A stretch of 64,000 bases of DNA from NCBI RefSeq assembly GCF_009914755.1, contig NC_060937.1. The stretch is one strand, 5' to 3'. Of this stretch, positions 1-64,000 are shown in pieces; position 1 is the first letter of the stretch, and the number at the start of each line of letters is the position of its first letter. The DNA is from the human T2T-CHM13v2.0 reference genome, Homo sapiens. The translations under genes and the position numbers were made by a program. The notes under the pieces are model-generated. The model ran no database searches, had not been told where the DNA came from, and was given only the letters and a program-made list of their open reading frames with translations.

Positions 1-334
1 GCGTGACACTTAAACCCTTTAGTAGTCAGCCAAAAGTAGGAACGAGGGCGTGTTTATGAAACAGACAGCTGTCGTGAGTCCTGGTGCTCAGCTTCATTCA
101 CTAATCAGTTGTCAGTTGGCAACTTGATTACAGATAACTTCAGTGTGAGTCAGGCTCTTTTGCCACAGCTGTTTCTCTTAAAAGTTCTCCGATAAGTCAT
201 TGCCACCACTACTTCCAAATAGCGTATGTTAACTTTGAGTTAATTTTAGATAATCTCGGGTTAATTTAAACAATTTTGGCACCAACAACATGGTTAGGCT
301 AGGCAGCTTGGATGGGTATAGGAATCCGTCAATC

Positions 335-510
335 TGGGTTGCTGTGTACCAGCTCTGGGACTGGGGGCAAGTTGTAGCAGCCCTCAGCCTCCTGCTTCAC
401 CTGTATCAGGGGAGGCTGAGACCCACCTTGCAGGGGTCTTGTGAAGATTAAATGCAATGCTGTGTGAATGGTGCCTACCTTCGTGCCTGGTCTGTCAAGA
501 CCAGGCAGTT
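335..510 (+). mobile_element. MIR SINE fragment (highly diverged)
   Basis: MIR-core-like words: 'gggcaagttg...cctcagcctc...cacctgta' and 'gtgaagattaaatgcaatg...gtgcctgg'. Recognised by eye; boundaries approximate. Confidence 0.55.
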
Positions 511-984
511 TACACAAAAACACTTGATATTGACTATGAAACAAGATCCGGAAGAGAACAAATATAAATACAGATGGATCAGCTAAATGAAGGACTGTCG
601 AGTAGAAACACAAAGAGGATGTTTGTGAGTGGAGGGGGATGGATCTCCTTCTCCACCCAGCAGTGAATATCATGGGAATCTCTCTCTACCTGAATCTACC
701 TCTTATAATTCTTAAATTAAGAACCATTAGAACTCTTCTAAACTTTCTAAATACTCATTACAGTATGAAACCCTGCCCACCTCCCAGACAACTTCCTATG
801 GACATTAGCTTTTATAAACATAGGATATGTTAAGTGATGGTCTTCATTCCTCGATGTCACATTTTAAATTTATATTACTTTTTCTTCATTTTCCAAAGCT
901 CCAGCTCAGCATCTTTGTAAGCCATATATATATATATATATATATTTTAAAGTCTCTGTAGACTTTTTAATGTGTCGATTTCTA

Positions 985-1120
985 CACCCCAGCCTCAGGT
1001 AGTATAAGCTTCATGAGGACAGGAACCAGCCCTGCCTGCTCACACTGTCACCAGCATGTTCACAGGGCTGACACATGCCAGGCACTCAGGTATTAGTTGA
1101 ATAGGTAAATGGAAGACTGG
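985..1120 (+). mobile_element. L2 3'-end fragment
   Basis: 'taagcttcatgaggacaggaacc...ggcactcag...gttgaata' resembles the L2 3' terminus. Confidence 0.55.
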
Positions 1121-2189
1121 AAAATGTAGGCTGAACTGAGAACTTGTGGATAGACACACCTCAGTGATTTGTGAAAAGGAAGATTGGTCCAAAGCAATGT
1201 TTGTTAACCAAATTTTCATTATCAAAGAGGAAAAACTAAACATTCCCTAACAGAAATGAAAAAGGAATAAAATTTTTGTTAGATGATGTTGAGCTTTGAA
1301 ATGCCACCAAGGACACTTTCAATATCAAATCTTCCTCATCCCCCCAACTCCAGAAAACTAGTTTTTGCTCAGGTACTGGCTCAGTGGAAAATGTGTGGTC
1401 TGAAGCTGTAGTCTCCTAGTTTGTGAGTCTCCTTATTTTCACTGCCTGAAGGTTTGAGTCACCGTGGAAAGGGAGGAGGGGTGGTGGAGATCAGAAGTGA
1501 GGTCTGTGAACTCCAGAGTTGACTTAGGTGCAGAGAGGATGAGGTAGAACTGCTGGCAGGGAGGCCCCATCTGATCCAAGAGTGAGCTCGGCAGGCAGAA
1601 AGCACTTGGCAAAGCCCAGGGAATGGTTGGGAGAGACTGATAGACCCAGCACTCCTATTCCTTGAGGCCGGTCAGTGATGTGTATTAACCTAGGGTGGCT
1701 CTAACTTTAATGTGCCAGTGAAAGGGATCCAGCTACAACTCCACACTCCTGAGGTGGGGCCCAGTGGTCTGCATTTCTGTCAAAAATACTGCAAGGGAGC
1801 GCCAGGCTGCTCCTTCCACAGGCCATACTTTGAGAAGCATGACATTAACTCACCTGTGCATGTTATATTTGTTAAAGGGTAACTTTTCAAAAACAGGAAA
1901 AACTATCACTCATATAGATATAAATGTTAAATATTTTATTAATGAAATGAGCAGTGAGATGTTACAACCAGTTCAAAAGGGAACCCAAAGGGACAGACAC
2001 ATCTATTACTCAGAATATTGAAATAAACTGGAAATTGATGCATAAGTGGCTTTGCCACATGGAGAAGGATTGGCTTTCCAAGGCAGGTTGATTTGCATGT
2101 TTATAAACAAGAATCATTTGCATTATCAGTTCTTTTCAACTTCACATACCATAAAACAGGTGAAAGGCTAGACTAGAAAACCTTAAAGG

Positions 2190-2471
2190 GGCTGGGTGCA
2201 GTGGCTCACTCCTGTTATCCCAGCACTTTGGGGGGTTGAGGTAGACAGATCTCTTGACCCCAGGATTTCGAGACCAGCCTGAGCAACATAGACCCTCTCT
2301 CTACAAAAAAAGTTTCCAAAAATTACCTGAGCATGATGGCATGAGCCTGTAGTCCCAGCTACTCAGGAAGCTGAGGTGGGAGAATCCCTTGAGCCAGGGA
2401 AGTGGAGGTTGCTGTGAGCCAGGATCATACCCTTGCATTCCAGTCTGGGTGATGGAGATCCTATCTCAAAA
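2190..2471 (+). mobile_element. Alu (old, AluJ-like)
   Basis: Starts 'ggctgggtgcagtggctcac', has two arms with an A-rich linker and ends 'atctcaaaa'; J-type 'cttgagccagg'. Confidence 0.9.
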
Positions 2472-2681
2472 GTCTGAAGGAGTGTGATCTAAACAATGTA
2501 GTGTTTCCACCGAAGCACAGATGTTTTTCCTGTGATTTGTAGTGATTGGCATTTTTAAACTGCAGATTCCTGTCCATATTAACTTGACAGTTTGTAATAA
2601 CTGCTTGAGATTAGCAGTTTGTCTTTCTTCAGTTAATTGTCATATTTAGCTCCTCTGTGTAATATGAGAAAGTAATGAGAA

Positions 2682-2975
<294 letters not shown>

Positions 2976-3394
2976 CATGAGAGCTCTTAAATAGAATTTC
3001 CATCTATAAAAAGTAGGTACTGTCAGTATTCCCCTCACATAGGTTTATGAAGAAGTCATTTTAAAAAGAGAACCCCTGTAATTGATCAGGGACCCCATCT
3101 GCCTTCTCTGTGGGCCTAGGATAAATTCTTTTGATTGTTTACGTCTATTTGGTGTAAAAAGATCTGTAATTAAAATATACCATTGCGTTATCCATAATAG
3201 CCAAAAGGTGGAAGCAAGCCAAGAGTCTATCTGCAAATGAATAAACAAAATATGGTATATATACACTATATGCAGTAGAATACTATTCAGGCTTACAGAG
3301 AAAGGCAATTCTGACACATGCTACACCATGGATGAACATGGAAGACATTATGCCACATGAAATAAACCAGTCACCAAAGAACAAGTATTTTATG

Positions 3395-4388
3395 TGATCA
3401 GCTTCTTGATAATCTCCAAAATAGCCACCTTAGCATATTGAATGTTTGAAGCTGAAGGAATCTCAGAAATGATAGGAAGGACACTCTGACCTTCTCACCC
3501 TCTTCTCTGATGCAGGTCACAAGGCCCTTGGGTGAGAGGTGCCGTCCCTGTCCCTGGAGGAAGGAGCATCCTTGTCTCTTAAGATAACGCTGAGAGGAAT
3601 CTGAATGATAGGTCCTGCTGTTCCTCCCAGTTTACTACACTTAGCTCCTAACCCTTTTTGTCCTCTCACAATTTTCTGCTTCTCTCCACTTTTTATCAAA
3701 CTGTTAAAAATTATGGGAGGCCATTCTTTTGGGCTGAGCTCCTGCACTAGCCTTCAACAGATCAGACCAAACCAAAATGGAATTACTTATGCTAAATGCT
3801 GTGTCATCAAACTGAAACTTTAAGGAAGCAGATCCCCAAACAGACCAGTTTTTCCTGAAAACATGAGATTCCAGTCTACTTAAATCAGTGGAAGAAGGAA
3901 GTGCCCTCTGCTTTAACCATTACAAAAAAGTAACTGAAGTAGCTTGATGTTAACCAATCAGGTTTTTCTATTCTGTTTCCTTGTTGCTACCTCATAAAAC
4001 CGGTGGTTCTGCTATTGCCCAGTGGGAACTCTCATTCTGTTTTGTAGAGTGGAAGGTGCCCAGATTCATGAATCATGAATAAAAGCCAATTAAATCTATA
4101 AATTTGTTGTAGTCCTCTGATAATATAAAACCTAATTTGTTGTAATTTAGTCTTTTGACAAACCTAATATAAAAAGACATATGTTTAACTGTTTCTTCAG
4201 GTCTTTATTTCCTTACAAAGGCTCCTAGTTATATCAAGTTACTTCCAGAAAAGTCAATTTTTTCTGTGTCATATAAAACTTATGTTAAGTAAATGTGTAT
4301 GATTTTCTCTTGTTAATCTGTCTTTTGTTACAAGATCCCCAGCCAAGAAATTAGAAGGGTGGAGGAAAAATATTTTTCCTCCCTTATA
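3395..4388 (+). mobile_element. ERV1 solo LTR, MER34/MER39-like, containing a nested second LTR
   Basis: Begins TG and ends '...atatttttcctcccttata' (CA>TA). Flanked by the 4-bp duplication TATG at 3391-3394 and 4389-4392. Terminal motif resembles MER34/39. Confidence 0.65.
3702..4160 (+). mobile_element. Nested ERV1-type solo LTR (family not certain)
   Basis: TGTT...GACA termini; 'gggaggccatt...gctcctgcactag...agaccaaaccaaaatgg' is an LTR-type 5' end; AATAAA at ~4078. Confidence 0.55.
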
Positions 4389-4450
4389 TATGATTCCACT
4401 TATATGAGATATCTAGATCAGTAAAATTCATAGAAACAAAGTAGAATGAT

Positions 4451-4746
4451 AGTCAGGCTCAGTGGCTCATTCCTGTAATCCCAACATCTTGGAAGGATAA
4501 GGCAGGAAGATCACTTCAGCCCAAGAGTTCAAGACCAGGCTAGACAACATAGAGAGACCTCATCTCTACTTTAAAAAGAAAAGTCAGGTGTGGTGGAACA
4601 TACCTGTAGTCCCAACTACTGGGGAGGCTGAGGTGGGTTGGATCACTCGAATCTGGGAGTTCAAGCTTTCAGTGAACTATGATCATGCCACTGTACTCCA
4701 ACCTGGGCGACAGAGAGACCCTGTCAGAAAAAAGAAAAAAAAAAAG
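4451..4746 (+). mobile_element. Alu (AluJ-like)
   Basis: Two arms; ends 'gagaccctgtcagaaaaaagaaaaaaaaaaa'. Confidence 0.9.
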
Positions 4747-4924
4747 GTAGTTTGGTGGTTGCCAGAGGCTGGGGTAGAGAGGAATGAGGGCTTATTGCTT
4801 ACTGGGTACAGAGTTTCACTTCGGGATGATGAAAATGTTCTGGAGATGGATGGTGGTGATGGTTGTACAACAACATGAATGCACTTAATGCCAATAACTG
4901 CACACTTAAGACTGGTTAAAATAG

Positions 4925-5250
<326 letters not shown>

Positions 5251-5299
5251 TACTATGATAGACATTTTATAAGCACCATTTACCATTTGATCACCTATT

Positions 5300-5430
5300 A
5301 AATGCTAAAGGCTGTACATACATTTCACTAATCCTTAGAACAACTTTGTTCAGTAAAAATTATTCCTGGTTTACAGAGGAGAAAACTGAGGCTCAGAAAG
5401 GCTACTCATTTATTTGAAGTCTCACAGCCT
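5300..5430 (-). mobile_element. MIR fragment
   Basis: 'tttacagaggagaaaactgaggctcagaaagg' is the MIR core signature. Confidence 0.7.
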
Positions 5431-5827
5431 TCATAATGTTATTCATGCACTCTTTATGCCCTAGATAGTTGGAGAAATTACAGGGGAGAATCTCAGAAAT
5501 AACTAAAATAATTGAAGATGTAATCAAGAAACAAAAGTACAGTGTTTGAATAGAGACCAACTAAAGACAGCTGGGACTGGTTCAGTCTGCCTATAATTGA
5601 AAGGTAAATCACTAGGAAAGGGAAGGAGTCTCTGGGTTTCAAGATGAAATAGAAGTCACGAGAACTCTATAAATTTCAATTCAAGTTCACTGAAGAGAGC
5701 TAGGAGTCAGCTACTGTTTGCTACAGATAATATTCAGTAAGGAGCTAACTGCTAATGCACTGGCCTGGGGAAGTGTTTAATGTCAAATAGAAACCAACAC
5801 TAGTAAAATACTTCCAGGAGGTAAGAA

Positions 5828-6124
5828 TTTTTTTTTTTTTTTTGAGACAGGGTCTTGCTCTGGCCCACAGGCTGGAGTGCAGTGGCATGATCTTGGCTCA
5901 CTGCAACCTCCACTTCCTGAGTTCAAGCAATTCTCCTGCCTCAGCCTCCCTAGTAGCTGAGATTACAGGCACACACCACGACACCCGGCTGATTTTTCTA
6001 TTTTTAGTAGAGTCGCGGTTTCACCATGTTGGCCAGGCTGGTCTTGAACTCTCGACCTCAGGTGATCCTCCCCCCTTGGCCTCTCAAAATACTGGGATTA
6101 CAGGTGTGAGCCACGGCCCCTGGC
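5828..6124 (-). mobile_element. Alu (AluS-like)
   Basis: Poly-T followed by a full antisense Alu with 'gacctcaggtgatcc'. Confidence 0.95.
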
Positions 6125-7599
6125 TGCTGCTCCTTTTTTTGTAATGGAACTGGGAGATCTTTAGGAATGAGGGAAATGATCGTTTCTTTGAATAAGGCAG
6201 AATACTAAAGACTAGCCAGCCCTCAGGCTCATGGTGGTTGCTGCTATTCTGTTGAACGTGAACCATAGCCTTTAGAAAGGAGCAAGTCTTTGTGGAAGAC
6301 ACAGGATTTGAAGTGCAACAAAGGGGTGGAAACCGAGCTGACCATGATACCTTCAAGTGAGTTTTTCCACTGAATTTGATTATTTTCTCATTTGGCACTT
6401 CTTTCTGGGTTTTTTAAGCAGCCCAAAAACTCTAGGTGATTTTACTTTTGTAATTGTATTCTCTTGGGAATGCTCATTCCTGATTCCTCCTTACACCAAA
6501 TAGGTGTGTAACCTTCTTGTTTCTGCCCATAATAATTCTGGAGTCTTTAAACAAAACGACTGTGACTTTTCATGATGAGTAGAAGATAGGTTTTACTCAT
6601 GCTACAATCAATATTAATTCCTCAGTTCAAAGACACTGAGGCCCTGTCTAATAATATAGAAGTTGAACTTGGACTTGGGAGATGACTCCTGCTTCTCGTA
6701 CTCTCTGTGGCTCTGCTTTCTATTATTTTACTCATAAGCTTGTTTTGTCTCCTTGCTGAGAATTGTCAAGCATGAAATGTAATTTCAGGTTATAGTGAAG
6801 AAAGATGACATAGGCAGAAGAAATTGGCAATCATTTGGCCTGTACATGTTGCTTTTTGTTTTTTTTCTGGACTTAAGATATAGACCACATCTTGGCATTT
6901 CTGGCCTTTGAGTCTTTCACAACTGTTATTATAATGCATTAGCTCTTCTAGAAGTTAGAAGTGACTTTGGATTAAGTCTTTCATAAGGTGGCTAAATGAA
7001 TTTATATGGCTCATCACAATTCACTAGATTGGTAAAGCAGGAAATTTACAGAGATTTTTTTCTTTGCTGTAAATGTTTTTCTAAATTGAAAAACTTCTAA
7101 TACTGTCTTCTGGAGTAGTCCTATAAATAAGTGCAAGTGATTGTTTTTGGCAGGAGGCCACATAAACATTTCTGCTTCTCTGTGCCTTATGGGTAGCATT
7201 CATATAAATTGTTAAAAATAATGATTGTAGATAGATAATGTTTCAGAGTTTGGGCTCAGCCGCGGTAGCTGCTGTTGACCCAGAGGGACCACTGGGATCC
7301 TCACATCTCAGGGCAGCACATCGTTTGCAGCAATGGTTGCTTCTATGCAACCTTTTATGAAATTAGGTGAGGCCCTTGCTTAGAATTTTTTAAAAGCTTA
7401 ATATGAGTTTATATCTCTTTAAATATCAGTTTCTAATATTTTTTTAAAGGCCTATGTTTACAACAAATTTGGGAGATACCTATATGCACTACTAACTAGT
7501 GTTCTTTTGTGGTGCTTTAGAAATTCTGGCTTACTTGTATTTTTGCTGGCCTTCTAATGATTTCACTCATCAATCAGAAGATATTTGTGTCCACCTCCC

Positions 7600-9780
7600 T
7601 GCTTCCTCTCTGGTGATCTTGTCTATTCTTGGCCATTTTAGAGTTGACTTAGCAGCCTTCACAAAACTGATTGGAATTTCCACTGGGATTAAATTGATAG
7701 GTCATTTTTGGGAGACCTTTGCAATATTGAACTTTCCAATCCGTGAACTTTACTTATCTGCCCATTTATTATGTTTGTTTTTGGTAGATTACATAATTAT
7801 ATGATCACTCCAAAAATTACCTTGCCCTTTATTGTAAAACCTTCCATTGTAAACTTCTGGCAATCACTGATCTGTGTTCCTCTAGCATTGCTTTTTTTTC
7901 AGAATTTTATACAAATGGAATCGTTCAGGATGTAGCCTTTTGAGTCTGGCTACTTTCATGTACTGCATCAACAGTTATTCCTTTTTATTGCCAAATAGTA
8001 ATCCATTGTATAAATACTACATGGTTTGCTTATTGGTTTGTCATTGGAGGAATATGGACTATTTTCACTTTTTGGTAAATTATAAGTGGATTGGAATTCA
8101 CAAAGTGCTTTTTGTCTGAGCATAGGTTTTCATTTCACTTGTGCAAATGCCTAAGGGTAGGATTGCCGAGTCACATGGTCCGTGTACGTTTGACTTTATG
8201 AGAACCTGCCAAATTGTCTTCCAAAGTGCTGTGCCACTTCTGTTTCTTTAATAAACACAGGGGTATTCAAGCTGTCTGTTTCTTCTTGAGTTTTGGTAGT
8301 CTGTCTTTCAAGGAATTGATCTATTTCACCTAATTTGTAGAATTTAGAAGCATATAGTTGTTTGTTTTGTTTTTGTAGTATCCATTATAGCCTTCTAGTG
8401 TCTACAGGATTTGTAATAATATTCCTTTCATTTCTGGTATTGGCAATTTGTGTTTTCTCTTCTTCCTTTGTCAGTCTGCTAGAGGCTTCCTCATTTGATT
8501 GATTTCCACCTCCCACCACCCCTGCAAAGAACCAAATTTGGATTTCGTTGAATTTTTTTCCTTTACTGTTTTTGTTTAAATATTACTGATTTAGTCTGTT
8601 TTTCTTATGCCTGATTAGAGTTTATTTGGTTCTTTTTTTACTTAAAGTAAATGCTTACATTATTGATTTGGTGCTTCATTTCTCATAATTTAGAGCTATA
8701 AATTGCCCTGTAAGCACATATTTTGATAAGATGATGTCATATTTATTAAGTTCAAACTGTTTTCCAATTTGCCTTAAGATACTCTCTTTGACCTATGGGC
8801 CATTTAGAAGTACGCCATTTAACTTCTCATATTTGGGAATGTTCTAGGAATGTTCTAGATTCCTAGTTTAATTCTGTCATCAGAGAAAATAATTCACTGA
8901 ATTTTAATTGTTTAACTTTAGGGTTTGTTTTATGACTCAGAATATGATCTCTCACCACCGCCATCCAGATAATTCTTCAGGTTTTGACGTTTCCCAACCT
9001 GTCTGCTGGTTACTTTTCAGAGTACTTGGGTCATTGCTATTTATATTTTGTCCAGAGTTTCAAATTGTGATCAGTGGAAATGACAGGCCGTAGCATGCAT
9101 ACGCCATCCTGGCCAGCATCACAGGTGGTCAGTATATCTTTCTGTTGTTGTTTTGAGACAGAGTCTCACTCTGTTGCCCAGGTTGGAGCACAGTGGCATG
9201 ATCAGGGATCACTGCATTCTCAACCTGCTAGGCTCAAGTGATCCTCCCACCTCAGCCTCCCGAATAGCTGGGTCTATAGGTGTGCTGCCATGCCCAGCTA
9301 ATTTTTGTATTTTTTATAAAGACGGGATTTTGCCTTGTTCCCAGGCTGGTCTCAAACTCCTGAGCTCAGGCCATCCTCTCACTCGGGCCTCCCAAACTAC
9401 TAGGATTATAGGTATGACCACAACACCTGGCTAGTACATCTTAAAAATAATTTCTGATCCATGTTGAATAATGATGGCTTGTAAATATTTTTTCTTGCAC
9501 TTGCCTTATTGGGTTTTGATATCAAGGTTATTTTTATTTTAACCTTGTAAAATGAACTGGGGAATCTTCTTTCTTTATTCTCTGTTTGTGTTAGTGGAAG
9601 AGTTTTTTTTTTTGTTTGGTTGGTTGGTTTGTTTCTCTTGTATGTTTCATGGAACTTTTTGGTGAAGGCACTTGGGCCTGGAAATTTCTTTATGGGAAGT
9701 TTTTTCATTACTGATTCAATATATTTAATCTATGTAAGTTTTTTTCTACTTTTTGAGTGAATTTTGATTTTTTTCCTAGA
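7600..9780 (-). mobile_element. Fragments of ancient L1 (L1M/L1ME-type), interrupted by an Alu
   Basis: T-rich sequence with L1-like words ('aactttccaatccgtgaac', 'ggcaatcactgatctg', 'gtgaaggcacttgggcctgg'); the ORF at 9406-9708 translates to L1 ORF2-like 'KKFPGPSAFT'. Boundaries approximate. Confidence 0.55.
9145..9431 (-). mobile_element. Alu (AluJ-like)
   Basis: 'gagacagagtctcactctgttgcccagg...ggctcaagtgatcctcccacctcagcc'. Confidence 0.9.
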
Positions 9781-9794
9781 AATTCATATGTCAC

Positions 9795-10103
<309 letters not shown>

Positions 10104-10107
10104 TTAA

Positions 10108-10479
<372 letters not shown>

Positions 10480-10583
10480 TAGTACAGTCCTCCTGTGCAA
10501 GATTGTTTTTTGACTGCTTTTTCTTGACAAATCTTGCTAAAGGTCTGTGAATTTTATAATGTATTTTTAAAGAGCCAGATTTT

Positions 10584-10745
10584 AGCAGGGCATGGTGGCT
10601 CATACCTGTAATCCCAGCACTTTGAGAGGCAAAGGTGGGAAGATCGCTTGAGCCTGTAAGGGGGAGGCTGTACTAAGCTGTGATTGAGCCACTACACTCC
10701 AGCCTGGACAACAGAATGAGACCCTATCTGAAAACCAAAAAAAAC
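10584..10745 (+). mobile_element. Monomer-length Alu (FRAM-like or internally recombined)
   Basis: A left-arm start joined to a right-arm end within ~160 bp. Confidence 0.75.
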
Positions 10746-10870
10746 ACAAGTTTTAGCTTGGCTGATTCTATTGTGTGTTTCTTTTGTATTTCATTTGTTT
10801 GTTATGTTTTTCCTTTTTCTTTCTTTGAATTTAACTTGTTCTTTGTCTGATTTATTGACTGATGCTTAGG

Positions 10871-11152
10871 TTTTTTTTTTTTGTTTGTTTGTTTGTTTTG
10901 AGACGTAATCTCACTCTTTCACCAGGCTGGAGTGCAGTGGCACAATCTCGGCTCAAGCAATTCTCCTGCCTAAGCCTCCCGAGTAGCTGGGACTACAGGT
11001 GTGCGCCACCACACCCAGCTAATTTTTGTATTTTTAGTAGAGATGGGGTTTTACCATGTTGGGCAGGATTGTCTCGATCTCTTGACCTCATGATCCACCT
11101 GCCTTGGCCTCCCAAAGTGCTGGGATTACAGGCGTGAGCCACTGTACCCGGT
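10871..11152 (-). mobile_element. Alu (AluS-like, short internal deletion)
   Basis: (TTTG)n tail; 'atctcggctcaagcaattctcc' lacks the usual 'ctgcaacctccgcctcccgggt' segment. Confidence 0.92.
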
Positions 11153-11212
11153 CTGTTGATGTTTTTTCCAAGTTCCTTTTCTAATGTTCTCATTTAAGAC
11201 TATAAATTTCCC

Positions 11213-11431
11213 CATCCTGGACAACATGGTGAAACTTTATCTCTACCAAACACACAAAAAATTAGCCAGGCGTAGTGGTGTGAGCCTGTGGTCCCAGCTA
11301 CTCGGGAGGCTGAGGAGGGAGGCTCACTTGAGCCCAGGAGGTGGAGGGTAGTAAGCCAAGATTGTGCTACTGCACTCCAGCCGGGGTGACAGAGTGAGAC
11401 CCCATCTCAAAAAAAAAAAAAAAAAAATAAA
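11213..11431 (+). mobile_element. 5'-truncated Alu with target-site duplication
   Basis: Flanks 'aagactataaatttccc' (~11196) and 'aagactatcattttccc' (~11430) form a diverged ~17-bp TSD. Confidence 0.88.
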
Positions 11432-11627
11432 GACTATCATTTTCCCCTTATGAATGGATTTAATTATATCCTACAGTTTTTAATATGTAGAATTGATGAT
11501 GAATTTGCCTTATTTTATCTTCAAGCTATGGGCTATTTAAAAGTATACTTTTAGAAAGTTTCTAAAATTGTTACCAGAAATTATGATCTCTCCACTTTCT
11601 TTGAAATTTTTTACTTGTTTTAACACT

Positions 11628-11686
11628 CGTCTATATGGTTAATTTTTGAACTTGTCCGTCTATATGGTTAATTTTTGAACTTGTCC
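11628..11686. repeat. Perfect 29-bp tandem duplication
   Basis: cgtctatatggttaatttttgaacttgtc occurs twice in tandem. Confidence 0.95.
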
Positions 11687-12036
11687 ACAGTTTCTTGAAG
11701 GGAAGTCTATTTCTGCAGTTAAATCTCATGTTCTGTATGTGTGTATTGAGTCTATTTTTTCATAATTTTAAATCTTCATCCTCCCTAATTATTTTTATAC
11801 TTTATTTACTGAGAGATATATTAAATATCCTACTAGAAGCATGGATTTGTCTGTCTCCTCATCTGTCAACTTTTGCTTTTTGAGGCTGTACTTGGGTGCA
11901 TATGATTCAAAAAATATATATCTTTTTTTAATTTGAACTTTTATCAAAATGAAATGTTTTCCTTCATTTATGTATGCTTTCAACATTATGTATGATATAG
12001 CTATAGTAACTGGTTAGACTTTGCACTGTGTATCTT

Positions 12037-12038
<2 letters not shown>

Positions 12039-12075
<37 letters not shown>

Positions 12076-12345
12076 TCCACTGTGCTGCCCAGGCTATAGT
12101 GCAGGGGCTGTTCACAGACGTGTCTGTGGCTCCCTGCTGCCTTAAACTCCTGGGCTCAAATGATCCTCCTACCTCAGTCTTTAGAGTGATGTGTGCCACC
12201 ACTGCCAAATAATTGTTTTTATTTCTTTAGAGATAGAATTTGGCTATATTGCCCAGGCTGGTCTTGAGTTCTTGGTCTCAAGTGATCCTCTCACCTCTGC
12301 TTCCTGAGTCACTGGGATTACAGGCATGTGCCGCCAAGTCCGGCT
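12039..12345 (-). mobile_element. FLAM-like monomer plus FAM-like monomer with a (TG)n tail
   Basis: 12075-12208 carries the FAM/7SL-type 'gtgcaggggctgttcacagacg'; 12215-12345 is a left-monomer type; (TG)n at 12039-12072. Confidence 0.65.
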
Positions 12346-13609
12346 CCTCTGATACATATTTTAATACCTTTTAAAATCATTCTATATCTTTGTATTTTAA
12401 ATATGACTTATAAATAGCATGGAATGGGATTTTAACAATTTATCCATCTTTAACTGGATTACTTAGTCCATTTGCATGTATTTGTATTCTGACATACTTA
12501 GATTCTGTATAGATGGTGAGTGGTGTGTATGTACATGCATGTGTGTTTGTGTCATTTTGTCACTTTCTATTTATCCTACTTATGTTTCTTTTTTCCTTTC
12601 TTGCCTTCTTTTCAATTGGTGGGATTTTTTTTCTTCTCTAGTCATTTTAAGTTAGTCTTTGTTTATATTCTTTTAGTAACTGTCATGCTAATTTAAATGT
12701 GCATATTTAAGTTATGAAAGTTGAAAATTTATCCTCCTCCTGGGTGATAGGATAACTTAGGAATACTTTCATTGCATTAAACTCCTCTTGAGTTATGCTA
12801 CAACAGTATATTTTCAACTTTTTGTTTTGACATAATTGCAGATTCACAGGTGCTTTTAAGAAATAATATAAAGAAATCCAATATAGTCTTCACTCAGTTT
12901 CTCCCAATGGTAACGTCTTGCATAACTACCTTGTTCAGATTTCACCAGTTTTATGTGCACTTTTAGGTTTTTTTGTGTATTTAGTTCTATGAAATTTTAT
13001 CGTGTACATAGATTAGATACCTAACCACCATCACCATCGTCAAGATACAGAACAGTTCCATCAGAAGGATGGATCCCTTGTGCTACCCATTTTATAGTCA
13101 CAAACACGTTCCTCACTCCCTGACCCCTGGCAACCACTAATGGGTTTTTCATCTCTGTGACTTTATTTCAAGAACACATGTAAATGAAACCACACACTGT
13201 CTAATATTTTGAGATTGAGTTTTTTTATTCAGCATAATTATCTTGTGACCCATCAAAGTTGTTTTCATATATTTTATCATTTTTCTTTTTATATTTCATG
13301 GGACATTACTTCTATTGTTTTATACATTTCACATTTGTTTAGTTTTATCCATATATTCACCTGTCTTTTTCCTGCTCTTCATTTCTTCTTATATCCCAGA
13401 TCTTCCACTTGGGATCATTTTCCTCCTGTCTGAAATCTTTTAGTATCTGTTTAGTAATGGTTTCCTTGGGCGAGCTCCCTCAATTTCTGCACATTTTAAG
13501 CTCTATTATGTTAGTCTCGTACTTAATTTTTTTTTTTGTGGTATAAGAGGCATACAGGTAAGGAGATCATGAATGTACAACTCAAAATTTTCACATAGTT
13601 AACACCTAA

Positions 13610-13957
<348 letters not shown>

Positions 13958-14202
13958 TGATTTTTTACACTATAGATTAGTTTTCCTATTATTCGCTTTA
14001 TAAATGGGATCTTTTCTTTTGGCTGCTTTTCTCAGCTTTAGGCTTGTGAGCTCTATCCATGGTGTTGCACATGGCAGTGGTTTGTTTATTGTTGTGTGCA
14101 CTCAGCTTTACTAATATTGCACAATATGTTTATCTGTTCTGCTGTTGGCTGACATTCAGGTTCTTCCAAGCTTGGGTCCATTATGAGTAATGCCATTATA
14201 AA

Positions 14203-14203
<1 letters not shown>

Positions 14204-14257
<54 letters not shown>

Positions 14258-14541
14258 TTTGGAGATGGAGTCTTGCTCTTGTCACCCAGGCTGGAGTGCA
14301 ATGGCACAATCTCAACTCACTGCAACCTCCACCTCCTGGGTTCAAGCAATTCTCCCTGCCTCGGCCTCCCAAGAAGCTGGGATTACAGGTGCCCACCACC
14401 ACGCCTGGCTAATTTTTTTTTAGTAGAGACGGGGTTTTACCATGTTGGTCGGGCTGGTCTCGAACTCCTGACCTCAGATGATCTGCCTGCCTCGGCCTCC
14501 CAAGGTGCTGGAATTGCAGGCATGAGCCAATGTTCCCGGCC
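14204..14541 (-). mobile_element. Alu (AluS-like) with a (CTTT)n tail microsatellite
   Basis: (CTTT)n at 14204-14260 followed by a full antisense Alu. Confidence 0.95.
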
Positions 14542-14728
14542 CTGAACTTTCTTGTCCTTACCTTTTGGTGCACACGTGTGTACTTTAATTTGATCTGTGT
14601 CTGGGAGTGCAAGTGCTTTATAGAGCATGTGTACAGTTTTAGGAGATACTGCTAAAAATTTTGCAGTGGCTGTATCAGTTTACACTCTGCCAGCTGTTGA
14701 TGAAGGTTCCAGTTGTTTCCCATCCTTC

Positions 14729-15065
14729 TGTTATAGGAAAGGTGTCCTGATCTAGACTCCAAGAGAGGGTTATTGGATCTGGTGCAAGAAAGAATTCAGG
14801 GCGAGTCCATAGAGTAAAGTGATAGCAAGTTTATTAAGAAAGTAGAAGAATAAAAGAATGGCTACTCTATAGACAGAGCAGCCCGAGGGCTGCTGGTTAC
14901 CCATTCTTATGGTTATTTCTAGATAATATGTTAAACAAGGGGTGGATTATTTATGCCTCCTTTTTTTTTTAAGACCATGTAGGGTAAATTTCTGATATTG
15001 CCATGGCATTTGTAAACTGTGGTGGAGCTAGTGGGAATGTAGCAGTGGGAGGACGACCAGAGGTC
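14729..15065 (-). mobile_element. MER41-type LTR, 3' part only (truncated)
   Basis: 'tgttataggaaagg...ccaagagaggg...caagaaagaattcagggcgagtccatagagtaaagtg...gtttattaagaaag' is the reverse complement of the MER41 3' end as recalled; similarity stops abruptly at ~15065. Confidence 0.8.
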
Positions 15066-15960
15066 TACAGGTATTTTTGGTAATCATCTTGAGAAATAAA
15101 GACTTCATAAATCATCTTACAGTTATGAAAATATATAACAACCATATTTCAACTGAATGCAAAGTTGTACCTTTTCATACCCCCACTGTGTTATTAATAT
15201 CACATATTATCTTTTCTTATTGAGTAACTATGAACACACATTTATGCAGATTTGTGCTTCATTTTTTAAACTCCATAGCAATATTTTGAAAATTTTGTGC
15301 ACCATCATTATGACAATAGAGATTTCTATACCTGTTTATATATTTACCTTTAATATAGCACTTTCTATTTTCATATGCTGTTATGATGCTGTGCAGCATC
15401 ATTTCATTTTTGGACTTGATAGACTTTTTTTTACATTTCCTTTAGGACTGATCTAGTGGTTAGTAACACACTCAACTTTTATTTATTCTGGAAAGGCTTA
15501 TTTTTTTTTATTTCTGAAGTGAAATTATTCCAGTTGAAGGTTTTTGTTTGGCAGTATATCTTCTTGTTTAATTACCTTGTCATCTGGGGATTTCTCAGCT
15601 ACTTTTTAAAAATAATCTCTTTGTTACTTTTCTGCTGTATTTTTTTTCTAAGACTCCTTTTATAAATACAATGGTCTACTTGATGGTGTGCAGTACGTCC
15701 CATATTTTTTTCTCTATTCTGTTTAAATAATTTGTTTTTATGACTCAGTATTTATAACTACAGTGTCATCAATTGTATGATTTTTTTCTGCTTTATTAGT
15801 CTGCTTTTGTGACTGTTGATTGAAATTTTAATATAGTTATTGTGTTATTCAGATTCACAGTTTTTGTTGGTTTCTAAAAATCTTTTGATATCTCATTTTC
15901 TTTATGTATCACTTCTAATATTATTTTGTTGTCTATGCTCTGTTTTTGTTAATTAAGCAG

Positions 15961-17385
15961 TTTTTTCCTAATTACATTTTATTGAAAACTGCACTGAATG
16001 CTAAATGTCCATCTTTACAATAAACAACTACAGTAACGGTAACTTGCACTAAAACAAAGGATACTTCTGATAGCCATTATTTTTCTGTTTGTGACAATTT
16101 TAAAGTTTTTCTTTTGTCACAAAAACAGGAAGGTACCTAATCAAAAGATCAAAATAGGCCATCTTTTTAAACAAAAAGGCAATGATTCACAAAAGACTAT
16201 GAACAGAACATGTAACTAATCGATGCAAATCAAATAGGATTTGTTAAAATCAGTCACATCCAATACATCTGAAGTGTTCTTGTATAAAATACAACGTGAA
16301 GAAAAGAAGACTTTATCAGTGTCTTAAAAAGTGGATTTCTTCATAGACAATCTGACAAGTTACCATTAAAAGTGTTTCTTGTGACATAAGAAAAAGCAAC
16401 ATTATTTTTCTTGAATCTTTTTAGTGCAAGACTTTCCACTCAATAAAATAGCAGAGTATCTGAAACTGAGAAAATATTTTTGATTACAAACAGCTTGTGA
16501 AACTTAATACTGCTTTTTTTTTTTGCATTATCGGAGGCTTTTTCTGAACTTACAACCAACTTGCCCACTCAGCATGCAGTTCAGATGTGAGAGACGCTTC
16601 TCTGTACAGGAGCCGGTACTGTCTTCAATCCTATGAGTGCAGGTGTCTACCACAGGCAAACAGTTTACTCCACATTTTCTAATAATGTGATCTTCCTATT
16701 AGCAAAAAGCTGTAACCAGTCCCTGTAGACTGAAGGGACTCAAGTGACAAGATGGGGATTTCCTCCTCATGGTTTTTATTTTGATGTTTGAAGTCCTGAT
16801 GCAACATTCTGAGCAGGGTGTTCCTGACCTGCTGTGCCCAAGGGACTGATAAAGGAAAAAGTTCTATTTATTCTTTGTGATTTGACGCACAGATGAAAAA
16901 CTTAACACACAATAACGGAAGCTGGTCGTTAATAAATCACACCCTAGTCTTTCAGAGCTTCCGTAAACAGACGACATCTTCAGCTTTCTAACTCTTGTAG
17001 TGTTAACACTGCAACATCAATGATGCATATGTCCAGAATCAGCTAAAAAGAGCGTCAGATTCTTTTTCTCTTAGTTCATCTATTTTTCACTGTCCTTGTT
17101 CCCAAGTGTATCAAAATGATTACCTTCCGGCATTCACTACTATTTCTCGTTGGGGTGCTCTCGATTATCCCCGTGATTGTGGGCTGGTTGGGAGAGGGCG
17201 CTTGGGAAGTATGTGCCACTGTCGGGAGGTTGTGAGTCACTGGGATGCCTCCAGGGATGATCCCTTCCATGGACGCAGGAAGTCCTCCTGGAGCCACGCC
17301 CACGATGACTGGATGAATTGCTTGTTGGTCTATTACTGACCAAAGTACAGATGTGACAAAGAATTCCTTGTTCACACAGTTTCTT
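15961..17385 (-). pseudogene. CTBP2: CTBP2 processed pseudogene, 3' portion (C-terminal codons, 3'UTR and poly-A remnant)
   Basis: Minus strand encodes [74 protein letters not shown], the CtBP2 C-terminus. TAG at 17140-17142, ~1.2 kb of UTR, AATAAA at 15978-15983 and A6 at 15961-15966. It is intronless, with a 33-nt deletion near 17310 and a 1-nt frameshift near 17177. The symbol refers to the parent gene. Confidence 0.92.
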
Positions 17386-20985
<3,600 letters not shown>

Positions 20986-20991
20986 TTAATC

Positions 20992-23900
20992 TGCCCTGTA
21001 GGCAGATCCTAGACAAGAGTTGCATCACCTGGGTGATCAGTGCAGAGATATTTCACAATGCCTCCTGTAGGCAGAGGGTAGACAAGTGTTACATCACCTA
21101 GGTGATCAGTGCAAAGATATTTCACAATACCCACTGTTGGCAAATCCTAGACAAGAGTTGCATCACCTGGGTGATCAGTGCAGACATATTTCACAATGCC
21201 CCCTGTAGGCAGAGGGTAGACAAGAGTTACATCACCTAGATGATCCGGGCAGAGATTTGTCAAAATTCCCTGTAGGTAGAGATTATAAAAGTGTTACATC
21301 ACCGAGGTGATCAGTGCAGAGATATGTCACAAAGCCCCCTGTAGGCAGAGCCTAAACAAGAATTCTCTCCCTGGGGTGATCAGTGCAGAGATATGTCATA
21401 GGCACCTGTAGGCAGAGCTTAGATGAGTTACATCACCTGGGTGATCAGTGTAAAGATATGTCACAAAGCCCCCTGTAGGCAAAGCCTAGACAATAGTTAC
21501 ATCAGTTGGGTGATCAGTGGAGAGATCTCTCACAATTCCCCTGTAGGCAGAGCTTATACAACAGTTACATCACCTGGGTGATCAGTGCAGAGATATGTCA
21601 CAAAGCCCCCATATGCAGACGCAAGACAAGAGTCCGTCACCTGGGTGCTCCGTGCAGAAACACGTCGCAATGTCCCCATAGGCAGAGCCTAGAAAAAAGC
21701 CCCATCACCTGGATAATCAGTGCAGTTATGTCACAAAGTCCCTTTAGGCAGATCCTAGACAAGTGTTACATCACCTGGTTGATCAGGGCAGAGATATGTC
21801 ACAATGCCACTGTAGGCAGAGCCTAGACAAGAGTTACATGACCTAGGTGATCAGTGCAGAGATACATCGCAATGCCCCTGTAGGCAGAGCCTTGACAAGT
21901 GGTATATCACCTGGGTGACCATTGCAGGGATATATCAAAAAGCACCCTGTAGGCAGATCCTAGACAAGAGTTACATCACCCGGGTGATCAGGGCAGAGAT
22001 ATGTCACAGTGCCATGTAGCGAGAACCTAGACAAAAGTTTCATCACCTGGGAGATCAGTGCAGAGATATGTCACAATATCCCCAGTAGGCAGAGCCCAGA
22101 CAAGAGTTGGATCACCTCGGGATCAGTGCAGAGATATGTCTCAATCCCCCTGTGGGGACAGCCTAGACAAGAGTTACATCACCTCGGTTAACAGTGCAGA
22201 TATATCTCAAAATGCTCCTGTAGGCAGAGCCTACACAAGTGTTACATCACTTAGGTGATCAGTGCAGAGATATGTCACAATACCCCCTGTAGGCAGAGCC
22301 TAGACAAGAGTTACATCACCTGGGTGATCAGTGCAGAGGTATATGACAAGGTCCCTTTAAGCAGAGCCAAGACAATAGTTACATCACCTGAGTGATCGGT
22401 GCAGAGATATGTCACAATGCCCCCTATAGGCAGAGCCTAGACAAAAGTTACATCACCTGGGTGATCAGTGCAGTGATACATCAACATTCCTCTGTAGGCA
22501 GAGCCTAGACAAGAGTTACATCATCTAGGTGATCAGTGCAGTGATATGTCACAAAAATCCCTGTGGACAGAGCCTAGACAAGAGTTACATCACCTGAGTG
22601 ATCAGGGCAGATATTTCACACAATGCCCCCATAGACAGAACCTAGACAATAATTACATCACCTGGGTTATCAGTGCAGAGATTATGTCACGAATCCACCT
22701 CTAGGCAGAGTATAGAAAATAGTCCCATCACCTGAGTGATCAGTGCAGAGATATGTCACAAAGACACCTGTAGGCAGAGGGTAGACAAGAGACCCATCAC
22801 CTGTGTGATCAGTGTAGTGATATGTCACAATGCCCTTGTAGGCAGAGCGTAGACAAGAGTTGCATTACCTGGGTGATCAGTGCAGAGAAATGTAACAATG
22901 CCCCCTCTGGGCAAAACCTAGAAAAGAGTTACATCGCCTACTTGATCAGTGCAGAGGTATTTCACAAAGCCCCCTGAAAGTACAGCCTAGAGAAGAGTTA
23001 CATCAATTGGGTGATCAGTGCAGTGATATGTCACAATTTCCCTATAGACAGAGCCTAGAAAATGGTTAAATCACCTGTGTGATCATTGCAGAGATATGTT
23101 ACAATACCCTCTGTTGGCACAGCCTAGAAAAGGGTTACATCTCCTCTGTGATCACTTCAGAGACATATCAAAACGAACCTGTAGGCAGACCCTACAAAAC
23201 AGTTACATCACCTAGGAGACCAGTGCAGAGGTATGTCACAATACCCCCGTAGGCAGAGCCCAGACAAGAGTTACATCACCTGGTGATCAGGGCAGAGATA
23301 TGTCACAATGTCCCCTGTAGGCAGAGCCCAGACAAGAGTTGCATCACCTCGGTGATCAGTGCAGAGGTATGTCTCAATGCCTCCTGTAGGCAAAGCCCAG
23401 ACAAGAGTTACATCATCTCGGTGATCAGTGCAGAGATATGTCAAAATGCCCCTGTGAGCAGAGCCTAGACAAAATTTACATCACCTGGGTGATCAGTGCT
23501 CAGACAAGTCACAATGTCCATGTAGGCAGAGTCTAGACAAGTGTTACATCACCTGGGTGATCATTGCAGAGTGATGTCACAATGCCCTCTGTAGGTAGAT
23601 ACTAGACAAGAGTTACGTCACCTGAGAGATCAGTGCAGAGATGTGTCACAACGCACTCTGTAGGCAAACATTAGTCAAGAGTTACATCACATATGTGATC
23701 AGCGCAGATATATGTCACTATGTTCCTGTGGCCACGCATAGAAAAGAGTTACATCATCTGGGTGATCAATGCAGAGATATGTCACGATGTCTCCAGTAGG
23801 CAGAGCGTAGACATGAGTTACATCACCTCGGTGATCAGTGCAGAGATACCTCAAAATACCCCCTGTAGGCAAAGTCTAGACAAGAGTTACATCAACTGGG

Positions 23901-26900
23901 AGATCAGTGTAGAGATATGTCAAAAATCCCACTGTAGGCAAAGCCTAGACAAGTTTTAAATAACCTCAGTGATCAGTGCAGAGATGTGTCCCAGTGCCCA
24001 TGTAGTCAGAGCTTAGACAAATGTCACATCTCCGGATTGATCATTGCAGAGATACGTCACAATGCCCCCATAGGCAGAGCCTGGACAAGAGTTACATCAC
24101 CTAGTTGATCAGTGCAGAGATATGTCACAAAGTCCCCTGTAGGCAGAGCCTAGAGAAGAGTTGCATCACCTGGGTGATCAGTGCAGAGATATGTCAGGAT
24201 GTCCCCTGTAGGCAAAGCCTAGGCAAGAGTTACATCACCTTTCTCATCAGTTCAGAGATACGTCAAAACGCCCCTGTAGGTAGAGCCTAGACAAGAGTTA
24301 CATCACCTAGTTGATCAGTGCAGAGATATTTCACAATACCCTCTTTAGGCAGATCCTAGAGAAGAGTTGCATCACCTGGGTGATCAGTGCAGAGATATAT
24401 CAAAATGCCCCCTGTAGGCAGAGCCTAAACAAGAGTTACATCACCTAGGTGATCAGTGCAGAGATTTGTCAAAATTCCCTGTAGGCAGAGCTTATAAAAC
24501 TGTTACATCGCCTAGGTGATCAGTGCAGAGATGTCTCACAAAGCCCCCTGTAGGCAGAGCCTAGACAAGAATTCCCACCCCGGGAGTGATCAGTGCAGAG
24601 ATATATCACAAGGCCCCTGTAGGCAGAGCTTAGATGAGTTACATCACCTGGGTGATCAGTGAACAGATATGTCACAAAGCCCCGTGTAGGAAAAGCCAAG
24701 ACAATAGTTAAATCACTTGGGCGATCAGTGGAGAGATCTCTCACAACTCACAAGTAGGCAGAGCTTATACAACAGTTACATCACCTCGGTGATCAGTGCA
24801 GAGATATGTCATAACGCCCCCATAGGCAGATACAAGACAAGAGTCCGTCACCTGGGTGATCAGAGCAGAAATACGTCACAATGCCCCCGTAGGCAGAGCC
24901 TAGACAAAAGCCCCATCACCTGGATGATGAGGGCAGAGTTACATCACAAAGACCCTTTAGGCAGATCCTAGACAAGAGTTAAATCAGTTGGGTGATCAGT
25001 GCAGAGATATGTCGCAATGCCACTGTAGGCAGAGCCTAGGCAAGAGTTACATGACCCAGGTGATCAGTGCAGAGATACATAACAATGCCCCTGTAGGCAG
25101 AGCCTTGACAAGTGGTACATCACCTGGGTGATCATTGCAGGGATATGTCACAAAGCAGCCTGTAGGCAGATCCTAGACAAGAGTTACATAACCTGGGTGA
25201 TCAGTGCAGGGATATGTCACAATGCCAGTGTAGGCAGAGTCTAGACAAGAGTTACATGACCTAGGTGATCAGTGCAGAGATACATCGCAATGCCTTTGTA
25301 GGCAGAGCCTTGACAGGTGGTACATCACCTGGGTGAGCAGTGCAGAGATATGTCACAAGGTCCCTGTAGGCAGAGCCTAGACAAGAGTTATATAACCTGG
25401 GTGATAAGTGCAGTGATATGTCACAATGCCGTGTAGCCAAAGCCTAGACAAATGTTTCATCACCTGGGAGATCAGTGCAGAGATATGTCACAATGTCCCC
25501 AGTAGGCAGAGCCCAGAAAAGAGTTGGATCACCTCGGGATCAGTGCAGAGATACGTCTCAATCCCCCTGTGGGAACAGCGTAGACAAGAGTTAAATCACC
25601 TTGCTTATCAGGGCAGAGGTATGTCAAAATGCCAGTGTAGGCAGAGCCTACTCAAGTGTTACATCACTTAGGTGATCAGTGCAGAGATATGTCAAAATAC
25701 CCCCTGTAAGCAGAGCCTAGACAAGAGTTACATGACCTAGGTGATCAGTGAAGAGATACACAGCAAAGCCCCTGTAGGCAGAGCCTTGACAAGTGGTATA
25801 TCACCTGGGTGACCATTGCAGGGATATGTCAGAAAGCACCCTGTAGGCAGATCCCAGACAAGGGTTACATCACCTGGTTGATCAGTAAAGAGATATTTCA
25901 AAATGCAACAGCAGGCAGAGCATAAGCAAGAGTCCCATCACCAGGGTGGTCAGTGCGGAAATATGTTGCAATGCCCCCATAGGCAGACCCAACATAAGAG
26001 TTACATCACCTGGGTGATCAGTGTAGAGATATGTCACAATGCCCCCATAGGCAGAGCCTAGACAAAAGTCCCATCACCTGGGTGATCAGTGCAGAGATAT
26101 GTCACGAAGCCCCTGTAGGCAGAGCCGAGACAAAAGTTACATCACCGGGATGATCAATACAGAGTGATGTCACAAAGGACCTTGTAGGCAGAGCCTAGAG
26201 AAGAGTTGCATTACCTGGGTGATCAGTGCAGAGATATGTCACAATACCCCCTTGAGGCAGAGCCTAGACAAGAGTTACATCACCTGGGTGATCAGGGCAG
26301 ATAGGTCACAAGCACCCTGTAGGCAGAGCCCAGACTAGAGTTGCATCATCTTGGTGATCAGTGCAGAGATATGTCTCAATGCCTCCTGTCGGCAAAGCCC
26401 AGAGAAGAGTTACATCATCTCCGTGACCAGTGCAGAGATATGTCAAAATGCACCTGTGGGCAGAGCCCAGACAAAATTTACATCACCTGGGTGATCAGTG
26501 CAGAGACATGTCACAATGTCCATGTAGGCAGAGCCTAGACAAGGGTTACATCACCTGGGTGATCATTGCAGAGTGATGTCACAACGCCCTCTGTAGGCAG
26601 ACACTAGACAAGAGTTACCTCACCTGAGAGATCAGTGCAGAGATATGTCACAATGCCCTCTGTAGGCAAAGACTAGACAAGAGTTACATCACCTGTGTGA
26701 TCAGTGCAGATATATGTCACTATGTCCCTGTGGCCAGAGCCTAGACAAGAGTTACATCACCTGGGTGATCAGTGCAGAGATAAGTCACAATGTCTATCAC
26801 AATGTCTCCAGTAGGCAGAGCCTAGACAAGAGTTACATCACCTGGGTGATCACATCAGAGATATGTCACAATGCCCCCTGTGGGCAGATCCCAGACAAGA

Positions 26901-29900
26901 GTTGCATCACCTCGGTGATCAGTGCAGTGATATATTAAAATGCCCCTGTAGGCAGAGCCTAGACAAGAGTTACATCACCTGGGTGATCAGTGCAGAGATA
27001 TGTCACGATGTCCCCTGTAGGCAGAGCCTAGGCAAGAGTTACATCACCTTTGCCATCAGTTCAGAGATATGTTAAAATGCCCCTTTAGGCAGATCCTAGA
27101 CAAGACTTGCATCACCTGGGTGATCAGTGCAGAGATTTTTCACATTGCCCCCTGTAGGCAGAGGGTAGAAAAAAGTAACATCACCTAGGTGATCAGTGCT
27201 GAGATATTTCACAATACCCACTGTAGGCAGATCCTAGACAAGACTTGGATCACCTGGGTGATCAGTGCAGAGATTTTTCGCATTGCCCCCTGTAGGCAGC
27301 GGGTAGAGAAGTGTTAAATGACCTAGGTGATCAGTGCAGACATTTGTCAAAATTCCCTGTAGGCAGAGCTTATAAAAGTGTTACATCACCTAGGTGATCA
27401 GTGCAGAGATATATGTCACAAAGCTCCCTGTGGGCAGAGCCTAGCCAAGATTTCTCTCTCCAGGAGTGATAAGTGCAGAGATATGTCACAAAGCCCCTGT
27501 AGGCAGAGCTTAAATGAGTTACATCACCTGGGTGGTGAGTGCAAAGTTATGTCACAAAGCCCCCTGTAGGCTAAGCCTAGACAATAGTTACATTACTTGG
27601 GGGATGAGTAAAGACATCTCTCACAATTCCCCTGTAGGCAGAGCTTATACAACAGTTACACCACCTGGGTGATCAGTGCAGAGATATGTCACAATGTCCC
27701 CATAGGCAGATGCAAGACAAGAGTCCGTCACCTGGGTGATCAGTGCAGAAATAAGTCAGAATGCCCCCGTAGGAAGAGCCTAGACAAAAGCCCCATCACC
27801 TGGATGATCAGTACAGGGTTCTGTCACAAAGTCCATTTAGGCAGATCCTAGACAAGAGTTATATCACCTGGGTGATCAGTGCAGAGATATGTCACAATGC
27901 CACTGCAGGCAGAGCCTAGACAAGAGTTACATGACCTAGGTGATCAGTGCAGAGATACATCGCAATGCCCCTTTAGGCAGAGCCTTGACAAATGGTACAT
28001 CACCTGGATGATCATTGCAGGGATATGTCACAAAGCAGCCTGTAGGCAGATCCTAGACAATAGTTATATCACCTGGGTGATCAGTGCAGAGATATGTCAC
28101 AATGCCACTGTAGGCAGAGCCTAGACAAGAGTTATATCACATGGGTGATCAGTGTAGTGATATGTCACAATGCCGCGTGGCCAGAGCCTAGGCAAAGGTT
28201 ACATCACCGGGGAGATCAGTGCAGAGATATGTCACAATGCACTCTGTAGGCAAAACCTAGAGAAGAGTTGCATCACCTGGGTGATCAGTGCAGAGATATG
28301 TTACAATGCACCCTGTAAGCAATGCCTAGACAAGAGTTACATCACCTCGGTGATCACTTCAGAGATATGTCATAACGCCCCTGTAGGCAGAACCTAGAAA
28401 TAAGTTACATCACCTGGGTGATCAGGGCAGAGATATGTCACAATGCGCCCTGTAAGGAGAGCCCAGACAAGAGTTGCATCACCTCGGTGATCAGTGAAGA
28501 GATATGTCTCAATTAGTCCTGTCGGCAAAGCCCAGAGAAGAGTTACATCATCTCGGTGATCAGTGCAGAGATATGTCAAAATGCCTCTGTGGGCAGAGCC
28601 TAGACAAAATTTACATCACCTGGGTGATCAGTGCAGAGACATGTTACAATGTCCATGTAGGTAGAGCCTAGACAATGGTTACATCACCTGGGTGATCATT
28701 GCAGAGTGATGTCACAACGCCCTCTGTAGGCAGAGACTAGACAAGAGTAACCTCACCTGAGAGATCAGTGCAGAGATATGTCACAACGCCCTCTGTAGGC
28801 AAAGACTAGAGAAGAGTTACATTACCTGTGTGATCAGTGCAGATATATGTCACTATGTCCCTGTGGCCAGAGCCTAGACAAGAGTTACATCACCTGGGTG
28901 ATCAGTGCAGAGATAAGTCACAATGTCTCCAGCAGGCAGAGCCTAGACAAGAGTTACATCACCTGGGTGATCAGGTCAGAGATATGTCACAATGCCACCC
29001 GTAGGCAGATCCCAGACAAGAATTACATCACCTGGGTGATCAGTGCAGAGATATCTCACAATACCCCTGTAAGCAGAGCGTAGGCAAGAATTACATCAAC
29101 TGGGAGATCAGTGCAGAGATATGTCATAAATACTACTGTAGGCAAAACCTAGACAAGTGTTACATCACCTCAGTGATCAGTGTAGAGATATGTCCCAATG
29201 CCCCTGTAGGCAGAGCTTAGACAAGAGTTACATCACCTGGGTGATCAGTGCAGAGATAAGTCACAATGCTCCCATAGGCAGAGCCCAGACAAGAGTTACA
29301 TAACCCGGGTGATATGTGCAGAGTGATGTCACAACGCCATCCGTAGGCATAGACTAGAAAAGAGTTACATCACCTGGGTGATCCGTGCAGAGATATGTCA
29401 CAATGTCCCCTGTAGGCAGAACATAGAGAAGAGTTGCATCACCCGGGTGATCAGTGCAGAGCTATGTCAAAAAGTCCCCTGTAGGCAAAGCCTAGGCAAG
29501 AGTTACATCACCTTTCTCATCAGTTCAGAGATATGTCAAAACGCCCCTGTAGGCAGAGCCTAGAAAAGAGTTACATCACCTAGTTGATCGGTGCAGAGAT
29601 ATTTCACAATACCCCCTGTAGGCAGATCCTAGACAAGAGTTGCATCACTTGGGTTATCAGTGCAGAGATAGTTCACAATGCCCCCTGTAGGCAGAGGGTA
29701 GACAAGAGTTACATCACCTAGGTGATCAGTGCAGAGATTTGTCAAAATTCCCTGTAGGCAGAGCTTATAAGTTTTACATCACCTAGGTGATCAGTGCAGA
29801 GATCTCTCACAAAGGCCCCTGTAGGCAGAGCCTAGACAAGAATTCTCTCCACGGGGTGATCAGTGCAGAGATATGTCACAATGCCACTGTTCGCAGAGCC

Positions 29901-32900
29901 TAGATAAGAGTTACATGACTTAGGTGATCAGTGCAGATACATCGCAATGTCCCTGTAGGCAGAGCCTTGACAAGTGGTACATCATCTGGGTGATCATTGC
30001 AGGGATATGTCACAAAGCACCCTGTAGGCAGATCCTAGACAAGAGTTACATCACCTGGGTGAGCAGTGCAGAGGTATGTCACAAGACTCCTGTAGGCAGA
30101 GCCTAGACAAGAGTTATATCACCTGGGTGATAAGTGCAGTGATATGTCACAATGCCGTGTAGCCAGAGCCCAGACAAATGTTACATCACCAGGGAGATCA
30201 GTGCAGAGATATGTCACAATGTCCCCAGTAGGCAGAGCCCAGAAAAGAGTTGGATCACCTCGGGATCAGTGCAGAGATACGTCTCAATCCCCCTGTGGGA
30301 ACAGCGTAGACAAGGGTTAAATCACCTTGCTTATCAGGGCAGAGGTATGTCAAAATGCCACTGTAGGCAGAGCCTACTCAAGTGTTACATCACTTAGGTG
30401 ACCAGTGCAGAGATATGCCAAAATACCCCCTGTAAGCAGAGCCTAGACAGGAGTTATATCACCTGGGTGATCAGTGCAGAGATATGTGACAAGGCCCCTT
30501 TAAGCAGAGCCTAGACAATGGTTACATCACCTGAGTGATCAGTGCAGAGATCTGTCACGGTGCCCCTTTAGGCAGAGCTTACACCAGAGTTACATCACCT
30601 GGGTGAGCAGTGCAGAGATATGTCACAATGCCCCCATAGGCACATCCAAGACAAGAGTCCGTCACCTAGATGATCAGTGCAGAAATATGTGACAATGACC
30701 GCTGTAGGCAGAGCCTAGAGAAGAGTCCCATCACCTGGGTGATCAGTGCTGAGTTATGCCACAATGCCCTCTGTAGGCAGAGCCTAGACAAGATTTACAT
30801 CACCTGGTGGTTCAGTAAAGAGATATTTCACAATGCCCCTGCAGGCAGAGCATAAGCAAGAGTTACATCACCTAGATGATCAGTGGAGAGATATGTCACA
30901 AGACCCCCTATAGGCAGAGCCTGGACAACAGTTACATCACCTCGGTGATCAATGCAGTGATATGTCACTATGCGCCAGTAGGCAGAGCCTAGTCAAGCAT
31001 TACATCACCTGGGTCATCAGTGCAGAGATATGTCACAAAGCCCCCATACACAGAGCCTAGACAAGAGTCCCATCACCAGGGTGATCAGTGCAGAAATATG
31101 TCACAATGCCCCCTAGGCAGATCCAACACAAGAGTTAAATCACCTCGATTATCAGTGTAGAGGTATGTCAAAATGCCCCCGTAGACAGAGCCTAGACAAA
31201 AGTCCCATCACATGGCTGATCAGTGCAGAGATATGTCACAAAGCCCCTGTAGGTAGAGCCTAGACAAGAGTTACATCATTTGGTTTATCAGTTCAGAGAT
31301 GTGTCACAATGCCTATGTAGGCAGAGCCTAGACAAGTGTTTCATCAGCTGGATGAGCAGTGCAGAGATATGTGACAAGGCCCCTTTAAGCAGAGCCTAGA
31401 CAATAGTTACATCATCTGAATGATCAATGCTGTGATATGTCACTATGCCCCAGTAGGCAGAGCCTAGTCAACGGTTTCATCACGTAGGTGATCAGTGCAG
31501 AGATATGTCACAAAGCCCCCATACACAGAGCCTGGAAAAGAGTCCCATCACCTGGGTGATTAGTGCAGAAATATGTCGCAATGCCCCCATAGGCAGATCC
31601 AACACAAGAGTTATATCACCTGGGTGGTCAGTGTAGAGATATGTCACAATGCCCCCGTAGGCAGAGCCTAGACAAAAGTTCCATCAGCTGGGTGATCAGT
31701 GCAGAGATATGTCACAAAACCCCTGTAGGCAGAGGCTAGACAAGAGTTACATCACTTGGTTGATAAGTTCAGAGATGTGTCACAATGCCCATGTAGGCAG
31801 AGCCTTGACAAGTGTTCCATCAGCTGGGTGATCGGTGCAGAGATATGTCGCAATGCCCCCTATAGGCAGAGCCTAGACAAGAGTTACATCACCTGGGTAA
31901 TGAATGCAGTGATACATCAAAATGCCCCTGTAGGCAGAGCCTAGACAAGAATTAAATCATCTAAGTGATCAGTGCAGTGATACCTCACAAAAATCCTTTC
32001 AGACAGAGCCTAAACAAGAGTTACATCACCTGGGTGATCAGTGCAGATATTTGACACAATGACCCCATAGACAGAGCCTAAACAAGACTTCCATCACCTG
32101 GGTGATCAGTGCAGAGGTATGTCACAAATACCCCTGTAGGCAGAGCCTAGAGAAGAGTTGCATCGCCTGGGTGATCAGTGCAGAGGTATGTCACAATACC
32201 CCCGTAGGCGGAGGCTAGACAAGAGTTACATCACCTGGGTGATCAGTGAAATGAAACATCTAAATGCCTCTGTAGGCAGAGCCTAGATGAGAGTTACATC
32301 ATCTAGGTGATCAGTGCAGTGATATGTCACAAAAATCCCTGTAGACAGAGCCTAGACAAGACTTCCATCACCTGGGTTATCAGTGCAGAAATGTCACAAA
32401 TCCCCCTCTAGGCAGAGTATAGAGAAAAGTCCCATCACCTGAGTGATCAGTGCAGAGATATGTCATGAAGACCCCTGTAGGCAGAGTGTAGGGAAGAGTC
32501 CCATCACCTGTGTTATCAGTGTAGTGATATATCACAATGCCGCTGTAGGCAGAGAGTAGAAAAGAGTTGCATTACCTGGGTGATCAGTATGGAGATATGT
32601 AACAATGCCCCCTCAGGGCAAAACCTAGAAAAGAGTTATATCGCCTAGTTGATCAGTGCAGAGGTACGTCACAAAACTCCCTGAAAGTACACCCTAAAGA
32701 AGAGTTACATCACCTGGGTGATCAGTGCAGTGATATGTCACAATTCCCCTGTAGGCAGAGCCTAGAAATGGGTTACATCACCTGGGTGATCACTATAGAG
32801 ATGTGACAAATCCCCCTTTAGGCAAAGCCTAGAAAGGAGTTGCATCATCTGGGGAATCAGTGCAGAGATATCTCACAATGCACCCATAGGGAGAGCTTAG

Positions 32901-35900
32901 ACAGGGTTCACATCACCTCAGTGATCAGTGCAGAGGTATGTCACAATGCCCCCTTAGGCAGAGCCTAGACATAAGTTACATCACCTTGATGATCAATACA
33001 GAGTGATGACACGAAGCACCTTGTAGGCAGAGCCTAGAGAAGAGTTACGTCACCTGCGTGATCAGTGCAGAGATATGTCACAATGCCACCTGTAATAAGA
33101 GCCTAGAGAAGAGTTGCACCACCGGGGTGATCAGTGCAGAGATATATTACAATGCCCCCTGTAGGCAAAGCCTAGACAAGAGTTACATAACCTCGGTGAT
33201 CACTTCAGAGATATGGCAAAACGCCCCTGTAGGCAGAGCCTAGAAAAAGTTACATCACCTACGTGATCAGTGCAGAGATATGTCACAATACCCCCTTTAA
33301 GTAGAGCCTAGACAAGAGTTACATCACCTGAGTGATCAGGGCAGAGATATGTCACAATGCCCCCTGTAGGCAGAGCCCACACAAGAGTTGCATCACCTCC
33401 GTGTTCAGTGCAGAGATATGTCTCAATGTCTCCTGTCGGCAAAGCCCAGAAAAGAATTACATCATCTCGGTCATCAGTGCAGAGATATGTCAAAATGCCC
33501 CTGAGGGCAGAGCCTAGAAAAAATTTACATCACCTGGGTGATCAGTGCAGAGACATGTCACAATGTCCATGTAGGCAGAGCCTAGACAAGAGTTACATCA
33601 CCTGGGTGATCATTGCAGAGTGATGTCACAATGCCCTCTGTAGGCAGAGACTAGAGAAGTTACCTCACCTGAGAGATCAGTGCAGAGATATGTCACAACG
33701 CCCTCTGTAGGCAAAGACTAGTCAACAGTTACATTACCTGTGTGATCAGTGCAGATATATGTCACTATGTCCCTGTGGCCAGAGCCTAGACAAGAGTTAC
33801 ATCACCTGGGTGATCAGTGCAGAGATAAGTCACAATGTCTCCAGCAGGCAGAGCCTAGACAAGAGTTACATCACCTCGGTGATCAGTGCAGAGATATGTC
33901 ACAATGCCCCCTGTAGGCAGATCCCAGACAAGAGTTGCATCACCTCGGTGATCAGTGCAGTGATATGTCTCAATGCCCTCTGTCAGCGAAGCCTGTACAA
34001 GTTACATCATCTCGGTGATCAGTGCAGTGATATGTTAAAATGCCCCTGTAGGCAGAGCCTAACAAGAGTTACATCACCTGGGTGATCAGTGCAGAGATAT
34101 CTCACAATACCCCCTGTAAGCTGAGCCTAGACAAGAGTTACATCAACTGGGTGATCAGTGCAGAGATATGTCATAAATCTCACTGTAGGCAAAGCCTTGA
34201 CAAGTGTTACATCACCTCAGTGATCAGTGCAGAGATATGTCCCAATGCCCCTGTAGGCAGAGCTTAGACAAGAGTCACATCTCCTAGTTGATCAGTGCAG
34301 AGATACGTCACAGTGCTCCCATAGGCAGAGCCTAGACAAGACTTACATAACCCTGGTGATCCGTGTAGAATGATGTCACAACGCCCTCTGTAGGCAGAGA
34401 CTGGAAAAGTTACTTCACCTGGGTGATCAGTGCAGAGATATGTCACAATGCCGTTTGTAGGCAGAGCATAGGGAAGAGATGCATCACCTGGGTGATCAGT
34501 GCAGAGATATGTCACAATGTCCCCTGTAGGCAAAGCCTAGGCAAGAGTTACATCACTTTTGTCATCAGTTCAGAGATATGTCAAAACGCCCCTGTAGGCA
34601 GAGCCTAGACAAGAGTTACATCACCTAGTTGATCAGTGCAGAGATATTTCACAATACCCCCTGTAGGCAGAGGGTAGACAAGAGTTACATCACCCAGGTG
34701 ATCAGTGCAGAGATATTTTACAATACCTCCTGTCGGCAGATCCTAGACAAGAGTTGCATCACCTGGGTGATCAGGGCAGACATACTTCACAATGCCCCCT
34801 GTAGGCAGAGGGTAGATCAGAGTTACATCACCTAGGTGATCAGTGCAGAGATATGTCAAAAAGCCCCTTGTAGGCAGAGCCTAGACAAGAATTCTCTCCC
34901 CGGGGTGATCAGTGCAGAGATATGTCACAAGGCCCCTGTAGGCAGAGCTTAGATGAGTTACATCACCTGGGTGATCAGTGCAAAGATATGTCACAAAACC
35001 CCCTGTAGACAAAGCCTAGACAATTGTTACATCACTTGGGTGATCCGTGGAGAGATCTCTCACAATTCCCCTGTAGGCAGAGCTTATATAACAGTTACAT
35101 CACCTGGGTGATCAGTGCAGAGATATTTCACAGTGCCCCCAGAGGCAGATGCAAGACAAGAGTCTGTCACCTGGATGATCAGTGCAGAAATACGTCACAA
35201 TGCCCTCATAGGCAGAGCCTGGACAAAAGCCCCATCACATGGATGATCATTGCAAAGTTATGTGACAAAGCAACCTTTAGTCAGATCCTAGACAAGGGTT
35301 ACATCACCTGGGTGATCAGTGCAGAGATATGTTACAATGCACCCTGTAAGCAATGCCTAGATAAGAGTTACATCACCTCGGTGATCACTTCAGAGATATG
35401 TCATAACGCCCCTGTAGGCAGAACCTAGAAATGAGTTACATCACCTGGGTGATCAGGGCAGAGATATCACAATGCGCCCTGTAAGGAGAGCCCAGACTAG
35501 AGTTGCATCACCTCGGTGATCAGTGTAGAGATATGTCTCAATTAGTCCTGTCGGCAAAGCCCAGAGAAGAGTTACATCATCTCGGTGATCAGTGCAGAGA
35601 TATGTCAAAATGCCTCTGTGAGCAGAGCCTAGACAAAATTTACATCACCTGGGTGATCAGTGCAGAGACATGTTACAATGTCCATGTAGGTAGAGCCTAG
35701 ACAATGGTTACATCACCTGGGTGATCATTGCAGAGTGATGTCACAACGCCCTCTGTAGGCAGAGACTAGAGAAGAGTTACATTACCTGTGTGATCAGTGC
35801 AGATATATGTCACTATGTCCCTGTGGCCAGAGCCTAAACAAGAGTTACATCACCTGGGTGATCAGTTCAGAGATATGTCGCATTGCCTCCATAGGCAGAT

Positions 35901-36401
35901 CCAAGACAAGAGTCCGTCACCTGGGTGATCAGTGCAGAAATATGTGACAATGCCCCCAATAGGCAGAGCCTAGAGAAGAGTCCCATCACCTGGGTGATCA
36001 GTGCAGAGTTATACCACAAAGCCCCCTGTAGGCAGAGCCTAGACAAGAGTTACATCACCTGGTTGATCAGTGTAGAGATATGTCACAATGCCACTGTAGG
36101 CAGAGCCTAGACAAAAGTCCCATCACCTGGGTGATCAGTGCAGAGATATGTCACAAAGCTCCTGTAGGCAGAGCCTAGACAAGGGTTACATCACTTGGTT
36201 GATCAGTTCAGAGATGTGTCACAATGCCCATGTAGGCAGAGCCTAGGCAAGAGCTACAACATCTGAGTGATCAATGCAGTGATATGTCACTATGCCCCAA
36301 TAGGCAGAGCATAGACAAGTGTTACATCACTTGGGTGATCAGTGCAGAGATAGGTCACAATGCCCCCATACACAGAGACTATAAAATAGTCTCATCACCT
36401 G
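20992..36401 (+). repeat. Beta satellite (68-bp Sau3A/BSR) array, about 225 diverged monomers
   Basis: Tandem ~68-bp unit TGCCCCTGTAGGCAGAGCCTAGACAAGAGTTACATCACCTGGGTGATCAGTGCAGAGATATGTCACAA with about one GATC per unit, in a single orientation. Confidence 0.97.
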
Positions 36402-39400
36402 CACTACAGCCTGTGTGACAGAGGGAGACCCTGTCGAAAGAAAGTAGTGGAATGGAAGGGATTGAAATGGAATGGAACGGATTGGAGTAGAGTGGAGTGG
36501 AATTGAGTGGAGTGGAGTGGAGTGCAGTGGAATGGAATGGTGAAATGAAATGTGAGCTGAGATTGTGCCACTGCACACCAGCCTGGGTGACAGAGTGAGA
36601 TACAGTCAAAAGAAAGTACTGGAATGGAATGGAGTGGAATGGAATGTAATGGAGTTGAGAGCAGTGGAGTGGAGTAGAAAGGAGTGGAATGGAATGGGAT
36701 GGAATGGAAAGGACAGGAGTGGACTGGAATGGAGTGGAGTGGAGAGGAATGGATTGGAGTGGAGTGGAGTGGAATTTAATGGAGTAGAATACAATGGAAT
36801 GGTGAAATGAAATGTGAGCTGAGATTGTGCCACTGCACTCCAGGCTTGGTGACAGAGTGAGATACTCTCTAAAGAAAGGAATGGAATTGAATGCAGTGGA
36901 ATGGAATGGAATGGATTGGAGTGGAGTGGAGTGGAGTGAAGTGGATTGGAGTACAATCAAGAGGAATGGAAAAAGGTGGAATGGAATGGAATGAAGAGGA
37001 GTGGAGAGGGGTGGAGTGGAGTGCAGTGGGATGGAGCGGAATGGAACGGGATGGAGTGGAATGGAGTGGAGTGGAGTGCATTGGAGTGGAGAGGACTGGA
37101 ATGGAGTGGAATGGAATCGGATGTAATGGAATGTAGTGCAGTGGAGGGGAGTGGAGTGGAACAGAGTGGAATGGAACAGAATTGAATGGAATGGAATAGA
37201 ATGGAAAGGAATGGAATGGAATGGAATGCAATGGAATAGAATGCAACGCAATGGAAAGATGACATGTAATGTGAGCTGAGATTGTGCCACTGCACTCCAG
37301 CCAGGGTGACACAGTGATATCCTGTCAAAGGAAAGGAATGGAATGCAATGGAGTGGAGTGGAGTGGAATGGAATGGGATGGAGTGGAATGGAGTGGAGTG
37401 GAGTGGAGTGAAATACAATGGAATGGAATGGGATGGAATGGAATGCAATGGAATGGTGAAAAGAAATGTCAGCTGAGATTGTGCCACTGCACTCCAGCCT
37501 TTGTGACAGAGTGAGATCCTGTGGAAAGAAAGGAATGGAATGGAATGGAATGGAGTGCAATGGAATGCAGTGGAGTGGAGCAGAGTGGAGTGGAATTGAG
37601 TGGAGTGGAATTGCGTGGAGTGGAATTGAGTGGAGTGGAATTGAGTGGAGTGGAATTGAGTGGAGTGGAGTAGAGTGGAATGGAATGGAGTGGAGTGGAA
37701 TGGAGTGGCGTGGAGTGGAGTGGAGTAGAGTGGAATGGAATGGAGTGGAGTGGAATGGAGTGGAGTGGACTGGAGTGGAATGGAGAGGAGTGGAGTGGAA
37801 GGGAATGGAATGGAATGCAGTGGAATGGAATGGAATGAAATGGTGAAAAGAAATGTGTGACACAGGGAGATCCTGTCAAAAGAAAGGAGTGGAATGGAAG
37901 GGATTGGAATGGAATGGAATGGATTGGAGTAGAGTGGAGTGGAATTGAGTGGAGTGGAGTGCAGTGGAATGGAATGGAGTGGAATGGTGAAATGATATGT
38001 GAGCTGAGATTGTGCCACTGCACACCAGCCTGAGTGACAGAGTGGGATCCTGTCAAAAGAAAGGAATGTAATGGAATGGAGTGGAATGGAATGGATTGGA
38101 GTGGAGTGGAGGGAAGTGGAGTGGAAAGGAGTGGAATGCAATGGGATGGAATGGGAAGGACTGGAATGGACTGGAGTGGAGTGGAGTGGAATGTACTGGA
38201 GTGGAGTGGAGTGGAATGTACTGGAGTGGAGTGGAGTGGAATAGAATGGAATAGAATGGAATTAAATGGGGAAATATAATGTGAGCTGAGATTGTGTCAC
38301 TACGCTCCAGGCTGGGTGACAGAGTGAGATACTCTTGAAAGAAAGGAATGGAATGGAATGCAGTGTAATGGAATGGAGTGGACTGCAGAGGAGTGGAGTG
38401 GAGTGGAGTGGAATGGAGACGAATGGAATGAGATGGAATGGAATGCAATGAAGTGGAGTGGAGTGCAGCCGAATGGAGAGGAATGGAATGGGATGGAGTG
38501 GAATGGAGTGGAGTGGAGTGCAGTGGAGTGGAGAGGAGTGGAATAGAGTGGAATGGAATAGGATGTAATGGAATGTAGAGGAGTGGAGTGGAGTCGGAGT
38601 CGGAGTGTGATGGAATGTAATGGAAAGGAATGGAATGCAATTGAATGCAAAGAAATAGAAAGTTGACATGTAATGTGAGCTGAGATAGTGCCACTGCAGT
38701 CCAGCCTGGGTGACACGGAGATATCCTGTGGAAAGGAAGCTATGGAATGTAATGGAGTGAAATGGTATGGAATGGAATGGAATGGAGTTGATTGGAGTTG
38801 AGTGGAGTGGAACAGAGTCGAATGGAATGGGATGGAGTGGCATGGAATGGAGTGGAGTGGAGTGGAGTGAAATAGAGAGGAATGGAATGGGATGGAATGG
38901 AATGCAATGCAATGGAATGGTGAAAAGAGATGTGAGCTGAGATTGTGCCACTGCACTCCAGCCTCTGTGACAGAGTGAGATCCTTTGGAAAGAAAGGAAC
39001 GGAATGGTATGGAATGGAGTGGAGTAGAGTGGAGTGGAATGGAATTGAATGGAGTGGAGTGGAATGGAATGGAATGGAACGCAATGGAAAGCAATGGAAT
39101 GCAATGGAATAGAATGCAGTGAAAAGGAAAGTTGACATGTAATGTGAGCAGAGATTGTGCCACTGCACTCCAGCCTGGTGACACAGTGATATCCTGTCAA
39201 AAGAAAGGAATGGAATGCAATGGAATGGAGTGGAGTGGAGTGGAGTGGAATGCAATGGAATGGAGTGGAGTGGAATGGAATGGAGTGGAATGGAATGGTA
39301 TGGAATGGAGTGGAGTGGAATGGAATGGAGAGGAATGGAGTGGAGTGGAGTGGAATGCAATCGAATGGAATGGAATGGAAGGGAATGGAATGGAAGGGAA

Positions 39401-42400
39401 TGGAATGGAAGGGAATGGAATGAAATGGAATGGAGTGGAGTGGAGAGGAGTGGAATGGAATGGAGTGGAATGGAATGGAATAGAGTGGAATGGAGTGGAA
39501 AAGAGTAGAATGGAATGTGGTGGAATGAAATGGAGTGGAGTGGACTGGAGTAGAGTGGAATGGAATGCAGTGGAATGGAATGGAGTGTAATGGAATGGAA
39601 TGGAATGGAACGGAATGGAATGGAATGAAATGGTGAAAAGAAATGTGTGCTGAGATTGTGTCACTGCACTAAACCTGTGTGACAGAGGGAGATCCTGTCG
39701 AAAGAAAGGAATGAAATGGAAGGGATTGGAATGGAATGGATTGGAGTGGAGTGGAGTCGAATTGAGTGGAGTGGAGTGCTGTGGAATAGAATGGAATGGA
39801 ATGGTGAAGTGAAATGTGAGATGAGACTGTACCACTGCACACCAGCCTGGGTGACAGAGTGAGATCCTGTCAAAAGAAAGGAATGGAATGGAGTGGAGTG
39901 GAGTGGAAAGTAGTGGAATGGAATGGGATGGAATGGAAAGGAGTGGAGTGGACTGGAATGGAGTGGAGTGGAATGGAGTGGAATGGATTGGAGTGGAGTG
40001 GAGTGGGATGGAATGGAATGGAATGGTGAAATGAAATGTGAGCTGAGATTGTGCCACTGCGCTCCAGGCTGGGTGACAGAGTGAGATACTTTCAAAAGAA
40101 AGGAATAGAATGGAATGCAGTGGAATGGAATGGCATGGAATGGAGTGGAGTGGGGTGAAGTGGAGTGGACTGGAATGGAGAGGAATGGAATAGGATGGAA
40201 TGGAATGGAATGAAGTGGAGATGAGTGGGGTGGAGTGGATTGCAGTGGAATGGAGCAGAATGGGATGGAGTGGAATGGAGTGGAGTGCAGTGGAGAGGAG
40301 AGGAGTGGAATGGAGTGGAATGGAATCGGATGTAAAGGAATTTAGTGGAGTGGAGTGGAGTGGAACGGAGTGGTATGGAATGGAATTGAATGGAATGGAA
40401 TGGTGAAATGAAATGTGATCTAAGATTGTGCCACTGAACTCCAGTCTGGTTGATAGAGTGAGATCCAGTAGAAATAAAGGAATGGAATGGAATGGTGTGG
40501 AGTGGAGTGGAGTGGAATGGAGTAGAGTGGAATGGAGTGGAGTGGAATGGAATGGCATGGAGTGGAGTGGAATGGAATGGAGTGGAGTGGAATGGAGTGG
40601 AGTGGAATGGAATGGAAAGGAGTGGAGTGGAATGGAATGGCATGGAATGGAGTGGAGTGGAGAGAAGTAGAGTGGAATGGAATGGAGTGGAGTGCAGTGG
40701 AGTGGAATGGAGTGGAGTCGAATGGAATGGGATGGAGTGGAATGGAATGGAGTGGAGTGGAGTGAAATAGAGTGGAATAGAATGGGATGGAATGGAATGC
40801 AATGGAATGGTGAAAAGAAATGTGAGCTGAGATTGTGATACTGCACTCCAGCCTTTGTGACAGAGTGAGATCCTGTGGAAAGAAAGGAATGGAATGGAAT
40901 GGAGTGGAATGGAATGCAATGGAGGGGAGGGGAGTGGAATGGAGTGGAGTGGAGGGGAGTGGAATTGAGTTGAGTGGAGTGGAATAGAGTGGAATGGAAT
41001 GGAGTGGAGTGGACTGGCATGGAGTGGAATGGAGTGGAGTGGATTGGAGTGGAATGGAGAGGAGTGGAGTAGAGTGGAATGGAATGGAGTGGAGTGGAAT
41101 GGAGTGGCATGGAGTGGAATGGAGTGGAGTGGAGTGGAATGGAGAGGAGTGGAGTGGAGTGGAAGGGAATGGAATGGAATAGAGTGGAATGGAATGGAAT
41201 GAAATGGTGAAAAGAAATGTGTGCTGAGATTGTGCCACTGTGCTACAGCCTGTGTGACACAGGGAGATCCTTTTGAAGGAAAGGAGTGGAATGTAAGGGA
41301 TTGGAATGGAATGGAATGGAATGGAATGGATTGGAGTGGAGTGGAGTGGAATGGAATTGAGTGGAGTGGAGTGCAGTGGAATGGAATGGAATGGAGTGGA
41401 ATGGTGAAATGAAATGTGAGCTGAGATTGTGCCACTGCACACCAGCCTGGGTGACAGAGTGAGACCCTGTCAAAACAAAGGAATGGAATGGAGTGGAATG
41501 GAATGGAGTGGAGTGGAAAGGAGTGGAATGGAAAGGAGTGGAATGGAAAGGAGTGGAATGGAATGGACTGGAATGGAGTGGAGTGGAATGGAATGGAATG
41601 GAATAGAATGGAATGGAATGGTGAAATGAAATGTGTGCTGAGATTGTGCCACTACACTCCAGGCTGGGTGACAGAGTGAGATACTCTCGAAAGAAAGGAA
41701 TGGAATGGAATGGAATGCAGTGTAATGTAATGTAATGGAATAGAATGGAATGGAGTGAACTGGAGAGGAGTGGAGTGAAGAGGAGTGGAGTGGAATGGAG
41801 AGGAATGGAATCGAATGAAGTGGAGTGGAGTGGAGTGCAGTGGAATGGAGCGGAATGGAATGGGATGGAGTGGAATGGAGTGGAGTACAGTGGAGTGGAG
41901 AGGAGTGGAATGGAGTGGAATGGAATCGGATGTAATGGAATGTAGAGGAATGGAGTGGAGTGGAGTGGAGCCGAACGGAGTGGAATGGAATGGAAAGGAA
42001 TGGAATGGAATGGAATGCAATGGAAAGGAATGGAATGCAATTGAATGTAATGGAATAGAATGCAATGCAATGGAAAGTTGACATGTAATATGAGCTGAGA
42101 TAGTGCCACTGCACTCCAGCCTGGGTGACACCTTGATATACTGTGGAAAGGAAGCTATGGAATGCAATGGAGTGAAATGGTATGGAATGGAATGGAATGG
42201 AGTTGAGTGGAGTGGAGTTTAGTGGAATGGAGTCGACTGGAGCGGAATGGAGTGGAATGGAGTGGAGTGGAGTGAAATAGAGAGGAATGGAATGGGATGG
42301 AATGGAATGCAATGGAATGGTGAAAAGAAATGTGAGCTGAGATTGTGCCACTGCACTCCAGCCTATGTGACAGAGTGAGATCCTTTGGAAAGAAAGGAAC

Positions 42401-44260
42401 GGAATGGCATGGAATGGAAGGGAGTGGAGAGGAGTGGAGTGGAATGGAATGGAGTGGGATGGAATGGAGTGGGATGGAATGCAATGGAAATGAATGGAAT
42501 GGAATGGAACAGAATGGAACGGAATGGAATGGAATGGTGAAAAGAAATGTGTGCTGAGATTGTGCCACTGCGCTGCACCCTGTGTGAGAGGGAGATCCTG
42601 TTGAAAGAAAGGAGTGCAATGGAAGGGATTGGAATTGAATGGAATGGAATAGGTTGGAGTGGAGTGGACTGGAATTCAGTGGATTGGAGTGGAGTACGTG
42701 GAATGGAATGGAATGGAATGGTGAAATGAAAAGTGGGCTGAGATTGTGTCAATGCACTCCAGCCTGGGTGACAGAGTGAGATCCTGTCAAAAGAAAGGAA
42801 TGGAATCTAATGGAGTGGAATGGAATGGAGTGGAGTAGAGTGCATTGGAGAGGAAAGGAGTGGAATGGAATGGAAAGGAGTGGAGTGGAATGGAATGGAG
42901 TGGAGTGGAATGGATTGCAGTGGAGTGGAGTGGAGTGGAGCGGAATGGAACTGAGTGGATTGGAATTGAATGGAATGGTGAAATGAAATGTCAGCTGAGA
43001 TTGTGCCACTGCTCTCCAGGCTGGGTGATGGAGTGAGATACTCTCAAAAGAAAGGAAAGGAAAGGAATGCAGTGGAATGGAATGGAGTGGACTGGAGTGG
43101 AGTGGAGGGAAGTGGAGTGGAGTGGAATGGAGAGGAATGGAATGGAATGAAGTGGAGTGGAGTGGGGTGGAGCGGAGTCCAGTGGAATGGAGTGGAATGG
43201 AATGGGATGGAGTGGAATGGAGTGGTGGGGAGAGCAGTGGAGTGGAGAGGAGTGGAATGTAATCGGATGTTATAGAATGTAGTGGAGTGGAGTGGAACGG
43301 AAAGGAATGGAATACAATGGAATGCAATGGAATTCAATAGAATGCAATGGAATAGAATGCAATGAAATGGAAAGTTGACATGTAATGTGAGCAGAGATTG
43401 TGCCACTGCACTCCAGCCTGGGTGACACAGTGATATCCTGTCGAAACAAAGGAATGGAATGCAATGGAGTGAAGTGGAATGGAATGAAAGGGAGTGGAGT
43501 GGAGTGGAGTGGAGCAGAGTGGAGTGGAATGCAATGGAATGGAATGGCGTGGAGTGGAATGGAATGGAGTGGAATGGAATGGCATGGAATGGAGTGGAGT
43601 GGAATGGAATGGAGAGGAATGGAGTAGAGTGGAGTGGAATGCAATGGAATGGAACGTAAAGGAAGGGAATGGAATGGAGTGGAGTGGAGTGGAATGTGGT
43701 GGAGAGGAGTGGAGGGGAGTAGAATGGAATGGAGTGGAATGAAATGGAATGGAGTGGAAAAGAGTGGAATGCAATGCAGTGGAATGAAACGGAGTGGAGT
43801 GGACTGGAGTAAAGTGGAATGGAATGCAGTGGAATGGAATGGAGTGGAGTGTAGTGGAGTGGAATGGAATGGAATGGTGAAATGAAATGTGAGCTGAGAT
43901 TGAGCCACTGTACTGCAGGCAGGGTGACAGAGTGAGATACGTTTGAAAGAAAGGAATAGCGTGGAATGCAGTGGAATCGAATGGAATGGAATGGAGTGGA
44001 CTAGAGTGGAGTGCAGTGAGGTGAAGTAGAGTGGACTGGAATGGAGAGGAATGGAATGGGATGGGATGGAATGGAATGAAGTGGAGATGAGTGGGGTGGA
44101 GTGGATTGCAGTGGAATGGAGCAGAATGGAATGGGATGGAGTGGAATGGAGTGCAGTGGAGTGCAGTGGAGACGAGAGGAGTGGAATGGAGTGGAATGGA
44201 ATTGGATATAATGGAATTTAATGTAGTGGAGTGGAGTAAAGTGGAACGGAGTGTTATGGA
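36399..44260 (+). repeat. Composite satellite: (GGAAT/GGAGT)n tracts interleaved with 26 Alu 3'-end cassettes
   Basis: The cassette GTGAGCTGAGATTGTGCCACTGCACTCCAGCCTGGGTGACAGAGTGAGATCCTGTC-AAAAGAAAG recurs every ~140-500 bp between GGAAT/GGAGT pentamer tracts. Confidence 0.95.
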
Positions 44261-47200
44261 ATGGAATGGAATGGAATAGAATGGATTCGAATGGAATGGA
44301 ATGGAATGGAATGGACTCGAATGGAATGGAATCAAATGAAATGGAATCTAATGAAATGTAATCGAATGGAATGGACTCGAATGGAATGGAATGGAATCAA
44401 AAGGAATGGAAATGGAATGGACTCAAATGGAATGGACTGGAATGGAAGGCAATCGAATGGAATGGAATCGAATGGAATGGAATCAAATGTAATGGACTGG
44501 AATGGAATGGATTCAAATGGAATGGACAGTAATGGAATGGTCCCGAAAGGAATGGAATGGAATGGAATGGAACGGACTCGAATGAAATGGCCTGGAATGG
44601 AATGGACTTGAATGGAATGGACTCGAGTGAAATGGAATCAAATGGAATGGAATAGAATTTAATGGAATGGAATGGAATGGATTGGAATGGAAAGGAATTG
44701 AATCGAATCAAATGTTAAGGAATCAAATGGAAGGAAACGGAATGGAATGGAATGGATTCGAAGGGAATGGAATGGAATGGAATACAATGGAATGGAATGA
44801 CATGGAATGGAATGGAATGGATTCGAAAGGAATGGAATGGAATAGACTCAAAAGGAATGGACTCAAAAGGAATGGACTGGAATGGCATGGAATCAAATGG
44901 AATGGAATGGAATTGAATGCAATGGAATGGAATGGAATGGACTCGAATGGAATGGAATGGAAAGGAATGGAATGGACTGGAATGAAATGGAATTGAATGG
45001 AATGGAATGGACAGGAATGGAATGGACTCAAATGGAATGGAATCGAAAGGAATGGAATTGAATGGAATGGAATAGAATGGAATGGAATAGACTCGAAGGT
45101 AATGGACTGGAATGGAATGGACTTGAATGGAATGGACTCGAATGGAATGGAAACGAATGGAATGGAATCTAATTGAATGGAATCGAATGGAATGCAAACG
45201 AATGGAATGGAATCAAATGAAAGGGAATCAATTGGAATGGACTCGAATGGAATGGACTCGAATGTAATGGACTGGACTGGAATGGTATGGAATGGAATTC
45301 AAAGCAATGGAATGAAATGGAATGGATCCGAATGGAATGGACTGGAATGGACTGGACTGGAATGGACTGGAATGGAAAGGAATGGAATGGAAGGGAATGC
45401 ATTGGACTCGAATGTAATGGAATTGCAAAGAATGGAATGGAATGGAATGGAATGGAATAGAATCAAACGGAATGGAATAGAATGGAATGGATAGGAATTG
45501 AATTGAATGGAATGGCATGGAATGGAATCAAATGGAATGGAATGGAATGAATTCGAACGGAATGGAATGGAATGGACTTGAAAGGAATGGACTGGAATGG
45601 AATGGAATGGATTCAAATTTAATGGAATGGAATAGAATGGAATGGAATGGATTCGAATTTAATGGAATGGAATGGAATGGATTGGAATGGAATTGATTTG
45701 AATGGAATGGAATCGAATGGACTGGAATGGAATGGAATGGAATCGAGTGGAATGGCATAAAATGCACTAGAATCTAATGGAATGGAATGGATTAAAATGG
45801 AATGGAATGGACTCGAATGGAATGGACTAGAATGGAATGGACTCGAAAGGAAGAGGAATCGAACGGAATGGAATAGAACAGAATGGAATCGAATCGGATG
45901 GCATGCAATCAGATGGCATGCAATTGGATGGAACGGATTAGAATGGAATGGAATGCAATCGAAATTGAATGGAATGGACTGGAATGGAAAGGACTCGCAT
46001 GGAATGGACTCGCATGGAATGGAATGGAATGGAAAGGAAAGGAAAGGAAAGCAATGGAATAGAATGGTACGGACTTGAATGGAACGGACTCGAATGGAAC
46101 AGACTTGAATGGAATGGACTCGAATGGGGTGGAATCAAATGGGATGGAATCAAATGGAACGGACTGCAATGCAATGGACTTGAAAGGAATCGCCTCGAAT
46201 GGAATGGAATGGTATGGAATGGAATAGAGTGGATTGTACTCGAATGTAATCGACCGGAATGGAATGGAATTCAATGAAATGGACTTGAATGGAATGCAAT
46301 CGAATGGAATGGAATGGTATGGAATGGAATGGAATGTAATTCAATGTACTCGAATGGAATGTAATCGAATGGTATGCATTCGAATGGAATGTAATCCAAT
46401 GGAATGGAATTGGATGGAATGGACTGTAGTGGAATGGACTGGAATGGAATGGACTCAAAGGGAATGGATTGGAATGATATGGACTTGAATGGAATGGACT
46501 CGAAAGGAATGGAATCGAATGAAATGGAATTGAATGGAATGGAATTGAATGGAAGGGATTTGAACCGAAAGGAATGGAATTGAATGGAATGGAATGGAAT
46601 GCCATGGAATGGAATCGAATGGAATGGAATCGAATGGAATGGAATCGAATGGAATGGAATCGAATGGAATGGAATCGAATGGAGTGTAATAGTACAGTCT
46701 CGAATGGAATCTAATCGAATGGAATGGAAAGGAATGGAATGGAACCGAATGGAATGGACTGGAATGGAATGGAATCGAATGGAATGGACTCAAAGGGAAT
46801 GAAATGGAATGGAATGGACACGAATGGAATGGATTCGAATATAATGGATGCAAATGGAATGGATTCAATTGGATGGACTCAAATGGAATGCAATCGAATG
46901 GAATGGAATCAAACGGGATGGAATCAAATGGAATAGAATCGAATGGAATGGAATCGAATGGAATGGACTGGAATGGAATGGACTTGATTGGAATGGACTC
47001 GAATGGAATGGACTCGAAAGGAAATGAATCGAATGGAATGGAATAGAATGGAATGGAATCTATTCTAATGGAATGGAATTGAATGGAATACAATCGAATG
47101 GAATACAATGGAATGGAATGGAATGGAATAGACTGGAACGGACTTGAATGGAATGGAATCTTCTTGAATGGAATGGATTGGAAGCGACTGGAATGGACTT

Positions 47201-47750
47201 GAATGGAATGGAATCTTCTGGAATGGAATGAAATGGATTTGATTGGAGTGGACTGGAATGGAGTGGACTAGAATGGAATGAACCCAAAAAGAAAGGAATC
47301 GAATGGAATGGAATAGAATTGAATGCAATGGAATGGAATGGAATACAATCAAATGGAATGGAATCGAGTGGAATGGAATCGAGTGGAATGGAATCGAGTG
47401 GAATGGAATGGAATGGAATCGAATACAGTAGACTGGAATGGAATGGACTCGAATGGATTGGACTGGAATGGAATGAACTCGAATGGAATGCAATCGAATG
47501 GAATGCAATCGAATGGAATGCAATCGAATGGAATGCAATCGAATGGAATGCAATCGAATGGAATGCAATCGAATGGAATTAAATCGAATGGAATGGATTG
47601 GAATGGAATGGAATCGAATATAATGGAATGGAACATAATGGAATCAAATGTAATGGACTCGAATGCAATTCAGTGGAATCGAATGGCCTCGAATGGAATG
47701 AACTTGAACGGAATGGAGTCTAATGTAATGGAATCGAATGCAATGGAATC
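44261..47750 (+). repeat. Diverged classical human satellite (HSat3/HSat2-type (GGAAT)n), Alu-free
   Basis: GGAAT pentamers with frequent GGACTCGAAT and GGAATCGAAT variants; GGAGT is nearly absent and there are no Alu cassettes. Confidence 0.93.
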
Positions 47751-47781
47751 ATATATATATATATGTACACACACACACACC
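47751..47781. repeat. (AT)n(AC)n microsatellite at the satellite/L1 junction
   Basis: atatatatatatatgtacacacacacacac. Confidence 0.9.
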
Positions 47782-48251
47782 GAGTACATGCCCAGTAGTG
47801 GGATTACTGGCTCAAATGGTATTTCCGTTTCTAGATCCTTGAGGAATCACCAGACTGCCTTCCGCAATGGTTGAACTAATTCACACTCCCACCAACAGTG
47901 TAAAAGCATTCCTATTTCTCCACATCTGCTCCAGCATCTGTTGTTTCCTGAGCTTTTAACAATTGCCATTCTAAATGGCATGAGATTGTATCTCATTGTG
48001 GTTTTGATTTGCATTTCTCTAATGATCAGTGATGATGAGCTTTTTTTCAGATGTTTGCTGGCTGCATAAATGTATTCTTTTGAGAAGTGTCTGTTCATAT
48101 CCTTTGCCCACTTTTTGATGAGATTGTTTGTTCTTTTCTTGTAAATTTGTTAAAGTTCCTTGTAGATTCTAGATATTAGGCCTTTGTCAGATGGACAGAT
48201 TGCAAACATTTCCTCCCATTCTGTAGGTTGCCTGTTCACTCTGATCATAGT
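47782..48251 (-). mobile_element. L1PA (older than the left-hand L1), ORF2 3' segment; 3'UTR missing
   Basis: ORF 47847-48098 reads MNRHFSKE...[11 protein letters not shown]...[19 protein letters not shown]. Confidence 0.93.
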
Positions 48252-49285
48252 ATTGGAAGTTCTGGCCAGGGTAATCGGCAAGAGAAAGAAATAAATGGTA
48301 TTCAAATAGGAAGAAAGGAAGTCGAGTTGTCTCTGTTTGTAGATGACATGATTGTATATTTAGAAAACCAAATCGTCTCAGCCCCAAATCTCCTTCAGCT
48401 GATAAGCAACTTCCTCATAGTCTCAGGATACAAAGTCAATGTGCAAAATTCACAAGCCTTCCTATACACCAGTAATAGAGCACTAAATCATGAGTGAACT
48501 CCCATACACAATTGCTACAAAGAGAATAAAATAACAAGGAATACAACTCACAAGGGATTTGAAGGACCTCTTTAAGGAGAACTACAAACCACCACTCAAG
48601 GAAATAAGAGGACACAAACAAATGGAAAAGCATTCCATGCTTATGGATAGGAAGAATCAATATCTTGAAAATGGCCATACTGCCCAAAGTAATTTGTAGG
48701 TTCAATGCTATACCCATCAAGCTATCATTGACTTTCTTCACATAATTAGAAAAAACTACTTTAAATTTCATATGGAACCAAAAAAAGAGCCCACATAGCC
48801 AAGACAATCCTAAGCAAAAAGAACAAAGCTAGAGGCATCATGCTACCTGACTTCAAACTATACTACTAGGCCACAGTAATGAAAACAGTATGGTACTGGT
48901 ACCAAAAGAGATATATAGACCAATGCAACAGAACAGAGGCCTCATAAATAATGCCATACATCTACACCATCTGATCTTTGACAAACCTGACAAAAGCAAT
49001 GGGGAAAGGATTCCCTATTTAATAAATGGTGTTGGGAAAACTGGCTAGCCTTATGCAGGAAACTGAAACTGGACCCCTTCCTTACATTTTATACAAAAAT
49101 TAACTCAAGATGCACTAAAGACTTAAAAGTCAGTTCTAAATGTGTAAAAACCCTGGATGAAAACCTAGGCAGTGCCATTCAGGACATAGGCATGGGCAAA
49201 TACTTCATGACTAAAACACCAAAAGCAATGGCAACAAAAGCCAAAATTGACAAATGGGATCTAATTAAACTAAAGAACTTGTGTG
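48247..49285 (+). mobile_element. Inverted L1 ORF2 segment of the same element
   Basis: Sense L1 from 'catagtattggaagttctggccagg' ([12 protein letters not shown]) to 'gatctaattaaactaaagaactt'. Confidence 0.93.
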
Positions 49286-51659
49286 CAGTTTTATTTGGGA
49301 GTGTGCGTGGGGTACCTCTGAGTTTTAAAAATGAAGAAAGTAAGTAGTCGTGCTTTTCTGACTCTTTGGTAGACATAGCCTTTTAAGACAGTCATTCTGA
49401 GCTGTTATGGTCTTAGGGTTTTCTGTACTACTAAAACTTATTGACGACATCTAACCAACGTGAATTAAATTTTTTTTTAAAAAAGAAAATCACCCAAATA
49501 CACATTAAAAACCTCTTACAACATATGTGCACATTCATAGATACCCTGTAGAACTTGATTTTGTGTATTAAAACCTTGTAGAAAAGTTCAGACAGTGCAC
49601 ACAATGACTGCAACTTGGTCTTTGCAAAATCAGTGATATATATTTCAGATCTATCCACACTGACCCAGCGAGGTGTTTGATTTATTGTATGATCTAATGA
49701 TATGCCATGTGATGACTGCAGCATATTTAATTATGCTTTTTTCATGCTGATACCATATGGTCATAAATATGATGACATACCAGCATAGATATGCTTATGT
49801 GGTTGCTTTTATTGATTTATACTATATTAGAAATGAAACAGAAGTATTAGAAATCCTAGCAAGCATAGCTGTATCTCTCCCATGGCTGTGTTGATTGCAA
49901 CTGTTTCCCCCTTAAAGTATGTCTTTTTGACATGTCATGACCCTGAGAAAATCCAGTGTATGCTTTTCAGAGAATGACAGTAAGGAGAGGAAATGGCTGA
50001 TGGTCAAAGTGTTACTTGTTCTCTTGGCTCCCCCTCATGAATGTTAAACTCTAAACTACTCAGGTCACAATTTAGAACCCCTTTGTTGATCCCCACAGAG
50101 TGTTCCCGGATGTCAAATGACAAATAGGCCCTTGAAGAAAAAACACCCTGTAAAGCCATATTGCTCTGGTTTTTGTGTGTGAATGTGTGTGTGTGTGTGT
50201 ATCTGTGCGTATTTTTTTCTCTTCTGAAAACTGTTAATAGAATAATTTTCATTACAAACGAAAATATTTCTGTTCCACATTTATTTCCTGTCTCATAGCA
50301 CTCTGCTCTTCTTGGATCTAGTAAGGATCTCAGCATTACTTATTTATACATGCAAAAAATTACATCATTCTTCATTTTTCATGTCAATTACTGACATGTT
50401 TTCAAGTCTTCACAAGTTATTTCTGAAGATGTTGGTTCATTGAGGAGAGGCAGTGTCATTGTAGTTAAAGAAGTTTTTAAATAGGTTATGTTCAATAACA
50501 TTTCAGAGCCTGTTTCTCTGGAAGGCATAGACATAGTGGTTTTATGCGTAGTTAAACATAAAATAGCTCCACAAAGTCTTTTGTACGTGAAAGTGTTCAT
50601 ATCCTGGAAGATTCTAATTTACTACTCAGTACTGTCTCCTGGAGAGGAAAATAGGTAAGATAGGCTGCTGAGCCTATGATAATAACTCATGATATGAGGT
50701 GAAAGTATAGAGCCAAAATGAGAGATGATACTCAAACCGATGTGAGTGAAGAACAGCTGTGAAAGTGTCTATGGGAGAGAGAAGGCCATGGCGCTGCTTT
50801 TGTGAAGAAGGAATTTGTACACGTTAGTCAAGTGTCTGATACATTTAACATTTTAGTAAAGCAAAACCTTATCTTCACATGTGTCAGAATGGGATTGTAC
50901 AGATGTCAGAATACAGTAGTGGTGAGAATAATGAAGAAATGAAAGTGGAGGGCAACGAATGAAGTCCACCAATATGGATATTAGATTTATGAATGAAAAA
51001 GAGTGTATGTCAAACTGGGCAGAACAAAGAAAGCAGCTAGCTAGGTAATTTGGAGTCTTCTGATGAGGAGACTTGTGGGGAGTCACTTAATGGAAAGCAG
51101 AAGTTAGAAGGATGAGGGTGACCCCCAGGGTTTCACTTCTTCTCCCTAGAAGTTTTGCACATCAATGATATGTGCTTCGTTCACGTCAGTTAGCATATTG
51201 GGATGCAGCTTAATCTAGAAAAAGTTTTTTCTTTAGGAAAGCTGTGCTTGCTGAAGTAGTTATTTCATACCTGAGAGACCCCTATGGTATATTATTTCAA
51301 ACTAGCTTTAGAAACAAAGTAGTAAAAGAATGTATATCTTGAGTACTAAAAAAAAACTACCAATATTCTTGGCAATCATGACATATCTATATATAGATAT
51401 ATATCTATATATAGATATAGTACATATGTATATGTATATATTTGGTTGGTTATTAATAAGAAAAGAAGTCTTGTGATTTAGAGATTTTGTTTACCTTATT
51501 TACATGGGAATCTGATTATGCATGATTTCTTTGACATGTATGTTTTTGCAAAAGTGGAAAAAGATGGCAAAAGAGTTGAACTGCTAAATACGGGAAATGT
51601 AGGAATATTAGGAGCCTTCATGAGTACAAAGAAAATGATTTTTTAAATTATGACTCTAA

Positions 51660-54600
51660 GTATAACTGAACTCACTTCAGATGCATTTAGAATATTTGCA
51701 TAAAAGATGATTTGATTTTGGCTGCTCCAGAAACTACTGGAAGAAGGAAAGAGTTACTAGAATTCAGATAAACCACAATGACTCGTTACTTCTCTTTGTT
51801 ACTATTGGGAATCAGAGACATAGATTTTGTTGATATTAGTCATTCAAATGAAATAAGCATGAATGTGCATACATTGGCTTTGTTTTCCAAGGAGCTAACT
51901 TTTGGATACAATAGCAATTTAATGAAAATTCCTTAGAGAATAACATGATACTTCAAACCAGACTATTTTAGAAACAAGAATAATGTTGAATTAATTAATT
52001 GATTCATAAAATGGTTATCTTCAATGAATATTGGAGTCATTCCCAAATGTGAAAGCTTATTAATATCTAATGCTTGTAGCAGTTTTATTTTGTAGAAATA
52101 TGTCAATATTGATAAGTGATGATACTTTTTATTGAGGTTTACATATTATACCTTATTGCCGTGAGTGGATGAAAAAACTTTCAGAAGGCTGAACTAGAGA
52201 ACACAAGAAACTTGGGCAATAATTACACCACGTGAGTCTGAGAAATAATGAATACTGTCTACTAGGATTCACCAAACATATATCCAAGCTGATCAATTTA
52301 GGACAGTTCCACTGAGGAGATGTGAAGTGTACATTCAGCTGAAGAGTCATCGTAATTGTGTACCTTCTCAGTTATTGGGCAAGTTAAAGAGCATGATGAA
52401 TGGTTGTAGTATAATAGTGTATTTACTTCTCATCTCTTGCACTAAAGACATGTGAGAGCACGTACCACCTGCTTTGACATTGATTCCCAGGTGCATGAGT
52501 TGCTCCTCTGTTTTTAGACCACATTTGTTTTTATCCCTCCGCATATCCACATTGATACTGACACTGTTTCATTTTAGTTTTAGACATATGACAAATCATA
52601 TCGCGTTTGAAATTGTAAGTGTATATTTCATGAAGCCTGTATTGGTGTTTTCTTCAGTGTGTTTCTGTCATATTCCAGTCCCAAGACACAAAGTATAAAA
52701 CATAAAAACCTAAACTAATAGGGGCAGGAGGATACAGCTTGATGGTAACAGTGCATTAATGTATGGATAATTTTATCATATTTACATATGACTGATTATG
52801 TATCCCTTTTGCTTTTCAGTGTCTTCTCAGAAACAAGCAGCCTTGAAGGTAATTACACATTCATTTCTGTTTTGAACTATTAACTATATAGTCTGTGAAA
52901 TATACTTTATGTATTGATTATTTTGTTTCAAATCCCATTCAGGCTACAAGTGACAAGAAAGATTCTGTTTCGAATATAGCCACAGAAATAAAGGATGGAC
53001 AAAACTCTGGGACAGGTAATTTTGCAATACACATTTAATGTCATGTTCACTTAGGGTAGAAGAGAACTTCTCTTCCCTGAATAAATCGCAGGGGGCTCAT
53101 TGAATCTGCACATTCTGATTCAGCAGGCCTGAGATCCTGCTTTTGTAATAAGTTCTCGGGTGACGCTGATGCTGCTGGTCCTTGGCCATGATCTGAGTAG
53201 TAAGATTATATTCTTCCCCACAGTGAAATTGGCAAGAACGATTGGAGAGCAGTGCAAGATATAACAGGTTAAGGGACAGCATATTCTTGCTTTAATTCTA
53301 CAGCATGTTTCCATCGTAAAGGGAAGGAGAACGAGATTAACTAATAAAAATTATAGGCGTCAGATCATATTGTTAAAACCACATGGAAGAAGTGATTGGA
53401 ATAACCCATAAACAATGTAGAAACAGAACTAAGGAGACGTCTGATGTGGTAATTATTTTACTCAAGGAAGAAGGATTGAGAGGCAAGAAGGAGGGAAAAG
53501 AAGATGTTATTTATGTAATTTTGGGGTTTCTGCTGCAGAAACCTGATGGGACTCACTTCAGATGCATTTGGAATATTTGCATAAAAGAAGATTAAATTTT
53601 GGCTGCTCCAGGAACTACTGGAAGCAGGATAGAGTGCTAGAATTGTGATGACCCACAGTGACTCATTACCCCTCTTTGTTACTATTGGGCATCAGAGATA
53701 TATGTTTTGTTGGTATTAGCTATTCAAATAGGATAATCATGAATATGCATACATTGGCTTTGTTTTTCAAGGAACTAACTTTTGGATAAAATAGCAATTT
53801 AATGAAAATACTTTAGAGAATAACACGATCCTTCAAACCAGACTATTTTAGAAACAAAATAATGTTGAATTCATTAATTGACTCCTAAAGTGGTTATTTT
53901 CAATGAATATCAGAGCAATTTCCAAATGGAAAAGCTTATTCATATCTAATGTTTTTAGTAACTTTATTTTGTATCAGTATGCCAAATTTGATGTTTTATT
54001 ATACTTTTTGATGAGGTTTATATATTATACCTTCTTGCCATGAGTGGATGAAGAAACTTTCTGAAGGCTAAACTAGAGGATACGAGAAATGCAGGCACAT
54101 TATGACACCACAGGGGTGTGAGAAATAAGGAATATTATATGCTGGGATTCACCAAACATATATTTAAGCTGATCAATTAGGGACACTTCCACAGAACACT
54201 TGAGAAGTGTACATTCAGCTAAAGTGCCATTGTCATTGTGTACCTGCTCAATTGTCAGTCAAGTTTAAGAGCGTGATAAATATTTGTAGTATAATGGTAT
54301 AAATCCCTCTGATGACTTACATGAAAAACATGCAGGAGCATTAATCACCTGCTTTGACATTGATTCCCAAGCGTATGAGTTGCTGCTCTGATTTTAGATC
54401 ACATTTGTCCTCATCACTTGGCATATCCACATTGATATAGACACTGTTTTATTGTAGTAATAGACATATGAAGAATAACATCACATATGAAATTGGAAGT
54501 GTTTGTTCCGTGAAGACTATACTTCTGTTTTCTACAGTGTAATTCTGTCATGTTCCTGTCCCAATACACAAAGTAGAAAACATCAAAGCCTATGCTAATT

Positions 54601-56210
54601 CAGGCAGGAGGATACAGCTTGATGCTAACACTGCATGAAGGTATGGATAACTTTATCATATTTACATATGAGTGATTATGTATCCCTTTTGGTTTTCAGT
54701 GTCTTCTCAGAAACAACCGGCCTTGAAGGTATTACACTCTTCATTCATATTTTGAATTATTAACTGTATAGTCTATGAAATATACTGTATGTATTGATTA
54801 TTTTGTTTGAAATCCCATTCAGGATACAAGTGACAAGAAAGATTCTGTTTTGAACATAGCCACAGAAATAAAAGATGAACAAAAATCTGGGACAGGTAAT
54901 TTTGCAATACACATTTAATGTCATGTTCTCTCAAGATAGAGGAGAACTTCCCTTCCCCGAATAAATCAGCAGGGGGCTCATTGAAGCTGCTCTTTCTGAT
55001 TCAGCGGGCCTGAGATTCTGCATTTGTAATAAGTTCTGGAGTGATGGTGATTCTGCTGATTTTTGGCCATGATCTGAGTAGTAAGATTATAGACTTCCCT
55101 ACATTGAAATTGGGAAGAAGAACCACTGGAGAGCAGTTCAAGACATAACAGGCTGAGGGGACAGCATAATTGTGCTTTAATTCTACAGCATGTTTCCATC
55201 AAGAGGGGAAGGAGAACAAGATGAAGTACTAGAAATTATAGGCGCCAGATCACATTGCTAAAACCAGAGGGAGGAAGTGATCGTAATAAGCCATAAACAC
55301 TATAGAAGGAGAAGTAACGAGACCGCTGATGTAGTAATCATTTTCCTCAGGGAAGAGGGATTGTGAGGCAGGAAGAAGGGAAAAGAAGTTATTTATTTAA
55401 TTTTAGGGTTTGTACTGAGGAAACCTGAGGGAACTCACGTCAGATGCATTTAGAATGTTTGCATAAAGGAAGATTTGATTTTGGCTGCTCCAGGAACTAC
55501 TGGAAGGAGGATAGAGTGCCAGAATTGTGATAAACCACAGTCACCTGTTACCCCTCTTTGTTATTATTGGGCATCAGAGATATATGTTTTGTTGTTATCA
55601 GTTAGTCAAATGAGATAAATATAAATATGCATACACTGGCTTTGTTGTTCAGAGAGCTAACTTTTGGATAAAATAGCAATTTAATGAAAATACTTTAGAG
55701 AATAAAATGATCCTTCAAACCAGACTTATTTTAGAAACAAAAATAATGTTAAATTCTTTAATTGACTCCTAAAATATTTATTTTTAATGAATATTGGAGT
55801 GATTTCCAAATGAACAACCTTACTCATATCTAATGCTTGTAGCAACTTTATTGCATGTAAGTATATCAAATTTGATAATTTTTTATACATTTTGATTAGG
55901 TTTGTATATTATACCTTGTTCCCATGAGTGACTGACAAAACTTTCTGAAGGTTAAACCAGAAAATACAAAAGTGTAGGCTCATTATTATACCACATGGGT
56001 ATGAAAAATAATGAATACCATATAATAGGATTCACCAAACAGATATCCAAGCTGACCAATTCGGGACACTTCCACTGAGGAGCTTTGTACATTCATCTAA
56101 AGTGTTATTGTCATTGTGCACCTGCTCAATTGTCAGGCAAGTCAAAGAGCATGATGAATATTTGTAGTATAATGGTTTAAACCCTTCTGATGTCTTGTAT
56201 GAAAGACATG
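51660..56210 (+). repeat. ~1.88-kb ANKRD36-type tandem repeat, about 2.4 copies
   Basis: 'actcacttcagatgcattt' recurs at ~51670, ~53551 and ~55433; the exon pairs are offset by exactly 1880 bp (52820/54700 and 52943/54823). Confidence 0.93.
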
Positions 56211-56600
<390 letters not shown>

Positions 56601-59428
56601 TCTTTTATGTTTTTAATATTTTATAAGTTCCTATTGATTTATAATGCATTTTACATTTTGTTTAATAGTGCTTCCTGCTGTTGAACAGTGTTTAAACAGG
56701 TATGATTTCACAGATTTTTTAAAGTGATATGTTAACTTAGTGAATAGAGAGAATAGAAACTAGTATCCGTTTGGTGTTCTCCTCTGTGCTAGACACCATA
56801 TTACATGCTTAATATTTATCATGTCATGTCATCTCCACACAGTTTTACAAACTATTTGTGCTATTATTGCTTTTTTACTAATTAGGCAACTCTGCTTTAA
56901 AGAGGTTGAAATATTGGCTCATGATTCCACAGTTAACAGGTAGTCAACCCATGATTTGGCCATCATCCTGCCTGGCTCTCTAACCACTTCATTTGCCCCT
57001 AAGCATAGACGGATACAGACCTATGCAGCAGTGTGATCACGGTACTGGTTTAACTCAGATCAATTCAGAAAGTCACATTTTGTTATATATTAACTCTCTT
57101 TAGAGTGTTCCTTAGAAGCCTGGATACTCTAAAAGTTTGTCCAAATATTTTGGAAATGGCAGTGGTAACCATATTACATTTTTTTTTAACCATCAAAATT
57201 TTAAAGGCAGGCATCAGTTACCTGTGGCCACAGGACCCTAAGATTTTTGTAAGCAAGACCAGGTCAGTCCTAGAAAAAATATTATCTTACTGTGCATGGA
57301 GATTATCTAAAGATAGACCATGTTATGTTAACTATATTTAGCATATATTAAAAGGATATTTCTAATTCATTTCTCTACTTACTGCCTACCCAGTTAGGAT
57401 TTCTCTTTAAGTGAGTACCCTGCCTAGTTCGCTGAAGCTTTTTCTTATTTTCTGGATTCTTTTATTTTCGTTCTATGACATTTTAATAATACTTTCTTGA
57501 TTTCTTTTTACTTCTCTTCTGCTTTTCTTATGATCTTCTATTATAGTTTTCGTGAACGGCAGCTAAATATTCCCCATTTTTCTATAGACAAAATCAGAGG
57601 TGCATAGAATTTCAGAATGTTAAGAAATCCTAGAGACTAAACAAAATATCCTCTAGTACTTGAATCCTTGCTTAACATCCTGATCAAGTGGTTGTTCAGG
57701 TGGAGAACCTGAAACTCAAAGAGAAAAAATTATTTGGATACAGTAAATCAGAGAAATGAGAATTGCACTCAGCTTTCTTTGTTCAAAACCCAGTCTTCTT
57801 TTACATTCTGTCATTGAGCGATTTTAGTTTTAGAAAGAGGGAGTGGCTCTAGTGATCACAGTGGAAGAGGATGAGAATGGAATGAGCTGTTGAACCCAAT
57901 GAAAGTGGATAAGAATGGAATTTGCAGGGGACAGCCAAATTTGAAGAGAAACAAACCCTTAGTTGCATGGAAATGAGGGTTTTAGGAAAAAATCCGAATT
58001 TTTGGCTTTATTACAAGTTTTATAAAGATAAGGGAGTTGAAAACACAGGATGTCGGGAGCTATCAGGAAAGGCATATTAGAATACGGCATTCAAGGAATT
58101 CTGAAGTGGTTGCTGCCTTTTTGTTTGTTTAACTGGAGGAACTGACAAACTTCAAGGTTTTATTGAAAAATGTTAAAAGAATTTGAGCCACTGGAAATAG
58201 TCTCCGGAGCAGATAGGAATGTGGTATCATCTTCTTCCATCCCAGCTTACAGAGGCCTTAGAATCCCTCAAGGACTAGGGAGCTGGAGATTGCTTAAGTA
58301 CATAAATCTGTGACCCAGAGTGGATGTCTCTTTTTTTCTGACTCTTTTCTCAATTCTCTCATGTACATGTAGGGTAGGGCAAATGTAGGATTGGCCAGCA
58401 AACCAGCAGTGAAGCTTCATTTGGGTAGTTGGTAACATGCGTATGCTTGAGGTGGATGACTGAGACTAACTTACTTTCCAGAAGCAGAGGAATAGAGAGT
58501 TCCTACTCTCAATTATGTTAGCCCGTCTTTTGAGGAATCTGGGCTTTCCTAGGCTGAAGATGTAGATTGGAGATTGCCACGGATCCCTGCAGAAGAGGGA
58601 TCCAGAAGTGGGAGCCCATAGGAAGGAAGATATTTAGATAGTGATGAATGAAATGGAGCTATAAGTACTTAGGAGGGAGACTTTTCCAGCAGTCTCTCTC
58701 TTGTGTATCTGAGTGTCTATGAAGGTTCTTAAGCTTGCTGGTTTTTGTGGATCTGAATAAGGCAGGCTCTATATAATGACAATAATTGGATTTTAAAATT
58801 TTTAATATTTTAATCTTCTGTGAAGAATATTCCCACTAACAACCTAAAAACATATACATTTGTACTTTGACTTTTGTACACTCAGCTTTCAAACATTTTC
58901 AGTGTTTCAGGGGGCTCCCTGTAGTGTTCTAGGGTGAAGAGAATCAATGGGCCCTCTTTAAGTACCTTACATGCTGAAGATCCAAGACTCCCATTTTCCA
59001 GTGACACAGATTAGTCTTTGAATCAGAAATAGATAATGCAGAAGAGACAGTGCCTTTTCTACCTTGTTTTAGGTTATCAGGTTTACTGCAGTTCAGTAAC
59101 AAAAGTTGTGTCAGATATCAACTGGATTTTCAGTTTAGCCTTTAGGGTAGATAATTTATAAGGACAAATTATTGTCTGGCCGTGCCGTTATAATGCCTGT
59201 CACTATTTGTTATGGGTTTAAGGGTGAGTCTGCATTGGATATTTCATAGGTTGGGAGAGGTGGAGGCAGAAATAGGTAACTGAAATGTTTTCTAAAACGG
59301 AAGCCATATCTTAATTATACCAAGAAATATTATTTAATATGCAGATAACTGATTTTCCTCAGACTTTGTTTTGCCATTTTTTTGGAGGCGACACACATGT
59401 ATAGACTGACGGTTTTTGTTTTCTTTGA

Positions 59429-59575
<147 letters not shown>

Positions 59576-60114
59576 TGAATCTCAGTTTTTATATTATTTT
59601 CTTCTAAAACTTAACAGTTGTCTACCTATCATTGTTTTATGTTAGTATTAAAACTTTTATTAGAGATAACCATTTTAAAGAAATGGGAGGGGTTAATTTT
59701 ATTTTTTTTTTTACTTTGGCAAATAATAAATAGTTGATAAATTCTTTGAGAGGTGTGATCTGAAAAAAAATTGCTGGAAAATACACAGTGACAGAAAAAT
59801 GATGTTTGGGAATGCTTTCCCACAAGAGAGGAGATACAAATTTTGGTCTAGGCTTATTTGAGTGTTTTTACTTTGAGTTGTATATCATATGAGTATGACT
59901 AATAATACCTCTGTTTAAATGAATCTTTAATACATCAGATGACTTATCATAGAAATCATGGAATCACTCTGTTACACATAACATGTGGTTTCTTTTTATT
60001 TCTTGTACACATGTTTTGATATCATACACTATTTTTGCAGAGAGCTATTTCCTTATTTTTATTTGTGGCTCTATAATTAGACTAAAATCATATTAGAAAT
60101 TGTGGAAATGTAAC

Positions 60115-60240
60115 TAGACATGGTATCATGTCCATGTAGTCCCACCTATTCAAGAGATCAAGCCAGGAGAATTTCTTGAGCCCAGGAGTTTAAGACCAAG
60201 CTTGGCAATATAACAAGTGCTTATCTCTAATTTTAAAAAG
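60115..60240 (+). mobile_element. FLAM-like Alu monomer (diverged)
   Basis: 'tgtagtccca...cttgagcccaggagtttaagaccaagcttggcaatataacaag'. Confidence 0.7.
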
Positions 60241-62089
60241 TTGTGGAAGTTTAGAAATTTAAATTCTGTTCTCAAATCTGTATTAGAGAAGGTTTACACA
60301 GTGTTTTCCAAGGCTTTTTTATTTAGAGTATACTTTAAACTCTTTATTTAATTGAAAAATATGCATTTTGTTTAAAATAACCTGTCTGATAAACAGAGAC
60401 TCTTCATATTCCTATGGTCAGACTTTAATTTCACAAGGCTTTTGCATTGTAATTAAAAAGAATCCACTCAGGGTCTTTGTATCTCATTCTAAATGTCAAA
60501 TTTCAGAGGCTTTTGTGCTTAGTTATTGAAAAAATAATTGTAAAGCTCCTGCATTACTACCAGCAACTTGAAACTAGAAAACCTATTTGTATGTATCCTG
60601 GAATACACAGAATAAGATCTTGCATGTAAGAAACATTTTAATAGTTTTTAATGTGAATCAACAAACAGGTAAATGGGCTTTTTTATAATAGAATGTTACA
60701 GGTAACATAATATGCATGACATATCTAATAATTAAATCTATTAAATTTCTTGAGTGTTGAATTTATCTTTTCTTCTAATGTTGAGAATGTATAAGTTGAG
60801 GTGACATGTTGAGAAAATATGTCATATAGAAGAAAATAAAATTTAGAAAAGATGAAAAGGAAATAGGAAAGGTGGATACAGCCTGTTTTCTAATATCTTC
60901 CAACTGGAAGCTTAGATTAGGATTTTAGATTAAATTTTCTTAAATTTTTAAAGACCCAATCATTTTCTATTAAATACCTGTTTTTCAGGACATACATTAC
61001 TCTTTCAAATTCTGAATAAAAATTCTTTCTCCAGCTGTTAAGTTGCTGGAATTTTTTTTCCCTCTCTCTGTAGTAAGAATGTTTCAACTTTCAGATCAAT
61101 CATCATGGTTAACTCTTGGGATGTGTTATTTTATAGTAAACAAATGAAACTCTTTCTTACATAAGTATTTACACAAAACAAATTGTCGAGTAAATGCTAA
61201 CCAGTATTATTAAGCATATATTATGAACACAAGGTTTTCTTTTAAGCTCATATTTGATTGACTGGTCATGTCTCTTTTTTTGTTTGTTTCTCCCTCCTTC
61301 CCCTTTGTTTAAAAATGATTTACCTCAGTCTAACTTTCTCCTTGCAGCCCACATGTCCTTAGTGTCTATTCTTTCATTTCACTTCTGTTTCTATTGTCAG
61401 CATACTTAGTTACAGCTTTCTATTTAGTAGCTATGTGTGGCCTTCATTCATGAATCATTGCTCCGTAAGGTGGATGGTTGCTTTGTTCTGTCTTTTTTGG
61501 AAGGAGCTTAAGTTATACTATAATTTGTTTTTAGCTTTTGACACACTGAATAGAAGCAACTTGTACTGTTTCTGATGCCAACCCATTTAAATATAGTACT
61601 ACTAAAAACTACATTCTCACATTTTTTCCCACAAAATGCAATTTGTACAAATATACATCATGCATAGCTATTTTGAAAAATAATGTGATTAATTTACTTT
61701 TTTATTATTAGTTTTATTCGGTAATACTCTAAACTACATAGGGTACATTTTTGTTCTAGTTTGTTGTGGTTAATAAAAGAAACTAATGGATATCATAGTA
61801 TTTGTATAATAATCAACTGGGGTTGAAAGGAGTAACATTTTGAAAATATCTGTCTCACCAATCATAACCATCATGCCATGTGAATCTGTAGATAAGTAAA
61901 TGGCAGACTTGAGGTTTGAATCTACATATGAGTGACTTCAACGTCCATACTTTTCCTGTTAGATCATGTTGTAATGGTGGGTATTATCATTATTTTAACT
62001 TGCCCCATGTTATTCTTAAACCTATTGTGTTTTTCTTCTAGACTATTTCAAAACTATACATCCCAGAGAGAAGGATTATTTCTCTATGA

Positions 62090-62600
<511 letters not shown>

Positions 62601-64000
62601 TCTTTTATGTTTTTAGTACTCTGTAGTTTTCTATTGTTGATTTAAAATGCATTTTACTTTTTCTTTCATAGTGCTTCCTCCTGTTGAAGAGTGTTTTGAC
62701 AGGTATGATTTCACAGATTTTTTAAAGTGATATGTTAACTAAGTGAATAGAGAGAATAGAAACTAGTATCTGTTTAGTGTTCTACTCTGTGCTAGACACC
62801 ATATTACATGCTTAACATTTATCATGTCATGTCATCTTCACACGCTTTACAAACTATTTGTGCTATTATTGCTTTTTTACTAATAATAGGCAACTCTGCT
62901 TTAAAGAGGTTGAAATATTGGCTCATGATTCCACAGTTAACAGGTAGCCAACCCAAGATTAGACCATCATCCTGCCTGGCTCTCAAATCACTTCATTTGC
63001 CCCTAAGCATAGATGGATAGAGGCCTATGCAGCAATGGGATCACGGTACTGATTTACATCGGATCAATTCAGAAAGTCACATTTTGTTATATATTAACTG
63101 TCTTTAGAGTGTTATTTAGAAGCCTGGCTACTCCAAAAGTTTGTCCAAATATTTTGAAATGGCAGTGGTAACCATATTACTTTTTTTTTTAATCATCAAA
63201 GTTTTAAAGGCAGTTATCAGTTATCTGTGGCCACAGGACCCTAAGTTTTTCATAAGCAAGACCAGGCCAGTCCTAGAAAAATATTATCTTACTGTGCTTG
63301 GAGAATATCTAAATATAGTCCATGTTATGTTAACTATATTTAGCATATATTAAAAGGATATTTCTAATTCATTTCTCTACTTACTACCTACCCAGTTAGG
63401 TTTTCTCTTTCAGTAAGTACCCTGCCTGGTTCTCTGAAGCTTTTTCTTATTTTCTGGATTCTTTTTTTTCCTTCTGTGACATTTTAATAATATTTTCTTG
63501 ATTTCTTTTTACTTTCTCCTCTGCTTTTCTTAGGGTTTATGATCTTCTATTATAGTTTTCATTTAAGGCAGCTAAATATTCCCCATTTTCCTATAGACAA
63601 AATCAGAGGTGCATAGAATTTCAGAATATTAAGAAATCCTAGAGACTAAACAAAATATCTTCTAGTACTTGAATCCTTGCTTAACATCCTGATCAAGTGG
63701 TTGTTCAGGTGGAGAACCTGAAACTCAAAGAGAGAAAATTATTTGGATACAGTAAATCAGAGAAATGAGAATTGCACTCAGGTTTCTTAGTTCAAAACCC
63801 AGTCTTCTTTTACATCATTCTGTCATTGAGTGATTTTAGTTTTAGAAAGAGGGAGTGGCTCTGGTGAACACAGTGGAAAAGGATGAGAATGGAATGAGCT
63901 GTTGAACCCAATGAAAGTGGATAAGAATGGAATTTGCAGGGGACAGACAAATTTGAAGATGTAGATTGGAGATTGTCATTGATCCCTGCAGAAGAGGGAT

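What the first reader, a model, noticed from the sequence alone, without database searches (positions are those of the whole stretch)
36399..43960. Five-type higher-order order (A-B-C-D-E) hidden in the Alu cassettes
Seen: cassettes fall into diagnostic types. A: 'ctgtgtga..gggaga' followed by 'ggaagggattgg' (36399, 37855, 39645, 41219, 42549). B: mostly 'gcacaccagcc' (36552, 37999, 39816, 41416, 42734). C: 'caggct...gagatac' (36814, 38281, 40038, 41633, 42990, 43889). D: leader 'tgacatgtaat' plus 'gatat' (37271, 38675, 39144, 42091, 43387). E: 'cagcct.tgtgac...ggaaagaaag' (37468, 38932, 40822, 42332). The order A-B-C-D-E repeats about five times with A-to-A spacing of ~1.3-1.8 kb. Irregularities are an extra D at 39144, an atypical cassette at 40415 and a D-to-C jump at 43889. 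Inference: this is an alpha-satellite-like HOR whose period is blurred by slippage in the pentamer spacers, so fixed-period detectors would miss it.
Basis: seen in the sequence. Interest (0 to 1): 0.7.

Follow-up and report, generated by a model that had tools for sequence, protein, structure and literature searches.

The report
Five-cassette order in Alu-satellite 3
A 7.8-kb block of a known human satellite holds 26 short Alu fragments that recur in a real five-step order, likely a worn-out fossil of old tandem duplications that was later copied whole to other chromosomes; no function is shown.

Summary
Window 36399-44250 is a GGAAT/GGAGT satellite 3 (HSat3) block with 26 Alu 3'-end cassettes. 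The five types are real (90.7% identity within types, 83.0% between; 25 of 25 typed cassettes have a same-type nearest neighbour) and the order is non-random (20 of 25 transitions cyclic; label-free tests p≤0.0003). Spacer lengths differ between paralogues mostly by multiples of 5 (95 of 116), supporting slippage. The 'alpha-satellite-like HOR' label fits only loosely: five units, three complete, about 90% identical, monomers 138-502 bp. A second level (E-A-B-C-D-E block, about 3.35-3.4 kb) scores higher than the five-step period. The array is not homogenised: in nine paralogous arrays 175 of 186 cassettes are closer to a window cassette than to any neighbour. Its beta-satellite junction occurs 17 times in the genome, and a single A-B-C-D-E run sits inside more diverse family arrays. 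Best reading: a divergent nested tandem repeat made by block duplications, then spread by segmental duplication. Alu-fragment HSat3 and kilobase HSat3 units are published; this cassette typing was not found in 10 searches. Low to modest interest.

The parts
20994..36401 (+). 68-bp satellite array (beta satellite by unit length) bordering the block on the left
   Evidence: TRF period 68, 225.6 copies; 68-bp unit of beta satellite per bioRxiv 2021.07.12.452052
36379..36411 (+). Beta-satellite/HSat3-Alu junction; the break cuts cassette A1 in the middle
   Evidence: junction pattern found 17 times in G000
36399..37836 (+). Unit 1: A1 (5'-truncated, ends 36439), B1 (36544-36611), C1 (36806-36873), D1 (37268-37334), E1 (37460-37527), with pentamer spacers
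37837..39631 (+). Unit 2: A2 (33-column internal deletion, ends 37877), B2 (37991-38058), C2 (38272-38340), D2 (38672-38734), E2 (38924-38991), plus extra Dx (39141-39202)
39632..41205 (+). Unit 3: A3 (39637-39703), B3 (39811-39875), C3 (40030-40097), X (40407-40474, a sixth type in the D slot whose spacer is closest to the D1 spacer), E3 (40814-40881)
41206..42535 (+). Unit 4: A4 (41211-41277), B4 (41408-41475), C4 (41625-41692), D4 (42087-42149), E4 (42324-42391); sister of unit 2
   Evidence: sub-clades D2+D4 100, E2+E4 98, C2+C4 89; unit identity 93.5%
42536..43875 (+). Unit 5: A5 (42541-42606), B5 (42725-42792), C5 (42982-43049), D5 (43384-43446; 98% identical to Dx); no E
43876..44250 (+). 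C6 cassette (43881-43948) and last GGAGT-rich spacer; sister of C3; A-B likely lost before it
   Evidence: C3+C6 support 87; spacer sharing 51%; older paralogues L005, L008, L013 end D-A-B-C
37455..42391 (+). Second-level duplication: block E1..E2 (37455-38991) against E3..E4 (40809-42391), offset about 3.35-3.4 kb
   Evidence: lag-11 identity 0.889; k-mer intervals 3354, 3400, 3415
44250..47749 (+). Cassette-free HSat3 of another make-up (GGAAT- and TCGA-rich, almost no GGAGT) bordering the block on the right
   Evidence: GGAGT 42.0 vs 1.1 per kb, TCGA 1.3 vs 21.1 per kb; no cassette hit

Best explanation
The block is a small, diverged stretch of Alu-fragment satellite 3 whose monomers (one Alu-tail cassette plus a pentamer spacer) recur in a five-step order, likely made by tandem block duplications, then left unhomogenised and copied whole to other loci. 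Steps: (1) one Alu 3' fragment was captured in GGAAT satellite and amplified at DNA level (shown: shared non-Alu leader and the same 3' Alu segment in all cassettes; inferred: single origin). (2) Monomers diverged into types, and an A-B-C-D-E run existed within a longer, more diverse array (shown in other loci; that it is ancestral is inferred). (3) That run was duplicated in register about five times, with a later six-cassette (3.35-3.4 kb) and a D-A-B-C duplication and some deletions (pattern shown; unequal exchange inferred). (4) A break in cassette A1 joined it to beta satellite (junction shown). (5) The whole block spread by segmental duplication (shown) while spacers gained or lost pentamers (shown; slippage inferred). 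No function of the order is shown; neutral turnover is the likely cause.
For: Types and order. Spacers also follow type: rare 10-mer sharing 33% within vs 17% between, 0 of 10000 shuffles. In 5 of 5 unit pairs the in-order alignment beats all 44 deranged orders. Nested sub-clades and lag 11. The same 26-cassette order occurs in L001-L003 (G000:C22, C15, C14) at 99.2-100% cassette identity, in L004 (C24) lacking D2, and in seven older copies at 94.0-95.8%. 175 of 186 full-length cassettes in nine paralogous arrays are closer to a window cassette than to any in their own array (3 ties, 8 closer to their own). The junction occurs 17 times. Single A-B-C-D-E runs with similar spacings lie in L006 and L017, and weaker ones in L012 and L014; L006 and L017 are colinear over 12 of 25 steps. 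Other family arrays have other best lags (12 in L012 and L014, 10 in L019). An exact 29-base cassette pattern has 379 matches in G000, and the 100 listed lie in small clusters; the D leader has 55.
Against: B, C and E separate weakly: unsupervised clustering lumps them and B5 is outside B; in the diverged arrays B and sometimes C or E fall below my typing threshold. Only 15 of 26 spacers have a same-type nearest spacer. Unit identities are inflated by low complexity (deranged controls reach 85-87%). I read 19 loci (190 kb) of a family with at least 802 candidates and saw only 100 of 379 pattern places, so a larger homogeneous A-B-C-D-E array is not excluded. The order of events has no outgroup.
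Confidence: 0.8

Rival explanations
1. It is the decayed remnant of a once large, homogeneous five-monomer higher-order array, like the divergent HORs of alpha satellite; the single runs in other loci would be leftovers of it.
For: About 10% divergence between units, small size and presence on several chromosomes match the description of divergent alpha HORs (PMC9549924). The array is cut at its left end by the beta junction, so its former length is unknown.
Against: Single runs sit in a longer colinear order shared by L006 and L017. Sister arrays show other periods. Unit relations are a patchwork of lags 5, 11 and 14 rather than one period.
Confidence: 0.12
2. The order is kept by selection, for example as a chromatin boundary between beta satellite and plain HSat3 or as spaced protein-binding sites.
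For: The order and rough spacer lengths persist in copies about 5-6% diverged. HSat3 in general carries TEAD and NFAT motifs (PMC11526998).
Against: Copies lose whole cassettes freely: L004 lacks D2, L005 and L009 lack six cassettes, the window lacks A-B. Cassettes diverge 5-6% between copies. No RefSeq element or gene lies here (hub annotation).
Confidence: 0.04
3. The types are an artefact of hand-picking motifs among randomly diverged cassettes.
For: Differences are small (about 8 points); B, C and E merge in unsupervised clustering.
Against: Label-free order tests give 2 to 5 of 20000 shuffles; tree support 86-100 for C, D, E; spacers, not used for typing except the first 20 bases, follow the types.
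Confidence: 0.02

Closest known systems
HSat3 arrays intermingled with Alu fragments (T2T-Y paper, bioRxiv 10.1101/2022.12.01.518724; passages read)
   Same: [quoted passage not shown]
   Different: That paper reports no clustering by subgroup either; here the fragments fall into positional types shared between loci. I could not see its tree or supplements, so I cannot confirm that it sampled these cassettes.
Nested tandem repeats (NTRs) of HSat2/3 (bioRxiv 10.1101/2021.07.12.452052; passages read)
   Same: Kilobase units built on the pentamer; the paper says periodicity can vary along an array and that HSat3 often has old TE fragments in its units (citing Bandyopadhyay 2001, not held).
   Different: Here the Alu cassettes mark discrete, countable monomers, which gives a partly HOR-like order; only five units.
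Satellite III group 2 clones pTRS-47, pE-2, pR-1, pR-2, pR-4, filed as HSat3A4 (PMC6862356 passages; PMC4022460 Tables 1 and S1)
   Same: GGAAT/GGAGT satellite on the acrocentric short arms, with published units of 1366, 1529, 1556, 1026 and 584 bp, overlapping the 1.3-1.8 kb unit here. The HSat3A4 marker 24-mer occurs exactly 3 times among the listed matches in family locus L018.
   Different: The marker has no exact match in the window (7 matches at 2 mismatches, 3 of them in the cassette-free block).
Alpha-satellite HORs, homogeneous and divergent (PMC9549924; passages read)
   Same: Multi-monomer unit in fixed order; about 10% divergence and sharing between chromosomes as in divergent HORs.
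   Different: Not alpha satellite; monomers vary 3.6-fold in length; far from 1-2% homogeneity; five copies; no sign of a centromere role.
HSat1B/DYZ2 composite satellite
   Same: A satellite unit that includes an Alu fragment.
   Different: AT-rich 2.5-kb unit, over 98% identical copies, one Alu part per unit; unrelated spacer.

Membership tests
HSat3 (satellite III) | Tandem array derived from the GGAAT/CATTC pentamer | tested here: met
   TRF period 5 over 36620-47749; GGAAT 53.8 per kb in the block
Alu-fragment HSat3 of acrocentrics and Y | Alu fragments interspersed in the pentamer array | tested here: met
   Cassette B4 positions 18 to about 82 align to the 3' end of 9 of 9 Alu-like stretches of the window tested
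Alu-fragment HSat3 of acrocentrics and Y | Related copies on acrocentrics and Y without local homogenisation | tested here: met
   (contig numbers read as chromosome numbers, C24 as Y: inference)
Alu-fragment HSat3 of acrocentrics and Y | Alu subfamily AluY | not testable with these tools
   No Dfam or Repbase consensus on hand; about 55 bases with only 5 CpG in 1320 bases of 24 cores
HSat3A4 / group 2 satellite III | GGAGT-rich make-up on acrocentric short arms | tested here: met
   GGAGT 42.0 per kb; the percentage cut-off between the groups was not seen
HSat3A4 / group 2 satellite III | Subfamily-specific 24-mers or clone identity | tested here: inconclusive
   Only the single published top 24-mer was tested: exact in L018, 2 mismatches in the window; full k-mer sets and clones not available
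Homogeneous HOR (alpha-satellite sense) | Fixed order of distinct monomers | tested here: met
   20 of 25 transitions; 3 of 5 units complete
Homogeneous HOR (alpha-satellite sense) | Monomers of similar length | tested here: not met
   138-502 bp; criterion
Homogeneous HOR (alpha-satellite sense) | About 1-2% divergence between units | tested here: not met
   87-93.5% identity over 10 unit pairs; criterion
Homogeneous HOR (alpha-satellite sense) | Chromosome-specific, homogenised array | tested here: not met
   175 of 186 cassettes closer to another locus than to their own array; 17 junction copies
Nested tandem repeat (NTR) | Kilobase tandem unit built on the simple repeat, seen in k-mer intervals | tested here: met
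   Smeared 1.2-1.8 kb and 3.2-3.6 kb intervals at k=18 in my own NTRprism-like count; NTRprism itself was not run

The most novel reading that the evidence does not exclude
The Alu cassettes are an unrecognised monomer alphabet for this HSat3 subfamily: typing them genome-wide would resolve the 'structureless' HSat3-Alu arrays into ordered divergent higher-order units, overturn the published statement of no subgroup structure, and give a dated record of exchanges between acrocentric, Y and pericentromeric duplicons.
Probability: 0.35. Interest if true: 0.4.

Novelty: new member of a known kind. Interest (0 to 1): 0.24.

Why it matters
Mainly as a marker system. Countable typed monomers let one align and order HSat3 arrays that resist ordinary alignment, trace duplications among the acrocentric short arms, Y and other pericentromeres, and measure pentamer slippage between paralogues. 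It shows higher-order order arising outside alpha satellite by simple block duplication. No functional consequence is shown.

Tried and rejected
Average-linkage clustering did not recover five groups; nearest neighbours and an ML tree did better. TRF at period up to 500 and up to 2000 with three parameter sets (one set printed no period of 100 or more) found no kilobase period. The HSat3B4 marker 24-mer: 0 matches in the 16 loci then held, up to 2 mismatches. The HSat3A3 marker: only 2-3-mismatch matches in 8 of 19 loci, uninformative. L018 and L017 showed no significant lag (p 0.27, 0.76), L006 borderline (0.067), and L011 was not colinear with the window (1 of 24 steps). Independent Alu insertions rejected: all cassettes share the same boundaries and a non-Alu leader. 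Active retrotransposition rejected: only the 3' tail is present; that the Pol III promoter lies in the left arm is from my own knowledge. WaluSat was considered from recall and dropped: no such tandem monomer here; not tested against its sequence. Not held and therefore unread: Jarmuz 2007, Altemose 2022 review, Choo 1990 and 1992; Bandyopadhyay 2001 seen only as a citation. bioRxiv supplements (NTRprism Fig. S10, TE Fig. S7, the AluY tree) could not be seen and may already show this period. A 200-kb map of G000:C13 5.0-5.17 Mb could not be obtained, so the full extent of the family there is unmapped. Protein, ORF and RNA tools were not used: nothing pointed to a gene.
Full report
Setting. The hub annotation places the window on the short arm of chr13 (T2T-CHM13v2.0) with no gene or element over the finding. 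A 68-bp satellite runs from 20994 to 36401 and a pentamer array from about 36440 to 47749. The pentamer array has two parts: 36440-44250 is rich in GGAGT (42.0 per kb) and poor in TCGA (1.3), and 44250-47749 is the reverse (1.1 and 21.1). The cassettes occur only in the first part.

The cassettes. There are 26. Each has a short non-Alu leader, about 55 bases matching the 3' end of an Alu, a degenerate A tail, and then pentamers. Cassette B4 aligned to the 3' end of 9 of 9 Alu-like stretches tested in the window, in most with a short gap just before the A tail. The common boundaries and leader suggest a single captured fragment amplified as DNA (inference). CpG is nearly gone: 5 in 1320 bases of 24 cores.

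Types and order. All 25 typed cassettes have a same-type nearest neighbour; X has none above 87%. The ML tree supports D (100), E (93), C (86), B1-B4 (77) and A (72); B5 stays outside B. Average linkage lumps B, C and E, so these types are weaker. Three label-free order tests are reached by 4, 5 and 2 of 20000 shuffles. Spacers carry the signal too: 33% vs 17% sharing of rare 10-mers, 0 of 10000 shuffles, although only 15 of 26 have a same-type nearest spacer. In 5 of 5 unit pairs the true order aligns better than all 44 derangements.

The best lag is 11 (0.889), above lag 5 (0.874). D2+D4 (100), E2+E4 (98), C2+C4 (89) and C3+C6 (87) are sisters, and Dx and D5 are 98% identical. Long k-mers recur at 3354, 3400 and 3415 bases. 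So a six-cassette block E-A-B-C-D-E was duplicated about 3.35-3.4 kb away, and a D-A-B-C block further away (inference from these patterns).

Copies elsewhere. A search with cassette E1 gave 802 candidates, 40 scored. I read 19 loci of 10 kb. L001-L003 (G000:C22, C15, C14) hold the same 26-cassette order at 99.2-100% cassette identity, and L004 (C24) the same without D2. Seven more (on C1, C3, C4, C13, C22) hold it, whole or in part, at 94.0-95.8%. The beta-satellite junction, which cuts A1 in half, occurs 17 times with up to one mismatch. Older copies L005, L008 and L013 end A-B-C-D-A-B-C, so the window's D-to-C jump is likely a loss of A-B. L005 and L009 lack six cassettes. Of 177 spacer intervals paired by best-match labels, 116 differ in length from the window and 95 of these by a multiple of 5; related loci share events, so these are not independent counts. 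In nine paralogous arrays, 175 of 186 full-length cassettes are closer to a window cassette than to any in their own array, 3 tie and 8 are closer to their own. The array has therefore not been homogenised since the copies split.

The wider family. The other eight loci hold more diverse cassettes. A single A-B-C-D-E run with similar spacings lies in L006 and L017, and a weaker one in L012 and L014; B, and sometimes C or E, fall below my typing threshold there. L006 and L017 are colinear over 12 of 25 steps. Best lags differ: 12 in L012 and L014, 10 in L019, none significant in L017 and L018. An exact 29-base cassette pattern has 379 matches in the genome (100 listed, in small clusters) and the D leader 55, which argues against a megabase array of this unit but does not exclude a diverged one. 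Multi-cassette duplication looks generic for this family, and the five-step order is one local outcome.

Mechanism. Shown: types, order, nested blocks, 5-base length steps, whole-block copies, lack of homogenisation. Inferred: unequal exchange or similar in-register duplication and deletion, slippage in spacers, single Alu origin, and that the single run is ancestral. Confidence 0.8. Rivals: remnant of a once homogeneous HOR (0.12), selection (0.04), artefact (0.02).

What is known. The T2T-Y preprint describes HSat3 blocks intermingled with Alu fragments on Y and acrocentrics, with no local homogenisation and no clustering by subgroup or chromosome (passages). The T2T centromere preprint says HSat3 often has old TE fragments in its units and names kilobase HSat units NTRs, as distinct from HORs with monomers of similar length (passages). 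Group 2 satellite III clones, filed as HSat3A4, have published units of 584-1556 bp on the acrocentrics. Homogeneous alpha HORs diverge 1-2% and divergent HORs over 10% (passages). The block works like a divergent HOR or NTR, is a member of Alu-fragment HSat3, probably belongs to HSat3A4 (inconclusive), and fails three of four tests for a homogeneous HOR. Ten full-text searches gave no description of this cassette typing in the listings and passages I read. The primary clone papers, the 2022 review and preprint supplements were not available and may hold it.

Verdict. Real, well supported, and explained by ordinary satellite turnover plus segmental duplication. New member of a known kind; interest 0.24.

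Noticed in passing
window 37836-37877: Cassette A2 has a 33-column internal deletion between two copies of the same 6-base word, as expected of a microhomology deletion; short A2-like hits recur in younger and older paralogues.
   Followed up: partly
window 36379-36411 and 16 other places in G000: The same beta-satellite/HSat3-Alu junction marks 17 copies of a duplicon (C3, C4, C13 x4, C14 x3, C15 x3, C21, C22 x3, C24); L010 (C1) has a different junction into an A cassette.
   Followed up: partly
L011 (G000:C24:11214000-11223999): A more diverged array rich in D and E types, with D-E alternation; exact D leaders are densest in C24 11.15-11.26 Mb (12 of 55).
   Followed up: no
L012 and L014: A 12-cassette tandem duplication (lag 12; 17 of 28 colinear steps in L012).
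   Followed up: partly
L017 (G000:C9:76680000-76689999): Two adjacent cassettes are 100% identical, a recent local duplication in an otherwise diverged array; L007 likewise has a doubled B1.
   Followed up: no
window about 47750-48300: The HSat3 array ends in a short AT/AC run followed by sequence that looks like an L1 fragment (recalled likeness, not tested).
   Followed up: no
window 20994-36367: The 68-bp array also scores as a 137-bp dimer, with a higher TRF score (17169 vs 15798).
   Followed up: no

What the first reader, a model, noticed from the sequence alone, without database searches (positions are those of the whole stretch)
36399..44260. Alu-tail composite satellite: 26 Alu 3'-end cassettes each running into GGAAT/GGAGT repeats
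Seen: a ~55-bp piece matching the last part of the Alu right arm starts at about 36399, 36552, 36814, 37271, 37468, 37855, 37999, 38281, 38675, 38932, 39144, 39645, 39816, 40038, 40415, 40822, 41219, 41416, 41633, 42091, 42332, 42549, 42734, 42990, 43387 and 43889. All are in the same orientation. Intact copies start at the same Alu position (GTGAGC) behind a conserved leader (GGTGAAATGAAAT, GGTGAAAAGAAAT or GTTGACATGTAAT), and the A-tail position grades AAAAGAAAG-GAATG-GAATG into the satellite. Known: Alu A-tails seed microsatellites. Inference: one Alu end plus its tail was tandemly amplified, so the true monomer is 'Alu end + elastic pentamer tract'. Standard masking would split this into unrelated Alu fragments and simple repeats. 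It may record a GGAAT-type satellite arising from, or capturing, an Alu tail. I cannot tell whether it is already catalogued.
Basis: partly seen in the sequence, partly recalled or inferred. Interest (0 to 1): 0.8.

Follow-up and report, generated by a model that had tools for sequence, protein, structure and literature searches.

The report
Alu-end pieces inside acrocentric satellite III
A 7.9-kb stretch of human satellite III on the short arm of chromosome 13 carries the same 56-base tail end of an Alu element in every repeat unit; it is real and neatly organised, but it belongs to a large satellite family whose link with Alu fragments is already in print.

Summary
All 26 Alu 3'-end cassettes are present, 24 at the stated base and 2 within 1 bp, all on the + strand.

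- **One origin, not 26 insertions.** The cassettes share one 5' breakpoint, one leader and one tail.
- **Five types.** They occur in fixed order (ABCDE), giving a diverged higher-order repeat of about 1.3-1.8 kb, present about five times.
- **Not built in place.** The block, including its junction with beta satellite, is 99.99% identical on chr15, 99% on chr14 and 93-97% on chr22 and Yq. Older copies lie on chr13 and chr4.
- **A large family.** A leader-cassette junction pattern has 1,477 matches in the genome, against 0 for the reversed control. This extrapolates roughly to 3,100 cassettes and 1.3 Mb.

Rhie et al. 2023 already report HSat3 arrays "intermingled with Alu fragments" on Y and the acrocentrics.

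I found no description in print of the five-type order. I also found none of a chr15q13 relative: a full-length Alu whose tail runs into about 25 of the same cassettes, separated by GAAAT repeats. That locus keeps an Alu-tail origin for this subfamily open.

The parts
30000..36398 (+). Flank: 68-bp beta-satellite-type array (also scored with a 341-bp period), joined directly to cassette 1
   Evidence: TRF; sequence
36399..44270 (+). Composite block: GGAAT/GGAGT pentamer satellite (HSat3 type) with 26 embedded Alu 3'-end cassettes
36399..37833 (+). Higher-order copy 1 (A B C D E); its A cassette is truncated at the beta-satellite junction
37834..39623 (+). Higher-order copy 2 (A B C D E D); its A cassette has an internal deletion, and there is an extra D unit
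39624..41197 (+). Higher-order copy 3 (A B C x E); the fourth unit at 40394 is an atypical B-like cassette
41198..42527 (+). Higher-order copy 4 (A B C D E), 1330 bp
42528..44270 (+). Higher-order copy 5, incomplete (A B C D then C), ending where the pentamer type changes
36399..36453 (+). Cassette 1, type A, 5'-truncated
36531..36625 (+). Cassette 2, type B (leader + 56-bp core + tail)
36793..36887 (+). Cassette 3, type C
37250..37344 (+). Cassette 4, type D
37447..37541 (+). Cassette 5, type E
37834..37895 (+). Cassette 6, type A, internally deleted
37979..38072 (+). Cassette 7, type B
38261..38354 (+). Cassette 8, type C
38654..38748 (+). Cassette 9, type D
38911..39005 (+). Cassette 10, type E
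39124..39216 (+). Cassette 11, type D (extra unit)
39624..39716 (+). Cassette 12, type A
39795..39889 (+). Cassette 13, type B
40017..40111 (+). Cassette 14, type C
40394..40488 (+). Cassette 15, atypical (weakly B-like)
40801..40895 (+). Cassette 16, type E
41198..41292 (+). Cassette 17, type A
41396..41489 (+). Cassette 18, type B
41612..41706 (+). Cassette 19, type C
42069..42163 (+). Cassette 20, type D
42311..42405 (+). Cassette 21, type E
42528..42620 (+). Cassette 22, type A
42712..42806 (+). Cassette 23, type B
42969..43062 (+). Cassette 24, type C
43366..43460 (+). Cassette 25, type D
43868..43959 (+). Cassette 26, type C
44271..47752 (+). Flank: a different pentamer satellite (CGAAT-containing, no cassettes), followed by (TA)n/(CA)n and an interspersed repeat

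Best explanation
This is a non-coding fossil block of a human satellite III (HSat3) subfamily. Every repeat unit has four parts: a 13-base A-rich leader, the last 56 bases of an Alu right arm, a roughly 10-base A-rich tail, and a GGAAT/GGAGT pentamer tract of variable length. Shown here: the unit has one origin. In this block five diverged versions of it (A-E) follow each other in fixed order, forming a higher-order repeat of about 1.5 kb. The block itself was copied, together with its junction to beta satellite, among acrocentric short arms, Yq and some pericentromeres. Inferred history: (1) One Alu 3' end with its A-rich tail became a tandem unit. (2) Unequal exchange and slippage in the pentamer tracts built monomeric arrays of B-like units, which still exist on chr13, 14, 15 and 20. 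(3) A five-unit stretch was then amplified as a higher-order repeat. (4) That array stopped being homogenised and decayed to 75-80% identity between copies. (5) Segmental duplication and exchange between acrocentric short arms then spread pieces of it. For step 1, I judge it somewhat more likely than not (about 0.5) that the founder was an Alu-tail minisatellite like the one at chr15:28.64 Mb. In that case the leader would be a relic of a GAAAT tail repeat, and the GGAAT/GGAGT tracts arose or were recruited later. No function is indicated.
For: Cassettes and Alu homology. Single origin: among 463 satellite cassettes from 20 loci, the leader is within 4 mismatches of the commonest form in 437, 'AAT' precedes the core in 397, and none keeps 'TC' before the tail; 10 of 14 dispersed Alus in the window do. 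Each locus has one orientation. Higher-order repeat: the window order is ABCDE ABCDED ABCxE ABCDE ABCD C. A label-free lag analysis gives identity 0.864 at lag 5 and 0.873 at lag 11, against 0.82-0.84 at other lags. Copies align end to end at 75-80%. Median unit lengths are AB 182, BC 262, CD 446, DE 243 and EA 400 bp, varying mostly in 5-bp steps. The ABCDE order recurs on chr16 and near the Y centromere, loci that are not simple copies of this block. Duplication of the block: 99.99% over 9339 bp on chr15, 99.0% on chr14, 93-95% on chr22, 93-97% on Yq. Alignments at 81-84% span the beta-satellite junction on chr13 10.73 Mb and chr4 49.64 Mb. Family size: 1,477 junction matches against 0 for the reversed control; every 10-kb sample held 8-29 cassettes. 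Monomeric arrays. Tail-minisatellite founder: at chr15:28.64 Mb a full-length Alu in non-satellite sequence runs into about 25 cassettes with the same breakpoint, a leader differing at 1 of 13 bases, and partly the same tail start, separated by tracts that are 68% GAAAT. Its core consensus equals the satellite consensus at 56 of 56 bases, whereas only 1 of 463 satellite cassettes does.
Against: The five types were defined on the window itself, so the same-type versus different-type contrast (0.894 vs 0.824, 0 of 2000 shuffles) is partly circular. The lag analysis and the other loci are the independent support. A FastTree on the 56 core columns does not separate the 14 dispersed Alus from the 488 cassettes. 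The core is simply a CpG-decayed Alu end, and 167 dispersed Alus lie within 3 mismatches of a 64-base version of it. Core identity between chr15q13 and the satellite is therefore weak evidence of kinship; the link rests on the leader, the breakpoint and the tail. No sampled satellite locus has GAAAT-rich tracts or intermediate forms. The chr15q13 array is absent from its one paralogue, which carries the same Alu with a plain A-tail, and homology ends in the tail. The array could therefore have arrived there by recombination. The head Alu's last 56 bases are about 86% identical to the paralogue, against about 91% upstream, which decides nothing. GGAAT-type satellites are far more widespread than this subfamily (established knowledge), so they cannot as a class derive from this Alu.
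Confidence: 0.75

Rival explanations
1. Capture by insertion. A 5'-truncated Alu retrotransposed once into an existing GGAAT/GGAGT satellite at an A-rich variant site and was then co-amplified with its neighbours. The chr15q13 GAAAT array is a secondary offshoot that joined a resident Alu through the 56 bases of shared homology.
For: The leader of types A and E and the tail form an A-rich direct repeat around the core, matching at about 8 of 9 bases. This could be a target-site duplication. Pentamer satellites are older and far more widespread than this subfamily (established knowledge). The chr15q13 array sits exactly where homology to its paralogue ends, as expected for a recombination junction. 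That array is internally young, with 5.8% pairwise divergence, so it could stem from one founder unit.
Against: The chr15q13 consensus has none of the private changes expected of a founder drawn from today's satellite: the median satellite cassette differs from consensus at 6 of 56 bases, and 1 of 463 has none. In the satellite, the two pentamers next to the core are GAAAT-type, not GGAAT-type, in most copies. A direct repeat in A/G-rich low-complexity sequence is weak evidence.
Confidence: 0.35
2. The 26 cassettes are independent Alu insertions, or independently truncated Alus, in a satellite that attracts them.
For: Alus are abundant, and 14 dispersed copies lie elsewhere in the window.
Against: All 24 intact copies share the same first Alu base, leader, tail and orientation. 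None has any Alu sequence upstream of the breakpoint, and none has its own target-site duplication. Their types recur in a fixed order.
Confidence: 0.01
3. The array was amplified locally and recently on chr13, and the copies on other chromosomes are unrelated arrays of the same family.
For: Tandem arrays usually grow in place.
Against: Higher-order copies inside the window are only 75-80% identical. The whole block, with the same irregular order and the same beta-satellite junction, is 99.99% identical on chr15 and 99% on chr14.
Confidence: 0.02

Closest known systems
HSat3 arrays intermingled with Alu fragments (Rhie et al. 2023, T2T-Y preprint 10.1101/2022.12.01.518724; passages of the Yq12 section read)
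   Same: The same phenomenon and the same places. [quoted passage not shown] I find the family on Y (11.2 Mb and 62.07 Mb) and on all five acrocentrics.
   Different: The paper reports no local homogenisation and no clustering by subgroup or chromosome, and it calls the fragments AluY seeded from PAR1. Here the fragments are one fixed 56-base piece with a fixed leader and tail, in five ordered types forming a higher-order repeat. My core-only tree is equally unresolved; the order shows only when the flanks are included. I could not test the subfamily or PAR1 claims.
HSat3A4 / clone pTRS-47 (Altemose et al. 2014, PMC4022460, Table 1 and passages read; Choo et al. 1990 not held)
   Same: An acrocentric plus Y distribution (13, 14, 15, 21, 22, Y), with a published 1,366-bp repeat unit. 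Window copies are 1,330-1,790 bp and those on sister loci 1,270-1,925 bp. My rough family size of about 1.3 Mb per haploid genome is close to half of their 2,518 kb per diploid genome.
   Different: Their commonest HSat3A4 24-mer has no match in the window at up to 1 mismatch, no exact match in the array, and 7 matches there at up to 2 mismatches. HSat3A2 and A1 24-mers score similarly. The 2014 paper does not contain the word Alu. I also find the family on chr3, 4, 16, 20, 7, 9 and 1. Membership is therefore likely but unproven.
HSat1B / DYZ2 composite satellite
   Same: A classical human satellite whose unit contains an Alu-derived piece, found on Y and the acrocentrics.
   Different: HSat1B is a unit of about 2.5 kb made of an Alu subunit plus very AT-rich sequence. 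Here the tracts are about 32% GGAAT-type and 30% GGAGT-type 5-mers, and the Alu piece is only 56 bases.
Alu-derived minisatellites (Jurka and Gentles 2006, known to me only through a passage in PMC3389668)
   Same: Tandem repetition of part of an Alu. The chr15:28.64 Mb array, headed by a full-length Alu, fits this kind.
   Different: The window array has no parent Alu, has long pentamer tracts, a higher-order structure and about 1 Mb of relatives. It is a satellite, not a single-locus minisatellite.
WaluSat (Hoyt et al. 2021 preprint 10.1101/2021.07.12.451456, passages read)
   Same: A precedent for an Alu-linked repeat that reached acrocentric short arms by duplication and expanded there.
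   Different: WaluSat is a 64-base unit lying beside an Alu that transduced it. Here part of the Alu itself is inside every unit.

Membership tests
Human satellite III (HSat3) | Long tandem arrays of diverged GGAAT-type pentamers | tested here: met
   TRF finds a period-5 array over 36620-47749. Inter-cassette tracts are 0.32 AATGG-class and 0.31 AGTGG-class 5-mers.
Human satellite III (HSat3) | Pericentromeric or acrocentric short-arm location | tested here: met
   The window is chr13:9.92-9.98 Mb (hub note). Relatives lie on 13p, 14p, 15p, 21p, 22p, Y and the pericentromeres of 3, 4, 16 and 20.
HSat3A4 (pTRS-47 type) | Repeat unit of about 1.37 kb on acrocentrics and Y | tested here: inconclusive
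   Unit lengths are 1,270-1,925 bp in this block and its sister loci.
HSat3A4 (pTRS-47 type) | Subfamily-specific 24-mers of Altemose 2014 | tested here: inconclusive
   Only the single commonest 24-mer per subfamily was available. It has 0 exact matches in the array and 7 at up to 2 mismatches; A2 has 20 and A1 has 8.
Alu retrotransposon insertion | Dimeric element of about 300 bp with a left arm | tested here: not met
   Homology to 14 dispersed Alus covers only model positions 21-88, that is the last 56 bases plus tail. Nothing upstream is Alu-like.
Alu retrotransposon insertion | Individual target-site duplications for each copy | tested here: not met
   All copies share the same leader and tail.
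Alu-derived sequence | Alignable to genuine Alu 3' ends | tested here: met
   A 64-base version lies within 3 mismatches of 167 Alus genome-wide.
Alu-derived minisatellite (Jurka and Gentles type) | Array contiguous with its parent Alu at a single locus | tested here: not met
   The window array starts at a beta-satellite junction with no parent Alu. The feature is met only at chr15:28.64 Mb.
HSat1B (DYZ2) | Unit of about 2.5 kb with an extremely AT-rich part | tested here: not met
   Tract composition is given and unit lengths.
Higher-order repeat satellite | Diverged subunits in fixed order, with same-position subunits more alike than neighbours | tested here: met
   The order recurs at chr16 35.63 Mb and chrY 11.2 Mb.

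The most novel reading that the evidence does not exclude
A roughly megabase-scale subfamily of classical human satellite III (GGAAT/GGAGT type, on all acrocentrics and Y) descends from the 3' end and A-rich tail of a single Alu. It passed through a GAAAT-type tail minisatellite, of which the chr15:28.64 Mb array is a slowly evolving survivor. It then built a five-unit higher-order repeat. That would be a documented route from one SINE tail to a pentameric heterochromatic satellite.
Probability: 0.35. Interest if true: 0.6.

Novelty: already known. Interest (0 to 1): 0.3.

Why it matters
The block is ordinary heterochromatin. It belongs to a known satellite family, in a region already known to be exchanged among acrocentric chromosomes.

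Two points have some value:
- **Practical markers.** The embedded Alu piece and its five ordered variants give sequence landmarks in an otherwise featureless pentamer satellite. They could help to classify HSat3 arrays, to trace duplications among acrocentric short arms, Yq and pericentromeres, and to correct repeat masking that splits the unit into 'Alu fragment' plus 'simple repeat'.
- **A testable origin question.** The chr15q13 array offers a concrete way to ask how a transposon tail can seed a satellite. Ape genome assemblies could settle it.

Tried and rejected
- **Rfam scan.** An E-value scan of 36000-48500 for a 7SL-type match found nothing. The fragment is too short for that model.
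- **Core tree.** A FastTree on the 56 core columns (488 cassettes plus 14 dispersed Alus from the window) gave no separation of cassettes from dispersed Alus and no single chr15q13 clade. I dropped tree-based monophyly and used structural characters instead.
- **HSat3 subfamily assignment.** The commonest 24-mer of each subfamily, taken from Altemose 2014 Table 1, was not decisive.
- **Chimeric head Alu.** I considered whether the head Alu at chr15q13 is chimeric, with its last 56 bases foreign. The identity contrast with its paralogue (about 86% vs 91%) is too small to say.
- **Co-duplicated flanks.** I looked for unique flanks of the chr15q13 array next to satellite arrays. The 5' flank has only one paralogue, on chr15. 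The 3' flank is a common interspersed repeat. Neither helps.
- **Alu subfamily.** The cassette could not be assigned, because no consensus library is on hand and 56 CpG-decayed bases carry little signal.
- **Sources not available.** Choo et al. 1990 and the journal version of Hoyt et al. were not held. bioRxiv supplements are closed, so I could not see whether the 'new AluJb fragment' repeat entry of Hoyt et al. is this cassette.
- **Literature searches.** Searches for a description of the unit or its five-type order found only the Rhie et al. passage.

Full report
**1.

Reading 36000-40000 shows the claimed pattern directly. blastn with one cassette and nhmmer with a profile of 24 cassettes find 26 copies between 36399 and 43959.
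- All are on the + strand.
- None occurs in the remaining pentamer array, which runs to 47749.
- Copy 1 is cut by the junction with the upstream 68-bp beta-satellite-type array. Copy 6 has an internal deletion.
- A 31-base core pattern with up to 3 mismatches hits 15 times in the array, against 0 in 100 shuffles.

Fourteen dispersed Alus elsewhere in the window match the cassette profile only from model position 21-23 to 69-88. The Alu-derived part is therefore the last 56 bases of the right arm plus the start of the tail, as the alignment shows. Rfam gave no match.

**2. The cassettes are not independent insertions**

I fetched twenty 10-kb samples of matching loci. Each holds 8-29 cassettes in a single orientation. 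Among 463 satellite cassettes from these loci and the window:
- 437 have the 13-base leader within 4 mismatches of the commonest form.
- 397 have the same three bases before the core.
- None keeps the 'TC' before the A-tail, whereas 10 of 14 dispersed Alus in the window do.

No copy has Alu sequence upstream of the breakpoint or a target-site duplication of its own.

A tree on the 56 core columns does not help. The dispersed Alus scatter among the cassettes, because the core is just a CpG-decayed Alu end, and 167 dispersed Alus lie within 3 mismatches of a 64-base version of it. The case for one origin rests on the breakpoint, the leader and the tail.

**3. The unit is a five-part higher-order repeat**

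By leader and diagnostic substitutions the window cassettes fall into five types, in the order ABCDE ABCDED ABCxE ABCDE ABCD C.

The types were defined on these same copies, so the same-type versus different-type contrast is partly circular (0.894 vs 0.824; 0 of 2000 label shuffles reach it). Three lines of support are independent of the labels:
- Identity rises at lag 5 (0.864) and at lag 11 (0.873, after the extra D unit), against 0.82-0.84 at other lags.
- The five copies align end to end at 75-80% identity.
- The ABCDE order recurs at chr16 35.63 Mb and chrY 11.20-11.25 Mb.

Each position has its own typical length: AB 182, BC 262, CD 446, DE 243 and EA 400 bp, summing to about 1.5 kb. Variants differ mostly in 5-bp steps.

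Other arrays consist only of B-like units and look monomeric: chr13 13.18 Mb, chr14 9.76 Mb, chr15 14.18 Mb, chr20, and parts of chr13 5.14 Mb.

**4. The block was copied, not built, here**

Identity of the window sequence to other loci:

| Locus | Identity | Window span aligned |
|---|---|---|
| chr15 5.31 Mb | 99.99% (no gaps) | 34000-43338 |
| chr14 3.43 Mb | 99.0% | 34000-43703 |
| chr22 6.54 Mb | 93-95% | two pieces, 34000-43573 |
| Yq 62.07 Mb, opposite strand | 93-97% | two pieces, 34000-43542 |
| chr13 10.73 Mb | 81% | spans the beta-satellite junction |
| chr4 49.64 Mb | 84% | spans the beta-satellite junction |

The same irregular type order appears at chr13 9.62 and 10.73 Mb and at chr4 49.64 Mb. 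chr13 5.00 Mb and chr3 95.39 Mb carry a related but not identical order, containing the same ABC-b-E unit. Copies inside the window are only 75-80% alike, so this is an old, decayed array that was later spread by duplication.

**5. Family size and identity**

A 30-base leader-core junction with up to 2 mismatches has 1,477 matches in the assembly and 0 for the reversed control. Exact matches fall on chromosomes 3, 4, 7, 9, 13-16 and 20-22. Y matches are listed, and one on chr1.

In my samples this pattern catches 47% of cassettes, at one cassette per 425 bp. That extrapolates to roughly 3,100 cassettes and 1.3 Mb. The estimate is crude, because the loci were chosen from pattern hits.

Tracts are about one third GGAAT-class and one third GGAGT-class 5-mers in every satellite locus.

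Altemose et al. 2014 list HSat3A4 (clone pTRS-47, 1,366-bp unit) on 13, 14, 15, 21, 22 and Y, at 2,518 kb per diploid genome. That fits, but their commonest 24-mer is not found exactly in the array, and A2 and A1 24-mers score similarly at 2 mismatches. Membership is likely but not shown. Choo et al. 1990 was not held.

**6. What is in print**

- Rhie et al. [quoted passage not shown] They add that Y and acrocentric fragments cluster together, that there is no evidence of local homogenisation or of clustering by subgroup or chromosome, and that the seeds were AluY from PAR1. The phenomenon is therefore known.
- Altemose 2014 does not mention Alu. The 2021 centromere preprint mentions Alu only for HSat1B.
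- Hoyt et al. 2021 mention a new 'AluJb fragment' repeat entry that may or may not be this cassette.
- Six literature searches found no description of the fixed unit or its five-type order.

**7. A relative in ordinary chromatin**

At chr15:28.64 Mb (L028), a full-length Alu flanked by non-satellite sequence runs at its 3' end into about 25 cassettes spaced about 100 bp apart. Compared with the satellite cassettes:
- The breakpoint is the same.
- The leader differs at 1 of 13 bases.
- The tail start is partly the same.
- The spacer tracts are 68% GAAAT-class.

It is the only such array. Of 19 genome-wide matches to its leader form at up to 1 mismatch, 11 are at this locus.

Its core consensus equals the satellite consensus at 56 of 56 bases, and its copies lie 3.4% from that consensus, against 10-16% for satellite loci. 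Only 1 of 463 satellite cassettes has no difference from the consensus, and the median is 6. The chr15q13 lineage therefore branches near the root of the family. It is either a survivor of the progenitor state or an early offshoot.

Three points count against a simple in-place origin:
- The only paralogue of its 5' flank (chr15:25.88 Mb, 95%) has the same Alu with the same internal deletion, but a plain A-tail and no array. Homology stops in the tail.
- That paralogue lies next to RCC1-repeat exons. From memory, these look like HERC2.
- The 3' flank of the array is a common interspersed repeat.

I cannot fix the direction of descent with the human genome alone.

**8. Verdict**

The block is a real, well-described feature. 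It is a decayed five-unit higher-order block of an Alu-bearing HSat3 subfamily, sitting between beta satellite and a different HSat3 type. It was copied among acrocentric short arms and Yq.

The association with Alu is already published. The ordered architecture and the chr15q13 relative appear to be unreported detail. No function is indicated. Interest is modest. The open point worth testing is whether this satellite subfamily grew out of one Alu tail.

Noticed in passing
L028 (chr15:28,636,001-28,646,000), about 2621-5715: A full-length Alu in non-satellite sequence whose 3' end continues into about 25 tandem copies, about 100 bp apart, of the same 56-base cassette separated by GAAAT repeats. 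It is the only array of this kind found in the genome.
   Followed up: yes
L033 (chr15:25,873,401-25,877,900), minus strand: The paralogue of the chr15q13 5' flank carries the same Alu with a plain A-tail and no array. Downstream lie exons encoding RCC1 repeats (Pfam E 2.6e-16); from memory these look like HERC2, which would place the array at the edge of a HERC2 duplicon.
   Followed up: partly
L031 (chr7:57,738,001-57,741,000): Short C-D-C cassette patches recur three times inside a different satellite with a CATCGAATGGAATC-type unit (HSat2-like), suggesting a second-order composite built from a fragment of the ABCDE repeat.
   Followed up: partly
window 30000-36398: A beta-satellite-type array with a 68-bp unit, also scored at a 341-bp (five-unit) period. 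It ends in a direct junction with a truncated type-A cassette, and the junction is conserved in copies down to 81% identity.
   Followed up: partly
window 44271-47752: The pentamer satellite changes abruptly to a CGAAT-containing type without cassettes. It then ends in (TA)n/(CA)n and an interspersed repeat.
   Followed up: no
window 2400-14350 and 62174-62237: Fourteen ordinary dispersed Alu 3' ends on both strands, used here as comparators.
   Followed up: partly
L015/L021 and L016/L022 (chr13 5.00/5.14 Mb vs chr3 95.39/95.53 Mb): Cassette spacing and type order are nearly the same on chr13p and the chr3 pericentromere, pointing to a large shared duplication that contains both higher-order and monomeric arrays.
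   Followed up: no
preprint 10.1101/2021.07.12.451456: Hoyt et al. mention a newly annotated 'AluJb fragment' repeat whose copy number could not be separated from full-length AluJb. It may be this cassette.
   Followed up: no
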